The translations under genes were made by a program, and so were the position numbers. The notes below the pieces were generated by a model. It saw nothing but the letters and a program-made list of their open reading frames with translations, did no database searches and was not told where the DNA came from. DNA of 64,000 bases, taken from positions 317,887-381,886 of the IMG/VR virus record IMGVR_UViG_3300043399_000877. One strand, 5' to 3'. This document shows positions 1 to 64,000 of the stretch, one piece after another (positions within the stretch are counted from its first letter, which is position 1; each line of letters starts with the position of its first letter).

Positions 1-260
1 ATTTGATTAAAAATGTCTTGGATATCATTAACATCAAAGTCACCGGATCTAAATTGAAAGTTGTTTTCAACCGGTGGATTATCGTATTCTTGTCTTTTTG
101 CAGGATCCCCTAACACATCATATGCAGCAGTTATTTCGGTAAACTTCGTATGGTCACCGCCACGGTCCGGGTGATGTTGCATGACTAGCTTTTTGTATGC
201 TCGTTTGATTTCTTCTTGGGTAGCGTTTTTTGGTACGCCCAGTGTATCATAATGGTTCAT
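1..260 (-). CDS. dnaJ: DnaJ-domain (J-domain) chaperone, runs off the window edge
   Basis: Manual translation from ATG at 260: MNHYDTLGVPKNATQEEIKRAYKKLVMQHHPDRGGD..., with the J-domain HPD motif. Not in the ORF track. Confidence 0.9.
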   Translation of the reverse strand, partial: MNHYDTLGVPKNATQEEIKRAYKKLVMQHHPDRGGDHTKFTEITAAYDVLGDPAKRQEYDNPPVENNFQFRSGDFDVNDIQDIFNQ

Positions 261-294
261 GCAGTATATATCTGCGGCAGTTTAGTTACGTGAT

Positions 295-639
295 TTATAT
301 TGAATAATCTTTACTTTCAAGTTTTTCTCTAGTACGACCATATGCCGTAATACCTAACACTGCGCCCATTGCCAAGTGAAAAAATCCACCACTTTTTAAT
401 GTTATAGGATCCCAGGCGATGGTTATGAGAGTTCCTTGGTATACTTGTAAGCTAGACCAAAATATTGGAAATACAATAAAGTCAAATAGTATTACCAACA
501 TGTAGACCCATGCCATCATAGGTCTCCATGTTGTATTAATAAAATTGCGGTTGGTGTTAGAAAGTATAGGCACCATAGCCTTTAACTTTTCTTTTTCACT
601 GTCTCCAGCTTCTGTGTCGTTGTATGTTTCGTTTTCCAT
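295..639 (-). CDS. Holin-like membrane protein (3TM/GTA-holin-like)
   Basis: WRPMMAWVY...FDF motif, hydrophobic segments and a C-terminal GxxAYGRTREK typical of this family. Confidence 0.6.
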   Translation of the reverse strand: MENETYNDTEAGDSEKEKLKAMVPILSNTNRNFINTTWRPMMAWVYMLVILFDFIVFPIFWSSLQVYQGTLITIAWDPITLKSGGFFHLAMGAVLGITAYGRTREKLESKDYSI

Positions 640-674
640 AGCATTTTCCGCCTGCTATGTATTTAAACCACTTC

Positions 675-1388
675 TTATATTCTTTTTAGTACAAGTAAAT
701 GATTTTTATTTTCGAAAACTAACTCTTTGCCGTATTTTGTGATGTTGTAATCACCAAAATATTTTGTTAAAAATATAACTTCACCGTAGTCATTTATGTT
801 TATATTTTCAGTAATAGCTGTCTGAATTTCCGCATATGGACCAAAATTTACAATTTCAAATTGAACAGGATCGGCCCATGCTTTTTTTACAGTAAGTGTA
901 TCGCCTTTTAAATTAATAGTTTCTAATGCGCTTTTATCAAAAAAGGTTTTAAAATTGTTAATACTTGACTCGTTGACTGAAGATGCATACTCATCTGCAG
1001 ACTTTGGAACCATCTTATCTAAATTTTCTCTATCAAGAACATAGCTCTTGAAATTTTTATAATAGCGGAACTTGAAAGGATTTATATTTGATAGTTTCCC
1101 GATTCCGTCCATGATGTTTAGTATGTTGTCTACAACATTAGAATCACGGTCTAATTCAATATAAACGCGGTGATCAGAACTGTCGTCGTTCACTGCGGCC
1201 ATGTCGGCATCAAGAACGAATTTATAGCCTTTTTCTACGAAGCTAACTAGGTCTTCTGCGGGCGCTTTTCCTTGTATTGAAAAGCTCATGACCACTACAT
1301 CCTTGTCGTCGCCCATTTTGCTTTTGTATGCGTCGATTTCAAAAACACCATTGATTAACGACTCAAGATCTCCCGGACGTAAACTCAT
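675..1388 (-). CDS. Conserved hypothetical phage protein
   Basis: 237-aa ORF coupled by an ATGA overlap to the upstream gene. Confidence 0.7.
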   Translation of the reverse strand: MSLRPGDLESLINGVFEIDAYKSKMGDDKDVVVMSFSIQGKAPAEDLVSFVEKGYKFVLDADMAAVNDDSSDHRVYIELDRDSNVVDNILNIMDGIGKLSNINPFKFRYYKNFKSYVLDRENLDKMVPKSADEYASSVNESSINNFKTFFDKSALETINLKGDTLTVKKAWADPVQFEIVNFGPYAEIQTAITENININDYGEVIFLTKYFGDYNITKYGKELVFENKNHLLVLKRI

Positions 1389-1930
1389 TGTGGAATTCCT
1401 CCCTGTTCCGGGGCAATCTCGGGTTGTGGTGCTGGTTCAGCTGCCTGTGCTTCAACTGGCATTTCTTGATCAACTCCTGGAGTATCTTCGGATTTTAGCT
1501 CTAAATCTTCAATCTCACTGTCATAAAAATCAGCTATGAGATTTTTTGGCATTTTTATTTCAACAACCCAAATTGGTTCAGCTTCCAATTTTCCTTTTTT
1601 TGTACCTGGTCTAAAATCATCCTTTGATTCTATTTTTTTAGGTTTTATAAAGTATGTTTTTTCATAAGTTACTTTGCAATCATAATCTGTTAACCGTTTG
1701 CCGCCCATGGGGTCTGGCATCTTGTCTTCTTTCCAGAAAAACTTGCAACTTATCCAGTGTCTGTCAATGTCCGGGCCAGCAGCCAACTCGCCTTCCATCC
1801 AATTTTTATAAACATAAAGATCGAGTTCGTCTAATACACGTTCAAAATCTTTCAATACATTAAATGCTGTATTGTTTTCATACATGTTTTCTATATTTTT
1901 TAAAACGTCTAAGACATCGAGATTACTCAT
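1385..1930 (-). CDS. Conserved hypothetical phage protein
   Basis: 181-aa ORF with an acidic Pro/Glu-rich tail. Confidence 0.7.
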   Translation of the reverse strand: MSNLDVLDVLKNIENMYENNTAFNVLKDFERVLDELDLYVYKNWMEGELAAGPDIDRHWISCKFFWKEDKMPDPMGGKRLTDYDCKVTYEKTYFIKPKKIESKDDFRPGTKKGKLEAEPIWVVEIKMPKNLIADFYDSEIEDLELKSEDTPGVDQEMPVEAQAAEPAPQPEIAPEQGGIPQ

Positions 1931-1942
1931 TGGGGCACCTTA

Positions 1943-2419
1943 TTAAATATTTTCTTCGGTTGACGGGGCAGGATCTTGTGGTGGCGGATCTAATACTAAT
2001 TCTGGAAACACGGGCCCTAGTTCTGTTACAGCCTCGTTTGTGGCTGGTTCAGGTGGTGGTGGAGCGACAACTTCAACAGGGTCGACGTTGTCATTTTTCC
2101 ACGGAAGATCTCTTACTTCTATGGGTGCAGTAGCCTGCGCTGAAACTTTGTCTGATACTACAGCTTCAAGCTCAAGTTTTTGTTCTGCGCCCAACGACGA
2201 AAATAACCATCCAAGAACAATATCTTCAGTTAAATTTTCATATTCTATAAAATTTTCTGCAGTTGGGTCAAACCCCAATTCTCTCGTTGACTGGTAACTC
2301 GCACTATACTGATCTAATGTTGCAGTAAGCGAGTAATAAATCCGGTAAACTACATTGGTTTTGGTTTCGAAAACTCTTATGCATTCGAGTTTTTCAATTT
2401 TCCAAACAATATTTATCAT
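1943..2419 (-). CDS. Hypothetical protein, possibly tail-associated
   Basis: 158 aa; SD GGAG and TAAATA box upstream; Pro-rich C-terminus. Confidence 0.6.
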   Translation of the reverse strand: MINIVWKIEKLECIRVFETKTNVVYRIYYSLTATLDQYSASYQSTRELGFDPTAENFIEYENLTEDIVLGWLFSSLGAEQKLELEAVVSDKVSAQATAPIEVRDLPWKNDNVDPVEVVAPPPPEPATNEAVTELGPVFPELVLDPPPQDPAPSTEENI

Positions 2420-2559
2420 GTTATCTCCATTGCTAGTATATCTTATTTATCATAAATCCAATATACGTGCTTTAACTTAGGGGACCGGAGGTAAATAATA
2501 GTGCAGGGATTGGCTCTGCAAAGATGCTAAACCCTGATTAGATACCTTAGGAGGACTTA

Positions 2560-3291
2560 ATGGGTGCTAAGAAAGCCAGACGGCCATTAACCAATAACAA
2601 CACTAGTAACACTAATGTTGTAAAAATCAATAGTTATCTTCCAAAAAAGAGTCGAGATGTTAACATTTTACCTCGTAATAGAAGTCAAGAAACTTATATC
2701 CTAAAACTGTTGGATCCGGGTAAAGACATTGTCTTTGGGATTGGTCCAGCGGGAACCGGTAAGACTATGCTAGCCTGCCAGGTGGGAGTAAAATTGTTTC
2801 TAGAGGGGCAAATTGACCGCATCGTTGTTACACGTCCAGCAGTAAGTGCTGACGAAGATCTCGGATTTTTACCCGGGACACTGGAACAAAAGATGGCTCC
2901 TTGGACAAGACCTATTTTCGATGTGTTTAGAGAATACTTTTACGCAAACGAAATTGAGGGAATGATCCAGGAAGGCGTTATTGAAATTTCTCCATTAGCT
3001 TACATGCGTGGACGAACATTTAAGGATGCGTTTATTATCGCAGACGAAATGCAAAACGCGACACCCAACCAGATGAAGATGCTACTTACAAGAATCGGTA
3101 CCGGTTCAAAAATGGTTGTAACCGGCGACCTTGCTCAAGCAGACCGTCTTAAAGACAACGGTTTGATTGACTTCGTAAGCCATTTACGTGACTTTGAAGC
3201 TAACAGGATTGATGTTGTAAACTTCAGCCAACGCGATATCGAACGTCACGAAGCTGTAAAAGAAGTCCTCCAAGTATACGGAGACGAATAA
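2560..3291 (+). CDS. phoH: PhoH-like ATPase
   Basis: GPAGTGKT Walker A, LGFLPG, AYMRGRT, DEMQN and GDLAQ motifs. Confidence 0.95.
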   Translation: MGAKKARRPLTNNNTSNTNVVKINSYLPKKSRDVNILPRNRSQETYILKLLDPGKDIVFGIGPAGTGKTMLACQVGVKLFLEGQIDRIVVTRPAVSADEDLGFLPGTLEQKMAPWTRPIFDVFREYFYANEIEGMIQEGVIEISPLAYMRGRTFKDAFIIADEMQNATPNQMKMLLTRIGTGSKMVVTGDLAQADRLKDNGLIDFVSHLRDFEANRIDVVNFSQRDIERHEAVKEVLQVYGDE

Positions 3292-3315
3292 TTAAGGGGG
3301 CGCAAGCCCCCTTAA
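3292..3315. terminator. Bidirectional intrinsic terminator between convergent genes
   Basis: ttaagggggc-gcaa-gcccccttaa perfect hairpin with a GCAA loop. Confidence 0.85.
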
Positions 3316-3552
3316 TTACATTAACTCCAACATAGTTGAATATTTTTCGTCACTAAACCAAAGCAGAACTTGCAAGTGATTTGTGTGCCAATATACGGTT
3401 GAGTCGTTATTGAGTTTTTTGCACTTTGAAAGAACGTTCTGCATGTAAAGGCTCATTTCCCAACCTTTTTGAAAATCCCGCTTTACCGTAGGCGCCCCCA
3501 GCTTCATTTGTTCTTTAACAGTGAGGTCTGTAATTGATACCAAAAACATCAA
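3316..3552 (-). CDS. Small hypothetical protein, possible distant member of the 33-36 kb family
   Basis: Ends LLWFSDEKYSTMLELM. Confidence 0.55.
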   Translation of the reverse strand: MMFLVSITDLTVKEQMKLGAPTVKRDFQKGWEMSLYMQNVLSKCKKLNNDSTVYWHTNHLQVLLWFSDEKYSTMLELM

Positions 3553-3824
3553 AATTTTCCGTAATAATATATCCCTGATTTGGCCACTGGGGGTCTGGGA
3601 TTTAATTTTGGAGTCTTCATCATATAAACAACGTATTCTTTTTCATTCATTATTTTATTGTCATACCGGACTATACCAAAAGGTCCAGAATTTCTAATAG
3701 ATACCCGCCAATAATCCCGAAACCATAGCCATTTTCCACTGGTGGTTTTAGTGGGGAACCATGCATATTTTTTACTTTCTGTTGAATGTGGCTGCGGTTG
3801 GTACCCGTAATTTGCTCCCATCAT
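3549..3824 (-). CDS. Hypothetical protein
   Basis: 91-aa ORF overlapping both neighbours; [15 protein letters not shown] segment. Confidence 0.6.
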
Positions 3825-4687
3825 ACTGCCATATCTGCTTTAATAGTTTCTTGTGGGTTGTAGTTTTCTAAACGATAGTCTTCGGGCTTTGTTTGGGTTA
3901 ACTCATCTAAAGTTTTAAATTCCGGCATCACGAGTGTGGGGCCACGGTCCGGAGTTCTAGTTAGTTGCAGTTTTACGGCATCAAAATGATTCTGATAAAT
4001 GTGGCAATCTCCGCCAGTCCAAACAAAATCTCCAACTTTTAAGTTTAGCATCTGCGCAAACATATGCGTGAGCAATGAATAAGATGCAATGTTAAATGGC
4101 ACACCCAAGAACATATCTGCACTTCTCTGATACAATTGGCAACTTAGTTCATCACCTTGTACATGGAATTGGAAAAGAGTGTGACACGGTGGCAATGCCA
4201 TAACCGGAACTTGATCAGCATTCCAGGCACTTACAATGTGGCGTCTGCCATATGGATCATAATGTAGCCCTTCGAGCACCTGGGCTATTTGGTCAACGTA
4301 ACCAATCTTTGCATCCCAGCTTCTCCATTGATGACCATATACCGGTCCGAGGTCTTTAACAGTGTCTGTATTTTTGTAACCAAGATCCCGGCCCTGTCTG
4401 TCTGCATTTGCAGTCCAAATGGTAGTTTTACCCACCAATTCTTCTCTAGGCTTCCCGTAATGTATTTCTGCAAGACGGCGTTCGTCAGTGCTACCTTCTA
4501 AAAACCACAGCAATTCACTTACAACAGACCGCCAGGCAAGCTTTTTGGTAGTAACAGCCGGAAATGTATCTCGCAAATCAAATCTCATTTGATAACCAAA
4601 AACGCCGCGTGTTCCTACACCGGTTCGGTCGTCACGATCGTTACCATGAGTTAAGATGTGTTCTAGTGCATCCATATATTGTTTCAT
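3821..4687 (-). CDS. thyA: Thymidylate synthase
   Basis: [29 protein letters not shown] and [18 protein letters not shown] motifs. Confidence 0.98.
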
Positions 4688-5151
4688 TTTTTTCTTTTAG
4701 TCCATTTGGTAATTAGCCCAAAGTCTGTAGACTGAGTGCTTGACGGTTCAAATAATTCGGTTATTTTTTGTTTTGGTAAGAATGTATCGCATTCGTACAC
4801 ACCGCCCACGTTGTTTAACCATAATTCCCCTATCATGTCTAAACAACTTTCAATCAATCCGGCACCGCCTATAATAAAAATCGGCTGTTCAATTAGAGTA
4901 TACATCGACCTAAACTCGGGGAGAGTATAGCACTCTACTCCGGGAATTGGTCGATTTGTAATTACTATATTACGTCTCTTCGGCAAGGGTTTGGGCATAC
5001 CGCCGTCCCAAGTACCACGGCCCATAACCACTGCGGTTCCTAGAGTGGTCTTTTTAAACCACTCTAGATCTGCGGAATTTTTTGGCCAAGGAAGTTCACC
5101 GTTTTTTCCTATGCCCCAATATGCATCATGTGCGAGTATGGCTCTGATCAT
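4684..5151 (-). CDS. folA: Dihydrofolate reductase
   Basis: [30 protein letters not shown] and IIGG motifs. Confidence 0.95.
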
Positions 5152-5159
5152 TTGTAACC

Positions 5160-6074
5160 TTACATATTTGCAAGTTTGATAAGAGTGGCTGCCAAATTTA
5201 TTTCTGGATCAACAACCAATGCGTGGTCAACAAGACCTTGTTTTATAATCAAAATTGCGTTATCTTGTTTCTTTTCATCACCGAATATTTCTATATTGTC
5301 GTATAACCAACGATATATTTCTTCCATTTCTTCATTTCGAACTCGACCGCACAGCAGCTTTCTTGCTTCGGAAATTTTTCCGGCTTTGAACAGGTCAACC
5401 ATTGATATTTTCCAATCATCCTCACCGCCATCACTTTCGTTTGCAGCTATGAGATTGCCGTCTTGAGTGTTCATTTGAACCATGTTAATGCACTTTCTCA
5501 AGTCTGGATAGGTGGCTTTAACATAGGTATCCAAAACGTCTAAGTCAAAAGTTACATTTTCGCTTATCAATATCTCAGCAACCCGGGCAGTAAATTCAGT
5601 TTGATCTACTTTGGAAATATGAAACCCTTGACAGCGACTATGGATGGCTGGAATTATGCGGTTTGGATAGTTGCAAGTAAGCACAAATCTCGCAGTGCTG
5701 TGATATTCCTCCATCACACCACGCAGTGCTGCTTGGGCGTTGGGTGACAGATAATCGGCTTCGTCTAATAGTACTACTTTGAATTCACCGAACGGTATCA
5801 TTCTTACAAAAGTAACTATGCGATCCCGGACTTCTTCAACACCGTTTGTACGGCTTGCGTTTATTTCTAGGATATCCAAAGGATTTATGTCAAGTTCGTT
5901 AAACAGCAGCTTTGCAAGTGTGGTTTTTCCGACACCCGCGTTTCCGCTGAATAGTAAATGTGGAATACTTTTTTCTTTAATCCACTGTGCAATCTGATTT
6001 CGCTGAACGTCGTCTCTAAAGACGTACCCGTCAACAGTTTTTGGCCTATATTTTTCTGTCCAAAGTTCACGCAT
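5160..6074 (-). CDS. Clamp loader small subunit (RFC/T4 gp44-like AAA+)
   Basis: LWTEKYRP, GNAGVGKTT, LDEADYL and SRC motifs. Confidence 0.92.
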   Translation of the reverse strand: MRELWTEKYRPKTVDGYVFRDDVQRNQIAQWIKEKSIPHLLFSGNAGVGKTTLAKLLFNELDINPLDILEINASRTNGVEEVRDRIVTFVRMIPFGEFKVVLLDEADYLSPNAQAALRGVMEEYHSTARFVLTCNYPNRIIPAIHSRCQGFHISKVDQTEFTARVAEILISENVTFDLDVLDTYVKATYPDLRKCINMVQMNTQDGNLIAANESDGGEDDWKISMVDLFKAGKISEARKLLCGRVRNEEMEEIYRWLYDNIEIFGDEKKQDNAILIIKQGLVDHALVVDPEINLAATLIKLANM

Positions 6075-6076
6075 TA

Positions 6077-6508
6077 TTAATCCTTTGTCTGTGTTTTTTT
6101 CATATTTTCAAGTAATTCATACTGTTCCACAAGCTTGTCGTAACGTTCGTATGAGTGCTCTTTTAATTCAGGATACTTATGATTTAGGTAACCGTTTGAT
6201 TTATCCAAACGAACTCTTACCGACTTGTAATACGAGTCATGTGGATTTTCTGTAAAATCCACAAATGGTACAGTTTTAGAATCTTCCCGTAACCGTACGT
6301 CGATGTATCGTTTGATTGATACCATCCTACCATCACCCTTGCAGTGCTCACACGAGTGCCTAGTGGTCTCGTAGTCACCTCGGTGATAATCTACGAGCTC
6401 TTCAGTTGTGTAAAAACCAGTCCCCCCACACCTACTACAAAGAGTGATGGTTCTGTCTTCTTTAAAAGTAAAATAGCTGCTGGATAACAGGTCTTCAAAG
6501 TCTCTCAA
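6077..6508 (-). CDS. Hypothetical protein with DnaJ-type zinc-finger repeats
   Basis: CSRCGGTG and CEHCKGDG. Confidence 0.6.
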   Translation of the reverse strand: MRDFEDLLSSSYFTFKEDRTITLCSRCGGTGFYTTEELVDYHRGDYETTRHSCEHCKGDGRMVSIKRYIDVRLREDSKTVPFVDFTENPHDSYYKSVRVRLDKSNGYLNHKYPELKEHSYERYDKLVEQYELLENMKKTQTKD

Positions 6509-6513
6509 ACAAG

Positions 6514-6993
6514 TTAGCCCTTATCTTCGATGTATTCTGGCTCATCTGGCATAGTCCACGGAAAACTTTCTATAGGTACTCGACTGTTTTTTGATGTATA
6601 GTAAGATTTAAACGGTTTCCCGTCGTCTATATCATCGCTTGAATACCATTCCCAGAATACCCGCCCACTGCCCCAATATGCTCCGTTGCGATCTTTAAAC
6701 ACATCGCTAGCTCGTCGATTTTGGTATACCGGGAACCCTTCGTCGTCGTCATAAACATGGTTCCATTCTGAATCGTCGCCTGTTAATGGCGTTAACGGCT
6801 TAAAGGATAGCACTCGTTTTAAGATGTTCAACGCATAGTTTGCACTAAACCCACTGTGACCCTCGTCGCTAAAAGCACGAACCATTTGCATAATATGCTC
6901 TCGCATGTGATAGTCCATGCTTTCACCGGTGGGGTCATTTTTTCCAAGACCAATAATATCCAGCTCTTGTTCTGCGTATTTTATCAAACTCAT
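6514..6993 (-). CDS. Conserved hypothetical phage protein
   Basis: FSDEGHSGFSA...KPLTPLTGDDSEW motif. Confidence 0.65.
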   Translation of the reverse strand: MSLIKYAEQELDIIGLGKNDPTGESMDYHMREHIMQMVRAFSDEGHSGFSANYALNILKRVLSFKPLTPLTGDDSEWNHVYDDDEGFPVYQNRRASDVFKDRNGAYWGSGRVFWEWYSSDDIDDGKPFKSYYTSKNSRVPIESFPWTMPDEPEYIEDKG

Positions 6994-7235
6994 TCTTTTT
7001 GGTCTCCCTTCTCGAATTTTTTAGCGTATTCTGCTGCGCCCAAGTTAATAAGCATTTCGATGTGCTTTGGGTCAAAGTTCCATGCCGGTTCAACCATATT
7101 GGCTAAATTATATCCGTGCCGGTGACCGCATCGGCCATGATACAGCGCATATCCAGCACCATGACGTTCAATGGTATATTTTGCTTCGCACTTGCAGGAT
7201 TCAAAAAGTGCAAAAATACTATCAACTTCACTCAT
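6990..7235 (-). CDS. Hypothetical protein
   Basis: 81-aa ORF with ATGA coupling. Confidence 0.55.
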   Translation of the reverse strand: MSEVDSIFALFESCKCEAKYTIERHGAGYALYHGRCGHRHGYNLANMVEPAWNFDPKHIEMLINLGAAEYAKKFEKGDQKE

Positions 7236-7504
7236 TTTATGTCCAAACTACTCCACTTTTTAAGTTTTTCCCTTTTTAAAGCTATTCTTTGGTGGATCTC
7301 ATCTTCAGTAAACAAGCCCCATTCGACCATGAGCTCTATCATACATGCAACGTCTCCGGCTTCTTCAATAAGTTTTTCACGACGCTCACCAGTCACGTCT
7401 TCGACTTTATCAAATTTTCTAGAAACTTTTATACAGGCTTGAGTGAGTTCACCACATTCTTCTGCACTGATAGCCATTAGTTCGTGTAGTTTATTCGTAA
7501 TCAT
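7232..7504 (-). CDS. MazG-like NTP pyrophosphohydrolase domain protein
   Basis: EECGELTQACIK...EEAGDV motif. Confidence 0.8.
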   Translation of the reverse strand: MITNKLHELMAISAEECGELTQACIKVSRKFDKVEDVTGERREKLIEEAGDVACMIELMVEWGLFTEDEIHQRIALKREKLKKWSSLDIK

Positions 7505-7733
7505 ATTCGTTCACCTGTTCAAAATTTAGTTTGTATAATTTTCCTTCCTTATCACGGTAAAACAGTTTTTGAGAGGGTTCGTCCCAGGCCATGTGCCCAT
7601 TTTGCACAGATTTGAGGAATCTACGAATAGTGTTCTTTTCTCTTCCCTGCTCGATGACTCCCATAATTGTACGCCGATAAAACTTTACCGACTGCTGTGA
7701 GTTGCCTACAAATATTTGACCATCAAACTTCAC
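7491..7733 (-). CDS. Hypothetical protein
   Basis: 80-aa ORF in a tightly packed run. Confidence 0.5.
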   Translation of the reverse strand: MKFDGQIFVGNSQQSVKFYRRTIMGVIEQGREKNTIRRFLKSVQNGHMAWDEPSQKLFYRDKEGKLYKLNFEQVNEYDYE

Positions 7734-8266
7734 TTCTTAATACCCAGCTGGTTATAAGCTATTTGTACAGCTTTTGCTTGATAATATGCGTCAGCAAGTG
7801 CATTGTGTAAATCGGACTGCATGCTTTTGCGTGGGTCTTCAGGAAGAAGTGAAATCAGTGTGCGGCTATCGCGTATTCTCCAAAAGTCCCAGGGAAATGG
7901 CGTTTTAGTTTGGCGGTAAATGTCTTCTAATATGGTTATATCGAATCCATAACCTTGCGCCCAGATAACATCCGCGCCGACCACATAACGGTTTATTTGT
8001 GCGAGAGTTGAAGTTATTGATTCCCTTCCGTCTTCGCTAAAAGCGTCTTCTTGTATTTTGGGATCTTGCTGACCCCACCATTCAATAGTGCTGTCGCTAA
8101 CTGAACGCCCTAACCGATCTTGTTCGTCAAGATCTAATTTTATGTATAATTCGCTGTGCGGATCGTTAAATGTAAACGGATCAAATTTTACTGCACCCAA
8201 TGTGAGTACCGATGCGCTTGGCTTGGTATCCAGTGTTTCCAAGTCGATCATTACGTGTGTTGCCAA
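7730..8266 (-). CDS. 3'-5' exonuclease (DEDDh, Rv2179c/exonuclease VIII-like)
   Basis: HVMIDLETL, FDITIL, RDSRT and HNALADA motifs. Confidence 0.88.
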   Translation of the reverse strand: MATHVMIDLETLDTKPSASVLTLGAVKFDPFTFNDPHSELYIKLDLDEQDRLGRSVSDSTIEWWGQQDPKIQEDAFSEDGRESITSTLAQINRYVVGADVIWAQGYGFDITILEDIYRQTKTPFPWDFWRIRDSRTLISLLPEDPRKSMQSDLHNALADAYYQAKAVQIAYNQLGIKK

Positions 8267-8327
8267 AAGAAAACTCCTTGCTAATTTGTTTTATAATAAC
8301 ACAAATCAACAAGGAGTCAAAGTTTTT

Positions 8328-8594
8328 TTAAGGACGCATCGGGTACATTCCAACAAGCGCAATCTGTTTTACTGGCTTGTTAGGATCCCAGGGAAGTGGG
8401 TGCCCGTTTTCGTCACGTGGGCGGAAATCTGGGATAGCAAAGTTTGATCTCGGATCTCCACCGTACCGGTTCCCCAGTAACGAATAAAGTGCAGCAAATT
8501 GATTAATTGGCAGCAAGCGCCCGTCGCAAATTGCCCAACCTTGCATTTCCCAGTTAAACGCTGTTTCTATAAGTTGTCCTATAATTGGATCCAT
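8328..8594 (-). CDS. Stand-alone phage tail collar domain protein
   Basis: IGQL...GWAICDGRLLPINQFAALYSLLGNRYGGD...FAIPDFR. Confidence 0.85.
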   Translation of the reverse strand: MDPIIGQLIETAFNWEMQGWAICDGRLLPINQFAALYSLLGNRYGGDPRSNFAIPDFRPRDENGHPLPWDPNKPVKQIALVGMYPMRP

Positions 8595-8602
8595 AATTTT
8601 CC

Positions 8603-9286
8603 TTATTCTCTGTTCCCTAGAAGGCTTAACAACATTTGGAACAGATTAATGAAGTTAAGATACAGGTTAAGAGCCATTTCGATTGCAAACTTGGCAGTTT
8701 GTTCAGAATCCAATTGGCCGCTGACAAACACACTCTTTGCATGTTGTGTGTCATAGGCTGTTAGCCCTGTAAAGATCAAGACACCAACAACACTAACTGC
8801 AAATTGCAGTGCCGTAGAAGCCAAGAATATGTTCACAATACTGGCAATCACTATGCCTATCAAACCAATCAGCAAGAAACTACCCCATCCACTGAGGTCC
8901 TTTTTGGTAGTGTATCCGTATAGGCTAGCACTAGCGAAGGTTGCAGCCGTGATGAAAAACACCTGTGCAATACTAGTGGCTGTGTATATGGCGAAGATAG
9001 TACTTAAACTGACTCCCATTAGTGCCGTAAACGCAAAGTAAAATAACCTTGTGGTTTCAAAACTCCAGTTTCGACCAGCAAAGCTGTATAGTAATATTAG
9101 ACCCAACGGTGCAAACACAAATAACCACATAAGTGGCCCCATACTTGCCATCAATCCGCTGGCATAAGTAAAGTATGCGATTGCCCCACTGACTGCCAGA
9201 CCGACAGCAGTATAGTTGTATAGGGCAAGCATAAAGGTTCGGAGCGCATCGTCATAGATTGCTCCGGTTAGTACACGAGTATTCAT
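8603..9286 (-). CDS. Bax inhibitor-1/YccA family membrane protein
   Basis: About seven hydrophobic helices; YGYTTKKDLS, GLTAYDTQ and ALNLYLNFINLF motifs. Confidence 0.92.
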   Translation of the reverse strand: MNTRVLTGAIYDDALRTFMLALYNYTAVGLAVSGAIAYFTYASGLMASMGPLMWLFVFAPLGLILLYSFAGRNWSFETTRLFYFAFTALMGVSLSTIFAIYTATSIAQVFFITAATFASASLYGYTTKKDLSGWGSFLLIGLIGIVIASIVNIFLASTALQFAVSVVGVLIFTGLTAYDTQHAKSVFVSGQLDSEQTAKFAIEMALNLYLNFINLFQMLLSLLGNRE

Positions 9287-9687
9287 AAGTCACCCTCCTT
9301 GCGATTTTCACTGTAATAAACGTCAAACTGTCCGCCCGGATAACGGGCCTCGAGCTTGCGAACATTTTCGGCAATCACTTCATTCGGATCAACGCCGATT
9401 GCGCGACAAGCGTTAACCCAATACCAAGCAATGTCACCAAGTTCACGTTTCATATGGAAGATGGTTTCTTCATTAAGCGGTTTTCCTTGGAATACACACT
9501 TCTTGATAATCTCGTCAAATTCACCGCCTTCACTGGCTAAGCCGATGCCGCCGGTCATCAGCAGTGAAATATTTACTGTTTGGTTTAGTTCACGAAGTCT
9601 GTTTATTAGAACTTCTAGGTCATTTGATGAATCGCTAGTGACTTCTTTCACAAAATCGCGATATCTGTTTAAGTCTATTTGTGTCAA
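9283..9687 (-). CDS. MazG-like NTP pyrophosphohydrolase
   Basis: GLASEGGEF...KRELGDIAWY...NVRKLEARYP. Confidence 0.85.
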   Translation of the reverse strand: MTQIDLNRYRDFVKEVTSDSSNDLEVLINRLRELNQTVNISLLMTGGIGLASEGGEFDEIIKKCVFQGKPLNEETIFHMKRELGDIAWYWVNACRAIGVDPNEVIAENVRKLEARYPGGQFDVYYSENRKEGDL

Positions 9688-9690
9688 GTT

Positions 9691-10089
9691 TTACCCTCTT
9701 GCAAAAGATTCTGGAGTTACAGTGTCTGCCTGGAAGTCAGCAACACTGCTGCGTCCGATAAGCACACCTTCTGGTTTCGTGTCGCTATACATTAGTATGC
9801 TGGAATTTTCAACCATTCTAACTTCTACGGTTTCAGTATCGGTTTTCATTTTAAAAGCACGGGTCCATCTTCCGTGTTCGATAAGAATCCAGTCACCTAC
9901 CTGATATGGGTCTGTGTTTTCCGGACCTTTTGCATACACACGACCCCAACGTGGATATATCCCACGGACGTTTCCATCGTCGTTGGTTATAATTAATCCA
10001 GCAGCAGTCTTTTGTTCTCCAAAATACATGTCACTTACTATAACACGGTCGCGTATTGGTGTCAAATTGCCTTCAATATAACTTGTCAT
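9691..10089 (-). CDS. GroES-like co-chaperonin
   Basis: PIRDRVIV...KTAAGLII...VGDWIL. Confidence 0.85.
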   Translation of the reverse strand: MTSYIEGNLTPIRDRVIVSDMYFGEQKTAAGLIITNDDGNVRGIYPRWGRVYAKGPENTDPYQVGDWILIEHGRWTRAFKMKTDTETVEVRMVENSSILMYSDTKPEGVLIGRSSVADFQADTVTPESFARG

Positions 10090-10523
10090 ATTTTAACTTT
10101 ACCCTCGTTTATTAACCTAGTTCTATTCTTTTCGTGTAGTTGCCTTAGATCTTCTTTGCTTTCGCCATTGTACTTGACTGCAAAGCCTTCTGATATTAAA
10201 ATTTCAGAAAGTGTTTTTTGGTTTTCTGGTAACTTGAAATCTGCAAGTATCCTACCAAATTTTTCTTTTAAATCTGTTTTAGTACCTGATATATGTGTTG
10301 TGATAATATATTGCTCGCCGATCAGTAGTAAACTCTCGACTCTTGATTTTGCTGCTAGACCAAAAATTTTTTCTACGGGATCTGAAGTACGAGATTCCGG
10401 AGTATCTATATTATAAATTCTAAGTCGCTGGTTTCTTAACCAGACGTCAAAGCCCAAATCGATGTCCACATCCACAGTGTCGCCGTCAATTATTTTTTTG
10501 ATAACACACTTATACGTATACAT
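10086..10523 (-). CDS. Thermonuclease (SNase-like)
   Basis: IIDGDTVDVDIDLGF, IDTPESRT and KFGRILA motifs. Confidence 0.88.
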   Translation of the reverse strand: MYTYKCVIKKIIDGDTVDVDIDLGFDVWLRNQRLRIYNIDTPESRTSDPVEKIFGLAAKSRVESLLLIGEQYIITTHISGTKTDLKEKFGRILADFKLPENQKTLSEILISEGFAVKYNGESKEDLRQLHEKNRTRLINEGKVKI

Positions 10524-10855
10524 TATTTTTTAACAAAATCTCCGTTTTCATCTTCGGTCCAATCATCCTCATCTAAACCAGAATTTGCATCGGGCTCTAG
10601 TTGAGAGGCTGGGCGATCTTTTGGAGCAGGTATGGGCTCGTTAACAAGTATGTTGTTTTGATTATAGTAATCTTTTAAAATATCTTCTTTTTTTCTAATG
10701 ATTTTTCCGCCCGGGCCGAGCTCGTCACCACGTGCGTTTACACGGGCATTGCCCACTGCTGGAACCAGTTCATTTCTGGTAATCAAAAGATCTAAGTCTA
10801 CAACTTTTCCGTTTGCAGATTTATATATCTTTTTTTGAGGTTGCTTTGTTGGCAT
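10523..10855 (-). CDS. Conserved hypothetical phage protein
   Basis: AVGNARVNARGDELGPGG motif; SD and TAAATA box upstream. Confidence 0.65.
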   Translation of the reverse strand: MPTKQPQKKIYKSANGKVVDLDLLITRNELVPAVGNARVNARGDELGPGGKIIRKKEDILKDYYNQNNILVNEPIPAPKDRPASQLEPDANSGLDEDDWTEDENGDFVKK

Positions 10856-10880
10856 GTTAATCTCCTTTGCGTTATATTTA

Positions 10881-11405
10881 TTATCGCATAAATTCTTTAA
10901 AGTCTAAATTGTATTTAATGCTATCAACTCTGTGAATACCGATCAAATATAGCACATAGCTTGCAACACTTGATCCTCGACCTACTCCCCACACTATATT
11001 GTTTTCTTTCATAAAGTCGACAAGATAGATCATAAATCGTAAAAGCATTAGCATATCACGACGAGTGAACTCTGCTAGTTCGTCTATTACTCTTGCTTTT
11101 TCCTCTTCAGTGTTGCATTGTTCGAGAAGACGGTCACTGAGATTTATATTTTTATACTCTTCAGGAATAAACCATTCTTGCTGTAACTGTTTGTGTATGT
11201 ATTGAATTTCAGAATCAGAAAGATCTGACTCAGTGTACAAATTTAGATTATCAGATTCTCTTTCAAAAAGAATCTGATTGAACTTTTCAGTTTCAGAACT
11301 TTTCAATATTAATAGTTCTGTTATCTTGTCAAAGTGTCCCTGATACATTAATTGCATCAGGTCACTGCTGTCAAAAACTGAAAATCCGCACTTGTCTATA
11401 TCCAT
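10881..11405 (-). CDS. DNA polymerase III alpha (DnaE) partial-domain protein
   Basis: GVGRGSSVASYVLYLIGI...YNLDFKEF matches the DnaE GRGS motif; only 174 aa. Confidence 0.8.
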   Translation of the reverse strand: MDIDKCGFSVFDSSDLMQLMYQGHFDKITELLILKSSETEKFNQILFERESDNLNLYTESDLSDSEIQYIHKQLQQEWFIPEEYKNINLSDRLLEQCNTEEEKARVIDELAEFTRRDMLMLLRFMIYLVDFMKENNIVWGVGRGSSVASYVLYLIGIHRVDSIKYNLDFKEFMR

Positions 11406-11414
11406 ACAAGTATT

Positions 11415-11642
11415 TTAGCTTACTTTTATAAGATTGTCAAATTGACCGTTATCGTCTGAGTTATTTTTACGAGCTTCAATTCTTCTTTCTTGAAGTTCAT
11501 CTCTGTATGAATCCATCATCATAACTATCTGTTCACGCAATTCTGGATTAGCAGTCATCCAGTAATTGCGTGTTAATTGATTTAATTTGTCTTCTATCTG
11601 AGAGTCTGTTAAATTTTTTAAACTGCCGAGCAATGGATGCAT
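11415..11642 (-). CDS. Hypothetical protein
   Basis: 75-aa ORF with TAATG coupling. Confidence 0.6.
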   Translation of the reverse strand: MHPLLGSLKNLTDSQIEDKLNQLTRNYWMTANPELREQIVMMMDSYRDELQERRIEARKNNSDDNGQFDNLIKVS

Positions 11643-12202
11643 TATTGATAAGTTCCTACCAGTCTTCCAAGAACCGTCGCGCCGCCGTCGATACTCACGA
11701 ACTCAAATATACTAATAGAGCCATCATTATTGATAGTTACTGGGTTAGTAAATCCAGATCGCTTTATAACACCAACACCGGGAACGGCAAACGTAAGTGT
11801 ACGGTTTGCACCTTGCGCACTCACTTGTACGTACATTTTTGCAGCAATGCCCTTGCTGGTTACTGGCCAATCACTTAATGTAAGCGTTAGGTTGCCGTTA
11901 AGCACTGCTGCAAAATATCCACCCTGGCTCCATGGAAGTTCAGTATTACCTGAAAGGATATTTTTATTGTTTACAGTGTCACCAGATGCAATAAATCTTG
12001 CCTCATTTATAGCATTACCGTTAAAGTTGTTGCTGGCATTTAGTTTAGCAGTGTTTGATTGCAAACTGGTTATTTCGGTATTCGCTGTTTCAAGACCGGT
12101 CTTGATTATTCTAAAGTTGTCTCTAAATCCTTGGGTATCGTTATCGACCCCGGCAACTGGGTAGTTTGCGTCTATACTATTAAAAACGATATTACTGCTC
12201 AT
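11642..12202 (-). CDS. Putative virion structural protein
   Basis: YPVAGVDNDTQGFRDNF N-terminus, coiled coil and beta-rich C-terminus; lies in the structural cluster. Confidence 0.6.
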   Translation of the reverse strand: MSSNIVFNSIDANYPVAGVDNDTQGFRDNFRIIKTGLETANTEITSLQSNTAKLNASNNFNGNAINEARFIASGDTVNNKNILSGNTELPWSQGGYFAAVLNGNLTLTLSDWPVTSKGIAAKMYVQVSAQGANRTLTFAVPGVGVIKRSGFTNPVTINNDGSISIFEFVSIDGGATVLGRLVGTYQ

Positions 12203-12218
12203 ACTATTTTTCCTTTAA

Positions 12219-15200
12219 TTATGCATTGTATTTGTAATTAGCGAACATAATGTATCTTTCGCCAACATTTGAAGTCACAGTATCGACAATATATCGATCT
12301 ATGTCATAGTCTATTTTGGTAAAGTCAAATCCGCTGTTTATTATGTTTTCTAAAATCGTCTGTGATTGTCCTGGTAAAGTATAGCACAACGGTACTGCTG
12401 GCACATAAAATACTTGCTCACTTTGATCGGTTTGTTGTGTTCTCATCCACAATGGCAAAAACTGACGTCCAATTTTTCCAGATTCTGAAATTCGATCTCG
12501 CATGTGTTCTAAACTGCTCATAAAGAACTTGGTTATTGCGTTTTGACCAGCATTTACGGCATTGCTATCAACAGTAATTGTATTATCATTTATGTTTATA
12601 AATTCAAATTTTGGTATATTTCTCTTGTTGTCGATAGTCAATAGATTAGCATTCTTAACATTAAACGTGGATTTTGTTTTTCCACGCTCTGTCATCTTGG
12701 GATCTTTTAATTCAAGGTATACAACTTCATAGACGACGGTGTTTGAACCCGGTACCTTGGCAACCGCAGTCTTTATATCCCCGAGATTGAACCGCTTTCT
12801 TTTATGATTTTTTGCGATTGCTGCATGGAATTCATCCAAAGTTTTTGTTTCAATCCCAGCAAATACAAGTGTGCGCAATTCTTTTTGTAACCCAAAATTT
12901 GGATCACCTAGTCGGTAGATAAGTGCGGGATCAAATACCGACACATCATTGATAAACGTTTCAAATTCAGTTCGTTGAGCTTGACTTAACAACGGTTTCA
13001 TGTATATGTTACTATATTGTACGTCGTCTATATCGCTTACTGTTATAGTAAATTCGCGTGTCACTGCACTGAACCCAAATCTATCTCTTGCTATGGCTGT
13101 AAATTTGTAAACGCGATCGTATGTGGCAGACCCCCCGTCAAATGTGGTGGTACCGTTGTCAAAAGTAACTAATCCAGGTATTTCAGCTGAACCAAATTGA
13201 ACAACTTTTCCAGATATTTCACCATTTGATAGCAATTGCAATCCTGGCGGCAGTTTTCCGGAAATTAAATTGTATTTTAACGTTGAATCTACCAAAGTTG
13301 TTTCGGCTTTTATGTTAAGTGTACTCGGGCGATTTGCTATGATCGATCCCAAATTTGATGCAGTTAACCACTTTACTGTAGATTCTATTTCACCCAATAC
13401 TGTGAGCGTAAACGTTTTTGACGACTCAGCAGTCTCTAGTTGTGCAACATTTATTTCTTCACTAAAACTGTTTCCCTTTAATACGGCAAGGCGATATGTT
13501 TGAAGAACATTTCCAGACATAACATCGCCGTCAACCAGTTTAACTCGATCGGGTGTTGCAAGAGTGTTTACAACTACCGATGTTGAGTTGTTAGAAACAA
13601 ACAAACTTTGTATATTGCTTAGTGAACGATTTGCCGCAGTTGACGGTATCAATATTTTTATAAGAGTGGCTTGATTTGTATTATTTGAGTTATAGGTTAC
13701 TTCTGCATATGCCGCATACTGTGAAGTTTTTAATACATTTTCCAAAACTGTTTTTAAGTTTTGTCCGGGATATCCGGGCATTGTAACATATGATGATCCA
13801 CTTACTGGGGCAATTTCCCATTCTATATAAGGATACACATTTTCTATCTGGAATGGTTCTACTCCAGCCGGTCTTATAGTTCTACCAACATATGAATTTT
13901 TAGAATAGTCAGATATGGGTTCAACAAAGAAGTAATTTTGGTTTGTTGCACTTCTTTCTAACACCAAACTGTCTACATTTCTTTTTGGTAAGAGATTTGA
14001 CGTTAGTATTATTTCGTCATATAACGGATTACCTTTTATTACATTCTCCACAGTGTACAGCCGTTGTTCAATAGATATTGAACGGCCCACCAATGAGTAC
14101 AGGTCTTCTAATCCGTCATCAACGCCTTCCGGTAACTTGTATATTTTTACACTACGACCGCCAACCAGCGTATCTTCATAAAAATTTCCGGAAATAAATG
14201 CTCTATCAAGATCACTAAAATAACGTGAAGCAGTTATTGTAAATTTATATTCTCTAGATATTGCTGGCTGATAGGGAATTTTTCCAAAAAGTTCGCCTGT
14301 TTGGTTATCTAACACTAGCCCCGGCGGCACTTCGCTCGGGGACCCGTCGTCGTTAACGTCACTTACTCTATAAAATACTATACCGGATAGTGTGGGTGGA
14401 TTTATTATATCTAAAAATACAGTGGCGTAATTGTTAGCACGTCTTACTCCTAAGTTTGATGGAGTAATCCACACGGGTCTTCTGATATTTGTAGCATCAG
14501 AAGTAAAAATACCATTTCCCACCTTCATGATTGTGTTGTCGGCTTTTAGGTAATCGTCACCTACTAAGTATATTTTAAAAGTTCTTTTTACTTCAGTTAC
14601 GCCGTCGGTCGCAGTTACTATAAATTGATAATAACGATTTAACTTTCGCGGAGTAACTGCGGACACCCCAAAATCATATACTGTAAAGTCATAAAAGAAA
14701 CTGTCTATACCCTGCACACTTTTGTTTACACCAAAGTCAAGCGGGTATTTGCTAAAAGGACTTGTGTCATAACCACCATCACCAGCGTCTGTGTCTAAAG
14801 ACAATAGTGGATCTACAATTCCAACAAGACGCCCGTCTGACGTGAGCGTTATTCCCGGTGGCAATTCTCCGCTATCGCGTCCCATATAAAAAGTAATTTT
14901 TTCATTTGCCGAGAGATCTGTGTCTGAAACTGAAAGTTGAAAATCTATAGGTGAACTATCAAGTATGAAAAATTGATTGTTATCACCTACTGGAAGCAGC
15001 CCCTCCGGTGTCATCCACACCGGGGCGTCTTCGCCGTTTACAATTATAGAAAAAGTTCTATCTGCAACAGTTGTCCCGAGTTTTGCTCGTATCACAAATC
15101 TAAACTTTTTTACATTTGGAACTTCTAACGCTGTACCAACGATGCGATTGTTTTCTAAGCGCAATCCTGAAGGTAACTTACCGGATATCAGTGTTGTCGT

Positions 15201-15302
15201 TGCGTTGTTATTAGACAACGGAAGATTGATACGTTGTTTTACACGTTCTTCTATGTTAGCCAACACAGTATCGTTTTTTACGGTCCATAAGTCTGCCATC
15301 AC
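12219..15302 (-). CDS. Large baseplate/structural protein with repeated Ig-like domains
   Basis: Repeated G(K/E)LP(S/P)GL..G.I.G...Y.F.I.A units; 1027 aa. Confidence 0.7.
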   Translation of the reverse strand: MMADLWTVKNDTVLANIEERVKQRINLPLSNNNATTTLISGKLPSGLRLENNRIVGTALEVPNVKKFRFVIRAKLGTTVADRTFSIIVNGEDAPVWMTPEGLLPVGDNNQFFILDSSPIDFQLSVSDTDLSANEKITFYMGRDSGELPPGITLTSDGRLVGIVDPLLSLDTDAGDGGYDTSPFSKYPLDFGVNKSVQGIDSFFYDFTVYDFGVSAVTPRKLNRYYQFIVTATDGVTEVKRTFKIYLVGDDYLKADNTIMKVGNGIFTSDATNIRRPVWITPSNLGVRRANNYATVFLDIINPPTLSGIVFYRVSDVNDDGSPSEVPPGLVLDNQTGELFGKIPYQPAISREYKFTITASRYFSDLDRAFISGNFYEDTLVGGRSVKIYKLPEGVDDGLEDLYSLVGRSISIEQRLYTVENVIKGNPLYDEIILTSNLLPKRNVDSLVLERSATNQNYFFVEPISDYSKNSYVGRTIRPAGVEPFQIENVYPYIEWEIAPVSGSSYVTMPGYPGQNLKTVLENVLKTSQYAAYAEVTYNSNNTNQATLIKILIPSTAANRSLSNIQSLFVSNNSTSVVVNTLATPDRVKLVDGDVMSGNVLQTYRLAVLKGNSFSEEINVAQLETAESSKTFTLTVLGEIESTVKWLTASNLGSIIANRPSTLNIKAETTLVDSTLKYNLISGKLPPGLQLLSNGEISGKVVQFGSAEIPGLVTFDNGTTTFDGGSATYDRVYKFTAIARDRFGFSAVTREFTITVSDIDDVQYSNIYMKPLLSQAQRTEFETFINDVSVFDPALIYRLGDPNFGLQKELRTLVFAGIETKTLDEFHAAIAKNHKRKRFNLGDIKTAVAKVPGSNTVVYEVVYLELKDPKMTERGKTKSTFNVKNANLLTIDNKRNIPKFEFININDNTITVDSNAVNAGQNAITKFFMSSLEHMRDRISESGKIGRQFLPLWMRTQQTDQSEQVFYVPAVPLCYTLPGQSQTILENIINSGFDFTKIDYDIDRYIVDTVTSNVGERYIMFANYKYNA

Positions 15303-15308
15303 AAATCC

Positions 15309-15977
15309 TTAAATAAACGACCCAGTATCGCCCAAGTCTATAAGAACGTTGTTGGGTTCAAGTATTGTGCCCATGTTAATGTCAAATTGATTTATTATAA
15401 GATCAATAATATTTTGAATATTAACAGCAATGGGGCCTAAGTCTAAATCAAACAACCTTGACACTGTCTGATCCCACGGCACTCCGTTTATACTTAGAAC
15501 ATTTATTATGTCATTTTGATTTGCATTTAATGTTTGAGAAAGGGTTGGATTTGTTTCATTTACCAACCCTCCAGTAACAGTTATTCTGTTAGTTAATGGA
15601 TTGGCGTCGACGGTGATCCCTTCGCCACCAATCAGTGAATAAGTTGACCCTGGCACAAGAACTAGGGATCCGGTGTTGCCATTAATAAACGTACCCGGAG
15701 CATCGCTTGCTGATATCCTAATTGTATCAGCAGTTTGCTCTATGGTTATGTTGGTATTACCCGGGACAATGCTTCTAAAATTAATAGTATTCTCTACGCT
15801 GTCTTTAAATACTGTAGCACCGGGTGCTACAGTATTGCCGAACACAGAAACTTTCTCAAGTTCTAAAAATGAAAAGTTTGCGTTTATTTTTTCAAATGCA
15901 GTTCTAAGATCGTCGCCGGTTCCATCGTTTGCATAGTTACCCAAATTAATAAGAGTTACTGCCATTTTATTCTCCAA
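15309..15977 (-). CDS. Baseplate/tail-associated protein with a T4 gp9/gp10-like N-terminus
   Basis: INLGNYANDGTGDDLRTAFEKINANF; the real start is probably a few codons in, after SD GGAG. Confidence 0.7.
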   Translation of the reverse strand: MENKMAVTLINLGNYANDGTGDDLRTAFEKINANFSFLELEKVSVFGNTVAPGATVFKDSVENTINFRSIVPGNTNITIEQTADTIRISASDAPGTFINGNTGSLVLVPGSTYSLIGGEGITVDANPLTNRITVTGGLVNETNPTLSQTLNANQNDIINVLSINGVPWDQTVSRLFDLDLGPIAVNIQNIIDLIINQFDINMGTILEPNNVLIDLGDTGSFI

Positions 15978-15989
15978 TCAATATATTTA

Positions 15990-18767
15990 TCAGTAACCGT
16001 TGCCGACGACAAGCCAGCCATTTGAGTTAGATATTTCTAAATGTCCGCAGGATTTACCCAACAGTGCATCGGGCGCAGTAGTAACGTTGAGTATAAAGTT
16101 TCCGTCATCGTTGTTGGGTGCCAAGAGTTGCAAATCTGTTATCGGAATCCTTGCAGGTATAGATGCCCCATCACTGTCTATTTCTATAGAAAAGTCGTTG
16201 ACATCAGATATCTCTAACCCGAGAGTTACTTCACTGGGGACCAGGAATATATCACTGGGTATTAAAACTCGGAATGTATTGTTAGTTCTCACAACACCGG
16301 TGCCCACTCTAGTGTTTGCTCCGGACCATTTTAATAGATAGTTGTTGTATTTGCGAGCATCCACTATTGTTTTATCCTCTGGAGGATTTTGGCCAGCCCA
16401 CGCAGTTACTCCATGAATTTTTGTATTGGACCAAATGCTTTGTTGAGTTCCGGTAGTTAAAGTAAAAATAAGGCTAGTGACGTCATTTATATCGATCGGA
16501 GATCCGCCGTCTGGTCCGAGAGAGCCCAATGCCGCAGTGGTTTCAATCATCCAATATCCGCGAGCAAATGACGGAACCGTTGTTGCACTTGCACTAACCG
16601 GAACAGTAACTCCATTTACCGTAAAACCAAAAGTAATACCGTTTGTTGGCGGTTCGCCGGATCCGTATACTCGGTATGTCATGACGTTTCGGTCTATCAA
16701 TGATGCTACTCTTCGGGCATCAGCGCCAACCCAAGTTTGTGTTATGCCTGTAAAATCGTTAGAAGAACTGCCATTCAGTAATAGTTCTTTGGACCATTGC
16801 GTGTATATGCCACGCTTTGTTTCAGTTATATTTGAGATAGTTGCAGTAATAGACATACCAGACGGTTGAAGTACCCATCTGTCAGAAATGTTTATATTTG
16901 TTGTTCCAGAAGTGCTAAAGCTAGTTCCTCTTGAATTTTCCCTAAAACCAGGATTGTCTAGTATTTGCACACATTGGTTTTGGGCAGGTTTTACTAATTT
17001 TATTCCCTGACTTATGCATATTAGTTGTGAGTTTGATCCACGGCTGTCCGCCGGTCCGCTACCGGCTTTTAAGAAATGTATATACGGTGCTACGGTATCA
17101 TTTTCATTCTGTTTTAATTGTATAGAATGACAATATCCCATAGCCGACGCGGGCAAAACTGCCACGGTTGTTCTTGGTCGTCTGTCAAGGGACGTAGCAT
17201 TTAACCACACGTCATCAGCATTAACTGAAATGCAAAATAAATGATTATCCGGTAAGCTGCCAACAAACCTGTCTCGATCGGTTATCAATAAATGTAATTT
17301 TCCACCATAATATAATGAATGAACTGGATTTTCTCCTAATGGAACTTTGGTACTCTGCCATGAGGTCCAAGTGCCTATCGCTCCGTTAGTTGACTTCGAC
17401 ACGTACATTGGATACGGGGATGCTGACCCACCCACGCGAGTAAACATCATCCAACCATATCCGGGTATTTGGACTATACTTGGTTCTACTGGAACAGCGT
17501 TTAACGGCAAACCTTGACTCCCATTCAATAACTCTTCATTCCAAGTAACACCGTTGTCCTGTGTTCGTAATACAGCAGCCCCGACGCCATCATCATATGA
17601 TGCAACCATCCAATCAGATGCGTTTCCACTAAATCCCGGAATCAACTGTCCGCATACGCGATGTTTTTTTGTAAATATTGGTTGATTACCAGTTCCAGTC
17701 CCCAATTGTATTCTAGCCCAAGTGCTGCCCCAGTTATCACTGTAAACAAACCATTGCTTTCTTGGATCCGGCCCACCAGTACCGTCAGTTCCGGTAGTTA
17801 TAACTCCCCCGATTCTGTTGCTGTTCATCAAACCAAATGCAGCTGACAGTATTTTTGGATTTGATTCATCGCTGAAAATAGTTTTTCTTCCGGTTGTTGT
17901 CAGCCCAAAATCTTTAGAAACACTCCATAATATTGACGAACCTCTTGAGTAGTCCGGAGTCGATCCTACAATCTCAAACAAGTGTAGCTCATCAGATCCG
18001 GTATCAAATGCTGTACCTGCAAAAGTAAATTCGTATGGATAAGATCTTAGTGAAACTGCTTCACCAGTGAAAGGTGTTTCTGGCTTTGAAGGTGCGTAAT
18101 ATGCAACATTGTTAACTAGCCAAATACCATTGTATCCTGTAAAGTGTGTGGGTATTGCTGTTACAAGATAGGATTTTCCTTGTAAATCAATAGAGTACCC
18201 TCTAGGTACTCTATTGAAAGCACTTGTATCATTTACAATTCCGTTTCCAACGGCGCCATACGCTGCGGCCTGCCCGGTATTTGCGACACTCAAAACTTTC
18301 CATTTTGCACCATCAGCACTTGAATATGCGCCAGTACCGTCACGGACTAAATTAAAAACTTTATTTGATGAAATAACTTGTATAAAATTTACTGTAGTGG
18401 GAACTGTCGCAAGTGACAATGCGCTGAATGATGCATACGGAGTTTTGACGTATGTTAAATCGGAAAATCCTTTGTTTATTAAAAATTGAGAATCTGATAC
18501 TGTTTCACCGTAAGCTGATTCGTATATTGTTTTTAAACTGTATGGCCCAACGTTTCTACCTTCATCGGATAGCATTTTTTGAGAAACTTCTTGGTTATAT
18601 GCTATAACTCCGGTTCCCTTTAGAGTTCCAACACTAGCGTTTCCGCCTTGCCCAAAAACCGAATATAGTTCTTTAAAGTTTTCGTTTACTTTGCGAAAAC
18701 TTTCTCTAATGCTGTCTCCGGTTCCGTCGTTTCCTTCGATACCAATATTAACTTCCTGTCTAGCCAT
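15990..18767 (-). CDS. Tailspike/receptor-binding protein with a sialidase-like (BNR/Asp-box) propeller
   Basis: N-terminal NDGTGDSIRESFRKVNENF anchor; YGAVGNGIVNDT; Asp-boxes VSKDFGLT, YSDNWGSTW, RTQDNGVTW and KSTNGAIGTW. Confidence 0.75.
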   Translation of the reverse strand: MARQEVNIGIEGNDGTGDSIRESFRKVNENFKELYSVFGQGGNASVGTLKGTGVIAYNQEVSQKMLSDEGRNVGPYSLKTIYESAYGETVSDSQFLINKGFSDLTYVKTPYASFSALSLATVPTTVNFIQVISSNKVFNLVRDGTGAYSSADGAKWKVLSVANTGQAAAYGAVGNGIVNDTSAFNRVPRGYSIDLQGKSYLVTAIPTHFTGYNGIWLVNNVAYYAPSKPETPFTGEAVSLRSYPYEFTFAGTAFDTGSDELHLFEIVGSTPDYSRGSSILWSVSKDFGLTTTGRKTIFSDESNPKILSAAFGLMNSNRIGGVITTGTDGTGGPDPRKQWFVYSDNWGSTWARIQLGTGTGNQPIFTKKHRVCGQLIPGFSGNASDWMVASYDDGVGAAVLRTQDNGVTWNEELLNGSQGLPLNAVPVEPSIVQIPGYGWMMFTRVGGSASPYPMYVSKSTNGAIGTWTSWQSTKVPLGENPVHSLYYGGKLHLLITDRDRFVGSLPDNHLFCISVNADDVWLNATSLDRRPRTTVAVLPASAMGYCHSIQLKQNENDTVAPYIHFLKAGSGPADSRGSNSQLICISQGIKLVKPAQNQCVQILDNPGFRENSRGTSFSTSGTTNINISDRWVLQPSGMSITATISNITETKRGIYTQWSKELLLNGSSSNDFTGITQTWVGADARRVASLIDRNVMTYRVYGSGEPPTNGITFGFTVNGVTVPVSASATTVPSFARGYWMIETTAALGSLGPDGGSPIDINDVTSLIFTLTTGTQQSIWSNTKIHGVTAWAGQNPPEDKTIVDARKYNNYLLKWSGANTRVGTGVVRTNNTFRVLIPSDIFLVPSEVTLGLEISDVNDFSIEIDSDGASIPARIPITDLQLLAPNNDDGNFILNVTTAPDALLGKSCGHLEISNSNGWLVVGNGY

Positions 18768-18781
18768 ACTCTTACTCCGAT

Positions 18782-19138
18782 TTAAACTTGCACAAAGCGA
18801 TCCATGTCAAAATTGACACTAACACCACAACCACAACTGCTCTTTGCATTGGGGTTTCTAATTTCAAAATTACTACCTATTAAACTTTTGACATAGTCTA
18901 CTTCGGTACCGATTAAAAACATCAAACTGGATGCACCTATTACAAAGTTTCCTGACCCAGTATTCACAATAACATCATTTTTTTCAACATCTTCCGCTTT
19001 TTCAACGGTGCCCCAGTCATACTCAAATCCTGCACAGCCGCCGCCTTTTAAGTTTAAACTTATTGCATATACTCCGTGATCTTCGCAGAGTCTGTTGATT
19101 TGTGTTTTTGCTGATTCAGTCAGTTTGCAAATATCCAT
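18782..19138 (-). CDS. HesB/IscA-family Fe-S cluster assembly protein
   Basis: GGGCAGFEY and NPNAKSSCGCGVS motifs. Confidence 0.93.
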   Translation of the reverse strand: MDICKLTESAKTQINRLCEDHGVYAISLNLKGGGCAGFEYDWGTVEKAEDVEKNDVIVNTGSGNFVIGASSLMFLIGTEVDYVKSLIGSNFEIRNPNAKSSCGCGVSVNFDMDRFVQV

Positions 19139-19200
19139 TGTTGTCCCCTTCTTGATATTTAGCGTAAAATTCTACAACCTTAATGCTAATAAATAATTAT

Positions 19201-19488
19201 ATGTTTATTCGTGAAGAAAGTCAAATATTTGAATATACCAGAACCAGTAAAAATGGGAATATTCATACCTATAAACGGTCACGCCGTACAGTATTTTTTA
19301 TTTGTGACAATTGTGACAGAGAATTTTCCAGACCCAGAGAACAAATGGACCCTAAACGATTAAGCAACAATTATTTTCATGTTTGTCCGGACTGCAACTC
19401 AAAAAAATTCGCCCAACGCCGAAGCATTGAGCGAAAAAAGAGTTGGGATCTTTTGGCTAGTAGTAGTTTGCCAGTAAGTAGATTATAG
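19201..19488 (+). CDS. Hypothetical Zn-binding protein
   Basis: CDNC...CPDC; ATG at 19201 lies 5 nt after a TAAATA box. Confidence 0.6.
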   Translation: MFIREESQIFEYTRTSKNGNIHTYKRSRRTVFFICDNCDREFSRPREQMDPKRLSNNYFHVCPDCNSKKFAQRRSIERKKSWDLLASSSLPVSRL

Positions 19489-19650
19489 CTTTTTATTTTT
19501 TATTTTTATGATATAATCTGTGTTTGTGCGGGTCTGCTTTGCATCCCAGCCAAACCTCTTTGCAGAAGTTTCGTAAAACTTCTTGGGGTCCGTTGCATAG
19601 TATTTATCATAAAGCTCAAATAAAATTTTGTCTATTTCTATCCAATTCAT
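19483..19650 (-). CDS. Small hypothetical protein (55 aa)
   Basis: Manual translation MNWIEIDKILFELYDKYY...KNKKL; ATGA-coupled to the upstream ORF. Confidence 0.5.
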   Translation of the reverse strand: MNWIEIDKILFELYDKYYATDPKKFYETSAKRFGWDAKQTRTNTDYIIKIKNKKL

Positions 19651-19964
19651 GTATCAAAACGCCGATTAATACTATCTGCTATATTTTTTTGAACTAACGC
19701 TATGTTGCGTTGATCGTTACCCACACTGCGCAGTTTTTTTTCTAGTACAGATATACGAGCGTCCTGAAGTCTAATTTTTTCTTCAAGAGCTTGTACATAA
19801 CGTCTAGACGGTACTTCTCTTTCAGTACCGTCTTCACCAAGTAGTGTGTAATGATCTGATCCCTGTCCGCGCAACCCACCGGCTACACGGTTTGGATTTT
19901 TATTTGAATTTGCCGCGGGCTGTGCTGGTCGCGACGCACCATACATGCGATTTAAATAACTCAT
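19647..19964 (-). CDS. Hypothetical coiled-coil protein
   Basis: Probable start MSYLNRMY, directly after TAAATActgt. Confidence 0.6.
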   Translation of the reverse strand: MSYLNRMYGASRPAQPAANSNKNPNRVAGGLRGQGSDHYTLLGEDGTEREVPSRRYVQALEEKIRLQDARISVLEKKLRSVGNDQRNIALVQKNIADSINRRFDT

Positions 19965-19993
19965 ACAGTATTTATTTTTTTGGCAGTTTAATG

Positions 19994-20275
19994 TCAAGGT
20001 TTTAGAGATAAAATAACAAACTGCCGATCAGTCAAATAAATTGTCGTTTTTCCAATAGCATAGTCATAGCCTTCACTGCTAAACTCATATGGAACCGGAC
20101 ACTTGTAAGTGTATCTAACAGTTAGCCCGCGCCGTAAGAACATTGATTTTTTGGTCAACAAATTTTTTGCAAAGGGATTTAGAATTCGTCCTTCTTTGAC
20201 TATTTCAACTTCAGTAACGTATTCAAAAATACCATTAGGGTCGACTATAGATTGGATGGCTGATTCAATACCCAT
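19994..20275 (-). CDS. Hypothetical protein
   Basis: 93-aa ORF. Confidence 0.5.
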   Translation of the reverse strand: MGIESAIQSIVDPNGIFEYVTEVEIVKEGRILNPFAKNLLTKKSMFLRRGLTVRYTYKCPVPYEFSSEGYDYAIGKTTIYLTDRQFVILSLKP

Positions 20276-20279
20276 TGCA

Positions 20280-21302
20280 TTACATCTTTCTATACTGTTC
20301 GTATAACGCTATACTGGCAAGATTCTTCATCTTTGCCTCTACCATTATATCACCATGTTCTAGAAATCCCAGAGCCCATTCATTGCATGCATGGTTCCAC
20401 ATGTAATCGCTGTGCGCCCTTAGTTTGGCTTTTTTGTGTCCGGTAGCAAGCAGTCCGGCAAAATCGGGCCGTACACTAGGATCATGTTGTGACAACTGGT
20501 CTTCCCTTGATACACTGTAATGAAAAACAGGGCGTACGCCGCGCCAGCTATCAACAATACGAGCAACCCGAGTATCGTCTGGTTCAATATATTCTCCTTC
20601 ACTGTTGCACCAGTGATGGTGCAGATCTAATACCAGTGCAACATGCTTCTCAAGTTCAAGACTTGCATCGATGCCCCAGCTATTCTCGTCATTTTCGATA
20701 GTGATACTGTTACGTGCTTCCGGACTCAAACGTGGCAATACGTCGATGATTCCTTGAGGACCACGCCGGCCGCTAATATGAACGTTGCATTTGAAGTCCT
20801 GAAATTTCAAGCCATAACCCATCCAACGGATAAGGTCAGCATGATATTCAAATTCTTCTACACTACGAGCGACAATATCATCATTATCACTTGCGAGAAC
20901 AGTAAACTGGCCAGGATGCATAGACAGGCGAACATCAAGGCGCCGTGCAGCCTCACCCACACGATTGTACGCATGTTCACAATACCTTTTGACATCGCTT
21001 TGGCGCCAGAAATAACTCCAAGAAGACTCAGTATAAAGAGGAAGCTGGTTAGAACCGAGACGGACCATCCGAAGACCATCAGGCAAACTCCCCACATACT
21101 CTACTAAATTCAATGCGGCTTGCGCATTGTGTTTCATGATTTCCCATAGTTTATCCTCCGCTACGGAACGTTTCTGTCTGTTCATCCAAGCAACAGTTGT
21201 GCTTTTTTCAGAGTAGTTGCGTTGAATTTCTTCCAGCAATTTCACTGGCTGCTTTTGGTCTGGATGCATGTATTTACATGCGAATCCGATACGTCGTGTC
21301 AT
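20280..21302 (-). CDS. uvsE: UV-damage endonuclease
   Basis: RIGFACK, RLSMHPGQF, ITIENDE, LDLHHHW, AHSD and DIMVEAK motifs. Confidence 0.93.
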   Translation of the reverse strand: MTRRIGFACKYMHPDQKQPVKLLEEIQRNYSEKSTTVAWMNRQKRSVAEDKLWEIMKHNAQAALNLVEYVGSLPDGLRMVRLGSNQLPLYTESSWSYFWRQSDVKRYCEHAYNRVGEAARRLDVRLSMHPGQFTVLASDNDDIVARSVEEFEYHADLIRWMGYGLKFQDFKCNVHISGRRGPQGIIDVLPRLSPEARNSITIENDENSWGIDASLELEKHVALVLDLHHHWCNSEGEYIEPDDTRVARIVDSWRGVRPVFHYSVSREDQLSQHDPSVRPDFAGLLATGHKKAKLRAHSDYMWNHACNEWALGFLEHGDIMVEAKMKNLASIALYEQYRKM

Positions 21303-21544
21303 GCTCGTCCTGCCAATATTTTAAAAATTTGATGATAGCTGTTTTTGCACTGTTGCAACGCCCAGTCTAACTGCCGTGCGGGCATGTTGTCAACTACTTG
21401 ATCGATGTCTCGATCAAGGTCAGTATGACTGTACATTCTCTTAAAAACCAAACGGTTACTTTCGTCTAACTTGGAGAGTATGCGTTTAATTTCAGATCTT
21501 TTCTGTTTTGGGGTCATAGATTTTGTGTGCATTTGCAATAACAA
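21299..21544 (-). CDS. Hypothetical protein
   Basis: FKRMYSH...LDWALQQC motif; start probably slightly downstream of the promoter. Confidence 0.55.
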   Translation of the reverse strand: MLLQMHTKSMTPKQKRSEIKRILSKLDESNRLVFKRMYSHTDLDRDIDQVVDNMPARQLDWALQQCKNSYHQIFKILAGRA

Positions 21545-21569
21545 TAGCGTAAAGTTTTAACACTGTCAA
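21541..21569 (-). promoter_or_regulatory. Sigma70-type early promoter
   Basis: TTGACA-N17-TATTGT. Confidence 0.7.
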
Positions 21570-22261
21570 CACCAATTATTCTGCACCCATGAATCAGCAC
21601 ATTCATGAGGATTTGGCTTTCCATGAAAAACTGCAATACAGGTATCGTCGCCAAACTTTGGTGGCTCGTCTACGAGAAAATTCAAACCATTAGTGGTTTT
21701 TACCAACTGTGTTTTATTGCGCATTTCCCATTTGTAACTCATGACCCATTCATCTGGCCAAAACTCAAATTCTTTAATCTGATCATACAAATAGTCTTGA
21801 TCACCGGCATACCGTGCTGTATACGATGTTTTGTTTTTTGTAAAATTATCATATACCTCTGAATGATGCCCACTTTCAAATCTAAATACGCTGCTGTTCA
21901 TACGCTTCCATGACGGAATTTGGTGACGGGTAAAATCTCTTATAATACAAAACTCTCCGGGCTTGTATTCAAAAAACTTATCTAGTGATCCAAACACCAC
22001 TACATCTAAATCTAAAAACAGGATAGAACCGCTTAACGGCAAGTCATTACTCAAGAACCACAGTTTGTTCCACCATCCTGCTACTTTTATATCAGGTATA
22101 TTGTATACGCTAACAGCGGGGTCTATGCCACTACGGTCGTCAGTAAAACATGTAAATTGATATGGTAGGGACAAATTTCTCCCTACCATACTGTGCAGTC
22201 GATTTACATAGTCTGCTGAATATTTTGTACCCCACTTGAGGCACACTACGTGATTAGTCAA
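21566..22261 (-). CDS. Glycosyltransferase (GT-A fold, DxD)
   Basis: VVCLKWGTKYSADYVNRL, FLDLDVV, GDQDY and VFHGKPNP; probable TTG start at 22261. Confidence 0.8.
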   Translation of the reverse strand: MTNHVVCLKWGTKYSADYVNRLHSMVGRNLSLPYQFTCFTDDRSGIDPAVSVYNIPDIKVAGWWNKLWFLSNDLPLSGSILFLDLDVVVFGSLDKFFEYKPGEFCIIRDFTRHQIPSWKRMNSSVFRFESGHHSEVYDNFTKNKTSYTARYAGDQDYLYDQIKEFEFWPDEWVMSYKWEMRNKTQLVKTTNGLNFLVDEPPKFGDDTCIAVFHGKPNPHECADSWVQNNWC

Positions 22262-22760
22262 GAAGGTTTTCGTTCCATTCACGATGGCCTTCGCGGAAAG
22301 CCATATTTGCTTGAGTTTCACGAACTTCAACACGGAAACACCACAAACGTTCGGCTTCTCCCGGCCCCCACATGTCCGGAATGTACACGCCGTTTACATA
22401 CTTATAGAGCATGTCAGCCAAACTTTCACAGCCCAACTTGGGTAATACAGTTAGTTTGGCCATCTTTCTACGTTCCAGTTCACGATAAATGTCCATGTTG
22501 GGATCGTCTTCAGCAACCAAAAGTGTGTGATCAAATTGGTCTTCCAATACCTTTTTTAATTCTTTTAGACCGCCGTAGTCTGCTGCCCAGTTTCTAATGT
22601 CTAAGTCGTTTGTTCCAAAATAAAATTTCATACTAAAACTGTAGCCATGAATGGTATTGCAATGGCTGTCAGCCCGCCATTGTCTATAAGCACACGGGAA
22701 TGCATCAATATATTCTTTTGTGCTAACATATTTGTAAGTAATTGGTTCAAATCTTGCCAT
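22254..22760 (-). CDS. queD: 6-carboxy-tetrahydropterin synthase (QueD/PTPS)
   Basis: SHCNTIHGYS, DYGGLK, FDHT and VEVRET motifs; start MARFEP after SD GGAGG. Confidence 0.88.
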   Translation of the reverse strand: MARFEPITYKYVSTKEYIDAFPCAYRQWRADSHCNTIHGYSFSMKFYFGTNDLDIRNWAADYGGLKELKKVLEDQFDHTLLVAEDDPNMDIYRELERRKMAKLTVLPKLGCESLADMLYKYVNGVYIPDMWGPGEAERLWCFRVEVRETQANMAFREGHREWNENLLD

Positions 22761-22784
22761 CTCTTGCCTCCATGAAGTAAGTTT

Positions 22785-22832
22785 GATGACACGCAGAGTA
22801 TTTAAAGTGGGATGAGCGTCCGAGTCCACTAT
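22785..22832 (-). promoter_or_regulatory. Candidate preQ1-I-like pseudoknot riboswitch in the queD leader
   Basis: AGUGG/CCACU stem, AUC before the 3' strand, A/U-rich tail, loop ACGC complementary to downstream GCGU; starts at the predicted TSS. Confidence 0.45.
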
Positions 22833-22838
22833 TCATAA

Positions 22839-22867
22839 ACTGTAGCATAGGATTTGTAAAAAGTCTA
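22839..22867 (-). promoter_or_regulatory. Sigma70-type promoter of queD
   Basis: TAGACT-N17-TACAGT with TG extension. Confidence 0.55.
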
Positions 22868-23248
22868 GTCATTATTTGAAGAAGATGCTATTAATAAATC
22901 ACCACTTCTTTCTAACCACATTAATTCACATTCGTATTCTACAGATATATTTAATGTTTCTGTAAAATTTGTTTCTGCTATTGATATTAATATACTGGTA
23001 CCTTGATCATCTACCTTTGTTACCGGGACCGGTTTGTTTTCTGCCAACATAATTACCGATCCCACAGTACAATAATTGCTTTTTTTGATTTCTAGAATAG
23101 ATTCAGTTAGTCGATCGTGGAAGAACATTTCTGTATGGTTTATTGGATCTATATTTAAAAATTTCAAATATGTTACTCCAAACGAGATCAGTATCGCAAA
23201 CGACATGCAAGAAATTAATAACGGTACTGCATTAAATGTCCTGGTCAT
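22865..23248 (-). CDS. Membrane-anchored hypothetical protein
   Basis: N-terminal TM helix; two Cys in the soluble part. Confidence 0.55.
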   Translation of the reverse strand: MTRTFNAVPLLISCMSFAILISFGVTYLKFLNIDPINHTEMFFHDRLTESILEIKKSNYCTVGSVIMLAENKPVPVTKVDDQGTSILISIAETNFTETLNISVEYECELMWLERSGDLLIASSSNND

Positions 23249-23558
23249 CTATTACTTCTTGTCTCATAATTGATCTTATTTCTTCGATTTCTTTAATTGC
23301 AGTATTTATTCCGTTGTGTGCATTTCGAAGATAATCAGTAAGTTTAATTATGGAGTACAAAATCCACAGCCACCAGGCAAACATAGATGCTCCCAATATG
23401 GATGAACCTATCCAAAAAACCAATCCAAAATCTATTGTGTCAGTAACCAACAGGATTACCCCGATCAGCAAAAATGCTGGCGGGGTAATTGTCGCGTAGG
23501 CTATCCACTTACGCACTTGTTCTGGGATTTTTTGAATTTTATTTTCTAGTTCTTCCAT
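23232..23558 (-). CDS. Two-TM membrane protein (holin-like topology)
   Basis: Two hydrophobic helices and a C-terminal coiled coil; TAAATA box 5 nt before ATG. Confidence 0.55.
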   Translation of the reverse strand: MEELENKIQKIPEQVRKWIAYATITPPAFLLIGVILLVTDTIDFGLVFWIGSSILGASMFAWWLWILYSIIKLTDYLRNAHNGINTAIKEIEEIRSIMRQEVIDDQDI

Positions 23559-23587
23559 ATCAATATTTAATACGGAATCACTGATTT

Positions 23588-24769
23588 TTAATGTACTGCT
23601 TTAAGTATAACCGTTTCTTCGTTAAGTCTTCCGTTGAGCTTTGTGTCAGTAGTTTTGATTTCATCCATAAACTTGCGCAGTTTTATCTTACCGGCTGCTT
23701 TAAACTCTTTCAGTGTTTCATCCGGCTTGCGCAGTGTTTTTTGGACACTCAGTTCTTCATCAAATCCCACTAGGGCTGAACCTTTAACAGTCATGATCCT
23801 GCAATCTTCAGCTGCAACATATTTTCCGAGTTTACGTGTCTTAACGTTAAAGACCCACACTTCGGTGCTGTCCAGCAGTTCAAGAGGATTTACACTGACG
23901 ATATTATATTTGGTATCGCTAGCACAATACTTGACTTTTGCCACCAGCTTTTCCTTGCTGACAGGCTTTTTAACCCTGGGCTTCCTTACTGCTTTGCTCA
24001 TGCCTATCACGAGCTCGCAGGCGCTGACAACGCTCTCTAGGGCCTCTAGCCATGCTTGGCTAGTCTTTTTAGTCCTGTGTGCGTAGCCCTCGCGCAGTTG
24101 CTCTGCCATGTCACGCTCTCGTGGATCTTTGATTTTAGCAACTGCTGCGGCTGTGGGCATGTTCAACACAAGACGCGCCTCTTCAAGTTCTCCCTGATAG
24201 AACTTGAGTATTTGTCTCGCGTGTGCCTGTGTTATTTCATTTTTCTTAAAATGATCATTAACATTAAAACCTTTAGGATCAAAAGACCCAGGATCCCTAA
24301 TAAAACCATCTAACCACTCATCTATGTCATCAGCCACTTCTTTAGCTTTTTCAAGAACTCTGTCCTGAATAGTCATAATCGGACTAGCAATTTTTGTTTT
24401 TTGCTCGTCCTTTTTCTGTTCTAGAACCTTAGCGCCTTCTTCGAACAACTGCTTGCAGTAGCGTTCTAATGCTGCTTTGGACTTTTCATCTATTTCTAAA
24501 CCTTGAGTAAGCCAAAACGCAAAAGTTGCCCAATGACTTGCATATGTAAACTTCCATTCCGGCAACACCATAGCTGCTGCATACTCGGATTTAGAATAGA
24601 ATTTCTTTATGTAATCTTTGAATACCTTACTGTACTCTCGATTTTCAATTTCGTAATGAACGTAGTGCTTTGCTTTGTCCAAACTGTCGGTTGGCATTGC
24701 TGCAAAACCGGTTAACCTGCGTGTTGCTCGGACCGGCTTCTTTTTTCTTGTTGTTGTTTTTGCTACCAT
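23588..24769 (-). CDS. Conserved hypothetical protein of T4-like phages
   Basis: 393 aa; C-terminal WVFNVKTRKL...SVQKTLRKP...LNGRLNE. Confidence 0.7.
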   Translation of the reverse strand: MVAKTTTRKKKPVRATRRLTGFAAMPTDSLDKAKHYVHYEIENREYSKVFKDYIKKFYSKSEYAAAMVLPEWKFTYASHWATFAFWLTQGLEIDEKSKAALERYCKQLFEEGAKVLEQKKDEQKTKIASPIMTIQDRVLEKAKEVADDIDEWLDGFIRDPGSFDPKGFNVNDHFKKNEITQAHARQILKFYQGELEEARLVLNMPTAAAVAKIKDPRERDMAEQLREGYAHRTKKTSQAWLEALESVVSACELVIGMSKAVRKPRVKKPVSKEKLVAKVKYCASDTKYNIVSVNPLELLDSTEVWVFNVKTRKLGKYVAAEDCRIMTVKGSALVGFDEELSVQKTLRKPDETLKEFKAAGKIKLRKFMDEIKTTDTKLNGRLNEETVILKAVH

Positions 24770-24997
24770 TTATTTGTTACCATACTTTATGTTGTAGAAT
24801 GTAACATGCTTTTCAGGCAAGTCAAATTCAAATACGATGTCGTATTCGTATGTATGTTGAACAGGGTGTATATCGTAATTTATGAATGAACCGTGTTTGG
24901 CTAGATACTGAATTGGGTCTTGATAAAAAAGCTCTTGTGATAATTCAGAAACCAACCTGCTGTCTTGTGGGACGCGATAAGACTTACGTATTAGCAT
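24770..24997 (-). CDS. Small hypothetical protein
   Basis: Ends FDLPEKHVTFYNIKYG, resembling the 33-36 kb family tail. Confidence 0.5.
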   Translation of the reverse strand: MLIRKSYRVPQDSRLVSELSQELFYQDPIQYLAKHGSFINYDIHPVQHTYEYDIVFEFDLPEKHVTFYNIKYGNK

Positions 24998-25268
24998 TAT
25001 CTGGAATCAATTCAAGTAATTGGCGGTATCGTTCATAGGCCGCCTGTGCTGCCGGACATCTTTCTCGTCGTATACGTTCCCGATCGGCTTCAGAAAAATC
25101 TTTGATTAGTCTTGTGAAACTGGACTGGAGCATGGTTATCGTTACTTCATGTTCCACCTGAAAATCATCACTATGTGTTTTGGTTACATAAAACTCGTGA
25201 TTCGTGTCTACTTCAATATCCAATACTTGATATCTACTTATAAAAGCATATTGATAATCTTTACTCAT
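24984..25268 (-). CDS. Hypothetical protein
   Basis: C-terminal RERCPAAQAAYERYRQLL. Confidence 0.55.
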   Translation of the reverse strand: MSKDYQYAFISRYQVLDIEVDTNHEFYVTKTHSDDFQVEHEVTITMLQSSFTRLIKDFSEADRERIRRERCPAAQAAYERYRQLLELIPDNANT

Positions 25269-25557
25269 CTTCCCTCGCGGCGCGTAACTCGTCCAATAAC
25301 ATTAACTTGTCGTATGCATCTTGGACGGATTCAAATTTCTTTTGTAAATCTCTTATATTACTTGCCAGATAGGAAAACTGACCTTTGCTTAAATTGCGCA
25401 ATGCAGCAAGTGTTTCGAATAGTTTTTCTAAATCACTTTCGTCACCGATGTTGGGAGTTGTATCATTAAAGATTTTATACAACTCGCGCCGGCTCATTTC
25501 ACAAATAAACCCATCTTTGGTTGATGCTATTACTTTCATTAGTCCCACCCTCCCCAA
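25261..25557 (-). CDS. Hypothetical protein
   Basis: 98-aa ORF with a coiled-coil tail. Confidence 0.5.
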   Translation of the reverse strand: MGRVGLMKVIASTKDGFICEMSRRELYKIFNDTTPNIGDESDLEKLFETLAALRNLSKGQFSYLASNIRDLQKKFESVQDAYDKLMLLDELRAAREDE

Positions 25558-25880
25558 TTCCAGCCAATTTTATTGAAATAATGTTTAAATTCTTCTCTAG
25601 TTCCGGCCATAATGTGTTCATATGTAAAATCGGCATCATCTTCAACGACAAGAAACATTAATTCTGATGTAAACAATGATTCAGTACATTCGAACAATCT
25701 GTATGACTGAGTTCCGTCTTTTTTAATTGCCCGACGTTTCCAATTACTAGCTTTTGTATGACCTTTTTCTAAGACCTTAAGTCTCTTTTCACCAACAAAT
25801 TCCCAGTTTCCTTTGGGGAGACTGCCGTAATTGTCAATGGTCCATTTTATTAAAGACTCGACGCTTGTTTTAGAACTCAC
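25539..25880 (-). CDS. Hypothetical protein
   Basis: 113-aa ORF, overlap-coupled. Confidence 0.55.
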   Translation of the reverse strand: MSSKTSVESLIKWTIDNYGSLPKGNWEFVGEKRLKVLEKGHTKASNWKRRAIKKDGTQSYRLFECTESLFTSELMFLVVEDDADFTYEHIMAGTREEFKHYFNKIGWNWGGWD

Positions 25881-26074
25881 AGTTTTTCATCCAGTGCTTG
25901 TTTGACTGACTTCCAAAATTGCTGTTTGGCAAACTCATTTGTTGTTACTAAGTTAAGTTGTTCTTCCCATTGATCCTGTTCGTCTAAATAAAACTTGATC
26001 TTATCTGTTACAATTTCTTTTTTGTCGTTATATTTTACTGATAAAAAATATACGTATGGTCTAAATTCTGTCAT
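25877..26074 (-). CDS. Hypothetical protein
   Basis: 65-aa ORF, ATGA-coupled to the ligase. Confidence 0.5.
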   Translation of the reverse strand: MTEFRPYVYFLSVKYNDKKEIVTDKIKFYLDEQDQWEEQLNLVTTNEFAKQQFWKSVKQALDEKL

Positions 26075-27396
26075 AGTTTTTCTCCAGGTGTAAATCCACG
26101 GAATGTTTTAAAACGTGGAAAACGCAAACTATACGTTCCATCCTGATTTTGCGTTACTGCATCAGCCCTAACTTCCACAAGAGATCCAGCAAGACGATTA
26201 CGGTCACGCCAAAAAGAATCACGCTCATCGTCTGTGAATCCGCTACCAACATTAACCCTAATATCTTTCCCGTCATCTTCCCCAGCGCATACCAGAGCCC
26301 CGAGTCTTCCCGCATTTTTTCCAGTTCCTTCTTCAACTGCTATGATTTCCAGTGTTACTTCAATAAACGGCTTCGCTTTGAGCCAGCTTGCAGTTCGTTT
26401 GCACTCATACGGCGCATCAACGTCTTTAATCATAACGCCTTCGTATCCACCCGCTACAGCCGCCTTATTGAGTTCCACAAAGCGTTGATAGCCTTCGGGA
26501 GTGTCTAGGTCAACAGTTTCCCAGCCTAGCGACGCCACGTGTTCCAGCCGATCTGCATGATCTTCAACCCATGCACTGATCATTTCACTACGAAAGCTTT
26601 GAGGCTTGTTCCACTTTTTGTTTTTGAAAGATCCAAGTGGGATCACATCAAACAGATTAAGCACGGCATCTTTTGCGTCGGCATTTTTCTTTCGACGTGC
26701 TTGCCGCATGAGATCCTGAAAGCTTGCACTCATGATCTCGCCGTCAAGTACCAGGGGATAGGGAGCAGGAGATTCTTGTAGCACACTGCGAATTTCTTCA
26801 ATGATGTGATCAAAATTGTGAAATTGTTTGCCGTTGCGGCTAAACATTTCGATGCTTTTGCCGTGTGTATCATTAATTACAGTAAGCACACGAACACCAT
26901 CTAGCTTTACTTCGATTTGCTTCTTACCGGTCATCTTGCCTTCATGGTTCGCACTGTCATGTGCAAGCTGGCATTCAAAAACCGGAACTTGATATTCTGG
27001 ATGCTTTTTAGTGACCTTGTTGACAGTCTTTTCGCTCACGCCGCAGCGCAAATCTTTGATAAGGATTCTACGGTACCAATCGTTCCATTGCTTTTGGGTA
27101 GCAACATCCATGGCCAGTTTGATAGCATCACGAGCGGCATTACCGGTAAGATTTCTATACTGAAGATCGTTTGCCAGCTCTCGAAACACGGTCCACGGAA
27201 GCCCCTGCCCCGCGTTTTCGTGTTTGATCGGAACTTGCTTCACACCAAAAGTAATCATCGGATCCAAAGCCATACGAATTCCTTCAAAGAATTCGGTTAG
27301 TCCCTCGTCAACCGCCTCTGCTAGAATAGCTTCTTTTTCCAGACGGCCGTTGTGTTCTTCCAGCCGACGAATAATCCAGTCAGGTTGTGTGCGCAT
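26071..27396 (-). CDS. ATP-dependent DNA ligase
   Basis: KLDGVR motif I, LDGEI, EGVMIK, WLKAK, VGSGF and SLRFPRF. Confidence 0.96.
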   Translation of the reverse strand: MRTQPDWIIRRLEEHNGRLEKEAILAEAVDEGLTEFFEGIRMALDPMITFGVKQVPIKHENAGQGLPWTVFRELANDLQYRNLTGNAARDAIKLAMDVATQKQWNDWYRRILIKDLRCGVSEKTVNKVTKKHPEYQVPVFECQLAHDSANHEGKMTGKKQIEVKLDGVRVLTVINDTHGKSIEMFSRNGKQFHNFDHIIEEIRSVLQESPAPYPLVLDGEIMSASFQDLMRQARRKKNADAKDAVLNLFDVIPLGSFKNKKWNKPQSFRSEMISAWVEDHADRLEHVASLGWETVDLDTPEGYQRFVELNKAAVAGGYEGVMIKDVDAPYECKRTASWLKAKPFIEVTLEIIAVEEGTGKNAGRLGALVCAGEDDGKDIRVNVGSGFTDDERDSFWRDRNRLAGSLVEVRADAVTQNQDGTYSLRFPRFKTFRGFTPGEKL

Positions 27397-27417
27397 GTAG
27401 TTCTCCTTGTCAAGGAC

Positions 27418-27446
27418 ACATTAGCACGAGCTTGCCGCAACGTCAA
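27418..27446 (-). promoter_or_regulatory. Sigma70-type early promoter
   Basis: TTGACG-N17-TAATGT with TG extension. Confidence 0.65.
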
Positions 27447-27453
27447 CTGTTAA

Positions 27454-28092
27454 TTATTCAAGAGTTACGACTGTATACGGGGTTTCGCCATCGGGTAATA
27501 CAGCGAGAGGATCATCTGATTTGAATTTTAATAAATCGTCTGTGCTAGTAAAATTTAAAAAAGTTTTGTTTGAAGTATTTTCTAAAATTCTTCTGTAAAA
27601 TTCTAGAGTGTACCCGTTGGCCAAAAACCACTCAACTAATGCCACATGTGAAATGCTGGACATCAAAAACAGATCATTAAGTGAGTCAGCTGTTGACACG
27701 ACTGGGAAGTACGGAGTATGAAAAAGCAGGTTTCCGTTTACTTGTAACTGTTTGGATGCCATAACTGCAAAGGCACATGCACTTATACATTCGGTATTTT
27801 CTCTTATTAAAACCTCAACGTCAGAATTTTTTAAGTAAGTTCCTATAATGAGCGATGCATTCATTTCGCCACCGGGACTTATCATCACTAGTGTTTTTGG
27901 TTTTTGGATGCTCAATACTTCTACTAGAGAAAATGCTGCACTTTCGCTGATTTCTCCGTAAAAAACCACAGCGTCTTCTTCTTTAAAAATACCGAAAGTA
28001 TATGATATAACGAGAGGTTTTGTTTCTGCTTGGATTGATCCAGGCCATAGCAAGGTTAATATCAATGTTATAAAAAACAAAACACGTCTCAT
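27454..28092 (-). CDS. Secreted ClpP/crotonase-like protein
   Basis: Signal peptide; SPGG and CISACA...FH motifs. Confidence 0.65.
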   Translation of the reverse strand: MRRVLFFITLILTLLWPGSIQAETKPLVISYTFGIFKEEDAVVFYGEISESAAFSLVEVLSIQKPKTLVMISPGGEMNASLIIGTYLKNSDVEVLIRENTECISACAFAVMASKQLQVNGNLLFHTPYFPVVSTADSLNDLFLMSSISHVALVEWFLANGYTLEFYRRILENTSNKTFLNFTSTDDLLKFKSDDPLAVLPDGETPYTVVTLE

Positions 28093-28134
28093 ATATTATT
28101 TATTAAAAATGGTGCTGGTTTCCCAGCACCATTG

Positions 28135-28617
28135 TTAAGCATCGACGGTTCCACGACCGTGTGCAACACCGTCGGCACCGTAGCTTGCAGCAAAACCATC
28201 TGGTTTGAGTTTAGGCTCAATTCCAGTGACTCCCAACACATAACCGGCTGCTTGGCTTGCGACACAGTTACTTCCGTGTTTGGGATCAGTGTTGACGTCA
28301 ATGTGTATTTCTACATCATACTCATCAATAAATGGTGCAAGTTGGGTGTAGAGTTCACACACCTTCATGACCTCGTTCATAAGACGCATACTTGGACGAT
28401 TTTTCTTTAGATCGTAGTCAGGTTCAATTGACTTTGTGCTAAAGAGTCGGCATCCGCGATTACCGTTCATATGGACTATAGCCACTGTCGCGTATCTTGC
28501 ATACCAGCGCCCGTCCTTACGGAATCTTACGCTGTCGCAACCCAGATAGATTTTTGTATTGGAGTTTAACACTGCCAATAAATCTACCATATCTTCTATC
28601 TGTTTTTGTGTGAACAT
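28135..28617 (-). CDS. RNase H-like protein (YkuK family)
   Basis: IYLGCDS, RLMNEV, EIHIDVN and AASYGAD motifs. Confidence 0.8.
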   Translation of the reverse strand: MFTQKQIEDMVDLLAVLNSNTKIYLGCDSVRFRKDGRWYARYATVAIVHMNGNRGCRLFSTKSIEPDYDLKKNRPSMRLMNEVMKVCELYTQLAPFIDEYDVEIHIDVNTDPKHGSNCVASQAAGYVLGVTGIEPKLKPDGFAASYGADGVAHGRGTVDA

Positions 28618-28642
28618 TTTTACTTCCTCGTTTATCTACTTT

Positions 28643-28927
28643 CTATTCATTCTTCTTCCACTTTACAATTCCATCCCCATCAACTGTCCAGTCGTAACCG
28701 AGACTTTTAAGGAAACTTCTTGTTTGATACAAACTGCTTACCACAGATGTCAACGAACCCGCACAATGTCTCGGGTCATCATCCAACAACGGATAACGAC
28801 CGGTCGATGCCAGGGACTCCGCCATCATTTGAACGTGCCGACTAGCCGGACAAGTATTATCCGGAAAATGGCGGCTATCGATCATATGTTTTATTTCTTT
28901 TTCAAGACTGTATGTTGAGTCACTCAT
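28643..28927 (-). CDS. Hypothetical protein
   Basis: 94-aa ORF. Confidence 0.5.
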   Translation of the reverse strand: MSDSTYSLEKEIKHMIDSRHFPDNTCPASRHVQMMAESLASTGRYPLLDDDPRHCAGSLTSVVSSLYQTRSFLKSLGYDWTVDGDGIVKWKKNE

Positions 28928-29192
28928 CTTCTTCGCCCGTAATGTTTGACCATTCAGTTGTCATGCTAAATGTTGCATATAGATTTTCTTTATCTTCAGG
29001 CAACCCGTAGACATGAACTGATGGCCCGTTCAAGTCATCTGTAAGAATTACAGTATGTGTTATTAGACTACACGCTTCATCAAGATTGTCAACAATTTTG
29101 TTGAGCTCCAGGATAGTCTGTGCTACTTCTTCATCGTTCGGGACGGTATTCCCGGTCCAACGGATGTTGAATTTCTTTAGTTTCATGGTCAT
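28920..29192 (-). CDS. Hypothetical protein
   Basis: 90-aa ORF. Confidence 0.45.
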   Translation of the reverse strand: MTMKLKKFNIRWTGNTVPNDEEVAQTILELNKIVDNLDEACSLITHTVILTDDLNGPSVHVYGLPEDKENLYATFSMTTEWSNITGEEDE

Positions 29193-29532
29193 TTTTGTAC
29201 CCCACTGTTTCGCGTTTTATGTCGTGATGGCTAAATTCTGCCCAATACAATTCAAATGCCACGCCGCTTTCAAGACACTCAAATTGGTGATATACTCCGG
29301 GTTTTACTTTTGTATATTCACCTGGTCCCAGGATAGTCTCGTCAATCAAATCATAGTCTTTTTGCCAAACTCTCACAATCATGCGACCGGACTCGACAAA
29401 AAATCCATTCCATTTATACTCGTGAAGATGCTTACTGCAAACTCCACCGGCATTCATTTCTATTCTGTGAAATTCTAAAACACCGTTTGCTTCGACAAGC
29501 TCAGTTGTGCCCCATATTTTTCCTGCTTTCAT
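29131..29532 (-). CDS. Cupin-fold protein (sugar isomerase-like)
   Basis: GKIWG, CSKHLH..KWNGF and PGVYHQF motifs. Confidence 0.75.
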   Translation of the reverse strand: MKAGKIWGTTELVEANGVLEFHRIEMNAGGVCSKHLHEYKWNGFFVESGRMIVRVWQKDYDLIDETILGPGEYTKVKPGVYHQFECLESGVAFELYWAEFSHHDIKRETVGYKNDHETKEIQHPLDREYRPER

Positions 29533-30298
29533 AGTTAAACTCCTTTATATTACTTATTAGACTTTCGAACTTGTCTAAATAGATCATATTGGGGCCATCA
29601 CTAGGAGCCATAGAAGGATCAGTATGGGTTTCAATAAAAAAATTACTAATACCAAGAGCGCTAGCAGCCCTAGCCAAGCCAGGGACGTAATCGCGATTTC
29701 CACCACTTGAGTCGCCGTTACCTCCGGGTCGTTGTACGCTGTGAGTAACATCGAAAACAATTGGAACATCATAACTATCGAGCATATACTGGAGACCAGT
29801 AAAATCAACAACAAGATTGTTATAACCAAAACTTGTACCCCTTTCAGTTATCCAAACTTCCGCGGTCCCGGTTTTTGAAAGTATACCTGCAACGTCCCAG
29901 GGTGCGAGGAATTGTCCTTTTTTAATGTTGACCGGTTTACCTGACTTGCAAGCAGCTACTATAAGATCGGTTTGCCGACATAAGAACGCAGGAATTTGTA
30001 TAACGTCGACCTCGTCTGTGTATACATCCTTGATTAACATGACCTGTGCAACCGTATGTACGTCAGTCAGGATTTTTAAACCCGGAAGATATTCTTTTAA
30101 TTTACGGAAGTCTGCCATAGTGGCTTCAAGACCCTGGCCACGCTTACCGGAAATACTGGTTCGGTTCGCTTTGTCAAAACTGGCTTTAAAATAGTATTCA
30201 AAGCCGTATGACTCGCATACGGCTTTGCAATGTGTCGCAATTTCTAATGATTGGTCAAAACTTTCGTGTTGACACGGACCTGCAATAATTCTCTTCAT
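29501..30298 (-). CDS. kdsA: 3-deoxy-8-phosphooctulonate (KDO8P) synthase
   Basis: IAGPC, KASFDKANRTS, QIPAFLCRQTDL, KKGQFLAP, ERGTSFGY and DVTHSVQ motifs. Confidence 0.96.
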   Translation of the reverse strand: MKRIIAGPCQHESFDQSLEIATHCKAVCESYGFEYYFKASFDKANRTSISGKRGQGLEATMADFRKLKEYLPGLKILTDVHTVAQVMLIKDVYTDEVDVIQIPAFLCRQTDLIVAACKSGKPVNIKKGQFLAPWDVAGILSKTGTAEVWITERGTSFGYNNLVVDFTGLQYMLDSYDVPIVFDVTHSVQRPGGNGDSSGGNRDYVPGLARAASALGISNFFIETHTDPSMAPSDGPNMIYLDKFESLISNIKEFNYESRKNMGHN

Positions 30299-30301
30299 CC
30301 A

Positions 30302-30622
30302 TTACTTAGTCCGGGAGGCAAACTCGGTAATGCTAGAATTGGATAAAGCCGTACAGTCGACAGCATCAAGTCCCAGTCCATGCGGGGTTCCTTTGATATA
30401 AACAAAGCACAGACCGGTGGTAGTGTCTCGGAAAAACTCGATACCTGACAGATATTCTACTGTGGCTTTGCGTGATGCCTCAGCCTGTTCGGCAGCACGT
30501 TGGGCAATCTGTTCCGGAGTAGGCTGCTCAAAATTGTACAGTACATAACCCAGATATCCGAGCATGCTGGTTACGACGAGCAGCCCTACAAAAATAAGAA
30601 AGTTTTGAATTCTTTTGATCAC
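30302..30622 (-). CDS. Membrane-anchored hypothetical protein
   Basis: N-terminal TM; FRDTTTGLCF motif. Confidence 0.55.
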   Translation of the reverse strand: MIKRIQNFLIFVGLLVVTSMLGYLGYVLYNFEQPTPEQIAQRAAEQAEASRKATVEYLSGIEFFRDTTTGLCFVYIKGTPHGLGLDAVDCTALSNSSITEFASRTK

Positions 30623-31323
30623 GTTTTTTCTCCGATTTTTTCAGATGATCTGTAAGTTCCGATTCTTGGGGCCACACTAAGGTTGATCCACGATTCCATG
30701 CCCATGCCATCATGCGCTTCTTCAATAACATACGCCAGTTTATTCAAACTGAGTCGCTTTTGTTGCTCGTTCCATATGTCTTGATGCTCAGCCTTGCCAT
30801 CCCGCGCATTGCGGATCCATTGTTGCATGTCGTAATCTTTGACCTTCTTTAATGGTACGCGACCCTGCATAATCGACTTTACCACATAACCGTAAAAGTC
30901 ATTGAGAAAGTTATAAACCTCAAGACGACGTTTGCGGATTTTTTCCCGGTCGGCATTGGCTTTTTCTTCTAGACTTTTGATTTTTGCAGCTTCAAGCTCT
31001 TCAAGAATATCTTTTAGCTGATCACCGAGGCTGGGTTGTTTGTTGATATCGAGAGTTTTGGGCTCATAATTTTCGCAAGATGGAATGCATTCTGCAAAAA
31101 GACCGCACGGGCATCCACCACCATAATCATACTTTGCCACTCTACTAGCCTCCGGTTTGTTTAACTCTCTGAGTTGACGAACCAACTCGGGATTGGGTTG
31201 GCAAAGGCCCGGACCGTGTCCGGACCCCACCATGTTAAGTCCCGGAGCACCACAGGTCAGACAATAGTATCCCCGATACAACCCGTCCGGTCTCTGATGC
31301 TCTGCGGGCATGTCATTCACCAA
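30619..31323 (-). CDS. Hypothetical protein with Cys-rich N-terminal modules
   Basis: CLTC...C and CPCGLFAECIPSC; C-terminal HDGMGMESW. Confidence 0.55.
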   Translation of the reverse strand: MVNDMPAEHQRPDGLYRGYYCLTCGAPGLNMVGSGHGPGLCQPNPELVRQLRELNKPEASRVAKYDYGGGCPCGLFAECIPSCENYEPKTLDINKQPSLGDQLKDILEELEAAKIKSLEEKANADREKIRKRRLEVYNFLNDFYGYVVKSIMQGRVPLKKVKDYDMQQWIRNARDGKAEHQDIWNEQQKRLSLNKLAYVIEEAHDGMGMESWINLSVAPRIGTYRSSEKIGEKT

Positions 31324-32011
31324 TACGCTTGGTCAGCAACTTAACCCCTTTGAACGCCACAGTAGCAGCTTCGCTACGGGTGTTCACCGAAGTGACGCGA
31401 GCGATTTCGCTCTTGCCAACCGGGCTGTTATCCAGGATAACATAATCGCCGACTTCGACGTCGCCCTCGACGCCCAGGTAGTGGTACTCGGTCCCGTTGT
31501 TAGGGAAACGGATACCAAACGTGTAAGGCATAACAACGTCAACTTCGTTTTTGTCGAATGCCAGCACTTCACCAGTGCCCTTCATTTCCAGGACCAGCTT
31601 ACCTTGGCTGTTAACAGCCAGCATGGTACCGAAGCGAGGGGTGGCTTCTCGGGTTTGATACAGTTTGTTCTTCATGTCAGTGTTCCTTTCTTCGGTTTCA
31701 ATAACAGTTTCGTCGTTGTTGGGTGTGCTGTAAAACACAAAGTCGCTTTCTGGCCGCCACTTGAGGCATCCAGCATATCCTGCTCGGGTTCGACTCACAT
31801 AGTCTGCTTGCACAGCATGACCACGGGTCTTTACGATCTTCATCATAGCTCGGCCATGGCGCAGCCTAACCGAGTCACCTACCGAAAACTTTCCGGTAGA
31901 TTCTTTTGGGGGCGACTTCTTATCTCCTAGAAAGCGCACAGTGTCCCAGCACATCTCGCGGTCACTCGAACCATGCCGCCAAATGTCATTTAAATATTCA
32001 TCTTGCCACAT
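31313..32011 (-). CDS. Hypothetical protein, possibly two fused SH3-like modules
   Basis: FSVGDSVR and VEVGDYV; internal SD plus ATG at MKNKLY. Confidence 0.55.
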   Translation of the reverse strand: MWQDEYLNDIWRHGSSDREMCWDTVRFLGDKKSPPKESTGKFSVGDSVRLRHGRAMMKIVKTRGHAVQADYVSRTRAGYAGCLKWRPESDFVFYSTPNNDETVIETEERNTDMKNKLYQTREATPRFGTMLAVNSQGKLVLEMKGTGEVLAFDKNEVDVVMPYTFGIRFPNNGTEYHYLGVEGDVEVGDYVILDNSPVGKSEIARVTSVNTRSEAATVAFKGVKLLTKRIGE

Positions 32012-32036
32012 GGCGTTACCTCGTGTTATTTGTTGT

Positions 32037-32065
32037 ATAGTAACAGTGTTGCACTAGCTTGTCAA
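32037..32065 (-). promoter_or_regulatory. Sigma70-type early promoter
   Basis: TTGACA-N17-TACTAT. Confidence 0.7.
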
Positions 32066-32823
32066 CGGGTTTTCCAAGGATCTTTGCCGTAAGAGAAGCT
32101 CTTTTTAAAAGGTGTAGTGGATTTCCTGCTCAGTGTAGCAATGGTTTGCGCACGGTCATGTACGTATTTTTCGGCTTCAAGAGTCTTGGCAATACCCGGC
32201 CAATCGTCCAAGAAGAAACTCACCCCGTAAGTGTAGATGTTGTTGCCACCACCGCCACCGGTACCGGTATGAATTCTAGTGCTCTTGAAGATATCGCTGC
32301 AAAAACTCGGAGTATCGTGGGTAAGTTTGAAACTAATCCTTCCGCCAAACCCCGGATAGCCGCGCGGTGCCGGTGAACCGTCCGGCAGTTTATTATCTCC
32401 ACCCCAGTTTGTAACACCAGTGTGCGGGCAGCTATGGCTATTGCTGATACTTTCGCTAAAGTCCAGTGAAAGATATTGAATTTTTATTCCAAATTCGTCG
32501 CGGACTTTGGCCCATTTTGTCTTTCCGCTATGCCAACAATTGCGATCTGCGAGAGTCCAAAAGACATCCGGATTTGCTTCAATCCACTCAATAACGCTCA
32601 TAAAGTCTGGCTGATCCCACAGTCCTTGCAGACGACGCGTGAACGCAAGGTCTCGAGCTCGCTTGTGCATGCGAGATGTTCTGAGTGATTTCAAATGGGC
32701 CACGTAGCTGCGTTTTGTCGCGTAGAGTTCTTTGGTCCAAGGACAAATGTAAGCCCGAGATTTTTTTGCCTCGTCAACCGGGATCATAATTCCGTTGCTT
32801 TTGTATACTTGAATCGCTGGCAT
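32062..32823 (-). CDS. Conserved hypothetical phage protein
   Basis: SNSHSCPHTGVTNW and IHTGTGGG motifs. Confidence 0.65.
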   Translation of the reverse strand: MPAIQVYKSNGIMIPVDEAKKSRAYICPWTKELYATKRSYVAHLKSLRTSRMHKRARDLAFTRRLQGLWDQPDFMSVIEWIEANPDVFWTLADRNCWHSGKTKWAKVRDEFGIKIQYLSLDFSESISNSHSCPHTGVTNWGGDNKLPDGSPAPRGYPGFGGRISFKLTHDTPSFCSDIFKSTRIHTGTGGGGGNNIYTYGVSFFLDDWPGIAKTLEAEKYVHDRAQTIATLSRKSTTPFKKSFSYGKDPWKTR

Positions 32824-32861
32824 GGCTTGGCCCCCGTTAAAATTACTCAGTATGTCTAGTG

Positions 32862-33164
32862 TCAGCGTGACGGGAAGTCAACAGGTTTTTTGACGGCGGC
32901 GCGGCGTTCTTCCATAGTCATGGGTTCTCTGGGTTCTTCAGTCCAGTGACCGCCCCAGCGTCTCCGCTGATTTTCTTCGTATGTCAACTCTTTGCTAAGA
33001 TATTCGCCACTCCAACTGTCAATTACGTCAGCCATTTCGTACAGTGCTGCAATCACACTGTTTTGATCTCCCCAACCGTATTCCATATAAGAGTTAGAAT
33101 TGCGAGCATTGAGGAACGCTGCACGTTCTCTCATAGCGTCTGCTAGGCTTTTCGGGTCTTTCAT
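32862..33164 (-). CDS. Hypothetical protein
   Basis: ATGA-coupled start MKDPKS. Confidence 0.5.
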   Translation of the reverse strand: MKDPKSLADAMRERAAFLNARNSNSYMEYGWGDQNSVIAALYEMADVIDSWSGEYLSKELTYEENQRRRWGGHWTEEPREPMTMEERRAAVKKPVDFPSR

Positions 33165-33499
33165 TGGGTTGCACTGCTCCATTTTAAGCTAAAGAATGTT
33201 GCATCTCGTTCGTCTTTAAAATACCAACAGTTACTATAAATTCGATACTCGTCTTTAATAAATTGTCTGCACCATTCATCGCTTATTTTTGCTTTAGTAT
33301 GCTGTATTACTTCGGTCCAACCTTGAGATTTTAGTGTAGCCTTTTCGACTTCTCTTAAGACTTCTCGATCAAGTTCTTCTTGTAATATTTTGGCAAGATT
33401 GTCGTTTATTTCTGTGTAAAGATCATCTGCCTTCTCGACGGTCCAAGTTGCTTTCAGAGTTCTGCTTTTTGCTAGTACAACTGTTTTTTCTATTTTCAT
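33161..33499 (-). CDS. Fusion: major-capsid-protein fragment plus small-family domain
   Basis: N-terminus KIEKTVVLAKSRTLKATWTVE...LAKILQEELDREVL resembles a gp23 segment; C-terminus WYFKDERDATFFSLKWS. Confidence 0.65.
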   Translation of the reverse strand: MKIEKTVVLAKSRTLKATWTVEKADDLYTEINDNLAKILQEELDREVLREVEKATLKSQGWTEVIQHTKAKISDEWCRQFIKDEYRIYSNCWYFKDERDATFFSLKWSSATQ

Positions 33500-33512
33500 T
33501 CACTCCACCTCA

Positions 33513-33716
33513 TCACTCCCCCGTATACTTTAACATCATTAGCAACATTTCTGACTCACTCTGCACTCGCCTAATATCCGGATATTTTTCAAAGAATCCT
33601 TCGCTCGCCTGACCGGGTTTACAATGCCATACTTTGCTAGCAGTCCAGTCAAATTCTGCCCAATATCCAGTGTCGGGATCAGACAACCGCATCTTGTTTA
33701 TACGAGTGATTTTCAT
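33513..33716 (-). CDS. Small-family paralogue
   Basis: Ends VQSESEMLLMMLKYT. Confidence 0.55.
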   Translation of the reverse strand: MKITRINKMRLSDPDTGYWAEFDWTASKVWHCKPGQASEGFFEKYPDIRRVQSESEMLLMMLKYTGE

Positions 33717-33943
33717 TAACCGAACCTTAAAATAAACATGATAGCGTCCCGCTCATTTTCAAAAAGAAAATACCCCACACTGCCTTCAGCGAAGTCAACT
33801 TCATATACAAAAGTTGCACCGAACTTTTGTTTAATATAATCACGAAAAATGCTATCCGATTCGGGATTTTCTTTAAGATAGCGATTTAAGTTTTGATTTT
33901 CTTGAACATCTGCAAAGTATCGCCCGCTCGTTACTTTTATCAT
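33716..33943 (-). CDS. Small-family paralogue
   Basis: Ends FLFENERDAIMFILRFG. Confidence 0.7.
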   Translation of the reverse strand: MIKVTSGRYFADVQENQNLNRYLKENPESDSIFRDYIKQKFGATFVYEVDFAEGSVGYFLFENERDAIMFILRFG

Positions 33944-34371
33944 GACCACCTCAACAAAAACAAAATATAGTCTCGTTCGTCTTTAAAAGCAAAGAACAAT
34001 TCGTCACTGCCACCGATTCCGTTGGGAAGGTATTGTCCTTCGTGGTCCATTATTACACGTTCCCAATGCCAACGGAATTTACCTCGGCAATTTTGATTGC
34101 ACCAATTGGCAATACGTTCACCATTCCAGTATTCACCCCACATAGCATCAAAATTCCAATCAAGATTGCGATACGGTACATGTGCAATATACGGATATCC
34201 AAATAACTGGTCTTTGACAGTATCGCCACGCTCGTTAAAATCAGGATCATATCTCCTAAAATAACGTTCCCAGGTCTGGCAACCGCTCCGTTCGAGCGCG
34301 CGGTCCCAACTGCGTTCAAGTAACAGATATTTTATCCATAAAAATGGGTTGCGGGGTCTTATATCTTTCAT
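33940..34371 (-). CDS. Small-family paralogue with N-terminal extension
   Basis: Ends FAFKDERDYILFLLRWS; start MKDIRP by ATGA coupling. Confidence 0.7.
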   Translation of the reverse strand: MKDIRPRNPFLWIKYLLLERSWDRALERSGCQTWERYFRRYDPDFNERGDTVKDQLFGYPYIAHVPYRNLDWNFDAMWGEYWNGERIANWCNQNCRGKFRWHWERVIMDHEGQYLPNGIGGSDELFFAFKDERDYILFLLRWS

Positions 34372-34754
34372 GTTTGGGGCCATCGTAGACTGAACAACAG
34401 TGCATCGCGTTCGTATGCAAACCAAAAGTCATTCATGCTGCGAATATATGTGCCCGGTTTAAACGTTTTCCGACACCATTCTTTTGCTTCAATTACATCG
34501 CTGTAACGGATTCGGAATTTTTCGTATCCCAGAGACGTAATATAATCCGGATGATGAGCAATACGGCGATTGTAAATTTTTAAGAAATGACCAAAATGCG
34601 ACTTCGTTAGAACAACCCTTCCGCTGTAACCGGTTTTGCTGGTAAGAATATCTATAATCGGACCAGTCATGGGTTGAACGCCCAAGATATCTTGTGCAAT
34701 TATGGTTGGCATCACCCTGCGTATAATAGGTATTAAAACTTTTGCGTCTGACAT
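34368..34754 (-). CDS. Fusion: Gol-peptide-like capsid fragment plus small-family domain
   Basis: N-terminus VLIPIIRRVMPTIIAQDILGVQPMTGP; C-terminus FWFAYERDALLFSLRWP. Confidence 0.75.
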   Translation of the reverse strand: MSDAKVLIPIIRRVMPTIIAQDILGVQPMTGPIIDILTSKTGYSGRVVLTKSHFGHFLKIYNRRIAHHPDYITSLGYEKFRIRYSDVIEAKEWCRKTFKPGTYIRSMNDFWFAYERDALLFSLRWPQT

Positions 34755-34975
34755 TCCGTTGCCCGCTTTTGTCCACCGCGCCGAAAGTCCCAGCCTTGGC
34801 CTCCCATTGCTTCAAGACTTTTCCACATTTCAGCGATCTCAACGCATTGCCGTGGCTGTCCGATGCTGCCTACCATTGCAAAACAACTGGTACAGCGATA
34901 ACCCATTTCACTGGGGATATCGAATTCAGCTGTGCTTCCACAGGGTAAAAATATTTGAGTTGGTGTTGGTATCAT
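34733..34975 (-). CDS. Small Cys-rich hypothetical protein
   Basis: LPCGS...YRCTSCFAMVGSIGQP..C. Confidence 0.55.
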   Translation of the reverse strand: MIPTPTQIFLPCGSTAEFDIPSEMGYRCTSCFAMVGSIGQPRQCVEIAEMWKSLEAMGGQGWDFRRGGQKRATECQTQKF

Positions 34976-34979
34976 GTCG

Positions 34980-35219
34980 TTAACCGTGTTTGAGAATGAA
35001 TATTGTTAAGTAGCGTTCATCGCCACTAAACTTGAGGTAGCGTCGTTTATTTTTTTGCACAACAGTAAATCCCTGAGTCCAGAGCCAGTCTTCAAATCTT
35101 TGATTTTTGGTAGTGTTGGGATATTGATATTTTTGTGGCCAACGTGTATCGGCCAAACTGTCTCCGTACTTCCACTTTTGATAAACTCGATCTAAAAAAT
35201 CAGGATCTAGTATTGTCAT
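34980..35219 (-). CDS. Small-family paralogue
   Basis: Start MTILDP; ends LKFSGDERYLTIFILKHG. Confidence 0.65.
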   Translation of the reverse strand: MTILDPDFLDRVYQKWKYGDSLADTRWPQKYQYPNTTKNQRFEDWLWTQGFTVVQKNKRRYLKFSGDERYLTIFILKHG

Positions 35220-35403
35220 TCGGACACCCAAGCAAAAACAGAGTATGGTACCGTTCTTCACTAAATTGCACATAGTAGTCATTGTATATGAACCCAGTGC
35301 ATGTAATTTTAAAAGCACTAGGGTCCAAATTTTTTCTTATCCAGGCAACCCGCGCGCGAACAGTTGGATCGTCTTCATCACCCAAGCAGATTTTCATGAC
35401 CAC
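35200..35403 (-). CDS. Small-family paralogue
   Basis: VAWIRKN...VQFSEERYHTLFLLG. Confidence 0.6.
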   Translation of the reverse strand: MVMKICLGDEDDPTVRARVAWIRKNLDPSAFKITCTGFIYNDYYVQFSEERYHTLFLLGCPNDNTRS

Positions 35404-35657
35404 CTCAGCATAAAAAGCGTAACATACTTTTCATCGGGGAACTCCAAATCAACATACCTGACTGTTTTGACTATAGTATGATTTTGTACGTGAAGTGTTT
35501 TACACTTATAAGTTTCTTCAAGATACCGATATACGGATTTAGTGCCGTTGAGCCCACCGTTTTTTATTAAAACGTGAACAGACTCGTTAACAGCACGTTT
35601 CCAAGAACGGTAAATAGGGCTATTGGCCCGTAAACCATGATATTGTATCATCCCCAC
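35394..35657 (-). CDS. Small-family paralogue
   Basis: Ends LEFPDEKYVTLFMLRWS. Confidence 0.7.
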   Translation of the reverse strand: MGMIQYHGLRANSPIYRSWKRAVNESVHVLIKNGGLNGTKSVYRYLEETYKCKTLHVQNHTIVKTVRYVDLEFPDEKYVTLFMLRWS

Positions 35658-35845
35658 CTCAATCGCACCAGTGTTAGTTTTTTTGGATCATATACCTGAA
35701 TTCCCTGAGTCTTCATTCTAATTTTGATCCAATCATAGTCTTTACCGGCCTGGCCAACACTACATGACAACCAGTCGCACACTTCTTGGTAGTTTGACGC
35801 ATCTATGTTAAAGAAAACACAGTTGTCTTCCATAGTTAGCCCCAC
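35648..35845 (-). CDS. Small-family paralogue
   Basis: VCDWL...GIQVYDPKKLTLVRLRWG. Confidence 0.65.
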   Translation of the reverse strand: MGLTMEDNCVFFNIDASNYQEVCDWLSCSVGQAGKDYDWIKIRMKTQGIQVYDPKKLTLVRLRWG

Positions 35846-36039
35846 CTCAGCATAAACAACGTGCGTTTGTGATCGTCAAATATTTTTATACCAGCACACT
35901 GGTAATCAATAAAAATCAGTTGGTAGTCGACATCTTTTTTGCCCATGTTTTGATCAATCCAAGACAGTAAGCCATGATAATAACCGGCCCGTCGCCGTTC
36001 AAACATTATAATGTCGTCTGTTATACTCTCAGATTTCAT
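35836..36039 (-). CDS. Small-family paralogue
   Basis: LSWIDQN...GIKIFDDHKRTLFMLRWG. Confidence 0.65.
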   Translation of the reverse strand: MKSESITDDIIMFERRRAGYYHGLLSWIDQNMGKKDVDYQLIFIDYQCAGIKIFDDHKRTLFMLRWG

Positions 36040-36445
36040 AATCCAAGTCGCCAGTGTCGCTCATGTTGTCACGACGGCCGCGCTGGCCGTCGTACTCTAG
36101 ATGGCGGATATAATTACGCAAATATCTTTCGATATTTTCACGGCCCACGGGATTCATGCTATGAACATAGAAATCAAAATCTGCAGGAATTTCGAGGTTC
36201 CCGTCCATATGCTGGTCCACAATCCACTGAGCAATATTGAAGCCAGTGGGCTCGTTGTTGCCGAGGTCGTGATCGAAAGAAATGAAGTTCGGAGCAATTA
36301 ATCCATGATTGATTATGGCTTGAATTGCTTGATCTCGATTGCGCACAACTGTCCACTGCTGCTCACGATAACGCTCTTGCATACGGCGAGGGGCCCAAGT
36401 AACGTCCTGCAAATTGCGCTCGTCATCAATAAAAAGATTCCACAT
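36029..36445 (-). CDS. Cyclic-phosphate-processing receiver-like domain protein
   Basis: LFIDDER, ISFDHDLG and VHSMNPVGRENI motifs. Confidence 0.8.
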   Translation of the reverse strand: MWNLFIDDERNLQDVTWAPRRMQERYREQQWTVVRNRDQAIQAIINHGLIAPNFISFDHDLGNNEPTGFNIAQWIVDQHMDGNLEIPADFDFYVHSMNPVGRENIERYLRNYIRHLEYDGQRGRRDNMSDTGDLDYEI

Positions 36446-36466
36446 GACTGTCTCCTAGTTTAGCTT

Positions 36467-36495
36467 AACCTAGCATGTCTAGCAACATATGTCAA
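36467..36495 (-). promoter_or_regulatory. Sigma70-type promoter driving the receiver gene and paralogue array
   Basis: TTGACA-N17-TAGGTT with TG extension. Confidence 0.65.
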
Positions 36496-36505
36496 TGCGG
36501 TTTTT

Positions 36506-36589
36506 TGGTGCCGCCGGGGAGACTCGAACTCCCACGACCGAAGTCACAAGCACCTCAAGCTTGCGTGGCTACCATTACACCACGGCGGC
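36506..36589 (-). tRNA. tRNA-Leu(GAG)
   Basis: Cloverleaf with long variable arm; loop TTGAGGT; encoded CCA. Confidence 0.9.
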
Positions 36590-36606
36590 AATTGTCCTTA
36601 ATATAA

Positions 36607-36774
36607 TCATTTAAGTTTTTGTATGGCATCTTCTATTTGTTTCAACGCAAAAGTAGTAAGGAGATACTCACTTCTTTTGTCACATTTGTCGCTTAAGAAA
36701 AGTTCTAAGTTACAAATAGCAGATTTAATATCACCCTCTATTGTACCTTTTGTGTTAATACAGAACAATCCCAT
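36607..36774 (-). CDS. Small hypothetical protein
   Basis: Start MGLFCI after SD GAGG; the longer ORF-track version overlaps a tRNA. Confidence 0.45.
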   Translation of the reverse strand: MGLFCINTKGTIEGDIKSAICNLELFLSDKCDKRSEYLLTTFALKQIEDAIQKLK

Positions 36775-36789
36775 GTAACTTCCTCTAAA

Positions 36790-36866
36790 TGGTACCCCCG
36801 GCAGGACTCTAACCCACAACCCTCGCGTTCGAAGCGCGATGCTCTATACAATTGAGCTACGGAGGC
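36790..36866 (-). tRNA. tRNA-Arg(TCG)
   Basis: Loop CTTCGAA; atypical T-loop TTAGAGT; CCA. Confidence 0.85.
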
Positions 36867-36871
36867 AAAAA

Positions 36872-37120
36872 TTATCTAAGTCGAGGATTCTGGACAAACC
36901 GTCCACCGGCACCGCGAACTTTAGGACGAACTATCTTGTTCGCCTTCATCTGAGTGGCTGCGATATCACATCCGTCATTGAAACTGGGACTGGAACTGTC
37001 ACATGGATCCAGTTTATTACGACTACGAGCGTAGCGATATCCAGCGGCATGACCACTGCAATCTTTGGTGCAGGGTCTGCCCTGGAAAGTTAGTTCGGTT
37101 ATGATATCACGTAACAACAT
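36872..37120 (-). CDS. Small late protein with a Cys motif
   Basis: CTKDCSGHAAGY...C..SFNDGC; TAAATActgtATG start. Confidence 0.6.
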   Translation of the reverse strand: MLLRDIITELTFQGRPCTKDCSGHAAGYRYARSRNKLDPCDSSSPSFNDGCDIAATQMKANKIVRPKVRGAGGRFVQNPRLR

Positions 37121-37135
37121 ACAGTATTTATGCCA

Positions 37136-37501
37136 TTACAGCAGTTTTAGATCCCCGGTTATGGGTTGCAGACGCTCGTGCGTGTCTGGGCCCACAGCAA
37201 TGCAGGTGTTGGTGGGCGTGCCGTTAAACACAGTCAAGCCTGCGTCCGTGACAAGCTCAGCGATGAGCCCTGCCGCACGGGCGCGATTGTATACGTCCAG
37301 CAACTCTTCCTCGCTGCTGACACCCACTGCAATCTTGGTAAACTTACCTTCTAGCCATTCTTTGACTCTCGGGTCAGCAAAGTTCACAAGAGTGGCTTTC
37401 ATGCTTGCATGTGCGCCCTGCGCGATCTCTTTACCACGCGGCATCTTGAGATCTTTTCTCATTACAATAATCTGTTTCATAGCAGTATCCTTAGTCGTCA
37501 A
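37136..37501 (-). CDS. Peptidyl-tRNA hydrolase, Pth2 type
   Basis: KQIIVMRKDL..GKEIAQGAHA, DAGLTVF and TCIAVGP motifs. Confidence 0.93.
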   Translation of the reverse strand: MTTKDTAMKQIIVMRKDLKMPRGKEIAQGAHASMKATLVNFADPRVKEWLEGKFTKIAVGVSSEEELLDVYNRARAAGLIAELVTDAGLTVFNGTPTNTCIAVGPDTHERLQPITGDLKLL

Positions 37502-38462
37502 CAGTTACTTCGGTCTTTGTCTTTTTGGTCTTGATCAGGGAGTAGATGACTCCGGCAGCCAAGATAGCAAAGGTTATAGCCAGTGATATCTCCGGTGGAA
37601 ATTTTGCCAAGCCAAGAAGATCGGCTATAAAGATTTTGCTTCCTATAAACACTAGAAGTATAGCCAGTGCTGTTTTTAGGTATTCAAATCTGTGCAGTAC
37701 CGCCGCAAGAGCAAAGTACAAGGCTCGCAATCCGAGTATTGCAAAAATATTGCTGGTATAGACAATGAACGGATCTGTTGTAATAGCAAAAACAGCAGGC
37801 ACACTATCGACTGCAAAAATCAAATCTGCAAGTTCAACAAGAACCAGTGCAAGGAACAGCGGAGTCACAAACCATTTGCCGGCATGTTTTACGAAGAAAC
37901 TGTTGCCGTGTAGTCGTTCGGTTACGTTGAATTTTGCCCTCATGAACTTTAGGGCAGGATTGTTTTCCAAGTCTGTTTCGGACTCTTTTACAAACAACAT
38001 CTTGACGCCGGTAAAGATCAAGAACGCAGCAAAAATGTAAAGTATCCAACCAAACTGGCTAACAAGCGTTGCACCCAGCCCAATCATAATACCACGAAGG
38101 ACGATAACGCCCAAAATACCCCAGAAAAGAACGCGGTGTTGATATTCTTTTGGAATAGAGAAGAAGCTGAAAATAAGAGCTATAACAAAGATGTTATCGA
38201 GCGCCAGTGTTTTCTCTACAACAAAAGCAGTTAGGTATTCAAATGACTGAACTGCACCGATCTGATACCAGACAAAACCGGAAAATGCCAGTCCTATTGC
38301 GATATAAACCGCTGAAAGTCTTAGACTTTCAGCAACACCGATTTCATGAGAATCTCGATGCAAAACACCTAGGTCAAAAACCAGCAGTGCAAGGACGATT
38401 GCCAAAAACAGCAACCACATCCACACCGGAGTGCCTAGAAAGAGAAGTGTTAAAAATTCCAA
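37491..38462 (-). CDS. TerC/Alx-family membrane protein
   Basis: EKTLALDNIFV, QHRVLFWGILG, DLIFAVDSVPA and TSNIFAILGLRALYF motifs. Confidence 0.95.
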   Translation of the reverse strand: MEFLTLLFLGTPVWMWLLFLAIVLALLVFDLGVLHRDSHEIGVAESLRLSAVYIAIGLAFSGFVWYQIGAVQSFEYLTAFVVEKTLALDNIFVIALIFSFFSIPKEYQHRVLFWGILGVIVLRGIMIGLGATLVSQFGWILYIFAAFLIFTGVKMLFVKESETDLENNPALKFMRAKFNVTERLHGNSFFVKHAGKWFVTPLFLALVLVELADLIFAVDSVPAVFAITTDPFIVYTSNIFAILGLRALYFALAAVLHRFEYLKTALAILLVFIGSKIFIADLLGLAKFPPEISLAITFAILAAGVIYSLIKTKKTKTEVTVDD

Positions 38463-38488
38463 TTATTTTCCCCTGTATGAGTCGTTAT

Positions 38489-38704
38489 TTACTGGTCAGT
38501 TCGCCATCTTTTGCGACAATCTGGACAGAAAAAATCTATCCAATAACTGTCAGCACTAGGGTCATAATTACCGGTGTTGCTGTCATATTTTTTAGTCACA
38601 CCGGGATGAGTGCATAATGCCTGCAACTTCGCAAGTTCATGGGCTAAACGTTCTTCTCTGCGATCGATACTAGCCCATTTACGCCTAACCTGCGCTGGCG
38701 TCAT
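38489..38704 (-). CDS. Small Zn-ribbon hypothetical protein
   Basis: CTH...NTGNYDPSADSYW..CPDC. Confidence 0.6.
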   Translation of the reverse strand: MTPAQVRRKWASIDRREERLAHELAKLQALCTHPGVTKKYDSNTGNYDPSADSYWIDFFCPDCRKRWRTDQ

Positions 38705-39129
38705 GATGCAGCCTCCTTTTCAATATATCGTGAACACTTTGCACGATCCGTCATGTTGCGTTCGGCTAGGTCTTCCCAAAATTTTTCATTTGGTTTTACC
38801 ACGCTGTACGCGAGTTGGCCCCCAAAATAGACCAAACACTCTCTGTTGTAGTTGCTGCTGAGAACCACAGTATATGCCGTGCTCACAGCAGCGCCTCCGA
38901 TGCCCCCGTGCCCGAGTGCTGTGCTGCCCCAGGTTTGTGGGAACATTCCGATTACGGAAAAATCACGAGTGGTGTGACGACGTGTTTTCTTAACGGTGGC
39001 GTTCTTATCACCACTTCGGCGGAATTCTTCCCAATCACGAGAGTCGTACTCAATCTCGGAAAATCCCGCGTACTCAGCATGTGCCAAAACTGCGGCAAGT
39101 TCTCCGATTGGATTATCAGTGTAGGTCAT
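38701..39129 (-). CDS. Conserved hypothetical phage protein
   Basis: FPQTWGSTALGHGGIGG motif. Confidence 0.65.
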   Translation of the reverse strand: MTYTDNPIGELAAVLAHAEYAGFSEIEYDSRDWEEFRRSGDKNATVKKTRRHTTRDFSVIGMFPQTWGSTALGHGGIGGAAVSTAYTVVLSSNYNRECLVYFGGQLAYSVVKPNEKFWEDLAERNMTDRAKCSRYIEKEAAS

Positions 39130-39478
39130 CGTAAGGTTCTCCTCGAGTGCGCAACACTCTCCATGTGTATTCTTTTTCTACTCGTTCTGCGTAACGTTTG
39201 CGCATCCCATCCGGATCAGTCATCCAGTATTTCATACCTTCCGGGTGTCCATAGCTGTGCGCTGGCGCATTGAAATTGAGCCAACGAACAATATCCGGAA
39301 GTCGCTGGATGTTAATATGATCAGCACTGGTGATTGCCCCGTAAAGGTTGTTGCACAACACATTTGTCAAAAAACCTCCGGGCGGTAATCCGTAAACCAG
39401 ATAGTTATCTAGAGATTTTCTAGTGTGTTCCGGAATTTCTCGTCCATAGCTGTCACTATCAAAATCAATCATGCACAT
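39116..39478 (-). CDS. Conserved hypothetical phage protein
   Basis: YLVYGLPPGGFLTNVLCNNL..A..AD motif. Confidence 0.6.
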   Translation of the reverse strand: MCMIDFDSDSYGREIPEHTRKSLDNYLVYGLPPGGFLTNVLCNNLYGAITSADHINIQRLPDIVRWLNFNAPAHSYGHPEGMKYWMTDPDGMRKRYAERVEKEYTWRVLRTRGEPYDDLH

Positions 39479-39878
39479 TTGTTGTCCCATTCGGAAAAAA
39501 TACCATGGTTGGCTTGCCGGTTTTCTTCGCATAGTCGTGCGTATACCAAGTGCCGCCGTTGTTCTGCCACGAATTTTGATATGGCACAACTAACAGCACA
39601 TCACACTCATTGACTATCTGTCTATTTCTTGCGAAATAACTGAGTGGTTCTCGAAAATCGTCTGATCGGTGGTGCGCCCTAAGTTCTGTTTTAATCGGTG
39701 GATGACAGACCACCTTAATACCCATTTCCGCAGCCAATATAGCAACCTGTTCATCTACTCCCACACAGTCTCCGTGATGCAATTCTGTGATGCCGTTTCG
39801 ACTGGTTAGATAGTTTCTAACCAGTCGAAACTGTTCATCATTCATTCCGGAACGGGTACCAGTTACGCCAACTTTCAT
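39465..39878 (-). CDS. SLOG/DprA-like nucleotide-binding protein
   Basis: VGVTGTR, LHHGDCVGVD, ARNRQIV and GGTWYT motifs. Confidence 0.7.
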   Translation of the reverse strand: MKVGVTGTRSGMNDEQFRLVRNYLTSRNGITELHHGDCVGVDEQVAILAAEMGIKVVCHPPIKTELRAHHRSDDFREPLSYFARNRQIVNECDVLLVVPYQNSWQNNGGTWYTHDYAKKTGKPTMVFFPNGTTNVHD

Positions 39879-40393
39879 TATCTCTCGTTCCATTGTCCAA
39901 CAATGCTCATAGCATGTTTCATATGCTTGTAAAGCAATCCGTTTTCTGGATCAGTTCGTACTAGGCGTTTTTTGCCCAGCACTTCGTCAAATCGATAAGC
40001 GTTGTCATCAAACAAGATGAAGTCACGCACGTCAGTTCCGTAGTTAGCAAGGTACTCTTGAACCTCGTGTGCGCGGTCATTAAGACCTGCACGTTGCCAG
40101 ATAACGTTATCCGGATCAGTTTTCCACGGGCTTGCAAGTTTTCCACGGAAGCCGCTGTTGCCGAAGGCAGCAGAGACCCAGTGCAGCACCATATTGTCAT
40201 CGTTACGGAGATAATTTTTCCAGGTTGACATAAGAACAAACTCAACCGGGTAACGGTCGTGAAGTTTGTTCATGAAATCAACAGCAACCGGGTCAAAGCG
40301 ATGCCACATTTCATAAGTGGCGTTATGTGCATAATGCACACGGCTGCTGGTAAAGACGCCGTCGATGTCTAAAAAAACTAGATATCTGCTCAT
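39878..40393 (-). CDS. HAD-family phosphatase (RNA-repair associated)
   Basis: FLDIDGV, STW and ILFDD motifs. Confidence 0.8.
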   Translation of the reverse strand: MSRYLVFLDIDGVFTSSRVHYAHNATYEMWHRFDPVAVDFMNKLHDRYPVEFVLMSTWKNYLRNDDNMVLHWVSAAFGNSGFRGKLASPWKTDPDNVIWQRAGLNDRAHEVQEYLANYGTDVRDFILFDDNAYRFDEVLGKKRLVRTDPENGLLYKHMKHAMSIVGQWNER

Positions 40394-40416
40394 AGCACCA
40401 CACCTTTCTTAGAGTT

Positions 40417-40445
40417 AATATAGTGTAGATATATCTGTGTGTCAA
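40417..40445 (-). promoter_or_regulatory. Sigma70-type promoter
   Basis: TTGACA-N17-TATATT. Confidence 0.7.
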
Positions 40446-40459
40446 GTAAGATTACGATC

Positions 40460-41014
40460 TTACCAGACACTCCAGATGTGTTTTTTACCGAGATAGGTGT
40501 CGGGATAGGGAAGATAATCCCAGTCTTGATCTTTGAGGACACGACGTTCAAGCTGACGAACAGCGTTGCGAACAGTCTCTTTGCTGAGAGTTTTGTAAGC
40601 AGTGTTGCAGCCAGTTTCGTTGCCGTATCCGTCTCGAGTACGTTTTGCAAATTCGCGACGAGCCCAGTCACGTTCTGCTTCCCAATCAATGTCACAAGGT
40701 TCGTAACGGAACTTGCTAACATAATAACGATAACGTTCGGGCAATGCACGAACATAGCAACTGTACATAATGCTTTCGGGATTGTTCCAACAAAACCAAT
40801 AGTTTTTGCGGACTACCCGGCAGTCAGCTTCGTAACGTGCTTCTGCTGCTGCAACTTCGTGTTGGTATTCTTCCTGAGTTTTCTTCACTTTTTTACGGTG
40901 ATACATGCCAGGATATCTGGCGGCGCGAAGCGCCAGATCTTTTATATGCTCATCCACGTATTGAGATTCCGATTTGGAATGATCAAACTTGGGTTTACGG
41001 TACGTTCTACTCAT
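40460..41014 (-). CDS. Basic hypothetical protein (MSRTYRK N-terminus)
   Basis: SD TAAGGAG; Arg/Lys/Tyr-rich. Confidence 0.65.
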   Translation of the reverse strand: MSRTYRKPKFDHSKSESQYVDEHIKDLALRAARYPGMYHRKKVKKTQEEYQHEVAAAEARYEADCRVVRKNYWFCWNNPESIMYSCYVRALPERYRYYVSKFRYEPCDIDWEAERDWARREFAKRTRDGYGNETGCNTAYKTLSKETVRNAVRQLERRVLKDQDWDYLPYPDTYLGKKHIWSVW

Positions 41015-41086
41015 TTTGACTCCTTATAAGCTATTAGCTCATAAGTCGTCGTAAAACTTTCTGTATCTCATTTCGTTTCCTTTATT

Positions 41087-41191
41087 TGGTGGAGAGGGAT
41101 GGAATCGAACCATCGACGCGGCAAGTTACCAGCCTGCCCGCTCTACCCAGACCAACTTCAAGATTGGTGATCTTGCTGAGCTACCGTCTCC
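41087..41191 (-). tRNA. Aberrant tRNA-Thr(GGT)-like gene with an expanded D-loop
   Basis: T-arm GATGG-TTCGATT-CCATC, loop CTGGTAA, CCA; ~34-nt D-loop; bulged C in the acceptor stem. Confidence 0.7.
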
Positions 41192-41198
41192 GTTATTT

Positions 41199-41274
41199 TG
41201 GCGCCCCCGGCAGGAGTCGAACCCACAACCTAGGGAGTAGAAATCCCTTGCTCTTCCAGTTGAGCTACGAAGGC
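41199..41274 (-). tRNA. tRNA-Arg(TCT)
   Basis: Loop TTTCTAC; canonical arms; CCA. Confidence 0.92.
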
Positions 41275-41507
41275 ATGTCATTTAGTAATTCATTTAGAAC
41301 TGCGTCAACCAGTTCTTCTACGAACTCATCTTCTTCACTTGCGAGTACAAAATCGTCTGCACTCATAGTACCAACCACCCATGCATCCCAGTGCCGTGTG
41401 CAAAACATTGCATCAGACAAAGATTCTCTAACGCGGTCTCGGAGTCGCCGTTTTAACGGCTCCGACACAGTTGCAATCAGGGCACGTCGGTCAAGTGCAG
41501 TGGTCAC
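41265..41507 (-). CDS. Hypothetical protein
   Basis: CTRHWDAWVVGTMSADDF motif. Confidence 0.6.
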   Translation of the reverse strand: MTTALDRRALIATVSEPLKRRLRDRVRESLSDAMFCTRHWDAWVVGTMSADDFVLASEEDEFVEELVDAVLNELLNDMPS

Positions 41508-41947
41508 AACACGTAAACCACTGGTTCAACGTCAGTCATTTCATCTTCGATGATCTGACTGATAATGTTCCAATTCCCGCCGCCGAGCCCAGCACCGATT
41601 TGCGGCATAGCAACCTGCGTTTCACCACTTTGACGAAGAACGCTGTTGATGGTGCGCATACAATCAGCCACTGCTTCGTAGTTCACAAAACGACTACCGT
41701 CTCGACCATACAAATGCTGAGTAATTGCGTTGATGATTACTTTGCCATTTGAAGGTACAAACTGTACATCACCCAGCTTGAGGCCATGCTCGTCGTACTG
41801 CTCAACATAAAACCGGTATGCGTCAAAGTGGTCGTCACGAACTATACGTGCAACACCTGAACCCATAACGCCCTGGGCATTGCAACCGTGTGCAATGTGC
41901 AGGATGTCGGTCTCGAAAAGATTGCCCTTGCGGTATTGGATTTTCAT
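41504..41947 (-). CDS. Macro domain protein (ADP-ribose processing)
   Basis: GNLF, IAHGCNAQGVMGSGVA and PQIGAGLGGGNW motifs. Confidence 0.92.
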   Translation of the reverse strand: MKIQYRKGNLFETDILHIAHGCNAQGVMGSGVARIVRDDHFDAYRFYVEQYDEHGLKLGDVQFVPSNGKVIINAITQHLYGRDGSRFVNYEAVADCMRTINSVLRQSGETQVAMPQIGAGLGGGNWNIISQIIEDEMTDVEPVVYVL

Positions 41948-41950
41948 CTT

Positions 41951-42064
41951 TTACTTCCGGAAAAGATTGGTAACTTTTGCTTGCAGGTCTTTTGCCCATT
42001 GCGGCTGAGGAAGGTTCCAACCAATACCCAGTCCGATAGCGATTCCAACTGCTAGTGTAAACAT
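41951..42064 (-). CDS. Small membrane peptide (37 aa)
   Basis: Manual translation MFTLAVGIAIGLGIGWNLPQPQWAKDLQAKVTNLFRK; SD AGGAG and promoter upstream. Confidence 0.65.
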   Translation of the reverse strand: MFTLAVGIAIGLGIGWNLPQPQWAKDLQAKVTNLFRK

Positions 42065-42086
42065 CTGTGTCTCCTTTGTTAACTGT

Positions 42087-42115
42087 AATATAGTGCCGGG
42101 TGTTGCTGTTGTCAA
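42087..42115 (-). promoter_or_regulatory. Sigma70-type promoter
   Basis: TTGACA-N17-TATATT. Confidence 0.7.
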
Positions 42116-42127
42116 GCAACAATACGA

Positions 42128-42700
42128 TTAATCGTCTATTGCCAATGGATCTGTGATAACTGGAACCGATCCACGAAACATAAGATTTGATATTCCGAAA
42201 TCTAAATCATATTGCCCGTGTTGTTTTAATTTTTCCAATACTGCCATGATTTCTGGATAAGACCTTGATATATCAGCAACTACTCGTTGATACTGGTCAC
42301 GATCTCTTCCATCATTTGAGAGTATGTAATCGATCATATTGAACACATTACGATTATCTGTGCTGCGCGGATCAAAACTATCAAGCCGTTCCATTCTCAC
42401 TACGCGAAAGTTGTTGGGAAGTTTTATAATATTTCCACGAAGTTTTGGAACATGAGGGTTCCCGCGTAGCTGCATAATGTACTGTAAATACTGATCATAA
42501 CCGGCGTCGTTTTTATAAATTTTAACAACGTAATCGGCGCCCGGTTTAGCCAACACATGGGCATATAATCCGCTCCCCAAAGATTCAAACTCAAATCCAC
42601 GCTGCTGTAGTTGTTTGACGTAATCTTCTACGCCCAAGACCTCTTGGGCAGAAGCATACGCTGGGTTTTTTCTGTATCCGGTTAATTCACGTAATCGCAT
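42128..42700 (-). CDS. Protein-kinase-like fold protein
   Basis: LGSGLYAHV...VVKI, MERL and DLDFGISNLM...ITDP; start MRLREL after TATAAATA. Confidence 0.65.
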   Translation of the reverse strand: MRLRELTGYRKNPAYASAQEVLGVEDYVKQLQQRGFEFESLGSGLYAHVLAKPGADYVVKIYKNDAGYDQYLQYIMQLRGNPHVPKLRGNIIKLPNNFRVVRMERLDSFDPRSTDNRNVFNMIDYILSNDGRDRDQYQRVVADISRSYPEIMAVLEKLKQHGQYDLDFGISNLMFRGSVPVITDPLAIDD

Positions 42701-42714
42701 ACAGTATTTATATT

Positions 42715-42792
42715 TGGTACTCCCGAGAGGATTCGAACCCCTGACCTTCGCGTTCGTAGCGCGACGCTCTAATTCCACTGAGCTACGGGAGT
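42715..42792 (-). tRNA. tRNA-Arg(ACG)
   Basis: Loop CTACGAA; CCA. Confidence 0.93.
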
Positions 42793-42793
42793 A

Positions 42794-43276
42794 TTAATTT
42801 ATCGATCGATTATCGGCAAATTGAATAGTTTTTCCAACATAGTTGGCTTCGGCACCGGTCATCATAGCGCGACCGGAGGATTCCAGATCCCAAACAAAAT
42901 CTGCCATAAATTCTTGAATGTCTCCGGTCACCTTTTTTAGTTTGTTGACCACCGCTGCGTTTATTGGTCTTACAGCTTCCAATTCTTGCTGGACTTCTGG
43001 TGGCAGGTTTCCCGTCACCGGTACCCATTGTGGTGGATTGGCGTTTCCGAGTTCTGAATGTATTTTGCCCATAACACCGGTTTGGGGGTCATACTCGGTA
43101 CCCTTGGTTGACTCATCTTCAACAGCATTTGCAAGCATCATGAATGTTCTTGCAACGTCCGGTGCAGCTTTAATCAACCAAACATCACCGTCTGCAAATT
43201 CATCTATATAACCTATGAGAACAGTATTTGCACTTTCATTAATACTGTCTAATTTATTCAGTAATGATCTAAACAC
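42794..43276 (-). CDS. Hypothetical late protein
   Basis: GTG start after SD AGGAG and a TAAATA box; N-terminus FRSLLNKLDSINES. Confidence 0.6.
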   Translation of the reverse strand: MFRSLLNKLDSINESANTVLIGYIDEFADGDVWLIKAAPDVARTFMMLANAVEDESTKGTEYDPQTGVMGKIHSELGNANPPQWVPVTGNLPPEVQQELEAVRPINAAVVNKLKKVTGDIQEFMADFVWDLESSGRAMMTGAEANYVGKTIQFADNRSIN

Positions 43277-43311
43277 AGCGACTCCTTTTTTATTATTTAT
43301 GTGAAAGTCTC

Positions 43312-43386
43312 TGGTGCAGCCTGGAGGATTTGAACCTCCGACATCTGTCGAGTCAGGACAGCGCTCTACCACTGAGCTAAGGCTGC
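43312..43386 (-). tRNA. tRNA-Val(GAC)
   Basis: Loop CTGACTC (pyrimidine at 37); CCA. Confidence 0.9.
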
Positions 43387-43387
43387 A

Positions 43388-43465
43388 TGGAACTGGCTGG
43401 GGGATTTGAACCCGCCGCTACAAGATCCACAATCTTGTGTGCTAAACCGCTAACACTAAACCAGC
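43388..43465 (-). tRNA. tRNA-His(GTG)
   Basis: Loop TTGTGGA; no G at -1; G1-U72; CCA. Confidence 0.85.
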
Positions 43466-43469
43466 ATTA

Positions 43470-43661
43470 TTAGATTACAATGAACTTGTGATCAGTCAAT
43501 TCTTCTCTAAGAACAAAGTCCTCGTCGAGTTTTACAACTTGCCCTTCTAAAACTCGTTCAATAAGTTTCTTGCTCTCTGCAAGGCTCATTCCAGTGTGCT
43601 GTCTCACAGACAGTATAGCACTATATGAATTTGCGCCTTTTTTAAAACCTATGATTTGCAT
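43470..43661 (-). CDS. Ribosomal protein bL12 C-terminal-like small protein
   Basis: AILSVRQHTGMSLAESKKLIE resembles the L7/L12 CTD (IK.VR..TGLGLKEAK.LVE). Confidence 0.6.
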   Translation of the reverse strand: MQIIGFKKGANSYSAILSVRQHTGMSLAESKKLIERVLEGQVVKLDEDFVLREELTDHKFIVI

Positions 43662-43677
43662 ACCGATACTCCTCTAT

Positions 43678-43748
43678 TGGTGCCCCCTGTAGGAATCGAA
43701 CCTACCGATCCGGGCTTAGGACGCCTGAGCCGGCCCAGCGGAGAGGGC
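43678..43748 (-). tRNA. tRNA-Arg(CCT) with a minimal D-arm
   Basis: 71 nt; D-arm GCTG-GGC-CGGC; loop GTCCTAA; canonical T-arm; CCA. Confidence 0.7.
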
Positions 43749-43754
43749 TAAATT

Positions 43755-43832
43755 TGGCGGATAAGGTTGGACTCGAACCAACAACGCAAGGCCTCAACCT
43801 GGCACCCGCTCTACCTCTTGAGCTACCGATCC
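43755..43832 (-). tRNA. Aberrant tRNA-Asn(GTT)-like gene
   Basis: Canonical D- and T-arms and GCCA end; irregular anticodon arm with loop AGGTTGA. Confidence 0.6.
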
Positions 43833-43843
43833 GCATAATATTT

Positions 43844-43993
43844 TGTCAGCGAACTACAAGCTGGTGGACTCGAACGCACCATCGCCGGCTGTACGCCGGT
43901 GTCCTATCCTTTAGACGAAACTTCAATCTTATCAGCACTTTTCCGCACCCCGGCGTGGGTTGGGAAGTTACTGGCAACAAAGGTTCGCTGACA
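43844..43993 (-). ncRNA. Unknown ~150-nt structured RNA with an internal tRNA-like domain
   Basis: 11-bp terminal inverted repeat TGTCAGCGAAC/GTTCGCTGACA enclosing a hairpin domain, a D-arm, CCGGC-GTACA-GCCGG and a TTCGAGT T-loop. Confidence 0.6.
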
Positions 43994-44016
43994 TGGACGA
44001 TCGCCGCGCCCTAACT

Positions 44017-44093
44017 TGGTTGTCCCTCTCGGAGTCGAACCGAGGACCCCAGTCTTATCAGGACTGTGCTCTAACCACCTGAGCTAAGGGACA
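44017..44093 (-). tRNA. tRNA-Ile(GAT)
   Basis: Loop CTGATAA; CCA. Confidence 0.93.
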
Positions 44094-44101
44094 GAAATTT
44101 T

Positions 44102-44178
44102 TGGTGTGCCGGGTGAGATTTGAACCCACGACCTTGGAGTTAAGAGCTCCCTGCTCTAGACCACTGAGCTACCGGCGC
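44102..44178 (-). tRNA. tRNA-Lys(CTT)
   Basis: Loop CTCTTAA; CCA. Confidence 0.92.
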
Positions 44179-44484
44179 ATTATTTGGAAGATACGCTCGC
44201 TCTCCCAGCCAGGGCACTTTCGCTCCCCAACAAAAGCACAAGCGTATCATCGAAATAATGGTGAACCGGGTAGGATTTGAACCTACGTTGGCATTGCTGC
44301 TACAGATTAAAAGTCTGTCCCCATCGGCCTCTCGGGCACCGGTCCTAATGAATTCTGTGAAGTTTTGCTTTTCACGTTTGCGTTTCGATTTATATGGTTT
44401 ATCGTGTGCGCCCGCAACTCGAAACCGTGCTGCGGCCACAAACGGATTCCTCTGTTTAGGAATCTTCTGACGTTTTCGTTTCAT
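44140..44484 (-). CDS. Basic peptide ORF that runs without a stop codon into tRNA-Lys(TTT)
   Basis: MKRKRQKIPKQRNPFVAAARFRVAGAHDK...; SD AAGGA; only the first ~46 codons lie outside tRNA genes. Confidence 0.55.
   Translation of the reverse strand: MKRKRQKIPKQRNPFVAAARFRVAGAHDKPYKSKRKREKQNFTEFIRTGAREADGDRLLICSSNANVGSNPTRFTIISMIRLCFCWGAKVPWLGERAYLPNNAPVAQWSRAGSS
44259..44345 (-). tRNA. tRNA-Lys(TTT) with a class II (long variable arm) body
   Basis: ACAGA-CTTTTAA-TCTGT arm; variable region AGCAGCAATGCCAAC; CCA. Confidence 0.8.
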
Positions 44485-44570
44485 CTAAAAATCTTTCCTT
44501 GTATTTGCGTATAGCTGCTATCAGTGCCGCTGTGGGCGCGGGTGGTCGGTTACACGCTTCTACGATACGG

Positions 44571-44759
44571 TCATACTCTTCCTGAGTCAACAGTATCGTC
44601 TCGGTCTCCTGATCGGTCGTCTTCATTTTTTCTACTTCCTGCTCGGTTCATTACTATAAGATATTCTGGATCAGTAACTCCAAAATCTCCGGGATTCTGT
44701 ATAATCTGCTCCATCTGCTGTTCTGACAGCAATGAAAAAAAACTGTTTGATCCAGTCAT
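44571..44759 (-). CDS. Small hypothetical protein
   Basis: 62 aa; SD AGGAG. Confidence 0.45.
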   Translation of the reverse strand: MTGSNSFFSLLSEQQMEQIIQNPGDFGVTDPEYLIVMNRAGSRKNEDDRSGDRDDTVDSGRV

Positions 44760-44775
44760 TTTTTACTCCTGTTAA

Positions 44776-44851
44776 TGGTCCCCAGGGACGGGATCGAACC
44801 GCCGACACCATGCTCTTCAGGCACGTGCTCTACCAACTGAGCTACCTGGGG
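44776..44851 (-). tRNA. tRNA-Phe(GAA)
   Basis: Loop CTGAAGA; CCA. Confidence 0.93.
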
Positions 44852-44857
44852 ATTATT

Positions 44858-44943
44858 TGGTGGGTCGTCTAGGAATCGAACCTAGCATGGGAGTTAACCC
44901 GGCGGATTTACAATCCGCTGCCACACCTTGTAGCATACGACCC
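44858..44943 (-). tRNA. tRNA-Tyr(GTA)
   Basis: Loop TTGTAAA; long variable arm; atypical D-arm; CCA. Confidence 0.85.
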
Positions 44944-45255
44944 TTAAATTATGTTATTTTGTCTATCAAATTCTTCTTCGTCGAACTCGTCTAGTGTACA
45001 AGTGGGATTCCAAATGTACACGTCTGTTCGTTTAGCGCCTTTGCCAATAGTAAACTCGGCCCAACCAGTGGGAATTGGTCGATCCCATCCGTTGCGCTTT
45101 GCATCCTTGACTGAACTGAATTTACCAATTCTAGCCAGCAAGTGTGCCATATTTGTCTCTGTTTCCAGAATCGGCAACAGGACATTTGTGTCTGCAAACA
45201 GCATTGTCTTGTCTGATTCTTCGCATTTTTTACCGATAAAACAAAACTCAGCCAT
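44944..45255 (-). CDS. Stand-alone S4-like RNA-binding domain protein (TyrRS C-terminal-like)
   Basis: LLARIGKFSSVKDAKRNG...IGKG. Confidence 0.55.
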   Translation of the reverse strand: MAEFCFIGKKCEESDKTMLFADTNVLLPILETETNMAHLLARIGKFSSVKDAKRNGWDRPIPTGWAEFTIGKGAKRTDVYIWNPTCTLDEFDEEEFDRQNNII

Positions 45256-45274
45256 TTTCAGTTCCTCTTGTGTT

Positions 45275-45352
45275 TGGTAGCCCCAACGGGGATCGAACCC
45301 GTTTCTCCAGATTGAAAGTCTAGTATCCTAACCTGCCGTAGACGATGGGGCC
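45275..45352 (-). tRNA. tRNA-Glu(TTC)
   Basis: Loop CTTTCAA; CCA. Confidence 0.92.
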
Positions 45353-45357
45353 ATGTT

Positions 45358-45433
45358 TGGTGGTGCTGGTAGGGATCGAACCTACGACACGTGGAATATG
45401 AGTCCACTGCTCTACCCGCTGAGCTACAGCACC
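45358..45433 (-). tRNA. tRNA-Met(CAT), elongator (Ile2 not excluded)
   Basis: Loop CTCATAT; paired 1-72; CCA. Confidence 0.88.
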
Positions 45434-45439
45434 GTTATA

Positions 45440-45514
45440 TGGAGGTCAATAGTGGAATCGAACCACTCTAAGCGGATTTGCAATCCGCGGCATAAGCCAC
45501 TCTGCCAATTGACC
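45440..45514 (-). tRNA. tRNA-Cys(GCA)
   Basis: Loop TTGCAAA; U73; CCA. Confidence 0.92.
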
Positions 45515-45522
45515 ATGTATTT

Positions 45523-45599
45523 GCATTTATGAAACACACTCTACGCTATGCGCCCGCTTCGGCTTCGAAGGCCGCCGGACGAGTGTGTTTGATAAATGC
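45523..45599 (-). repeat. Long inverted repeat (19-bp stem, one mismatch) before the first tRNA
   Basis: GCATTTAT(C)AAACACACTC...GAGTGTGTTT(C)ATAAATGC. Confidence 0.8.
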
Positions 45600-45709
45600 C
45601 TGTTAGTATTTTACTCCGGTGTTATCGCCACACGTTTCATCCACTAACCCGCCCGTTCCCCGTTTTTTAAAGTGCTTGGGTTGGACCTCGTTTCCAATCT
45701 GCACTGAAT

Positions 45710-45743
45710 AAAAAAACCCTCCGAGTATTGCTACCGGAGGGTT
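45710..45743 (-). terminator. Intrinsic terminator (attenuator) in the tRNA-cluster leader
   Basis: AACCCTCCG-GTA-GCAA-TAC-T-CGGAGGGTT ending in a run of seven T. Confidence 0.9.
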
Positions 45744-45769
45744 CCTAAACCTATTGATGTTACGTTAAG

Positions 45770-45868
45770 TTAACATCCGGTTCCACCTCCAGAGCGATTG
45801 CCAAAGCAATACTCACGACGCATTCTAATGCGCTCAATTTTATTGACATGTTTAAACATGGTGGTCAT
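45770..45868 (-). CDS. Leader peptide (32 aa) of the tRNA cluster
   Basis: MTTMFKHVNKIERIRMRREYCFGNRSGGGTGC between promoter and terminator; purine-rich upstream region; its 3' half is complementary to the terminator. Confidence 0.75.
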   Translation of the reverse strand: MTTMFKHVNKIERIRMRREYCFGNRSGGGTGC

Positions 45869-45908
45869 TGCGTTGTCTTTCTTTCTGTTTGTTTTAACTT
45901 ACTCTGTT

Positions 45909-45937
45909 AACATACTACAAGTTTATTTAGCTGTCAA
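45909..45937 (-). promoter_or_regulatory. Sigma70-type promoter of the leader/tRNA cluster
   Basis: TTGACA-N17-TATGTT. Confidence 0.8.
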
Positions 45938-45947
45938 CACATTTTAT

Positions 45948-46268
45948 TTATCTTTTTTGATTATCTTTTTTCCATTTACGGATGTAGTCAATTTTCTGTT
46001 CTGTAGTCCACTGACTAAGATAATCGTTGTCACGGTCAAAAAGTTCGATGAGTCGGTCCTGGTCTACTACTTCGTAATCGACAATTTGCTCACCCAACCA
46101 TTTTTGGCTGAATTCTTCAACTTCTTCACAAGTCACACTATCCAATGCCCATTCGGGTTGAACTGTTTTTTCAACGTTTAGTGCTTGTAGGTCGTCCATA
46201 GGTACCACATAGCGCATACGGTGTGTGCTTGTGGTAGTAACGACAACATACTTGTTATACAACGTCAT
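45948..46268 (-). CDS. Conserved hypothetical phage protein
   Basis: HRMRYVV...WALDSVT..EFSQKWLGEQI motif. Confidence 0.65.
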   Translation of the reverse strand: MTLYNKYVVVTTTSTHRMRYVVPMDDLQALNVEKTVQPEWALDSVTCEEVEEFSQKWLGEQIVDYEVVDQDRLIELFDRDNDYLSQWTTEQKIDYIRKWKKDNQKR

Positions 46269-46269
46269 G

Positions 46270-47166
46270 TCAATCCCTCGTTAGGTCATCAGCCAAGTTT
46301 ATTATTTTATCCAGCGCATACAATTGATCCCGCCAACCGGATCGTATCCCGCTGAGTCCATAGTATGCACCGGCAATCTGCCCGGTTACTGCTGCAACAG
46401 TGTCGGTATCATCTCCGAGGTTTGTGGCTAGCAACACGGCTTCATCAAAACTATCGGTATTATAAAAACACCAAATAGCTGCTTCCAACGTATCAATTAC
46501 ATATCCGCTGCTGCGAATATCGTTGCGCTTTCTTGACCACAGGTCCCGGTTGGTCATTTGCTTGACCTCGTCAGCCCAGTGTTCTGCGGGCTTGACAGCT
46601 AGTGCCGCCTCCTTGCTAGTAGCGTGTAGGGCGCGATGCAAGATGCTTGCTAGAAGCTCGCAGCTATGCACGGCAAGGCTGTATGCATGGGTTGTTTTGC
46701 TCTGCGCCGCCGCAATGCTCACAGCCAAATCTGGATCCTCGTGGTAATACAAAACCACCGGCGCCAGTCGCATTATACTGCCGTTTCCGCTGTAATTTCT
46801 ACTTGCATTGTTTTCAACAGCACCACGTTCTATAAAGTTTTCCAGAGCGTTAACAGTGGTCATCCCGATATCAAAACATACACCGGTACTGCTGTTGTGT
46901 CCACGAAGATACCAGTTTGTAAAACGATTTAATAGATCAACCGGTTGTAGACCGTCGCAGTCTCTCAAACTTTCGGCAAGGCAAAGAGCCATGCTGGTAT
47001 CATCGGTCCAGTATCCCACTGGCAAGTTGAACGGTCCGCCGCCCAGCATATCTGTAACCGGAGGATAACTGTCTCTCTTTTTAAATTCAACTGCGGCGCC
47101 CACAGCATCACCTACTGCAAGTCCCACAAGCATTCCACGAAGTCGATCTTTTAATTTTTCGTCCAT
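46270..47166 (-). CDS. ADP-ribosylglycohydrolase (DraG/ARH family)
   Basis: GLAVGDAVG, WTDDTSM, GNGSIMR and GDDTDTVAAVTG motifs. Confidence 0.95.
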   Translation of the reverse strand: MDEKLKDRLRGMLVGLAVGDAVGAAVEFKKRDSYPPVTDMLGGGPFNLPVGYWTDDTSMALCLAESLRDCDGLQPVDLLNRFTNWYLRGHNSSTGVCFDIGMTTVNALENFIERGAVENNASRNYSGNGSIMRLAPVVLYYHEDPDLAVSIAAAQSKTTHAYSLAVHSCELLASILHRALHATSKEAALAVKPAEHWADEVKQMTNRDLWSRKRNDIRSSGYVIDTLEAAIWCFYNTDSFDEAVLLATNLGDDTDTVAAVTGQIAGAYYGLSGIRSGWRDQLYALDKIINLADDLTRD

Positions 47167-47234
47167 TAAGGTACCTCTTGTGTTTAAGTTAGCAAAATTT
47201 GTTCAGTTGTCAAGCACAAAATTATAAATATGTT

Positions 47235-47879
47235 ATGAGACTTAGACATTTATTTGAGGGACCAAACGACCCACATATTTTTAAGGCAGTATTCCTGGCC
47301 GGTGCAGCCGGATCCGGCAAATCAACCATTGCTCGTAAATTGTTCGGCGGTACTGGATTGCGGTTTGTTGATATGGACAATTTTAGTAGAATGTATCGAA
47401 AAACTGGAAAAACTGGTGTTAGTAGAAAAGAGTTGCGATATCATACCCGCAAGCATCGTGAAGGACTCATGGACGGCAGAATCGGAATGGTTATTGACGG
47501 AACTGGAAGAAATCCACAGGACATAGTTGACGTACGGGAACAATTGGAAGAGCTCGGTTATGATACTATGATGTTGTTTGTAAATGTGGATCTTGAAACA
47601 AGTCTTAGTAGGACTGCAAAACGTGCCGTGACTCCCGGTCCAGATTTTGGAAGAATTATACCACCGGATCATGTAGAAGATATGTGGTATGAAGTAAAAT
47701 ACGGGGCGCGTGATCTAAAGTTGGAATTTGGGTCTGACTTTATAATGGTTGACAACAATGGCGACGGACTACCGGATCTTTCCGAGGTTCAAAAACAGTT
47801 TAACCGATGGCTATCTGCGCCACCGGCATCGCCAGCAGCGCAGGATTGGTTGTCTAATTTTCAAAATCAGCGAAGCTGA
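47235..47879 (+). CDS. Zeta-toxin-like P-loop kinase
   Basis: KAVFLAGAAGSGKST and VIDGTG; start MRLRHLFE after TATAAATA. Confidence 0.75.
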   Translation: MRLRHLFEGPNDPHIFKAVFLAGAAGSGKSTIARKLFGGTGLRFVDMDNFSRMYRKTGKTGVSRKELRYHTRKHREGLMDGRIGMVIDGTGRNPQDIVDVREQLEELGYDTMMLFVNVDLETSLSRTAKRAVTPGPDFGRIIPPDHVEDMWYEVKYGARDLKLEFGSDFIMVDNNGDGLPDLSEVQKQFNRWLSAPPASPAAQDWLSNFQNQRS

Positions 47880-48412
47880 ATTGCTTCTTCTTGTCCGGTT
47901 CTGAAAGCATCTTCGGTTCTGGCGTTGGTGACAATTCCAAACTCGTCAAGGTCAATTCTGGGATATCCGGCAACTCCCATCCAGGTACCTTGCCAGAAGC
48001 TACCCAGTGCAGTTTCATAGACACGCTTCTGATCCAGCAGCCTGGTTTGTGCAGTCTGGAAGTCCTGACGACCGGCAACAATAATGCGTTGCAGTTCGAC
48101 ATACACAGTGCTGTCAATCGTGGGATTCTGTTCCTGAATCCACTGGAACATGGCTTGCGACCCCTCGTTCCCGTATCGTGCATCCAGCGCCGCAGTAACA
48201 ACCGCGGTCAGGTCGTCACGCTGCATCGCCGGAACCTGTGCCGCTTCTGCGATACGATTCGAATATTGTGCGAGCACGTTTTGGTTGTCTTCGTAGGTAG
48301 CTTGGATTTGCTGTTCAAGACGATTGGCGGTGTTATACGCACTGATGTAGCTGATAGCAACAGTGCCAACGATACCACCCAGAATCACAGCAGTAACAAT
48401 AAGTGCCTTCAT
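47867..48412 (-). CDS. LemA-like membrane-anchored protein
   Basis: N-terminal TM followed by a helical bundle (YNTANRLEQQI...YVELQRII). Confidence 0.6.
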   Translation of the reverse strand: MKALIVTAVILGGIVGTVAISYISAYNTANRLEQQIQATYEDNQNVLAQYSNRIAEAAQVPAMQRDDLTAVVTAALDARYGNEGSQAMFQWIQEQNPTIDSTVYVELQRIIVAGRQDFQTAQTRLLDQKRVYETALGSFWQGTWMGVAGYPRIDLDEFGIVTNARTEDAFRTGQEEAIQLR

Positions 48413-48425
48413 TTTTTCCTCTCGG

Positions 48426-49535
48426 TTAAGCTACATCGTTGCGATGTAGGTAGTAGGTTACAAACGGACTGACAATCAACAGTAGAATACCAGCCACAAT
48501 TATTGCCCAAGTGGGCGGAGTCATTTCATCAGCAAGATACTCAAACTCTTTCATGTCTTGTAGGGTATAGTGCCGTTCAACGCTGTCCTGTATAATAGCG
48601 TTGATTGCAGCATTGTCAAGGGTCCCCAACTCAAGAATACGATTCTTTATTTCAAGTTCAACACGGCTGGTTGCACTCCAACTACGAACGTCCACCCAAG
48701 CCACACGGTCAGCGGACATACCGATTGACACGACAACATCGTTGATATTGTGGCTTTCCCAGGCACGGGCTAGTTCAGTTGCAAAAGTCTCGTCGCTACC
48801 GGTAACCACAACAATAACGTTCGCGCCAGTTTTTCTGATGTCTGCGTTAAGTTGTGCAAGTTGCTGGTTCCATTCCCGCTGAACGTCTTCTGAGATACTG
48901 TATTGATCAACAATGAGACGATTTGCATAGTAGTAATCTTGGACCCACGGATAGGGAATTGGAACCACGCCAGTTGGGTCACCATCGTTAAACAGGCTCG
49001 CGCTGGCTCCACGAATATAATTGGTATAGCTGCGGCTAACAGTTACCGGATCACCTAACCGCACTTGGCTGAAACGTTCCGGAGTATTCACACCTTGACG
49101 ATCTACACGATCAATTTCAAAGTTTTGCGGGACATCGCTAATCACAAAATATCTGCGTTCCCAGGGAAAAATATAGCGATATTCTGTATCGTAGATCGGT
49201 GTACATGTCCGTGTACCGTTGCTACTTGTGCTGCAACTTTCACCACGTTTGACTGTCCGGGTAGTATATTCCGTGCAAAAGTCGTCACGGAAGTCTCGCC
49301 AACCCACCGGACATGATTGCTGGATAGGACGCAAATCAGTAACCACACCGTTCACCAGTTGGGTGTCCGTGGTTATACTATACCCTGCTGTTTGAAACAG
49401 CACAAAAATCACTGCCAGCGTTCCCACTGCCTGGATGGCAAATTCCCGCCAGGTAATGGTGTAATTGAAGTAAACTTTTGCAATACCCATGGCAACCAGT
49501 GCCGGGATAAAATACAGCAGGGCATAGTAGGTCAT
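48426..49535 (-). CDS. Membrane protein with a large periplasmic domain
   Basis: Two N-terminal TMs, a Cys-containing loop and a C-terminal TM. Confidence 0.65.
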   Translation of the reverse strand: MTYYALLYFIPALVAMGIAKVYFNYTITWREFAIQAVGTLAVIFVLFQTAGYSITTDTQLVNGVVTDLRPIQQSCPVGWRDFRDDFCTEYTTRTVKRGESCSTSSNGTRTCTPIYDTEYRYIFPWERRYFVISDVPQNFEIDRVDRQGVNTPERFSQVRLGDPVTVSRSYTNYIRGASASLFNDGDPTGVVPIPYPWVQDYYYANRLIVDQYSISEDVQREWNQQLAQLNADIRKTGANVIVVVTGSDETFATELARAWESHNINDVVVSIGMSADRVAWVDVRSWSATSRVELEIKNRILELGTLDNAAINAIIQDSVERHYTLQDMKEFEYLADEMTPPTWAIIVAGILLLIVSPFVTYYLHRNDVA

Positions 49536-49537
49536 CT

Positions 49538-49969
49538 TCAGATCCCGTAGAGTTCGGTTACAATTTCACCAGCGCGGCGCATGTCAACACGGGCACCATA
49601 CTCGTCACGAATGACCTTCATAGCGATGCCTTTGTTCTTGGGCTTTTCATCTCCGATGACAGTCCGCAGCAGATCGCGTACTTCAGCGTCGCTAGCCATT
49701 TGCGGCAGGAAACTTTCCAGGATCTGTCGCTCACGAGCAAGGTCCTCGGCAACCGCAGACCCGGCATCCACCAGCTTCTGGTTTTGGTCGATCGTAGCGA
49801 TGATTTTCTGGATCGTCTTGATCGCCTCGTCTTCGGTAGTAGCACGATTACCGTCGTTTTTGCCCACCTTGTCGATCTCGCTGATTGCAAAGGTCAGCTT
49901 AACAGCCAGCGGATCACGGTCTTTACGCATTTGCAGTGCAGCGCGGCGGATTTGATCAGTTACAGACAT
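49538..49969 (-). CDS. GatB/YqeY-domain protein
   Basis: ERQILESFLPQMAS...GIAMK...G.RVD; start MSVTDQ after SD. Confidence 0.8.
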   Translation of the reverse strand: MSVTDQIRRAALQMRKDRDPLAVKLTFAISEIDKVGKNDGNRATTEDEAIKTIQKIIATIDQNQKLVDAGSAVAEDLARERQILESFLPQMASDAEVRDLLRTVIGDEKPKNKGIAMKVIRDEYGARVDMRRAGEIVTELYGI

Positions 49970-49999
49970 TCTAAACTCCTGTCCTGTGTTTGTTTGCAT

Positions 50000-50028
50000 A
50001 CTATACTAGGCCGCAGGCCCTGTGTCAA
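50000..50028 (-). promoter_or_regulatory. Sigma70-type promoter
   Basis: TTGACA-N17-TATAGT. Confidence 0.75.
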
Positions 50029-50041
50029 GCAACTGTTTCAG

Positions 50042-50359
50042 TTAAGTATAATCCCAGTTGTTGGGCTGATCGGGATCGTAAACTTCCCAGGTGCCCTTTT
50101 CGTAATCCCAGTGTCGGTGATCATACAACTTTATGTTAAGTTGATACTTTCCAATACCAATTTCCAAACTGGGGCCAGCATGGTCCTCGCCACGCCAGCT
50201 GAGATCCAGGTTTAGTTCAAAAAGGTCGTAGAAGCTGTCGCGAAAGAGCTGTATTTCAAAACTTTTGTTTTTGCTAACTTGCCAATGACGATAAAAGTAG
50301 TCACGGTGCGGCAAGTCTCGACCCCACGGATTTCGGATACGGAAACTGAATCTAATCAT
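50042..50359 (-). CDS. Conserved hypothetical phage protein
   Basis: DHAG...YDHRHWDY motif. Confidence 0.6.
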   Translation of the reverse strand: MIRFSFRIRNPWGRDLPHRDYFYRHWQVSKNKSFEIQLFRDSFYDLFELNLDLSWRGEDHAGPSLEIGIGKYQLNIKLYDHRHWDYEKGTWEVYDPDQPNNWDYT

Positions 50360-50565
50360 CGCATGTACACCGGATCATCGATACGCTTGGTGCTAAATCC
50401 GTTCTTAACTAGAACATCCAGCACATCTTCGCGATTGCATACAGTGGAAAACACTGTAGTATGCACTCCCCATTTAGTTGAACGATCTGTAATTCTAGTG
50501 TCATCGATGTAGATGGCACCTTTGTCTGTCACTTCAAGTAAAACTTTCTTCATTCTTTTGTCCAC
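50356..50565 (-). CDS. Hypothetical protein
   Basis: 69-aa coupled ORF. Confidence 0.5.
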   Translation of the reverse strand: MDKRMKKVLLEVTDKGAIYIDDTRITDRSTKWGVHTTVFSTVCNREDVLDVLVKNGFSTKRIDDPVYMR

Positions 50566-50759
50566 CTAATTTTAGCCATAATCGATTCGTGCCACTCAAG
50601 ATGTTCGTCGTACCAGGCAGCGCGGCCACCGCCGTCTTGATAATCTTCCACCATTGCTTCCAACTTTTTTGCGAGCATCTTACGCTTATACTCGGATAAG
50701 ATTTCCGCTACATGGTCTGCCGCAAAGTCGTCAAGATTAGGGATAGTTAGAGTGTGCAT
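50550..50759 (-). CDS. Hypothetical protein
   Basis: 69-aa ORF with SD. Confidence 0.5.
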   Translation of the reverse strand: MHTLTIPNLDDFAADHVAEILSEYKRKMLAKKLEAMVEDYQDGGGRAAWYDEHLEWHESIMAKIRWTKE

Positions 50760-50762
50760 GGC

Positions 50763-50933
50763 TTATCCTAAATTAAAGATTTTATCAGCGATAACACACA
50801 TCACAAGCACCAGCGCACTTGCAACAAGGATTCGCAATCCAATATCAAATCCAAAAAACAAGATTCCAATTGCTGTCCCTAAAAACACGCTGGCAAAACT
50901 ACCGAGCCCCAGTATTGCTATGATTAGCTGCAT
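50763..50933 (-). CDS. Small two-TM membrane protein
   Basis: Hydrophobic; start MQLII by stop/start overlap. Confidence 0.5.
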   Translation of the reverse strand: MQLIIAILGLGSFASVFLGTAIGILFFGFDIGLRILVASALVLVMCVIADKIFNLG

Positions 50934-51379
50934 TAGAAGTCCGCCCCGCTCTGGTTGCAATCAAATACCCAAATTCCGGCATCACGCCACATACGAACAA
51001 CACGCGGGCGATCGTCAAAAACCATGTCCGGCTTTTGTCCATAGTCAGCGATGATTTGCTCTAGCATTTCACCTTTGACAATGTCGTCGGCGCGATAGTC
51101 ACCGTCCGCCCGCATGTAAATTTTCAAGTAGCCACGAAGGCGGTTGTTGGCCAGCCAGGTTTCAGTAGCTACACGGCTGGCTTCATTCCTGCCAGTGGCC
51201 AAAATAACAGCATGACCAGCATCAGTCATTTGACGGAACACTTCCGCAGTAGACTGGATTAAGGTATCATGCGGAATACCAGCGTCAAAAGCCGCCCAAT
51301 TTTTGGGCTTTGTGCGAACATAATGCAGCCGGTGCCGACAGTCTGCGAGAGTTCCGTCGATGTCAAAACAAATTAGCAT
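50933..51379 (-). CDS. HAD-family polynucleotide 3'-phosphatase (T4 PNK phosphatase-domain-like)
   Basis: FDIDGTLAD, TGR, MRADGDYRAD and FDDRPRV motifs. Confidence 0.88.
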   Translation of the reverse strand: MLICFDIDGTLADCRHRLHYVRTKPKNWAAFDAGIPHDTLIQSTAEVFRQMTDAGHAVILATGRNEASRVATETWLANNRLRGYLKIYMRADGDYRADDIVKGEMLEQIIADYGQKPDMVFDDRPRVVRMWRDAGIWVFDCNQSGADF

Positions 51380-51468
51380 TATTTTTTTCGCCTCTTTCCA
51401 ATCTTAACGGCGCTCCTGGCCATCGCTTTAACTTTTGCTGGCCCTCTGGGCTTACGTGGCTTGCGCAT
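51379..51468 (-). CDS. 29-aa highly basic peptide
   Basis: Manual translation MRKPRKPRGPAKVKAMARSAVKIGKRRKK; SD AGGAG; TAATG coupling to the phosphatase. Confidence 0.55.
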   Translation of the reverse strand: MRKPRKPRGPAKVKAMARSAVKIGKRRKK

Positions 51469-51532
51469 CTACATTCTCCTATGCTATGCGCTATCTAGCA
51501 TACACTCATAGGGCAGTCAACGCCAAGTTTGA

Positions 51533-51733
51533 TTACTTGGCGCGTTTCTTGATGCTCAGGTAAAACTCAATGGTTTTACAATCTTCTTCATCCAACTTAA
51601 CTTTTGGCAACAACAACAATTTGTCTGAAAGTCTGGCAAGTTTGTTGCTTTCTGCATCGTTAGGCCAGGTACGGGCCACTGCGCTTATGTTCCTGCTGAT
51701 TTTTGCTATTTCGGCTATGTTTATGTTTCTCAT
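51533..51733 (-). CDS. Hypothetical protein
   Basis: 66-aa ORF with SD. Confidence 0.5.
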   Translation of the reverse strand: MRNINIAEIAKISRNISAVARTWPNDAESNKLARLSDKLLLLPKVKLDEEDCKTIEFYLSIKKRAK

Positions 51734-51739
51734 TTTTTC

Positions 51740-52123
51740 CTATTTGTGCAAATCGTACTGGCGCATGTATTCCAGTTCGGCGTCCTCCCAGACAAAAGCC
51801 CACATGCAAGTTACTTCATTCGAAGTAAAAATTTTCCCATACCAGTTGCGCCACGGATACGTGGGATCAACAGTAAGATCACTGTGTTTGATTTGAGTGC
51901 GAATGTCGTGCATTTGATTCAGTGTAGTGCTGAGAACCAGCGTAACACCAAAATTCCGATCTTCGCACCAATTCACGTATGCAGCGCGGAATTCATCTTG
52001 ATTCATGAAATTTTTTGCATAAGCATCAAAGTCAGCCTGTGCATGTGCAGCCTGAGCCATGCCCTTGCCGGGATTCATGTCCTGCAGGTCTTCCCTCATG
52101 ATAATATACAGTCTCGGTTCCAT
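51740..52123 (-). CDS. Second Pth2-like peptidyl-tRNA hydrolase
   Basis: LYIIMREDL..MNPGKGMAQAAHA and DPTYP motifs. Confidence 0.75.
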   Translation of the reverse strand: MEPRLYIIMREDLQDMNPGKGMAQAAHAQADFDAYAKNFMNQDEFRAAYVNWCEDRNFGVTLVLSTTLNQMHDIRTQIKHSDLTVDPTYPWRNWYGKIFTSNEVTCMWAFVWEDAELEYMRQYDLHK

Positions 52124-52133
52124 GCCGTTCCTT

Positions 52134-52469
52134 TCAGCTATAGTGTGTAAGCGTCATTAGACGAAAACGGTCTTCCAACAGGTGAGTAAAGTCCGGAAAC
52201 CACCGCGCAAAATCCATGCGATATTCGCGTTCAATTTCCGGAAGTTCTTCAGGAAGAATTTCTTTACGGCAGTCACCATCACCGTCGTCCCAACGGAAAT
52301 TTGGGCTACTGAAAAGGATCCTACCTAGGATAATGTATTTGCCACCCATACCGTCGATAATCATATCTGCGGTACAGTCGTTGTAGATGTCATCATAGTG
52401 ATCCATCAATTCTTCGTTCATTGGAATTTGGACACCGTAAACGGTATACACATGAACGTCAATTCCCAT
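52134..52469 (-). CDS. Hypothetical protein
   Basis: 111-aa ORF; IIDGMGGKYIILG. Confidence 0.55.
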   Translation of the reverse strand: MGIDVHVYTVYGVQIPMNEELMDHYDDIYNDCTADMIIDGMGGKYIILGRILFSSPNFRWDDGDGDCRKEILPEELPEIEREYRMDFARWFPDFTHLLEDRFRLMTLTHYS

Positions 52470-52813
52470 CAGCTTTTCTCCACACAGGTTATGAATCCCA
52501 AACGAGATTCCGGTTGTCTTAATCCAGCACGTATCAGCATCTCACCCTGATCGTTGTATCGGACCAGCCAATACGGATATTGGGTGTTGTGCAATTTAAA
52601 CGCAGTCAAACGACCCAGCATGTTTGCCGGATACTCGTAGTGTGCATATTGATCTGCAAGGTATTGTTTGCCCTTGAGAGCAAAATATGTGCTACGGCGT
52701 TCGAAATAGTCTCGGTTGAGCGGAGTAAAACTTATGCGCTCGTAACTTTGGATAAACTTTTTTGACAGTTTATCCATGTCTAATTCTCTGATGATTATTC
52801 TACGTTTGGCCAT
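52469..52813 (-). CDS. Hypothetical protein
   Basis: 114-aa coupled ORF. Confidence 0.5.
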   Translation of the reverse strand: MAKRRIIIRELDMDKLSKKFIQSYERISFTPLNRDYFERRSTYFALKGKQYLADQYAHYEYPANMLGRLTAFKLHNTQYPYWLVRYNDQGEMLIRAGLRQPESRLGFITCVEKS

Positions 52814-53446
52814 TTAAATCTCCACATCAATGTAGTCAAGCTCAGCCAAGCACTGAAATACTGTTCCTTCAATCTTCTCACGGCTCGTGTAGTGCCAGTG
52901 ACCGAAGTACCACTGCTCAGGCTGATGCTGCTCAAACATATATTGCAGCATTTCTCCCGTGCGTGTCAAGTACAATTTTGGCTGGCCGCCCCAAACACGT
53001 TTGCCGGTACGGATGAACATGCGATAGGCAGTGAGTGTTGGGCAGTCATGAGTGATCATAACTCTCGGACGGACCGTTAGGTATGTATCAAGTACACGCT
53101 CAAATTCAGAAGAACTAAGTTGCTCAGTCTGCCACCAGTCGTATCCGGGAGTACGATAATCAGCATCGATACTCCAGGCACCGCCCACAAACATCACATC
53201 ATTCTCTACTGTACCGTCTGCTATCCAAGAAAGCATTTTAGGACACTGATTGGGATTATCGTGATTACCACGAATAAATCTGTGGCCAGTTCCACCAATA
53301 GTGTCGTTTACACGATCGTGCCAATAATCACCTTGTCCCATACCGACGCCGAAATCGCCCAGCTGAATACTACGATCGCAGTCGGCGATTACAGTTTGAT
53401 AGTCGTTCCAGAGACCGTGGACGTCTCCGATTATTCTTGTTAACAT
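52814..53446 (-). CDS. Calcineurin-like metallophosphoesterase
   Basis: GDVHG, LGDFG, RGNHD, THDCP and FGHWH motifs. Confidence 0.92.
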   Translation of the reverse strand: MLTRIIGDVHGLWNDYQTVIADCDRSIQLGDFGVGMGQGDYWHDRVNDTIGGTGHRFIRGNHDNPNQCPKMLSWIADGTVENDVMFVGGAWSIDADYRTPGYDWWQTEQLSSSEFERVLDTYLTVRPRVMITHDCPTLTAYRMFIRTGKRVWGGQPKLYLTRTGEMLQYMFEQHQPEQWYFGHWHYTSREKIEGTVFQCLAELDYIDVEI

Positions 53447-53454
53447 TGTTTTCC

Positions 53455-53841
53455 TTACTGTAGAGCTCTTAACAGGTACTCTACCGCTGTTATTACATTG
53501 CCCTGCGTTAAAGGCAGTGCAGTTCTACCTTTACACTTAGGGCATTCTGCGGGTTTGTCAAGTTTAATGTGATAAAAATTAACTTCTTTTTCACCAGTGA
53601 ATGTGCTGACGTATTCTTTTCGTTCCAGTGTACATTCAATTTTATCGCACCATCCACAACTGGGGCAAAAATGCGTGGTTCTTCTTGTAACAAAACTGGT
53701 TTTTACGTCGTTGCCCATCTTCGTTTCCAAAACAGATTTTTGAGTATCACTCTCAGTGGGGGGTTCTCCAGACACTGTTTTTTCACCAAAAGTGGAGAGT
53801 ACGGAGGAGAGTAATTTTCCAAAAGATCCTGCATTTTTCAT
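53455..53841 (-). CDS. Zn-ribbon hypothetical protein
   Basis: CPSC...CPKC. Confidence 0.5.
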   Translation of the reverse strand: MKNAGSFGKLLSSVLSTFGEKTVSGEPPTESDTQKSVLETKMGNDVKTSFVTRRTTHFCPSCGWCDKIECTLERKEYVSTFTGEKEVNFYHIKLDKPAECPKCKGRTALPLTQGNVITAVEYLLRALQ

Positions 53842-53843
53842 TG

Positions 53844-54086
53844 TTATGTGTTTGTTTGTTCTTTAAGTTTGCGGCAACATACCACTGGCATACCAACCAC
53901 TTCAAGTTTTTCGTGATCGTATATATAGCCCGGTTTGTCGAGAATAACTAGGGCAATTGTTTTTGCGTAATCACCCCAGCCGCCGATCCGGCCTTGCATC
54001 CCATCCATACTGCTGGCAGTATGACAAAATTCAATGCGATCTCCGACTTTTGCCAGTTCCCCACGATCTCTGTCATATTTAAACAT
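53844..54086 (-). CDS. Hypothetical SH3-like protein
   Basis: DRDRGELAKVGDRI. Confidence 0.5.
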   Translation of the reverse strand: MFKYDRDRGELAKVGDRIEFCHTASSMDGMQGRIGGWGDYAKTIALVILDKPGYIYDHEKLEVVGMPVVCCRKLKEQTNT

Positions 54087-55231
54087 TAGTTGCCTCCTTT
54101 GAGCAAAAACTCGTTGCTGATAGTTTTGAAGCTGAAGCTCGGGTCTTCGTTACACTTCCAGACAAGACCTTCGCGGACCTTGTGGTTGATGCTCGGACCT
54201 TCTGCAAGAACAAGACCTTCTTCGACACTGACGGGTGCTTTCCAGTTAGTACCATGCAGCGGAACATGTTCAAGACCGATCATGTGGCAGACGCTGCGGC
54301 GTTCACCTGGAGCGAGGTATGTGTGCTTTGCAATATCAAAGATGTCGAACACAAAGAATCGATGTTCTTTGAAGCCTTCACGGTTACCTTGAATGCCCGG
54401 CCCCATGATTTCGCCCTGAAAAGCAAGACCATCCGGAATCCTATCGCCGATCTTCAGGGCCATAGCTACAAAGGTGTTGTCTTTGTTCTCTTCGTTGATC
54501 TTCAGTTCAAGGTTCCGGCTGCAAACACGAAGTTCGCCTTCCCAACGGAAGATCGTGCAGCTTGAGCCATCGAGCTTCATGGTGACTTCGTAAGTCGGCT
54601 CTTTGAAGTCTTCTGGCACGACGACCGGATGCTCTTCAAGAGTCTGAGTCTCGGCGTTCCAGACCTTCTCCGTAGCGAACCGCTTGGCCCGCTTTTGGAT
54701 GTCGCCAAAGCAGTTCTGAATCCGCTCCTGATCGGTCTTGGGAATCAGCGAAGTCGGGAACGTGCCAGCAGCTTGACCTTGAAGCTGAGCAGGAATAGGT
54801 GCTTCCCACTTCTGGATGCCAAGAATTTCAGTAAGATCGGTATCTACTTCAAACAGTCTAACTGGTTCAAGATCACCAAACTGAACATAACCTCCGGGAA
54901 GGTATTGAATAAACTGTTGTGGAAGTTCACGAACAGTTTCGTCAATCTTGAGTAGAAGCCCCTGCGAAACTTGTCCACGAAGCTTAATAGTCCGCAGACG
55001 TTCACCCTTGACACCGTTGTATTCACGAGGTTCTTGACCTTTCGAGAGGAATGGAGCAAGTTCATGAGGAACCCATGAGTCAATTTCTAGGTAGAGAGCA
55101 AGATCACCAACCTTGAACTCATCTTTCTTGACGACGACTTTCCAGCCGTCAACAGTGGCAACCACGATGGCGTCGGCGCCTTCAATAGGTTGAATGTCGG
55201 CGATACGCCGAATAGTGGCAAGTTTACGCAT
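54086..55231 (-). CDS. RNA ligase, DRB0094 family
   Basis: MRKLATIRRI, LRGQVSQGL, PKTDQERIQN, KLDGSS, QGEIMG, EGLVWK and FKTIS motifs. Confidence 0.93.
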   Translation of the reverse strand: MRKLATIRRIADIQPIEGADAIVVATVDGWKVVVKKDEFKVGDLALYLEIDSWVPHELAPFLSKGQEPREYNGVKGERLRTIKLRGQVSQGLLLKIDETVRELPQQFIQYLPGGYVQFGDLEPVRLFEVDTDLTEILGIQKWEAPIPAQLQGQAAGTFPTSLIPKTDQERIQNCFGDIQKRAKRFATEKVWNAETQTLEEHPVVVPEDFKEPTYEVTMKLDGSSCTIFRWEGELRVCSRNLELKINEENKDNTFVAMALKIGDRIPDGLAFQGEIMGPGIQGNREGFKEHRFFVFDIFDIAKHTYLAPGERRSVCHMIGLEHVPLHGTNWKAPVSVEEGLVLAEGPSINHKVREGLVWKCNEDPSFSFKTISNEFLLKGGN

Positions 55232-55589
55232 ATTTGTTCCTTCCGATTCCGGCAATGTCGTTAAGCATTTTTTCCTGTTCAGCCCACTTGAGTTGTTGAT
55301 CTACACGAATCTTCAAATAGTCACGAATCAGTTCTCTGTTATTCCAAATCCACTGTTCATAGCGAGCCAGCTTCTTGCAGCACTCTTCGCATTCTTCTAC
55401 GAAAGTATGTCCTTCGACTTCAACATATCGAAACCAACGACTGCTTTCCCACTCTTCTTCATCGTAGTCTTCGGGTGGGTTCCAATCGATACCGCAGTCA
55501 CAGTGTAACCATGCACTGTACCCACCGCGGCCGGCATCCCACATCATATCGCTTGCAATCCCATCTCGGGGCATGGTATATTGTGTCAT
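55224..55589 (-). CDS. Hypothetical Zn-binding protein
   Basis: CDCG...CEEC. Confidence 0.55.
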   Translation of the reverse strand: MTQYTMPRDGIASDMMWDAGRGGYSAWLHCDCGIDWNPPEDYDEEEWESSRWFRYVEVEGHTFVEECEECCKKLARYEQWIWNNRELIRDYLKIRVDQQLKWAEQEKMLNDIAGIGRNKYA

Positions 55590-55609
55590 AGGCTTTCCTT
55601 GTTTAAGTT

Positions 55610-55638
55610 AACCTAGCAGATGCCGGCAGCGTTGTCAA
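55610..55638 (-). promoter_or_regulatory. Sigma70-type promoter
   Basis: TTGACA-N17-TAGGTT with TG extension. Confidence 0.65.
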
Positions 55639-55657
55639 CAGTTAGATCGTTACTGCA

Positions 55658-55885
55658 TTAAGTTTGTGGCCGTGCGACCCATTTTCCCGAAAGGATCGCA
55701 AATGGGCCAATGTACCAATGAGTAAAATGAACCAATTTGCTTTCGCTAAGTTCAGATACTTTTGAAAAGTATGGTTGAACTATTTCGTTATGCTTCCATG
55801 GAGTCAACGAGCGCCAATCATTTGATAGCAACAGTTTAATTATATGCTTTTTTGACTTGATTTCGTAGAGCTCGATGGCCATCAT
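55658..55885 (-). CDS. Hypothetical protein
   Basis: 75-aa ORF with SD. Confidence 0.45.
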   Translation of the reverse strand: MMAIELYEIKSKKHIIKLLLSNDWRSLTPWKHNEIVQPYFSKVSELSESKLVHFTHWYIGPFAILSGKWVARPQT

Positions 55886-55903
55886 TCCCTCGTTTAGTTT
55901 AGT

Positions 55904-56161
55904 TTAGTTCACTGGATACAGCACAACGCAACGAGGTTTGGCGAGTATTTCTGCCCATTCGTCCGGGCCCATATCCGCCTCGTCAGGTGTCCAATTCGTG
56001 CTGTATACACTGCCGTACCAAGTGGTTTCGGCAATGTATACACAGTTTTCATCAGCGCCCTCAAGCGGGCTGTACCCGTTGCCTTCGGCATCCTTTTGCA
56101 GGATTACTTCTGAGTCCGGGTCCATGGTTTGCAGTTGTTCAATAAGTTCAGATACTTTCAT
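55904..56161 (-). CDS. Conserved small phage protein
   Basis: MKVSELIEQL...QKDAEGNGYSPL motif. Confidence 0.65.
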   Translation of the reverse strand: MKVSELIEQLQTMDPDSEVILQKDAEGNGYSPLEGADENCVYIAETTWYGSVYSTNWTPDEADMGPDEWAEILAKPRCVVLYPVN

Positions 56162-57357
56162 TCCGTGATCTCCTGATTTTCAGATTCAATGCCCAGCCAT
56201 TGCGCACATTCCCGCCACTTGACGTTGGTGGTGATATGCTTGCGAATATGATCAAGAATCATTTCACGACCGTCACGGCCGCCAAAACGTCCGAATACAT
56301 ACTGCGGTGCAAAACTGTCGTTACCTTTGATAGTGGGCATCCACTCCTGCGCATAACGCTTGCGATCAAGACCGCTGGCTACCACAGTGTTCCAGTAACG
56401 CTCATAGCTTTCCACTGCCTTATGCAGTCGGTCACCAAACCGCTGAGCGAAGCTGTGAACACGATCGGCTTCATGCTGCGGCAGCATGGGCAGGACGTCG
56501 TCAATTTCTTCGTTCAGGATAAGGTCCACAATATGACGATCAAAGCGGATACGATCCACAGTCTTGTGAATGCGAACGTACCAATCGTTCTTGATCTTCA
56601 ACATATGCCCATCCGCAAAACGAATGATGTCACCTTCGCGTCCTTCTTGTTCGCGAGCGCGAGCAATGTAGTCGGTAAGGTTGCCTTCTACGCTGCCGTA
56701 TACCGGAACAATATTGAACGGAACATGACGATTGAACGGGACATACTCTCCGGTCAGATTGTCACGAATAGCAGTCAGGATCAGATCATCTTCTGCATAG
56801 TCGATAACAATCTGGTTCTTACGGCTGGTCCATTCAAAGATCGGAGTACGGTTGCCGGCCATCATAGCTTCGAGGAACATGAGTTTTTGGTCATAGTCCG
56901 GTTGTGCTACCAGCCAGGTTTCGGCGTTCATGGATACTTCGGTCACGCCCATTTTGGTGCCGAGGCGAATTTTGCCGCCAACATCAACCGGACGGATCAT
57001 GCTGCCGTCCAGCTTTTCCATAATCACATGCGGCTGACTCAGATCGATACGATTCATCTGAGTTTCTTCGCGTTCGTTCACGTTGAAGAACTTGTGGAAC
57101 GGACGGCTCATAATACGACCATCCGGATAGAAGATCAGTCCACGGCATTCACGACGCATGCGGTTGGTAAGCGATCGTTCGGCTCGCATCTTTGCACTTC
57201 CGCCTGCAACATTTACTGGAGGAAAAGTATCCTCCATGCTCACTGCATAGTTGATTACGGTACCGTAATCACGTTCGGCAATTACGAATTCTTCGCGACC
57301 TTCAATGTGAGGCAGCACGTCTTCAATGACGCGGATTTCAGGAAACTTGTAGTGCAT
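56158..57357 (-). CDS. RNA ligase, T4 Rnl1 family
   Basis: RECRGLIF, RPFHKFFN, EKLDGSM, EGDII and KIKNDWY motifs. Confidence 0.92.
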   Translation of the reverse strand: MHYKFPEIRVIEDVLPHIEGREEFVIAERDYGTVINYAVSMEDTFPPVNVAGGSAKMRAERSLTNRMRRECRGLIFYPDGRIMSRPFHKFFNVNEREETQMNRIDLSQPHVIMEKLDGSMIRPVDVGGKIRLGTKMGVTEVSMNAETWLVAQPDYDQKLMFLEAMMAGNRTPIFEWTSRKNQIVIDYAEDDLILTAIRDNLTGEYVPFNRHVPFNIVPVYGSVEGNLTDYIARAREQEGREGDIIRFADGHMLKIKNDWYVRIHKTVDRIRFDRHIVDLILNEEIDDVLPMLPQHEADRVHSFAQRFGDRLHKAVESYERYWNTVVASGLDRKRYAQEWMPTIKGNDSFAPQYVFGRFGGRDGREMILDHIRKHITTNVKWRECAQWLGIESENQEITE

Positions 57358-57520
57358 TTTGTGCCTCCGACTTTCTTTTACGGTTACGATAGATCAGTTT
57401 TTTAAAATCGTTTCTCTCTTGCATCCAGCGGTCACGCCGTCGCCGGAGCGAGTCCAGTTGGTACTGTGCTCGGCGAATCTGTTCGTCGAGCTCTGCTATA
57501 TCCTTTGCCGATCGCATCAC
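57338..57520 (-). CDS. Small coiled-coil protein
   Basis: 60-aa ORF downstream of a promoter-like sequence. Confidence 0.45.
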   Translation of the reverse strand: MMRSAKDIAELDEQIRRAQYQLDSLRRRRDRWMQERNDFKKLIYRNRKRKSEAQNALQVS

Positions 57521-57564
57521 GCATCCCTGTTGCTGTTAAGGTTACACTAAGGGATCGTGCAACA

Positions 57565-58032
57565 TTAGTCAACAGCTTTTTCATCAACATCAGCTAAACG
57601 TGCTTGAATCTCGAGATAAAACTGATGATACTTTGCAGTACGAGCGATGTCTCGTTCAGTCACGCCCTTGAGGCGACGAATGTCTGTGTTGTGCCGCAGG
57701 TCGCACAGCTTGACGCGCATGGCATCCTTGCTTGCAAAGACGCGTGTCTTATACTCGTCTAACGTCTCTCCCGGCAGTTTAGTAAGTGCTGCAATGCCCT
57801 CTAGGATACGTGCTGTCATGCCCGCCTCGCGCAGGTCTGCATAAGTAACGTCAGTGTCCTCAACAACGTCGTGGCCCAGCGCAATGCACTGCAATTCCTC
57901 GTCGTCGGTCTTGAGGTAATGCATGACCTTAAGCGGGTGCAAAATGTAGGGTTTCCCACCACGATCAAATTGACCGTGATGGGCATTGGTTGCAATGTGC
58001 AGCATACGACTTAATAGCTCGCCTCGTTTCAT
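57565..58032 (-). CDS. HD-domain hydrolase (RelA/SpoT hydrolase, Mesh1-like)
   Basis: AHHGQFDRGGKPYILHP, HDVVEDT and VKLCDLRHN motifs. Confidence 0.88.
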   Translation of the reverse strand: MKRGELLSRMLHIATNAHHGQFDRGGKPYILHPLKVMHYLKTDDEELQCIALGHDVVEDTDVTYADLREAGMTARILEGIAALTKLPGETLDEYKTRVFASKDAMRVKLCDLRHNTDIRRLKGVTERDIARTAKYHQFYLEIQARLADVDEKAVD

Positions 58033-58055
58033 CTCTGTCTCCTGTTATCCTTGAC

Positions 58056-58084
58056 AGTATATGACGAGCCGTGTGCGTTGTCAA
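58056..58084 (-). promoter_or_regulatory. Sigma70-type promoter
   Basis: TTGACA-N17-TATACT. Confidence 0.75.
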
Positions 58085-58833
58085 CCGCTAGTTCCGGGAA
58101 TTGCGCTGCATCTTGCGGAAACCAGCTCAGGATAAATGTCCCAATTACGCATCAAGAATTTGAGTCTAACGCCGTAACTGGTAATCGTACACTGTTGCCA
58201 ACCGGGTGCGATAGGTGCTGCTACTTCTTCCGGATAAAACAACCAAGCTTCGGTATTAAAGAAACTCCACACATGGTTAAAGTTGCTGGGCGAAATTCTA
58301 AAATACAAGCTATCTTCGGCACCACAGCTGAACGATTCACCAGCGGCTGGAGCCAAACACCCTCTTACGGAAAAAATGTTCGAATCCGGTGCAATCTCCT
58401 CAGCATTGGAAAGATACACAAACTCGTCCGTTCTTCCAGTTACCAAGTAAATGGTAGCATCAAATACAATGAACATTGCATGAAAGCCCAGGTACAACAC
58501 TGAAACTGTCGCTGCAATTACCACAGCACCGCGTATTTTTGAAAAACGACGCTCACCATCGGCATTTTTGCTGTAAACGGTACGATCCCATACCCAACGA
58601 AAATGCTGCCAGAACACCAATTTAAACAGCCAGTATGCCCAGCTATAAAACGGATAGATAAAGCGTTGCCAAAATACTGTCAAACTGGCAACAAACTGAT
58701 ACCAAAAACGTGTCAACGACCACCAGCGGCGAGCAGTTTCTGGAACTATTCCGATGCCCTGGAGCCGGGCACGTTCGGCTTCTTCTTGCTCCAGGTCACG
58801 GATGGCTTTCTTTGCCAGTTCTTCGGATTTCAT
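58081..58833 (-). CDS. Membrane protein with a Trp-rich amphipathic region and a Cys-containing outer domain
   Basis: Trp/Phe-rich N-terminal half, one TM, four Cys in the C-terminal domain. Confidence 0.65.
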   Translation of the reverse strand: MKSEELAKKAIRDLEQEEAERARLQGIGIVPETARRWWSLTRFWYQFVASLTVFWQRFIYPFYSWAYWLFKLVFWQHFRWVWDRTVYSKNADGERRFSKIRGAVVIAATVSVLYLGFHAMFIVFDATIYLVTGRTDEFVYLSNAEEIAPDSNIFSVRGCLAPAAGESFSCGAEDSLYFRISPSNFNHVWSFFNTEAWLFYPEEVAAPIAPGWQQCTITSYGVRLKFLMRNWDIYPELVSARCSAIPGTSG

Positions 58834-58844
58834 GTCAGTCCCCT

Positions 58845-60980
58845 TTAGGAAAAGATCGAGTCAAACTCGCGGGTTTCAGTGTTATACACGAGTTCAAGTT
58901 TAGTGCTTTGCACACGGTTTTCCAGGATCAAGTCTGCAATAAGCGGTTCAATGTTGCTTACCACATATCCCTGTAGGCCGCGGGCGCCGTTGCGTGGGTC
59001 GTAATGATCTGCACAGAACGCACTCACACTAGCATCGCTGACCACAATATCCATGCCGCTTTCGCGATATGCACGATTGAGATCTTTGAGTTCGCGCTTG
59101 ACAATCTTCTCGATGCTGTCCAGTTCCAGTCTACGGAAGCAGACGATGTTCTGGCGACCGGCAAAACGGTTAAGGAATTCCGGACGGTAAATTCTATCCA
59201 GTTCCTCGTTTGCAAGAGCCTCTGCTTCCGTGTAAGTCAGCCCAACATCCAGGAAGTAAGGCTGGCCGATGTTGGTGGTCATAATCACCATCGACTCCGA
59301 GAAGTTGACCGTACGCCCGTGGTTGTCAGTCAGTCGACCATCACTCAGGATTTGCAGGAACAGGTCAAACACTGCCGGATCAGCCTTCTCAATTTCATCA
59401 AAAAGGATGATACGGTTGGGGTTTTGACGCATTGCGTTGGTAAGGATACCACCGCGTTCCGATCCTTCGTAACCAGCCGGAGCACCGATCAGTTTTGCAA
59501 CCGAATGCTTTTCCATGTATTCACTCATGTCGAAGCGAGTCAGTGCAGCTTCATCATCTTTCAGTGCATGTGCCAGTGCCTTACACACTTCGGTCTTACC
59601 GGTACCACTCGGGCCCATAATAAGGAAGCTAGCCTGCGGCTTGCTGCCGTTACGACGACCGATACGTGCAACCTTAATTGCGTTTGCAATTTTCTTGATT
59701 ACCTCGGTTTGTCCGAACACACGGCTGTTGAGTGCAGCTTCAAGGTTACGCAGCTTTTCGCGCTCGTCTTCGTTCAGCTTGTTGGCCGGGATACCCGACA
59801 GTCGGCTAAACTCCGCAAGCACAAAGTCTTTGGTAAGGCTCAGCTGATCGTTGATCTCACCCGTAAGCACGTCAAACTCTGCACGGTTTTCGTTAATAAC
59901 CGTCTGAAACTTGCGAATTTCTTCGCGCAGCGCACGAACACGGGCACTTTCAAATCCGGCAGCTTTTGCAGTGCTGCTGAACATCTGAATACGACGAGTG
60001 GGCAGGGCTTCTTCTTCGACCTTTTCGCCACGAGCTTCCATTTCAGCTTCCAGCTTCTTCTGTGCAGCAATTTGCTCTTCGAGATCAATAACTGCAAGTT
60101 CACCATCACGCTGGAATTGGAACAGCTCTTTGATACGATCTTGAGTTTTCGCAAACTCGGCATCCAATGCAACAATAGCCGGATCACCTTCCTGCGCACC
60201 TTCGATCAACATCTTGACCACTTTAGGGTGTCGTTTGTGTGCGTCCAGTCTATAAGTTGACAAGGCGCGGTCCAGTAGGTTAGTGCTGCGCTCCGGCTGT
60301 GCGCGGCTCAAACTTGCATCGCGAGTACGATACTTGTTGGTCAGTTCAACAGCAGTTTCCACAGCATCCGCATCGATGCGAATATCGTGGTGGTTGCTGA
60401 GACCTTCGGCAGTAACTCGAACGATTTCCATAAGGTCATTGCCAGTGGGCTCATTGAGATCAATCATCGTATAGTGCTGACGCATGTCGCTGTGTGCGCT
60501 CAACACCATGTCAAGATCCTGATCCTTGGTCTCAAGAATAACCTGGGTCTCGCCGTTCTTAACAAGGCTGTTCAGACTGTTGATAAAGTGGCTGCAACCG
60601 TTGTTGCGAGCAGCTTCGATAAAGTCACGAACGTCCTCGATAACAAGAATACTATCTGGCGTTCGCTTGAGGATAGCAAGAACGTTTGTGAACCCTTTGT
60701 TAATTTCCTCATGATTACCAGAAGTAAAGAGTTCGTCAGTTCTGAGCCAGAAAAGACGCTTGCTGATAATATCAAAAGTCACATCCGGCTGGTCTTTGGC
60801 GGCTTGCAGTCCGAGAGTGAGGGTGCTTGCGCCCACACCTCCGGGACCAACCAGGATAACTGATGCGGCCTTATTCCGCATCAGCACCGAGGACAACCGC
60901 TTGAGATCAGCATCGCGCCCAACCAGCCGGAAGTTTTTGTGTTTTGCCAGCAGTTCGTTGCCGGAAATCAAGTATTGCAT
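58845..60980 (-). CDS. ClpB/ClpA-like Hsp100 AAA+ ATPase lacking the N-domain, with degenerate NBD1
   Basis: NBD2 GPSGTGKT, RFDMSEYMEKHSV, GAPAGYEG, LFDEIEKA, GRLTD, RPEFLNR and GARGL; NBD1 Walker A reads GPGGVGAS. Confidence 0.92.
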   Translation of the reverse strand: MQYLISGNELLAKHKNFRLVGRDADLKRLSSVLMRNKAASVILVGPGGVGASTLTLGLQAAKDQPDVTFDIISKRLFWLRTDELFTSGNHEEINKGFTNVLAILKRTPDSILVIEDVRDFIEAARNNGCSHFINSLNSLVKNGETQVILETKDQDLDMVLSAHSDMRQHYTMIDLNEPTGNDLMEIVRVTAEGLSNHHDIRIDADAVETAVELTNKYRTRDASLSRAQPERSTNLLDRALSTYRLDAHKRHPKVVKMLIEGAQEGDPAIVALDAEFAKTQDRIKELFQFQRDGELAVIDLEEQIAAQKKLEAEMEARGEKVEEEALPTRRIQMFSSTAKAAGFESARVRALREEIRKFQTVINENRAEFDVLTGEINDQLSLTKDFVLAEFSRLSGIPANKLNEDEREKLRNLEAALNSRVFGQTEVIKKIANAIKVARIGRRNGSKPQASFLIMGPSGTGKTEVCKALAHALKDDEAALTRFDMSEYMEKHSVAKLIGAPAGYEGSERGGILTNAMRQNPNRIILFDEIEKADPAVFDLFLQILSDGRLTDNHGRTVNFSESMVIMTTNIGQPYFLDVGLTYTEAEALANEELDRIYRPEFLNRFAGRQNIVCFRRLELDSIEKIVKRELKDLNRAYRESGMDIVVSDASVSAFCADHYDPRNGARGLQGYVVSNIEPLIADLILENRVQSTKLELVYNTETREFDSIFS

Positions 60981-60995
60981 GTTGTCCTCTCCTGT

Positions 60996-62672
60996 TTACG
61001 CACCGAGCCCAAACGGGCTCCGCGCAGTTTTCTTTTCAGTCTTTTCTTCGGCTTTCTTGCCTTCACCCATAACGATGTCGGCAACCACTGCCTTGCTGTC
61101 AAGCACAGTTTCTGCAACCTCACGAGCAGTCTTTTCCATGACTTCCAGATTTTCACGCAGCGTAGCAATACCCTGGCGAGTAAACTCGGTAGCGACACGG
61201 TTGACTTCGCCGTATTGTGCGAGGCCTTCGATAGCACGTACCATCTGCTCGTTGCGATCCTGGATGCCCATAGCGATCCGCATGCTTTCCTTCTGAGCGA
61301 TAACGTCGGTATTGTCGCTCATAGCTTTCAGCGTTTCCGCAGTCATAGCGTTAGACTCGGCAATCGCCGCAGCACCGACAGCCTGGATAACAGTACTGAG
61401 TCGATCAGCAACACCGGCAACACCGCGGGCATGCATATCACGTGCCATCTGGATCTGCTGCTTGTTTGCATCGTTCATGTTCTTGATACGGATGCTTGCG
61501 CTGGTCAAGTCAGCAACAGTTGCAACAGTATCGGCGGCCGACGTTTCCAGCATGGTGATATGCTCGTCAAGATCGCGCTGTTTGCCTTCGCGTTGCAGTT
61601 TCTGCACCATGTTTTCTTCCGGAGCAGCCTTACCGACTTCTTCGCGGATTCGCTTGTTTTCCTGTTCAGCACCTTTGACTCCTTCGCCGAGCAGAGCATA
61701 GATAAAGCTCATTTGTCCGTTGGCATCTTCAAGGTTCTGAATCTGATCGCCCATGTGCGACAAATGATCACGAATCGTTTCGATCTTGTCCTTGCTGGTC
61801 TGCACAAAGTTGACAGCCGAATCGATCAGACGCTTGCTGCGTTGCTGATGTTCGTCGGTTGCAAGGTTCAGCATTTCCTTCAGCTTCTCTTTGGCTTCAA
61901 GATTGGTAATCTTGCTCTCAGAGTTTTGTGCAGTCGCCTGCTCAGCATTTGCCTTTGCTTCTTCGCTAATGCGTTGCAGTTCAGCAGCCGCATTTTCCAT
62001 AGCGACCTTGTTGCGGGCGATCTTTTCAATCGACTCCGGCTTGATGCCGCCAAAACCAAAGAAGCCCTTGTTTTGCTCTTCAATGCGGTTTTGCGTTTTC
62101 AGTTCGTCAATACGTTCTTGCACACGCTTGATCTGGTCAGTCAGTTCTGCATCGCGCTGTGCAATAGCTTCGCGACGCTTTTCTTCATCCTTAATTTCAC
62201 GGAATGCATCCAGGGTTTGGTTGTCTGCACGAAGAACGTGCAAGGCATCCAGGATGTCGGTCAGCGGCTTCATGTCACCTTCGAAGTCGATCAGCGCATT
62301 GTTGATGTCTTCAAAAGTAGTTTTCAGCGTAGCAAAGTTGCGGGTGTCCGACATCTTGATGATCTGCGTGGCCATAACTTCACGTTCGGCTTGCAGATAC
62401 TCTTTGAAAACGTCAAACGCCTTCACACGCTCACGGTTTTCTTCGCGGGTGCCAGCAAATGTAAGCAGTTTAGTAACCGCAGCTTGTTTTTGTTCCGGGC
62501 TCAACGCCTCGTCAAAAATCGTCTGGAAAAACGGATTGCTTTCAATATTAGCAAACCGGCTATCACGAGCTTTGGTTTCTTCTTTCTGCTTGGTCGAGGC
62601 AGCGGTGGTCCCGCGGACTCGGATGATTTCTTCTAGCTGCTCTTGGCGGCTAAGTTTTGCGCTTCCGGCCAT
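60996..62672 (-). CDS. Long coiled-coil protein
   Basis: 558 aa, heptad-rich, central KGFFGFGG. Confidence 0.75.
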   Translation of the reverse strand: MAGSAKLSRQEQLEEIIRVRGTTAASTKQKEETKARDSRFANIESNPFFQTIFDEALSPEQKQAAVTKLLTFAGTREENRERVKAFDVFKEYLQAEREVMATQIIKMSDTRNFATLKTTFEDINNALIDFEGDMKPLTDILDALHVLRADNQTLDAFREIKDEEKRREAIAQRDAELTDQIKRVQERIDELKTQNRIEEQNKGFFGFGGIKPESIEKIARNKVAMENAAAELQRISEEAKANAEQATAQNSESKITNLEAKEKLKEMLNLATDEHQQRSKRLIDSAVNFVQTSKDKIETIRDHLSHMGDQIQNLEDANGQMSFIYALLGEGVKGAEQENKRIREEVGKAAPEENMVQKLQREGKQRDLDEHITMLETSAADTVATVADLTSASIRIKNMNDANKQQIQMARDMHARGVAGVADRLSTVIQAVGAAAIAESNAMTAETLKAMSDNTDVIAQKESMRIAMGIQDRNEQMVRAIEGLAQYGEVNRVATEFTRQGIATLRENLEVMEKTAREVAETVLDSKAVVADIVMGEGKKAEEKTEKKTARSPFGLGA

Positions 62673-62696
62673 TCTTTTCTCCTGAATGTCTAAATG

Positions 62697-62873
62697 TTAC
62701 TTGGATTTTTCGACAACGACGGTTTCAACCACTTTGCCAGTTTTGGGGTCTTGCATCAGCTTGTAGCTGTAGGCCACGTGGTCTTTTCTCAAAAAGAAAC
62801 GAACCATTCGACCTACAGCAAAGGCCATGATTAATGACAGCAATGTAGCAAGTGCAATGGAAAGAAGTTCCAT
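62697..62873 (-). CDS. Small membrane protein (58 aa)
   Basis: Manual translation MELLSIALATLLSLIMAFAVGRMVRFFLRK...; SD GAGG; promoter upstream. Confidence 0.6.
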   Translation of the reverse strand: MELLSIALATLLSLIMAFAVGRMVRFFLRKDHVAYSYKLMQDPKTGKVVETVVVEKSK

Positions 62874-62904
62874 TAGTGTGTCCTCTGTATTTGTTTATGT
62901 TGCT

Positions 62905-62932
62905 ATTATAGACTTTGTTACACGTAAGTCAA
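62905..62932 (-). promoter_or_regulatory. Sigma70-type promoter of the Clp operon
   Basis: TTGACT-N16-TATAAT. Confidence 0.7.
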
Positions 62933-62945
62933 TTGCTAATATGGT

Positions 62946-62968
62946 GAAAGGGCGCATTGCGCCCTTTC
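62946..62968. terminator. Intrinsic terminator hairpin
   Basis: gaaagggcgc-att-gcgccctttc. Confidence 0.75.
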
Positions 62969-62973
62969 TTTTC

Positions 62974-63150
62974 TTATGCGTATTCGCCTTCATCAATACA
63001 CGCAATGTCATCCATCAGCTGCCGGTGACGTTTTTCTGCTTCGATACGCTTGTTGCGTTCGTCGTTTAAACGCCAAACATTTGACATCCACTGTACATAC
63101 TCAAGATATTCGGGCGTGTGCATTTCTTCAGCTGTAAAGTACATTTTCAT
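62974..63150 (-). CDS. Small hypothetical protein (58 aa)
   Basis: Manual translation MKMYFTAEEMHTPEYLEY...; fills the gap between NAMPT and the terminator. Confidence 0.45.
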   Translation of the reverse strand: MKMYFTAEEMHTPEYLEYVQWMSNVWRLNDERNKRIEAEKRHRQLMDDIACIDEGEYA

Positions 63151-63152
63151 GA

Positions 63153-64000
63153 TTAGAACCTTTCCAGTTCACGAGCGACATATTCTTCCTCTTTGACGTC
63201 GGCTCTTGCACGAATATCAGCAAAAGTGTCTTCAACAAGGATTTCACCGTTGAGGTAAACAGTCCTGAGAATGTTACCCTTGCGTTCAGCCACTTCTTCC
63301 GGAACCGTGTGATAACCACAGCTTCCGACGCCACACTCATACACGAGACCCAAACGTCCTTCCTTGGATTGTTTTCCGTGGTCAGTAATTGGATCTTTGC
63401 TGAATCCAACCCACTTTCCGTTATTTACACGGATTGCGCTTGCCTTCATTGCATATTTCAGCGTGTCACGGTTCCAGGCCTGTAGCAGGCCCCCGCCCAT
63501 ACCGAACGCAATGTTTTCTGCACTAAACCCGGCCTCTCGGAGGTTTTCGAGAATAATCGGAAGAGTGTACTCGTTGATCCCGTCTCCTTGGATAACACGC
63601 ACACTCGGAGGAAGTACTTTGTATCCTTTGCTGTTCACAGTGTAGCCGAAACGCTCTGCGAGAATTTCGACAACTTCAATCGGAACCACAGTAGGATCAC
63701 CCGAGTCCGGACGTACCACCAAGGTGCCGCCCATAGCTTCAACTTTGTCTTTGAGTTTTCCACCCCAGAGATCACGAGTTGCTGCATAAATGTCGAAACT
63801 GTCCGACACACATGCAAGGATCTTTCCGGGTCCGCCGAAGGTGTTAAGCATATTTTCATATGCATCCACTTCAAGATCACGGCCCCAGCTAGTAATAGTG
63901 CTATGTTCCGAAGCCGGAATACTGAAGCCAACCACTTCATCAGTGTTGTAGTAGGCCATGACACCTTCGATGGCTTCAAACGTGTCGGTGCCCATGAAGT
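63153..64000 (-). CDS. nadV: Nicotinamide phosphoribosyltransferase (NAMPT), 5' part outside the window
   Basis: SIPASEHS, VSDSFD, VVRPDSGDP, IQGDG, FGMGGGLLQ, RDT and KDPITD motifs. Confidence 0.95.
   Translation of the reverse strand, partial: FMGTDTFEAIEGVMAYYNTDEVVGFSIPASEHSTITSWGRDLEVDAYENMLNTFGGPGKILACVSDSFDIYAATRDLWGGKLKDKVEAMGGTLVVRPDSGDPTVVPIEVVEILAERFGYTVNSKGYKVLPPSVRVIQGDGINEYTLPIILENLREAGFSAENIAFGMGGGLLQAWNRDTLKYAMKASAIRVNNGKWVGFSKDPITDHGKQSKEGRLGLVYECGVGSCGYHTVPEEVAERKGNILRTVYLNGEILVEDTFADIRARADVKEEEYVARELERF

Follow-up and report, generated by a model that had tools for sequence, protein, structure and literature searches.

We found that a 382-kb freshwater phage carries a lysine tRNA with the long extra arm normally found only in leucine, serine, and tyrosine tRNAs, and that this tRNA belongs to a large family of such tRNAs in phages for which we found no published description. 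We analyzed a stretch of 64,000 nucleotides (here called the window), which is the last 64 kb of a 381,886-bp IMG/VR virus record (IMGVR_UViG_3300043399_000877) that CheckV rates as complete. ARAGORN called a tRNA-Lys(UUU) of 87 nt at window positions 44259-44345 on the minus strand, and the Rfam tRNA model (RF00005) scored it at 55.5 bits against a gathering score of 29 (E 4.9e-10). The original prediction had described a tRNA-Lys(UUU) on a class II, Tyr-like scaffold, with an anticodon stem ACAGA/UCUGU, a loop CUUUUAA, a given D region, and a 15-nt variable arm. Each of these elements was present when we read the minus strand, so the observation itself is confirmed. Its interpretation, that of an anticodon-switched tRNA that may resist Lys-specific nucleases or could misinsert another amino acid at AAA, was only partly supported, as described below.

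All parts of the tRNA lie on the minus strand. The 5' strand of the acceptor stem (GGACCGG) is at 44339-44345, and its 3' strand (CCGGUUC), the discriminator A73 (44262), and the encoded CCA (44259-44261) are at 44259-44269; the stem has 7 bp, including a G2·U71 wobble. The D arm (44320-44336) has 3 bp plus G13·U22 and the loop AGAGGCCGA. The anticodon arm (44302-44318) has the anticodon UUU at 44309-44311 in a canonical loop and keeps U36-A37-A38-U39-C40 and paired CNG motifs (CAG/CUG). The variable arm (44287-44301) consists of 1 unpaired A, a GCA/UGC stem of 3 bp, a GCAA loop, and a 4-nt unpaired 3' linker, CAAC. The T arm (GUAGG/UUCAAAU/CCUAC) is at 44270-44286, giving a 7/5 acceptor/T geometry. 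The arm exceeds the 10 nt and forms the helix of its own expected of a class II tRNA, and it departs in this respect from the class I body (variable loop of 4 to 5 nt) of bacterial tRNA-Lys. The minimum-free-energy fold is exactly this five-helix cloverleaf (−28.1 kcal/mol), although the z-score against shuffles was only −1.6, so thermodynamics alone is weak evidence.

The gene lies in an array of 15 ARAGORN-called tRNAs. A further tRNA was found only by Rfam (43391-43465, minus strand; 45.2 bits); it reads as tRNA-His(GUG)-like and would be the 16th tRNA of the window. The gene called tRNA-Asn(GUU) at 43755-43832 (minus strand) has an odd anticodon loop, AGGUUGA, with G at position 33, and an Rfam score of only 35.4 bits, and it may be noncanonical or decaying. 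Among the 42 tRNAs of the whole phage, the class II tRNA-Lys is the only one with anticodon UUU. Its neighbor and partner isoacceptor, tRNA-Lys(CUU) at 44102-44178 (minus strand), is class I and has a C2·A71 mismatch.

The tRNA is not a one-off anticodon switch. A search for near-identical DNA in GenBank phages gave no match, but a distant blastn search with the 87 nt found full-length relatives annotated simply as tRNA-Lys or tRNA-Asn. ARAGORN on these and on follow-up hits showed long-arm tRNAs with Lys anticodons (UUU or CUU) in Rhodobacter phage RcXuper, Mesorhizobium phage Cp1R7A-A1, Ruegeria phage V10, Caulobacter phage phiCbK and kin, Brevundimonas phage Kikimora, Xanthomonas phage BUDD, and Microcystis phage Mwe-JY26, and with the Asn anticodon GUU in Escherichia coli phages 4MG and Av-05, Salmonella phage 7t3, Providencia phage PR1, and Mesorhizobium phage Cp1R7A-A1. 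A pattern scan returned at least 119 contigs in IMG/VR and 61 loci in bacterial and archaeal genomes. Together, these gave 204 unique class II tRNAs with Lys (UUU, CUU) or Asn (GUU) anticodons. Most of the genome hits lie in arrays of 10 to 35 tRNAs, the usual look of prophages or of phage contigs binned into MAGs. In phiCbK, RcXuper, and Cp1R7A-A1, the pattern scan found only class II Lys tRNAs. The tRNA-Lys genes of these three phages have 87 to 91 nt and the same arm architecture, but they carry U73 instead of A73, are 78 to 84% identical to the window tRNA, and are annotated only as tRNA-Lys, with no comment on the extra arm; RcXuper even has the same acceptor stem.

The structure of these tRNAs is conserved by compensatory change. 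In an alignment of 67 members with a 15-nt arm, 95.6% of cells paired, compared with 65% in shuffles and 34 to 48% with slid partners, and the covariation score was 0.81 against 0.20. Changes on both sides were seen in 22 of 24 pairs, and all five helices covaried. The variable-arm helix was 95% paired, and all three of its pairs showed double changes (for example, GCG/CGC, UGC/GCA, AGC/GCU, and GCA/UGC); the arm is mostly capped by GNRA loops. Three IMG/VR contigs carry copies 92 to 97% identical to that of the window, with compensatory changes in the T stem. Contigs from two independent metagenomes (freshwater and aquaculture) cover the gene with 0 differences, and a 3.4-kb wastewater contig that differs at 59 sites over 1,254 bases shows none inside the tRNA among the listed differences (109 differences were not listed). 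One contig of a related strain from an estuary metagenome replaces window positions 44271-44380, which hold most of the class II tRNA, with 138 other letters while the flanks stay alike, which suggests cassette-like exchange of tRNA genes within the array.

The description of the scaffold as Tyr-like holds structurally. The variable arm (3- to 4-bp stem, tetraloop, and 3 to 4 unpaired 3' nucleotides) and the D arm are closest to tRNA-Tyr and tRNA-Ser of the same phage arrays and not to tRNA-Leu. Taken alone, the variable-arm architecture of the family (one 5' unpaired nucleotide, a 3- to 4-bp stem, a tetraloop, and a 3' linker, usually of 4 nt, reading CA(U/C/A)C) is closest to tRNA-Tyr of the same loci (3-bp stem, linker of about 3 nt) and is unlike Ser (5- to 7-bp stem, linker of 0 to 1 nt) and Leu (1-nt linker). 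The D arm is nearest to class II Tyr, Thr, Asn, and Ser and never to Leu. The window tRNA lacks the Leu-type D arm (consensus UGGnGgAAnuGGuAgAC) and 1-nt linker of tRNA-Leu, as well as the G73 and long variable stem of tRNA-Ser. Over the whole body outside the arm, however, the nearest other tRNAs are class I Lys, and the acceptor stem, discriminator, and anticodon arm are of the Lys type. We define the phage-borne class II Lys/Asn/Thr family by a D loop AG.GG.CGA, a 3- to 4-bp arm capped by a tetraloop, a 3' linker CA(U/C/A)C, and an acceptor identity that matches the anticodon, and the window tRNA has all of these. To call the tRNA anticodon switched is therefore misleading: it is not a recent duplicate of the phage's own tRNA-Tyr (44858-44943), to which it is dissimilar, but belongs to an old, widespread family.

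The identity nucleotides follow the amino acid of the anticodon across this family. Class II Lys tRNAs carry A73 (122) or U73 (52), and class II Asn tRNAs carry G73 (22 of 23) and often U1-A72 (14 of 23); both match the class I isoacceptors of the same loci. Moreover, a 2:71 wobble in the class II Lys tRNA co-occurs with one in the class I Lys tRNA of the same contig (19 of 26 pairs, against 8 of 118 otherwise). G2·U71 is essential for class I LysRS, the discriminator matters little to that enzyme, and the pair is an antideterminant for E. coli class II LysRS (PMC9976931). By these rules, the window tRNA has the tRNA-Lys anticodon nucleotides (U35 and U36, with U34) as well as A73 and G2·U71. 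Alphaproteobacteria use class I LysRS, and the best available hint to the host, a ClpB-like double-AAA ATPase of 711 aa (58845-60980, minus strand), has its nearest cellular homologues, at 55 to 57% identity, in Alphaproteobacteria (Dongia, Nordella, and Taklimakanibacter). Profile searches with PF00152, PF00579, and PF01921 found no LysRS, AsnRS, AspRS, TyrRS, or TrpRS in the phage, so a host enzyme would have to charge the tRNA.

The codon AAA behaves as lysine in the genes of the phage. AAA makes up 4.2% of codons (41.6 per 1,000; 4,886 codons) and 71% of Lys codons. In 92 gene pairs with related phages, 1,187 aligned AAA sites matched Lys in 66% and Arg in 8% of cases, much as AAG does (Lys, 73.5%), with no excess of Tyr, Leu, or Ser. 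In the ClpB-like gene, 10 of 15 AAA codons lie in Lys-majority columns and none in Tyr, Leu, or Ser columns. A reassignment of AAA was therefore rejected. An alternative genetic code was also not supported: the phage has a tRNA with the amber-suppressor-type anticodon CUA (17688-17762 of the phage genome, minus strand, outside the window), but the standard code gives 92.6% coding density, reading through TAG adds less open frame than reading through TGA or TAA, and there is no sign of TAG recoding.

The array lies among RNA-repair and tRNA-care genes, all on the minus strand. Pfam searches identified an RNA ligase (54086-55255; PHA02142 OB fold plus RNA_ligase, E 2e-30 and 8e-25), a metallophosphoesterase (Metallophos; 52814-53446), a PNKP-type HAD phosphatase (50933-51379; PF25109, E 2e-26), an ADP-ribosylglycohydrolase (46270-47166), a Macro domain (41504-41947), the HAD domain of "Swiss Army Knife" RNA-repair proteins (HAD_SAK_2; 39878-40393; PF18143, E 3e-18), the peptidyl-tRNA hydrolase PTH2 (37136-37501; PF01981, E 1e-30), and a cyclic-phosphate-processing receiver domain (cREC_REC; 36029-36445; PF20274, E 2e-23). 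Directly upstream of the tRNA, a 56-aa ORF (44456-44626) matches the C-terminal half of TacA1-like antitoxins (PF08681, E 1.3e-6, 28.7 bits) and may be a phage inhibitor of GNAT toxins that acetylate aminoacyl-tRNA.

We also examined which anticodons occur on class II bodies. In loci chosen for a class II Lys(UUU), the share of class II genes was high for Lys CUU (0.30), Asn GUU (0.28), Thr UGU (0.21, against 0 of 30 for Thr GGU), and Ile UAU (0.43) and near zero for Val, Phe, Asp, and Arg. In a scan of the scaffold that did not fix the anticodon, the top noncanonical anticodons were Asn GUU (14), Lys (11), and Thr UGU (10); the scan also found genuine Tyr (8) and Ser (14) and some Gly (7), Gln (3), and His (2), each with fitting acceptor features, as well as Cys anticodons. 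Published work shows that PARIS AriB cuts Lys UUU, Thr UGU, and Asn GUU between positions 40 and 41, that P2 OLD cuts the anticodon stem of Thr UGU, Lys UUU, and Asn GUU at paired CNG motifs, and that a bacterial Schlafen cuts Lys UUU in the anticodon arm. The commonest noncanonical anticodons on the scaffold are thus also the preferred targets of AriB and P2 OLD. Class II Lys tRNAs keep the canonical U36AAUC40 more often than class I phage Lys tRNAs (101 of 151 against 22 of 52), which would fit protection by the body rather than by stem-loop mutation. It is important to note that these family counts are not phylogenetically independent.

Taken together, we favor, with moderate confidence, a working lysine tRNA that would be transcribed within the tRNA array, charged by the host LysRS (a class I enzyme, as G2·U71 suggests), and used to read AAA, the main lysine codon of the phage. 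It is built on a class II core, a Tyr/Ser-type D arm plus a short GNRA-capped extra arm with a 4-nt 3' linker, that is shared by a large, mostly phage-borne family of Lys, Asn, and Thr tRNAs. Our analysis establishes the structure, its conservation and covariation, the lysine-type identity nucleotides, the Lys meaning of AAA, and the size of the family, whereas charging with Lys and any effect of the arm on defense nucleases are inferences from sequence. That this is a functional Lys tRNA appears likely. Some features leave room for doubt: A73 and G1-C72 also suit TyrRS and LeuRS, and because class IIb synthetases approach the tRNA from the variable-loop side, the arm could hinder a class II LysRS.

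A more tentative part of this reading is that the extra arm, which lies next to the 3' strand of the anticodon stem, hinders defense nucleases that cut tRNA-Lys in the anticodon stem, so that the phage would keep an AAA decoder when the host tRNA is destroyed. In its broadest and still speculative form, the arm would be a counterdefense at the level of the tRNA body, making A-codon decoders (Lys UUU/CUU, Asn GUU, and Thr UGU) poor substrates for AriB, P2 OLD, and perhaps Schlafen-type enzymes while leaving the anticodon loop and the synthetase identity elements untouched, and phages across many host phyla, and a few bacteria, would have adopted it. The resistance to Lys-directed nucleases proposed in the original prediction remains plausible and fits the gene neighborhood and the anticodon spectrum of the scaffold. 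However, the closest relatives by the ClpB-like gene carry ordinary class I tRNA(UUU) instead, so the arm is dispensable, and the presence of Gly, Gln, His, and Cys anticodons on the scaffold weakens the link to particular nucleases. Further, the anticodon stem-loop is fully canonical and keeps every motif that AriB and P2 OLD are reported to use, and PrrC, which accepts bare anticodon stem-loops, might still cut the tRNA.

The main alternative, which we consider possible but less likely, is that this is a plain codon-supply tRNA whose extra arm is a neutral inherited feature of a tRNA lineage that spreads between phages inside tRNA arrays. It would help an AT-richer phage (42% G+C) to read AAA in a host that is poor in tRNA-Lys(UUU), and the likely host group, Alphaproteobacteria, is often G+C rich. 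The high use of AAA, the class I tRNA(UUU) that relatives carry for the same task, the additional anticodons on the scaffold, and the lack of escape changes in the anticodon stem-loop are consistent with this view. On the other hand, the arm is maintained by compensatory change in well over 100 sequences, many phages keep class I and class II Lys tRNAs side by side (80 loci), noncanonical class II status is concentrated in Lys, Asn, Thr UGU, and Ile UAU, and the gene lies in an RNA-repair neighborhood.

Misinsertion at AAA by TyrRS, LeuRS, or SerRS is unlikely. The Tyr-like variable arm and D arm, A73, G1-C72, and U35 could favor it, and LeuRS and SerRS do not read the anticodon (PMC9976931). 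However, AAA sites show no Tyr, Leu, or Ser signal, and with so many AAA codons misinsertion would damage the whole proteome. Further, G73 for Asn and U73 in 29% of Lys tRNAs across the family do not fit TyrRS or LeuRS, the stem is too short and the 3' linker too long for the Ser type, the D arm is unlike that of Leu, and neither G34 nor A36 of the Tyr anticodon is present. Similarly unlikely is a decoy or inhibitor made mainly to occupy a tRNA-Lys-directed nuclease or toxin. A canonical Lys anticodon stem-loop on an unusual body would suit such a role, and the AriB paper raises competition by overexpressed phage tRNAs as a possibility, but full acceptor identity, an encoded CCA, and a normal T arm are conserved, the tRNA is the only AAA decoder of the phage, and in four Actinomycetota MAGs a class II gene is the only tRNA(UUU) found, which argues for a role in translation. 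A decaying gene is very unlikely despite the weak thermodynamic z-score and the absence of RNA evidence (none of the listed sequencing runs is on record as RNA), given the covariation, the zero differences in two independent metagenomes, the presence of all invariant tRNA nucleotides, and the Rfam score well above threshold.

Among described systems, the tRNA-Lys(UUU) of phage T5, which resists PARIS AriB (PMC11464382; bioRxiv 10.1101/2025.02.04.636281), is likewise a phage-encoded AAA decoder in a tRNA array and is thought to keep translation going when the host tRNA-Lys is cut. The T5 tRNA is class I (78 nt), as is T5 tRNA-Asn, and escapes by two changes in the anticodon stem (U39>A and A41>C), whereas the window tRNA has no such changes and differs in its body instead. 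Bacterial tRNA-Tyr shares the short variable stem with a long 3' linker, a CCCGAG..GGCC-type D arm, A73, G1-C72, and U35, and the anticodon arm is nearly identical to that of E. coli tRNA-Tyr, but the window tRNA has the anticodon UUU rather than GUA, has G2·U71, and belongs to a family in which the 3' linker is typically 4 nt rather than 3 nt. The Borrelia burgdorferi-type tRNA-Lys for class I LysRS (PMC9976931) shares G2·U71 together with U35 and U36, and the small weight of the discriminator for this enzyme fits the A/U73 mix in the family; that tRNA is class I, and the link rests on sequence features only. The allo-tRNAs (PMC7609411) are class II bodies that carry anticodons outside Leu, Ser, and Tyr, but they have 8/4 or 9/3 acceptor/T geometry and Ser or Ala identity whatever the anticodon, whereas this tRNA is 7/5 and its identity nucleotides follow the anticodon.

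Textbooks limit long-arm tRNAs in bacteria to Leu, Ser, Tyr, and Sec, and reviews still state that class II status is limited to Leu, Ser, and Tyr (PMC7609411). Full-text literature searches found no paper that describes long-arm Lys or Asn tRNAs in phages or bacteria, although this shows absence from the library searched only. The window tRNA is one of at least a couple of hundred Lys, Asn, and Thr tRNAs of this build, which occur in phages of Alphaproteobacteria, Enterobacteria, Xanthomonas, and cyanobacteria and in many uncultured lineages. It is a tRNA-Lys by anticodon and identity nucleotides that differs from other bacterial tRNA-Lys in its body. If these tRNAs are charged as their identity nucleotides suggest, LysRS and AsnRS (or nondiscriminating AspRS) tolerate a class II body, which would interest anyone engineering tRNAs. 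If the arm protects against tRNA-cutting immune systems, it is a new route of phage escape, different from the known anticodon-loop mutations and from tRNA repair, and it would break the rule that limits bacterial class II tRNAs to Leu, Ser, Tyr, and Sec.

Some copies occur in cells. Lone class II tRNA-Lys(UUU) genes outside any tRNA array were found in Actinomycetota MAGs (L026, L028, L029, L033, L034, L048, L054, and L072; L numbers denote the loci fetched for this analysis). In four MAGs of the phylum (G001, G002, G003, and G005, the last with its gene in a tRNA array, L044), pattern and BLAST searches found no class I tRNA(UUU), only class I Lys(CUU), although due to the incompleteness of MAGs the class II gene can be called the sole tRNA(UUU) only provisionally. 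Class II tRNA-Lys is not a general actinobacterial trait: among 300 sampled genomes of the phylum, only the seed genome had a real match, and the trait is therefore rare in cells.

Other departures from the standard tRNA body were seen in the same data. The annotated 84-nt tRNA-Lys(UUU) of Escherichia phage 4MG (L007, 1237-1320), which ARAGORN does not call, has a normal 5-nt variable loop but a greatly enlarged D loop, a different way for a phage Lys tRNA to depart from the standard body. The reverse swap also occurs: tRNA-Leu genes of class I size (74 to 78 nt, short variable loop) are common in phage tRNA arrays, with 72 unique ones in the loci fetched (e.g., L018, L036, and L046) and one in this phage (18889-18962 of the phage genome, minus strand). 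Finally, tRNA-Ile(UAU) genes of 90 to 95 nt in L046, L047, L075, L109, L125, L139, L151, L157, and L159 have a 22- to 24-nt variable arm with a conserved CCAGAUUAG-like motif and form a second, distinct long-arm family in phage arrays.

Follow-up and report, generated by a model that had tools for sequence, protein, structure and literature searches.

A conserved leader ORF spelled largely in codons read by the downstream tRNA genes suggests an attenuator of a giant phage tRNA cluster

Upstream of the tRNA genes of a giant phage lies a conserved 32-codon ORF, spelled almost entirely in codons that those tRNAs read and followed by an intrinsic terminator, an arrangement that looks like a switch producing phage tRNAs when those codons are decoded slowly. 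We examined a 64,000-nt stretch (hereafter, the window) of the IMG/VR record IMGVR_UViG_3300043399_000877, and all elements described below lie on its minus strand. The initial annotation had reported a promoter, a 32-codon ORF, a terminator and a tRNA cluster, and each is where it was placed, so the observation itself is confirmed. Its interpretation, a leader peptide whose codons index the phage's own tRNAs and which acts as an OR-gate counter-defence switch, is only partly supported: comparative data strongly support the idea that leader codons index the downstream tRNA genes and are coupled to a terminator/antiterminator choice, whereas other parts do not hold or remain speculative.

The module begins with a sigma-70-type promoter, TTGACA-N17-TATGTT (45937-45909), with a GATAAATAAA motif just upstream (45952-45943). 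It continues with the leader ORF of 32 codons plus TAA (45868-45770) and a terminator (45746-45710; -21.9 kcal/mol, z = -6) consisting of a long GC-rich stem with one bulge, a GCAA (GNRA) tetraloop at 45731-45728, and a U7 tract. The tRNA cluster (45514-36506) is interspersed with small ORFs and encodes, in order, Cys, Met, Glu, Tyr, Phe, Lys-UUU, Lys-CUU, Ile, Asn, Arg-CCU, His, Val, Arg-ACG, Arg-UCU, Thr-GGU-like, Arg-UCG and Leu-GAG tRNAs. ARAGORN identifies 15 of these; the count of 17 anticodons requires His-GTG (43465-43391), found by Rfam only at 45 bits, and a Thr-GGT-like gene (41190-41091) that carries a ~27-nt insert in the D-loop and scores below the Rfam threshold (24.7 bits). No sigma-70-like promoter was found on this strand between the leader and 44590.

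With standard wobble, the 17 anticodons read 29 codons. Codons 1–22 of the leader (45868-45803), which we term the sensor segment, are all among these and sample 13 of the 17 anticodons, and 26 of the 32 codons are readable overall; without the weak Thr-like gene the run would be codons 4–22. Because 51.6% of codons in the window's long genes are cluster-readable, a run of 22 has a probability of 4.7e-7 (p^22), and composition-preserving shuffles of the ORF reach it in 5e-6 of mononucleotide shuffles and in 0 of 50,000 dinucleotide shuffles. The run is the longest in all six frames of the window (the next are 19 and 18), and among 522 ATG ORFs the next-best run from the start codon is 12.

To ask whether the arrangement is conserved, we collected homologues without applying any tRNA criterion. 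Syntenic homologues (L033/L034 and L039, where L numbers designate the retrieved loci and contigs) were reached through the neighboring 103-aa ORF, 43 metagenome loci through a terminator pattern, and further class-2 loci (see below) from IMG/VR. The result is a widespread family in uncultured aquatic phages, in which two classes of leader are revealed. The 27 distinct class-1 leaders share a conserved KH…EY…G core, and each precedes a Cys/Met/Glu/Tyr/Phe/Lys/Ile/His/Arg tRNA sub-cluster. The 11 distinct class-2 leaders are rich in L, S, T, V, W, G, N, P, A, D and Q, and each precedes an Asn/Ser/Val/Trp/Asp/Gly/Thr/Leu/Gln/Pro/Ala sub-cluster. A TTGACA/TATAAT-like promoter and the GATAAATAAA motif recur at the same place in nearly all class-1 homologues. 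The ORF is open in the same frame in all 27 class-1 leaders, at 29–32 codons apart from L070 (23 codons), with indels in multiples of three and no conservation of alternative frames; class-2 leaders have 27–30 codons.

The correspondence between leader codons and downstream tRNAs is replicated across this family, although the homologues are phylogenetically related, so per-locus p-values are not independent, and some tRNA sets are truncated by contig ends or depend on relaxed ARAGORN calls. The latter were used because an Rfam search of 15 loci gave no anticodons. On contig L071 the two leaders lie in series: codons of leader 1 are read by set 1 versus set 2 in 13 versus 6 cases, and those of leader 2 in 2 versus 17 (Fisher p = 6e-4). 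Codons preceding the conserved GGAGG box (see below) are typically covered by the leader's own tRNA set in 16–20 of 23 cases against 8–10 expected; for L092 coverage is 20/23 against 10.2, and only 1/23 by the class-1 core set. Leaders sample nearly all downstream anticodons (L039, L068, L088 and L091, 11/11 each; L092, 14/14), where the null expectation is about half. Non-core tRNAs match leader codons in 12 of 19 cases against 6.9 expected (p = 0.0018), and rare codons track rare tRNAs: L088 alone has TGG with Trp-CCA, CAA CAA with Gln-UUG, and ATA with Ile-UAU. Variant codons in the core columns stay within the 21-codon core set in 38 of 54 cases against about 40% expected. Not every codon conforms, however, as GCA at position 4 and AGC at position 12 of class 1 are conserved but have no tRNA in the adjacent sub-cluster. 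Across the family, sensor residues are 72% C/M/E/Y/F/K/I/H/R against 36% in the tails, and codon-position entropy is nearly flat (0.64/0.70/0.76), so the selected feature is unlikely to be an ordinary folded protein.

The enrichment stops where a stalled ribosome would begin to cover a GGAGG box (CUGGAGG, 45792-45786), which is complementary to the 5′ arm of the terminator and would be the 5′ strand of an antiterminator. In the window the box starts 18 nt before the stop codon, and in most members 15–18 nt before it (12 nt in L049, 9 nt in L070), within the stretch masked for a ribosome at the stop codon, which is classic attenuator geometry. A G-run box is conserved in all 28 aligned sequences, and it pairs with CCUCC in the predicted nascent-transcript minimum free energy fold of 27/27 class-1 leaders, either with no ribosome or with a ribosome at codon 10, but cannot form this helix with a ribosome at the stop codon. 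The nascent-transcript minimum free energy fold of the window's own leader likewise contains the GGAGG:CCUCC helix. In three of four class-2 leaders the box is sequestered unless a ribosome is stalled upstream. This putative antiterminator is only 5–7 bp long, both of its strands are invariant and so give no covariation support, and the full-length transcript favors the terminator by about 10 kcal/mol; equilibrium folding cannot decide the switch, because the terminator state is always the more stable one. The stop codon (45772-45770) lies in the 5′ strand of a hairpin (hairpin B, 45783-45747) nested inside the antiterminator, and a hairpin with the stop codon at or in its 5′ side is present in every class-1 and class-2 member folded, with many different stem sequences. 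In the terminator, the stem pair next to CCUCC/GGAGG covaries (CG 15, GC 12, AU 1). A further local hairpin (hairpin A, 45814-45792; GAGUAUUGC / GCAAUCGCUC), which may be a pause or anti-antiterminator element, is not kept in this form in L033; relatives have a smaller hairpin around the conserved CGCGAGUAUCGC, with only weak covariation.

The leader of the window is preceded by an A-rich, unstructured 5′ UTR with no good Shine-Dalgarno sequence (pairing to the anti-SD of -0.9 kcal/mol against a gene median of -5.6), whereas relatives have a conserved AAGGA tract about 12–16 nt upstream of the ATG, which is unusually far.

All four leader–terminator and local pairings listed in the initial annotation exist, but several details required correction. 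The 10-bp outer antiterminator helix is particular to a few members. An apparent compensatory change between the leader and the terminator 'loop' (U-A in the window, C-G in L039) looked strong at first, but alignment of 28 sequences shows that this central pair is a C.A mismatch in 19, that covariation does not exceed shuffles, and that the position is the R of a GNRA tetraloop. The 'loop' is in fact a stem extension (AGUA/UACU) capped by that tetraloop (GCAA or GCGA), which explains its conservation. GAACC/GGUUU and GAUGUU/AACAUC simply form a local hairpin present in both conformations, and the conserved candidate antiterminator is only the short GGAGG:CCUCC helix. Each sensor codon occurs only 1–3 times, unlike the runs in the his, phe and leu leaders, so sensitivity to a single tRNA is uncertain and an analogue integrator of decoding speed is at least as likely as a strict OR gate. 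Class-2 terminators are followed by sigma-70-like promoters, so there the attenuators can only modulate read-through. A counter-defence purpose is speculation, and negative feedback on tRNA supply fits the data equally well.

Taken together, we consider it likely that this is a ribosome-mediated transcription attenuator controlling a phage tRNA operon. In this model, an early sigma-70-type promoter starts a transcript whose first feature is a short ORF, the first ~20–22 codons of which are a 'pangram' of the codons read by the tRNA genes downstream. As RNA polymerase moves on, the GGAGG box would pair with the CCUCC arm of the terminator, stabilized by the nested hairpin B. A ribosome that reads the sensor codons quickly would reach the stop codon, cover the box and open hairpin B, so that the terminator folds and the tRNA genes are not transcribed. 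If decoding of any or many sensor codons is slow, because the host pool is poor for those codons or because the tRNAs are uncharged, depleted or cleaved, the ribosome would lag upstream, the antiterminator would persist, and polymerase would read into the spacer RNA and the tRNA genes. Accumulating phage tRNAs would then speed up leader translation and close the loop, giving negative feedback. Sequence analysis establishes the parts and their conservation, the match of leader codons to downstream tRNAs in two independent classes, the co-variation of rare codons with rare tRNAs, and the geometry of box, stop codon and terminator; translation of the ORF, the polarity of the switch (that stalling gives read-through), the response of read-through to charged tRNA supply, and the physiological signal are inferred.

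Other explanations appear unlikely. The same parts could operate with the opposite polarity, efficient leader translation promoting read-through, for example by coupling the ribosome to polymerase or blocking Rho, so that plentiful cognate tRNA raises tRNA-gene transcription as positive feedback or a licensing check. The codon–tRNA correspondence does not by itself give the sign of the response, and the full-length fold favors the terminator regardless. However, the stop codon lies about 25–35 nt upstream of the terminator's 5′ arm, so a terminating ribosome cannot reach the terminator but does cover the box that competes with it, and sensor-codon enrichment ends where a stalled ribosome would begin to mask that box. 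It is about equally unlikely that the ORF encodes a functional micro-protein, or that the promoter-to-terminator transcript is a small RNA, with its position and codon content incidental or reflecting only shared expression timing. The peptide core is conserved, many positions are conserved at the nucleotide level, including third positions, and the terminator is strong enough to release a transcript of about 190 nt. Against this, two unrelated peptide classes each consist of the amino acids served by their own downstream sub-cluster, rare residues co-vary with rare tRNAs, codon-position entropy is almost flat, and no Pfam family matches (hmmscan at E <= 10 gave none for the window peptide, and a typical relative gave only a sub-threshold zinc-finger hit).

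Antitermination by a protein or RNA factor, of the lambda N/nut, Q or HK022 put type, would make the small ORF irrelevant; a strong early promoter followed at once by structured RNA and a terminator, and then by a conserved structured spacer, is compatible with it. We consider this slightly less likely still, given the conserved frame, ORF length and stop-codon position, the codon content that tracks the tRNA genes, and the absence of a matching Rfam family. Although our statistic was chosen after seeing the sequence and the cluster reads about half of all codons used, the length of the run and the shuffles speak against chance, which is effectively refuted by the comparative data, the pattern being replicated in a second leader class and in dozens of homologues.

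The closest parallels are the enterobacterial leader-peptide attenuators (trp, his, leu, pheA, and the multivalent thr and ilvGMEDA leaders), which likewise have a promoter-proximal short ORF with regulatory codons, an intrinsic terminator with a competing antiterminator helix, and a stop codon placed so that a terminating ribosome blocks the antiterminator. The thr leader (Thr and Ile) and the ilvGMEDA leader (Leu, Val, Ile) already sense more than one amino acid. Here, the regulated genes would be tRNA genes rather than biosynthetic enzymes, the leader samples 9–15 different anticodons one to three times each instead of carrying runs of one to three codon types, two leader classes split the amino acids between two sub-clusters, the candidate antiterminator is only 5–7 bp, the element is phage-borne, and there is no sequence homology to known leaders. 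The E. coli pheST attenuator also places a gene of the translation apparatus under control of ribosome stalling on a leader, but it senses one amino acid and controls a synthetase, whereas here many codons would be sensed and the products are the tRNAs themselves. T-box riboswitches report on tRNA status and decide between terminator and antiterminator upstream of translation-related genes, but a T-box binds one specific uncharged tRNA directly and needs no translation; here a conserved ORF is present, and in a search of 36000-46300 at E <= 1 no Rfam family other than tRNA, T-box included, matches the leader or spacer. In drug-sensing leader peptides (ermC, cat, mef/msr) a ribosome stalled on a short leader also remodels downstream RNA, but the stall is caused by an antibiotic together with the nascent peptide, whereas here codon identity appears to be the signal. 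Phage tRNA clusters (T4, T5, mycobacteriophages) have been proposed to compensate for codon-usage mismatch or to replace host tRNAs cut by anticodon nucleases; here too there is a large phage-encoded tRNA set, which sits among ADP-ribosyl-hydrolase, Macro, RNA-ligase and PTH2-type genes, but full-text literature searches found no report of codon-sensing control of such clusters, and we know of none.

How phages control their tRNA genes is essentially unknown, and whether phage tRNAs serve codon supply or counter-defence is actively debated. A leader that polls the codons served by the downstream tRNAs would be the first case of tRNA genes governed by translational attenuation, and would extend attenuation from one to three amino acids to a dozen decoding species. 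It would turn the purpose of phage tRNAs into the directly testable question of which tRNA shortages open the switch, and would offer synthetic biology a compact natural sensor of tRNA availability. The family is widespread in aquatic phage metagenomes, so the finding is not a curiosity of one genome. A more far-reaching possibility, which we raise only tentatively, is that the two leader classes together form a damage-and-demand sensor for almost the whole decoding capacity of the cell. When host tRNAs are cleaved by anticodon nucleases, depleted by host shut-off, or simply mismatched to phage codon usage, ribosomes would slow on the matching leader and the phage would switch on exactly the corresponding sub-cluster of replacement tRNAs, an inducible counter-defence and codon-supply homeostat working by a mechanism not described for any tRNA gene.

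The module was not found among cultured phages: DNA searches of the cultured-phage collection with the leader region, in near and distant modes, and with a typical relative returned nothing, and a 7-kb query matched only tRNAs and the ADP-ribosylglycohydrolase gene. Eneladusvirus genomes reached through that gene have dispersed tRNAs and no such module, and more distant ADP-ribosylglycohydrolase loci (L027, L028) run straight into tRNA-Gln with no leader. Homologues of the upstream 106-aa ORF in IMG/VR (50–57% identical) are not next to tRNAs. Exact-pattern scans of IMG/VR with the window's terminator, and with leader plus loop, returned only the source contig, and a pattern search of the retrieved loci for further CCUCC...GGAGG-U terminators found only the class-2 leader of L059/L071.

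Two other promoter-like sites were examined. That at 46273-46245 overlaps the start codon of the 106-aa ORF and is probably a chance match, and that at 42115-42087, noted in the initial annotation as an internal promoter, drives a small membrane-protein ORF, not a leader. Between the terminator and the first tRNA lies a structured spacer RNA (45709-45515) that has no Rfam match but is conserved across the family; its first hairpin has an invariant AACGAG loop and four pairs with compensatory changes.

On the minus strand, a promoter scan places a TTGACA-N17-TATGTT promoter at 45937-45909, followed by an ATG ORF of 32 codons at 45868-45770 and by a GC-rich hairpin with a U7 tract at 45746-45710 (-21.9 kcal/mol, z = -6 against shuffles). 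A 195-nt spacer (45709-45515) separates this predicted terminator from the tRNA genes, which run from 45514 down to 36506. ARAGORN identifies 15 tRNAs. Rfam adds tRNA-His(GTG) at 43465-43391 with 45 bits, a gene that ARAGORN misses even at relaxed thresholds; conversely, the 71-nt tRNA-Arg(CCT) called by ARAGORN at 43678-43748, with its anticodon at position 29, does not reach the Rfam threshold. A Thr(GGT)-like gene at 41190-41091 carries an insertion of ~27 nt in the D-loop, is not called by ARAGORN, and scores 24.7 bits, below the threshold of Rfam; it may be a pseudogene, an intron-bearing gene, or a processed precursor, and the three ACC codons of the leader depend on it. With these two additions, the 17 anticodons and 29 readable codons listed in the initial annotation are correct, and codons 1-22 of the ORF are all readable. 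The observation on which that annotation rests is confirmed. The gene called tRNA-Lys(UUU) at 44259-44345, with 87-nt homologs in the related loci L033, L034, L039, and others, has a class II body with a long variable arm and a Leu/Ser/Tyr-type D arm, although its discriminator is A73 and its anticodon loop is Lys-like (CU-UUU-AA). No ordinary class I tRNA-Lys(UUU) is seen in the window, and this gene could encode a nuclease-resistant or decoy Lys tRNA, or a tRNA charged with another amino acid. The window belongs to IMGVR_UViG_3300043399_000877, a 381,886-bp phage contig. It also encodes a protein with a T4 gp9/10-like baseplate domain and a ClpB-like ATPase, and searches found no close relative among cultured phages.

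The run of readable codons exceeds what is expected by chance. In the long genes of the window, 51.6% of codons are readable by the cluster, so that a pre-specified run of 22 has p = 4.7e-7; shuffling the ORF's own letters gives 5e-6 for mononucleotide shuffles and 0 in 50,000 dinucleotide shuffles. Without any prior on position, the run is the longest in all six frames of the 64 kb (the next are 19 and 18) and begins exactly at an ATG, whereas among 522 ATG ORFs the next-best run from the start codon is 12. No real gene exceeds 64% coverage, while the leader has 81% overall, made up of 100% over codons 1-22 and 40% over the last ten.

To find relatives, we used the 103-aa ORF inside the cluster, which has 47 homologs whose contigs yielded syntenic loci. 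Loci L033/L034 carry the ADP-ribosylglycohydrolase gene, three small ORFs, a promoter, a 32-codon leader, a terminator, a spacer, and then tRNA Cys/Met/Glu and onward; loci L039/L040 carry a 30-codon leader in the same arrangement. A pattern taken only from the terminator, scanned over the metagenome collection, returned 43 loci from lakes, saline lakes, and oceans, and a pattern from a second leader type, scanned over IMG/VR, gave further loci. tRNA content played no part in any of these searches.

Two leader classes are revealed, each of which matches its own tRNA sub-cluster. Class 1 comprises 27 distinct ORFs, including that of the window, of 29-32 codons (one, in locus L070, has 23), with a conserved core of the type K-H-M-F-I-K-S-I-R-E-C-R-E-Y-R-F-G. 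Wherever enough downstream sequence exists, these leaders are followed, 190-500 nt past the terminator (about 840 nt in locus L085), by a sub-cluster with a conserved core of Cys-GCA, Met-CAT, Glu-TTC, Tyr-GTA, Phe-GAA, Lys-TTT/CTT, Ile-GAT, His-GTG, and Arg-ACG/TCT/TCG, exactly the residues of the peptide core apart from one Ser. Class 2 comprises 11 distinct ORFs rich in L, S, T, V, W, G, N, P, A, D, and Q around a W-T-x-G-x-x-N-P motif, which precede Asn, Trp, Ser (two isoacceptors), Ala, Val, Asp, Gly (two isoacceptors), Thr, Leu, Gln, and Pro genes. On contig L071 both modules lie in series: leader 1 codons are read by set 1 versus set 2 in 13 versus 6 cases, and leader 2 codons in 2 versus 17 cases (Fisher p = 6e-4). 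The IMG/VR contigs L106 and L108 show the same arrangement.

For class-1 loci with at least 3 kb of downstream sequence, 16-20 of the 23 codons before a conserved GGAGG box are typically read by the locus's own tRNAs, compared with 8-10 for random windows of real genes. For the class-2 locus L092, from a 330-kb relative of the window phage, the figure is 20/23 against 10.2, and only 1/23 would be read by the class-1 core set. Conversely, the leaders sample nearly every downstream anticodon: 11/11 in L039, L068, L088, and L091, 9/9 in L084, 14/14 in L092, 12/13 for leader 2 of L071, and 13/17 in the window. The null means are about half, and empirical p-values run from about 0.07 for the weakest class-1 locus to below 5e-5 for L091. 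Because the homologs are related, these p-values are not independent; the independent units are the two classes and the co-variation events described next. The enrichment is confined to the part upstream of the GGAGG box, where 72% of class-1 residues belong to the nine-residue set (C/M/E/Y/F/K/I/H/R), compared with 36% in the tails, roughly the background.

Variable leader codons also track variable tRNAs. The leader of L088 alone has TGG, two CAA codons, and ATA, and its sub-cluster alone has Trp-CCA (the first gene), Gln-TTG, and Ile-TAT. The leader of L039 has two CAA codons and CTC, and its cluster has Gln-TTG and Leu-GAG. The leaders of the window and of L033/L034 have GTC, AAT/AAC, and ACC/ACT; their clusters have Val-GAC and Asn-GTT, and the window also has the Thr-GGT-like gene. 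Overall, 12 of 19 non-core tRNAs have a matching codon in their own leader, against 6.9 expected when tRNA sets are permuted among loci (p = 0.0018, not corrected for phylogeny). In the core columns, variant codons remain within the 21-codon core set in 38 of 54 cases, against about 40% expected from single-base neighbors. The choice among isoacceptor codons leans in the same direction, with 48 of 58 against 35 expected in class 1, although these are homologous, non-independent codons, and 16 of 24 against 11 expected in class 2 (p = 0.03).

We considered whether the element is a translated ORF or simply an RNA. The frame is open in all members, indels are multiples of three, and start and stop keep their places relative to the RNA structures. 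Other frames are not conserved: a 29-codon ORF at 45760-45849 (minus strand) overlaps the leader in another frame and would encode a hydrophobic peptide, but 9 of 27 relatives have no alternative-frame ORF of 15 codons or more, and the start positions differ. Codon-position entropy is nearly flat (0.64/0.70/0.76), and between the window and L033 there are 11 non-synonymous and 3 synonymous differences, with 18 codons identical. This does not look like a protein under ordinary purifying selection, and fits selection on codon class plus RNA structure. Initiation is the weak point, since the leader of the window has no Shine-Dalgarno sequence and relatives have an AAGGA tract rather far upstream of the ATG. 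Upstream of the -35 element in nearly all class-1 loci (45943-45952, minus strand, in the window), and directly upstream of class-2 leaders, lies a GATAAATAAA motif containing ATAAATA, which resembles T4-type late promoters and precedes or overlaps the sigma-70-type promoter. Some class-2 leaders (L049, L059/L071, L075, L078) have only this motif and no -35/-10 pair, so the leaders may also be transcribed late.

The terminator stem is supported by one clearly covarying pair (CG 15, GC 12, AU 1). What the initial annotation took for the terminator loop is a stem extension, AGUA/UACU, capped by a GNRA tetraloop (GCAA or GCGA). The 10/10 helix that it proposed between GAGUAUUGCU and this region is real in the window, but in the family its central pair is a C.A mismatch in 19 of 28 sequences, and its covariation does not exceed shuffles. 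Three features are conserved: a G-run box (GGAGG, or GAGGGG in some members) near the 3′ end of the ORF, identical in sequence to the 3′ arm of the terminator and complementary to its CCUCC arm; a hairpin, B, between the box and the terminator, with many different stem sequences and the stop codon at or in its 5′ side; and a fixed spacing, with the box starting 15-18 nt before the stop codon in most members. In nascent transcripts that end before the 3′ arm of the terminator, the MFE structure pairs CCUCC with the box in 27/27 class-1 leaders, both with no ribosome and with a ribosome at codon 10, whereas a ribosome at the stop codon covers the box. Three of four class-2 leaders are predicted to form this antiterminator only with the upstream stall, like the 1:2 pairing of trp. 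The ribosome footprint usually extends about 12-13 nt beyond the first base of the A-site codon; from this we infer that a stall leaves the window's box, at 45790, free only up to about codon 22, where the run of cluster-readable codons ends. The full-length transcript favors the terminator by about 10 kcal/mol, and the choice would therefore be kinetic, as in classical attenuators.

The spacer itself (45515-45709 in the window, and at the same position in L033, L039, and L047-L088) contains a conserved structured RNA of about 100-200 nt between the attenuator and tRNA-Cys. Its first hairpin has an invariant AACGAG loop and four pairs with compensatory changes; a second hairpin and a long variable helix follow, and some variable helices contain T-arm-like pieces. 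It has no match in Rfam.

We propose that the module is a ribosome-mediated attenuator in which the time the ribosome needs to cross the sensor codons sets the outcome. In this view, fast decoding would take the ribosome to the stop codon, mask the box, and allow the terminator to form, so that the tRNAs stay off; slow decoding of any or many sensor codons would leave the box free, the antiterminator would hold, and polymerase would read into the spacer RNA and the tRNA genes. Because the products are the tRNAs that read the sensor codons, the loop would be a negative feedback on decoding capacity. Each codon occurs only 1-3 times, so we regard an analog integrator as at least as likely as a strict OR gate, and the natural trigger may be codon-usage mismatch, host shut-off, or anticodon-nuclease defense, which sequence alone does not distinguish. 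The arrangement of the module, its conservation, and the correspondence between leader codons and downstream tRNAs come directly from the sequence comparisons, whereas the translation of the ORF, the response of transcription to decoding, its polarity, and its purpose are inferred. The interpretation in the initial annotation is partly supported: its core idea is strongly supported by independent comparative evidence, the antiterminator as drawn there is partly wrong, and the counter-defense purpose remains a hypothesis. We hold with high confidence that leader codon content is functionally tied to the downstream tRNA genes, and with somewhat less, though still good, confidence that attenuation operates with the polarity given here.

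In the window, no sigma-70-like promoter follows the terminator before 44590, and the first five tRNAs therefore appear to depend on read-through. An internal promoter at 42115-42087 is followed by a good Shine-Dalgarno sequence and a 35-codon ORF (41959-42064, minus strand) for a small hydrophobic, probably membrane, peptide just upstream of the Macro-domain gene, and is not a leader-terminator module. Class-2 terminators, by contrast, are usually followed by TTGACA-type promoters, so that there the attenuator can only gate transcription arriving from upstream. In L059/L071 (oriented 8820-9200), L075, L078, L081, L091, L094, L103, and L110, one or two such promoters and a further structured stretch of about 300 nt lie between the class-2 terminator and the first tRNA (Asn).

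The proposed logic is that of the trp, his, leu, thr, ilv, and pheA leaders and of pheST, and the thr and ilvGMEDA leaders sense two or three amino acids. Full-text literature searches found neither attenuation applied to tRNA genes nor a leader that enumerates a dozen decoding species, and these are the respects in which the module, as inferred from sequence alone, would extend a mechanism already described. Rfam has no matching family, Pfam has none for the peptide, and the element is not a T-box.

The tRNA clusters are surrounded by genes that undo ADP-ribosylation or repair tRNA. The window has an ADP-ribosylglycohydrolase and a Macro-domain protein (46270-47166 and 41504-41947, minus strand), and relatives (L033, L035-L037, L041) have SIR2, RNA ligase, a PNK-like HAD/AAA_33 protein, a PTH2-type peptidyl-tRNA hydrolase, and a KTI12-like ATPase, which suggests a translation-protection island. 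Related large-phage tRNA clusters (L025 at 4825-4899, L027 at 2341-2412, L028 at 136-206 and 2547-2618, and the class-2 locus L094) carry tRNAs with CUA or UCA anticodons, which ARAGORN calls Pyl or SeC; these are possible amber or opal suppressors, hinting at stop-codon recoding in some of these phages.

What the first reader, a model, noticed from the sequence alone, without database searches (positions are those of the whole stretch)
58081..62932. Four-gene operon: small TM peptide, long coiled coil, half-dead ClpB-like ATPase and membrane protein
Seen: one promoter (62905-62932) precedes four closely spaced genes. The Hsp100 lacks the N-domain, its NBD1 Walker A lysine is replaced (GPGGVGAS), its middle coiled coil is long, NBD2 is intact and no clear IGF loop is visible. 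The 558-aa partner has a KGFFGFGG turn, as in membrane-associated helical proteins. Inference: a membrane-associated remodelling machine in which the ATPase disassembles a dedicated coiled-coil polymer (ClpV/Vps4-like logic), perhaps for membrane protection or superinfection exclusion.
Basis: partly seen in the sequence, partly recalled or inferred. Interest (0 to 1): 0.62.

Follow-up and report, generated by a model that had tools for sequence, protein, structure and literature searches.

The report
ClpB-like ATPase, coiled-coil, membrane-protein module
A giant phage carries three genes (a long helical protein, a ClpB-type unfolding motor whose first ring is dead, and a membrane protein) that stay together in the same order in many giant phages and a few water and soil bacteria, so they form a real, undescribed protein machine whose job is not yet known.

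Summary
Four tightly spaced minus-strand genes follow an 11/12 sigma-70-like promoter in the last 64 kb of a 382-kb jumbo-phage record.

The conserved unit has three genes, not four:
- a 558-aa all-helical protein;
- a 711-aa Hsp100;
- a 250-aa membrane protein with an OB-like, four-cysteine C-terminal domain.

All three, in this order, occur in every related locus long enough to show them. These are Agrobacterium phage Atu_ph07, six other phage or phage-like contigs and 17 alphaproteobacterial chromosomes. One very distant bacterial locus keeps only the first two. The 58-aa TM peptide is lineage-specific.

The ATPase lacks the N-domain. Throughout the family NBD1 has lost the Walker A lysine, the Walker B DE, sensor 1, the arginine fingers and the pore-loop tyrosine. 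NBD2 is intact and there is no ClpP loop. Bacterial carriers also have canonical ClpB and ClpA.

The helical protein has no Pfam, PDB or TelA relationship (hhalign 0.5%). Its family holds at least 211 50%-identity clusters, all of one architecture.

Best reading: a dedicated, membrane-anchored, single-motor AAA+ remodelling module. The linkage is shown; the mechanism is inferred. Superinfection exclusion as the primary role is unsupported.

The parts
62905..62932 (-). Sigma-70-like promoter TTGACT-16-TATAAT upstream of the unit
   Evidence: 11 of 12 consensus positions. The sequence was read. This is a consensus match only; the region has no more promoter-like sites than its shuffles.
62946..62968 (.). 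GC-rich 10-bp-stem hairpin between the upstream gene and the promoter, a probable terminator or insulator
   Evidence: (10 pairs, 7 GC). The T-run lies on the + strand side only.
62697..62873 (-). 58-aa peptide with one N-terminal TM helix; lineage-specific and not part of the conserved module
   Evidence: Translation. Kyte-Doolittle peak 2.38. No family hit. No homologue in related loci. Unrelated small TM ORFs occupy the same position in three phage relatives.
60996..62672 (-). 558-aa all-helical partner protein of an orphan family. It has a [KR]-x-[FWL]-F-G-x-G hairpin tip (residues 202-209), an N-terminal NPFF motif and a C-terminal SPF-x-L tail after a disordered linker.
   Evidence: Translation. 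Alignment A1. AF2 model with pLDDT 71.8, all helices. No Pfam, NCBIfam, PHROG or PDB relative. 211 clusters at E<=1e-30, all about 530-615 aa.
58845..60980 (-). 711-aa Hsp100/ClpB-like AAA+ ATPase with no N-domain, a degenerate NBD1, a ClpB-type middle domain, an intact NBD2 and no ClpP-binding loop
   Evidence: Pfam AAA_lid_9 + AAA_2 + ClpB_D2-small. Alignment to ClpB 1qvr from residue 155. Motif table for 17 family members against two canonical ClpB. Below every NCBIfam equivalog cut-off.
58081..58833 (-). 250-aa membrane protein. It has an N-terminal helical region with an aromatic-rich segment (38-82), one clear TM helix (about 102-131) and a C-terminal OB-like beta-barrel (134-243) with four invariant cysteines.
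   Evidence: Translation. Alignment A2 with invariant C159, C170, C215, C242. AF2 pLDDT 87.8. OB-fold matches at Z 6-7.2 over about 90 residues. Hydropathy. Homologues in phage and bacterial trios.
58056..58084 (-). Second strong promoter-like site (TTGACA-17-TATACT) overlapping the stop of the last gene; marks the downstream boundary of the unit
   Evidence: 11 of 12.

Best explanation
The locus encodes a dedicated three-component AAA+ remodelling module that works at the inner membrane.

The ATPase is a ClpB-derived hexameric unfoldase. Only its second ring (NBD2) hydrolyses ATP and grips substrate. The first ring has become a pseudo-ATPase scaffold and docking surface that replaces the lost N-domain.

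The roughly 560-aa helical-hairpin protein is its dedicated client. It probably self-associates on or near the membrane through its aromatic-glycine hairpin tip. It is probably recognised through a short conserved terminal motif and then pulled apart or recycled by the ATPase, in the manner of Vps4 with ESCRT-III, ClpV with VipA/B or NSF with SNAREs.

The third protein anchors or triggers the system. It is a bitopic membrane protein whose OB-like, four-cysteine domain most likely faces the periplasm and whose helical N-terminal part faces the cytoplasm.

What is shown: the three genes are one evolutionary unit, NBD1 is dead and NBD2 intact across the family, and the third protein is membrane-bound. 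What is inferred: who binds whom, polymer formation, the direction of action, the topology and the physiological role. The role is most likely maintenance or remodelling of the cell envelope, which jumbo phages bring along for their long infection cycle.
For: Synteny.
- The same three genes in the same order occur in Atu_ph07.
- They occur in six further phage or phage-like contigs: L005, L054, L056, L057, L058 and L060.
- They occur in bacterial loci. Of the 17 loci from the species-genome scan, 15 show all three genes and the other two run off their contig within the ATPase gene. L013 among them looks like a binned phage contig. Three metagenomic chromosome loci add to this.
- ATPase and membrane genes overlap by 4 bp in most bacterial loci.

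ATPase.
- In all 17 ATPases aligned, the NBD1 lysine is replaced (GPGGVG[ACS]).
- Walker B DE becomes ED or EN.
- The pore-loop tyrosine, sensor 1 and the arginine fingers are lost.
- All NBD2 motifs are kept. Four more distant members agree.
- Bacterial carriers also encode a canonical ClpB (1419 and 1416 bits, above the cut-off) and a ClpA.

Helical protein.
- The family has one fixed architecture, with no fusions, in at least 211 clusters.
- Its C-terminal tail motif follows a low-confidence linker.

Membrane protein.
- One strong TM helix, a positively charged preceding loop and four invariant cysteines in the C-terminal barrel.
Against: - No direct evidence of contact. The complex prediction of NBD1 plus middle domain against the helical protein gave no verdict.
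- No fold or profile link from the helical protein to any known polymer-forming family.
- The hairpin-tip motif and the tail motif occur in only about two thirds and one half of the family representatives, so they cannot be universal recognition elements.
- One distant bacterial locus (L059) keeps the helical protein and the ATPase but has no detectable homologue of the membrane protein.
- Four cysteines could also be a cytoplasmic zinc site, which would invert the proposed topology.
- No expression data were found.
Confidence: 0.45

Rival explanations
1. Extraction or adaptor model. The helical protein is not the client. It is an adaptor or regulator that takes over the role of the missing N-domain and of DnaK. 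The real substrates are membrane proteins, possibly the 250-aa protein itself or envelope complexes it marks, which the ATPase pulls out of the membrane in the manner of Msp1 or FtsH.
For: - The N-domain, the usual adaptor and substrate site, is absent.
- The ATPase and membrane genes are translationally coupled in most bacterial loci, which suggests stoichiometric partners.
- The helical protein's tip and tail motifs are not universal, as expected for a regulator rather than a threaded client.
Against: - The membrane protein is undetectable in one distant locus that keeps the other two genes.
- No protease partner or ClpP loop is present.
- There is no evidence of contact for any pair.
Confidence: 0.22
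2. Conflict system. The trio is an accessory defence, abortive-infection or superinfection-exclusion module, carried by a few bacteria against phages and by jumbo phages against competitors. It would act by ATP-driven perturbation of the membrane.
For: - Distribution in bacteria is patchy: 1 of 401 sampled genomes of the class, and 6 of 61 and 4 of 61 in the two carrier families.
- It occurs in several unrelated jumbo-phage lineages, and phage and bacterial branches are mixed in the tree.
- NBD2 resembles AAA domains of candidate defence proteins PDC-M37B and DolB.
Against: - No PADLOC model matches the helical protein above noise or the membrane protein at all.
- The flanks in bacteria are housekeeping genes with no integrase, transposase or known defence neighbour. 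These flanks are conserved across Taklimakanibacter-like genomes.
- In phages the neighbours are NAD-salvage and RNA-repair genes.
- The PADLOC hits cover only the generic AAA_2 core.
Confidence: 0.15
3. Generic chaperone. The ATPase is simply a phage copy of ClpB that dissolves aggregates together with host DnaK, and the neighbouring genes are unrelated.
For: - The best sequence matches are ClpB.
- A ClpB-type middle domain is present.
- The Atu_ph07 genome paper lists gp492 as ClpB (PMC6102473).
Against: - It scores 395.8 bits against a ClpB equivalog cut-off of 1232.1.
- NBD1 is fully degenerate and lacks the pore-loop tyrosine, and the N-domain is missing.
- Synteny with two orphan families is strict.
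- Bacterial carriers already have a canonical ClpB.
Confidence: 0.05

Closest known systems
ClpB/Hsp104 disaggregases (Hsp100 class 1 AAA+)
   Same: Two AAA+ modules, with a ClpB-type coiled-coil middle domain inserted after the NBD1 lid. It has the AAA_2 and ClpB_D2-small domains, a ClpB-length loop with no ClpP-binding tripeptide, and complete NBD2 motifs.
   Different: - No N-domain.
- NBD1 lacks the Walker A lysine, the Walker B DE, sensor 1, the arginine fingers and the pore-loop tyrosine in every member.
- The NBD2 pore loop is GYEG rather than GYVG, and there is a three-residue insertion after the arginine finger.
- It is always encoded with two orphan partners.
- It lies far below the ClpB equivalog cut-off.
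ClpV (TssH) with the VipA/VipB sheath; Vps4 with ESCRT-III; NSF with SNAREs
   Same: The logic only: an AAA+ unfoldase encoded with, or dedicated to, one helical assembly that it recycles. NSF also has one inactive ring.
   Different: - No T6SS genes are nearby, and it scores below the TssH cut-off (319.5 against 884.95 bits).
- There is no MIT or N-domain for motif recognition.
- The helical protein shows only generic hairpin similarity to Snf7/CHMP4B (Z about 10, below helical noise).
- No interaction has been shown.
TelA (PF05816) and PspA/IM30 (PF04012) helical membrane-stress proteins
   Same: All-helical, and roughly similar language-model features. The TelA-bearing Atlas cluster scored 0.89 with 202 shared features, and a PspA cluster gave TM 0.62 normalised to the PspA model's length but only 0.27 by the query.
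   Different: - No Pfam hit in any of 30 members.
- Profile-profile probability against a TelA alignment is 0.5%.
- The length (about 560 aa) and the conserved motifs differ.
DUF1523 (PF07509) membrane proteins and OB-fold domains
   Same: - The C-terminal barrel of the 250-aa protein matches OB folds (Z 6-7.2, about 90 residues).
- It matches an Atlas cluster partly annotated DUF1523 (TM 0.73 normalised to the cluster model's length; feature score 0.85).
- A short shared motif (YG-x-R ... [YF]P) aligns.
   Different: The hhalign probability is only 12% and no Pfam hit was found. DUF1523 itself has no known function.

Membership tests
Hsp100/ClpB-type class 1 AAA+ (superfamily level) | Tandem AAA+ modules with the NBD1 lid (AAA_lid_9), the AAA_2 core and the ClpB_D2-small domain | tested here: met
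   Pfam E-values 1.4e-08, 7.4e-53 and 2.5e-13. Full-length alignment to ClpB 1qvr, E 9.5e-92.
Canonical ClpB (TIGR03346 equivalog) | Score above the curated equivalog cut-off | tested here: not met
   395.8 bits against a cut-off of 1232.1. The host-type ClpB of two carrier genomes scores 1419 and 1416.
Canonical ClpB | N-terminal substrate-binding domain | tested here: not met
   The alignment starts at ClpB residue 155 and at model position 173.
Canonical ClpB | Catalytically competent NBD1 (Walker A lysine, Walker B DE, sensor 1, arginine fingers, pore-loop tyrosine) | tested here: not met
   All of these are replaced in 17 of 17 family members aligned with two canonical ClpB and in four further distant members.
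Canonical ClpB | Coiled-coil middle domain inserted in NBD1 | tested here: met
   161 residues against 150-151 in ClpB over the same columns; family range 113-171.
Canonical ClpB | Cooperation with DnaK through the middle domain | not testable with these tools
   This needs a biochemical disaggregation assay. The phage genome has no Hsp70 gene.
ClpA/ClpC/ClpX-type ClpP partners | IGF/IGL-type ClpP-docking loop after sensor 1 of the last AAA module | tested here: not met
   The loop has ClpB length and no such tripeptide in any family member. The phage has a separate ClpA-like gene and a ClpP.
ClpV/TssH (TIGR03345) | Score above the cut-off and a T6SS gene context | tested here: not met
   319.5 bits against 884.95. 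No T6SS genes appear in any of the loci listed.
TelA (PF05816), for the 558-aa protein | Profile similarity to the TelA family | tested here: not met
   No Pfam hit in 30 members. hhalign A1 against a 10-sequence TelA alignment gives probability 0.5%. Two carrier genomes lack any TelA match.
PspA/IM30/ESCRT-III, for the 558-aa protein | Helical-hairpin core with family profile or fold similarity over the domain | tested here: inconclusive
   Only residues 169-250 match Snf7/CHMP4B/Shrub hairpins, at Z 9.4-10.3. This is below the noise level of about 13 stated for helical models. No Pfam hit.
DUF1523 (PF07509), for the 250-aa protein | Profile similarity of the C-terminal domain | tested here: inconclusive
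   hhalign probability 12%, E 0.0024 over 66 columns. Atlas shape TM 0.73 normalised to the cluster model's length. Feature score 0.85. No Pfam hit.
OB fold, for the C-terminal domain of the 250-aa protein | Five-stranded barrel superposable on known OB domains | tested here: inconclusive
   Nearly all of the top 50 matches are OB domains. The best Z is only 7.2 (rmsd 4.9, 95 residues) and Foldseek E is at least 0.029.

The most novel reading that the evidence does not exclude
The trio is a previously unrecognised type of envelope-remodelling machine, shared by jumbo phages and a few alphaproteobacteria and possibly of phage origin. A single-motor ClpB derivative, whose dead first ring serves as the docking platform, would cyclically assemble and strip a membrane-binding helical-hairpin polymer. 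Control would come from a membrane protein that reads the periplasm through an OB-like disulphide-bonded domain. This would be a bacterial and phage analogue of ESCRT-III/Vps4 built from unrelated parts.
Probability: 0.25. Interest if true: 0.8.

Novelty: new variant of a known kind. Interest (0 to 1): 0.6.

Why it matters
Hsp100 proteins are textbook disaggregases. A subfamily that has given up its N-domain and its whole first ATPase ring, and is always encoded with two orphan proteins, would be a new way of specialising this motor.

It would also be a clean natural system for asking what a pseudo-ATPase ring contributes.

The module is shared between several jumbo-phage lineages and a few bacterial genera. 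It may therefore show what very large phages need to do to the host envelope during long infections, and it gives an example of gene flow between phages and hosts.

Three unnamed families would gain a context: the helical family (at least 211 clusters at 50% identity), the ATPase subfamily and the membrane family. Atu_ph07 with Agrobacterium, and the cultured Taklimakanibacter strains, offer tractable systems for testing.

Tried and rejected
- Complex prediction of ATPase residues 1-400 with the full helical protein: score 0.00, no verdict. It counts neither for nor against binding.
- Foldseek PDB and VIA wide searches with the helical-protein model: only generic coiled-coil and hairpin matches.
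- PDB profile search with A1: nothing meaningful.
- TelA lead from the Atlas feature search: rejected by hhalign. A first script used some wrong-strand ORFs. It was repeated cleanly with the tool and gave probability 0.5%.
- DUF1523 lead: left inconclusive.
- Pfam scans of all alignment members gave scattered weak hits only. The exception is EI24/CysZ in 5 of 30 membrane proteins (best E 8.5e-06), covering the hydrophobic N-terminal part.
- PADLOC: only generic AAA-core hits.
- Near-identity DNA search in the phage collection: no match.
- Pattern scan for the membrane protein in viral contigs: no relative found. This was a sensitivity limit, since homologues were then found by other routes.
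- Literature searches found no description of the module. The Atu_ph07 paper only lists gp492 as ClpB.
Full report
**Where the window lies.** The window is the last 64 kb of a single 381,886-bp virus record judged complete, that is, a jumbo phage. Its DNA recurs in freshwater, estuary and aquaculture metagenomes from at least three studies. Nearly all genes in this part run on the minus strand.

**Check of the observation.**
- The four minus-strand ORFs are 62873-62697 (58 aa), 62672-60996 (558 aa), 60980-58845 (711 aa) and 58833-58081 (250 aa), with gaps of 24, 15 and 11 nt.
- TTGACT-16-TATAAT lies at 62932-62905 and matches 11 of 12 consensus positions. A GC-rich hairpin (62946-62968) precedes it.
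- A second 11/12 promoter-like site starts at the stop codon of the last gene. The four genes are therefore a plausibly separate transcription unit.
- The region has no excess of promoter-like sites over its shuffles, so this remains a consensus argument.

**The ATPase.**
- Pfam finds the NBD1 lid (AAA_lid_9), AAA_2 and ClpB_D2-small, but no AAA core hit for NBD1.
- Against T. thermophilus ClpB the protein aligns from ClpB residue 155 to the end, so the N-domain is missing.
- I aligned 17 family members with two canonical ClpB taken from carrier genomes. In NBD1 every member has:
  - GPGGVG followed by A, C or S in place of the Walker A lysine;
  - IED or VEN in place of the Walker B IDE;
  - no pore-loop tyrosine (AKYRG becomes SGD-x-x);
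  - no sensor-1 threonine and no arginine fingers.
- NBD2 keeps Walker A, Walker B, a GYEG pore loop, sensor 1, the arginine finger (followed by a family-specific three-residue insertion) and the GAR sensor 2.
- Four more distant members show the same pattern.
- The loop that carries IGF/IGL in ClpA-type proteins has ClpB length and no such motif.
- The middle domain is ClpB-like in length: 161 residues against 150-151, with a family range of 113-171.
- The protein scores 395.8 bits against a ClpB equivalog cut-off of 1232.1. It is also below the ClpA, TssH, ClpK and ClpG cut-offs.

**The helical protein.**
- It has no significant match in Pfam, NCBIfam, PHROGs, PADLOC or PDB sequences.
- The AF2 model (pLDDT 71.8) is all-helical and built of long hairpins. 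KGFFGFGG sits at the tip between helices 153-199 and 212-251. A low-confidence linker (527-550) precedes a conserved terminal SPF-x-L motif.
- Fold searches return only generic coiled coils and hairpins.
- An Atlas feature search suggested TelA (0.89), but the profile-profile comparison gives 0.5% probability.
- An exhaustive profile search finds 352 clusters at E<=0.001 and 211 at E<=1e-30. The full-length ones listed are 500-615 aa, with no fused domains.
- The tip motif occurs in about two thirds of the representatives and a terminal proline-aromatic motif in about half.

**The membrane protein.**
- It has no family hit of its own. Five of 30 homologues weakly match EI24/CysZ over the hydrophobic N-terminal part.
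- The AF2 model (pLDDT 87.8) shows long N-terminal helices (3-27, 29-86), a helix at 99-132 and a C-terminal beta-barrel at 134-243.
- Hydropathy gives one clear TM segment at about 102-131, preceded by a loop with six basic residues. Segment 38-82 is aromatic-rich but not classically hydrophobic.
- Four cysteines in the barrel are invariant.
- The barrel resembles OB folds (Z up to 7.2) and an Atlas cluster partly annotated DUF1523. The hhalign probability against DUF1523 is 12%.
- I infer an N-in, C-out orientation with a disulphide-bonded periplasmic domain. This is not shown.

**Synteny, the key result.**
- Atu_ph07 has the helical protein (gp493, 36% identity), the ATPase (gp492, 51%) and the membrane protein (gp488, 37-40% depending on the alignment), with three small genes inserted between the last two.
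- The IMG/VR relative L005 has the three genes with one 94-aa insertion.
- Contigs L054, L056, L057, L058 and L060, whose gene content looks like that of phages, all carry the trio. In L060 the ATPase holds an intein.
- The same trio also lies in bacterial chromosomes. A pattern scan of 185,579 species genomes gave 17 loci: Dongia/Dongiaceae, Taklimakanibacter albus and T. lacteus, Parvibaculaceae and related MAGs. Fifteen show all three genes in the same order. The other two run off the contig within the ATPase gene. One of the 17, L013, groups with the phage clade and is probably a binned phage contig.
- Metagenomic chromosome contigs of 7.1 Mb, 1.8 Mb and 0.54 Mb agree.
- The ATPase and membrane genes overlap by 4 bp in most bacterial loci.
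- In the Taklimakanibacter-like genomes the flanks are conserved housekeeping genes: MoxR, DUF1285, NUDIX, CCA-adding enzyme and cupin on one side, SDR and FolB on the other.
- One very distant bacterial locus keeps the helical protein and the ATPase but has no detectable third gene.
- The 58-aa peptide has no homologue anywhere. Unrelated small TM ORFs occupy its position in three phage relatives.

**Distribution and history.**
- The module is rare in bacteria: 1 of 401 evenly sampled genomes of the class (the centre genome itself), 6 of 61 in one carrier family and 4 of 61 in the other.
- Carriers also have a canonical ClpB and a ClpA.
- A tree of 134 helical proteins shows two well-supported groups. 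One holds all named bacterial loci, with a basal lineage that includes L054, a contig whose gene content looks phage-like. The other holds the window and the other such contigs. Atu_ph07 is a long outlier.
- Under midpoint rooting the bacterial clade sits among phage lineages, which hints at a phage origin. The root and the long branches are uncertain, so I treat the direction of transfer as open.

**Interpretation.**
- Strict co-inheritance of three families across distant phages and bacteria, and the family-wide conversion of NBD1 into a pseudo-ATPase, show a dedicated machine rather than a general chaperone. The presence of ordinary ClpB in the same cells points the same way.
- The most economical mechanism has three parts:
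  - NBD2 is the only motor.
  - The dead NBD1 ring, with the middle domain, provides the specific docking surface that the N-domain provides in other Hsp100s.
  - The helical protein is the dedicated client, or less likely the adaptor, and the membrane protein localises or triggers the system at the inner membrane.
- The one interaction test I could run gave no verdict.
- The defence or exclusion reading cannot be dismissed, given the patchy bacterial distribution and the carriage by phages. The gene contexts seen here do not support it, however.

**Comparison with the known.** At superfamily level the ATPase is a member of Hsp100. It fails the defining features of ClpB, ClpA/C and ClpV listed in the membership table. 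No paper in the searched library describes the trio. The Atu_ph07 genome paper simply lists gp492 as ClpB (PMC6102473). I therefore rate it a new variant of a known kind: a ClpB-derived, single-motor AAA+ with two orphan partners.

Noticed in passing
G000:C1:314605-316797 (just 5' of the window; loci L003, L049, L052) and G000:C1:22914-23459 (L068): The same phage genome also encodes a 758-aa ClpA-like Hsp100 with an N-domain (45% identical to annotated clpA records in the phage collection) and a ClpP protease, but no Hsp70. It therefore carries a separate, conventional Clp protease system alongside the trio.
   Followed up: partly
window 63153-63995 (-): This is the C-terminal part of a nicotinamide phosphoribosyltransferase gene, cut by the end of the record. 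Relatives keep NAD-salvage genes next to the trio: L057 has NAMPT plus an NMNAT/Nudix gene, and L056 has an NMN transporter plus an AAA_28 gene.
   Followed up: partly
window 52814-58032 (-): An RNA-repair-like cluster lies directly downstream of the trio. It comprises an HD phosphohydrolase (57565-58032), an Rnl1-type RNA ligase (56158-57357), an Rnl2-type ligase with a PHA02142 OB domain (54086-55255) and a metallophosphoesterase (52814-53446).
   Followed up: partly
L060:1863-4928: In a distant phage-like contig the trio ATPase is 1021 aa, because an intein (Hom_end/LAGLIDADG hits) interrupts NBD2 close to the Walker A region.
   Followed up: partly
L057:5736-5900, L058:5724-5927, L005:5574-5918: Small single-TM ORFs with no sequence similarity to one another or to the window's 58-aa peptide sit immediately upstream of the helical-protein gene in three phage relatives. 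The position is conserved but the sequence is not.
   Followed up: partly
L013 (CAZIWB010000012.1, 178 kb, labelled Cellvibrionaceae MAG): This contig's trio groups with the phage clade in the tree, and the contig carries a divergent CCA-enzyme-like gene. It is probably a jumbo-phage contig binned into a bacterial MAG.
   Followed up: no
window 60939-62636 (+), 59004-60260 (+), 56200-57405 (+): Very long antisense open frames (565, 418 and 401 aa) lie opposite the helical-protein, ATPase and RNA-ligase genes. They are most likely shadow ORFs caused by codon composition, not genes.
   Followed up: no
L059:7001-11715: A very distant bacterial version sits on a contig with several ankyrin-repeat genes. 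It pairs a 612-aa helical protein with a 906-aa ATPase. A 69-aa TM peptide and a 328-aa proline-rich protein follow, in place of the usual membrane protein.
   Followed up: partly
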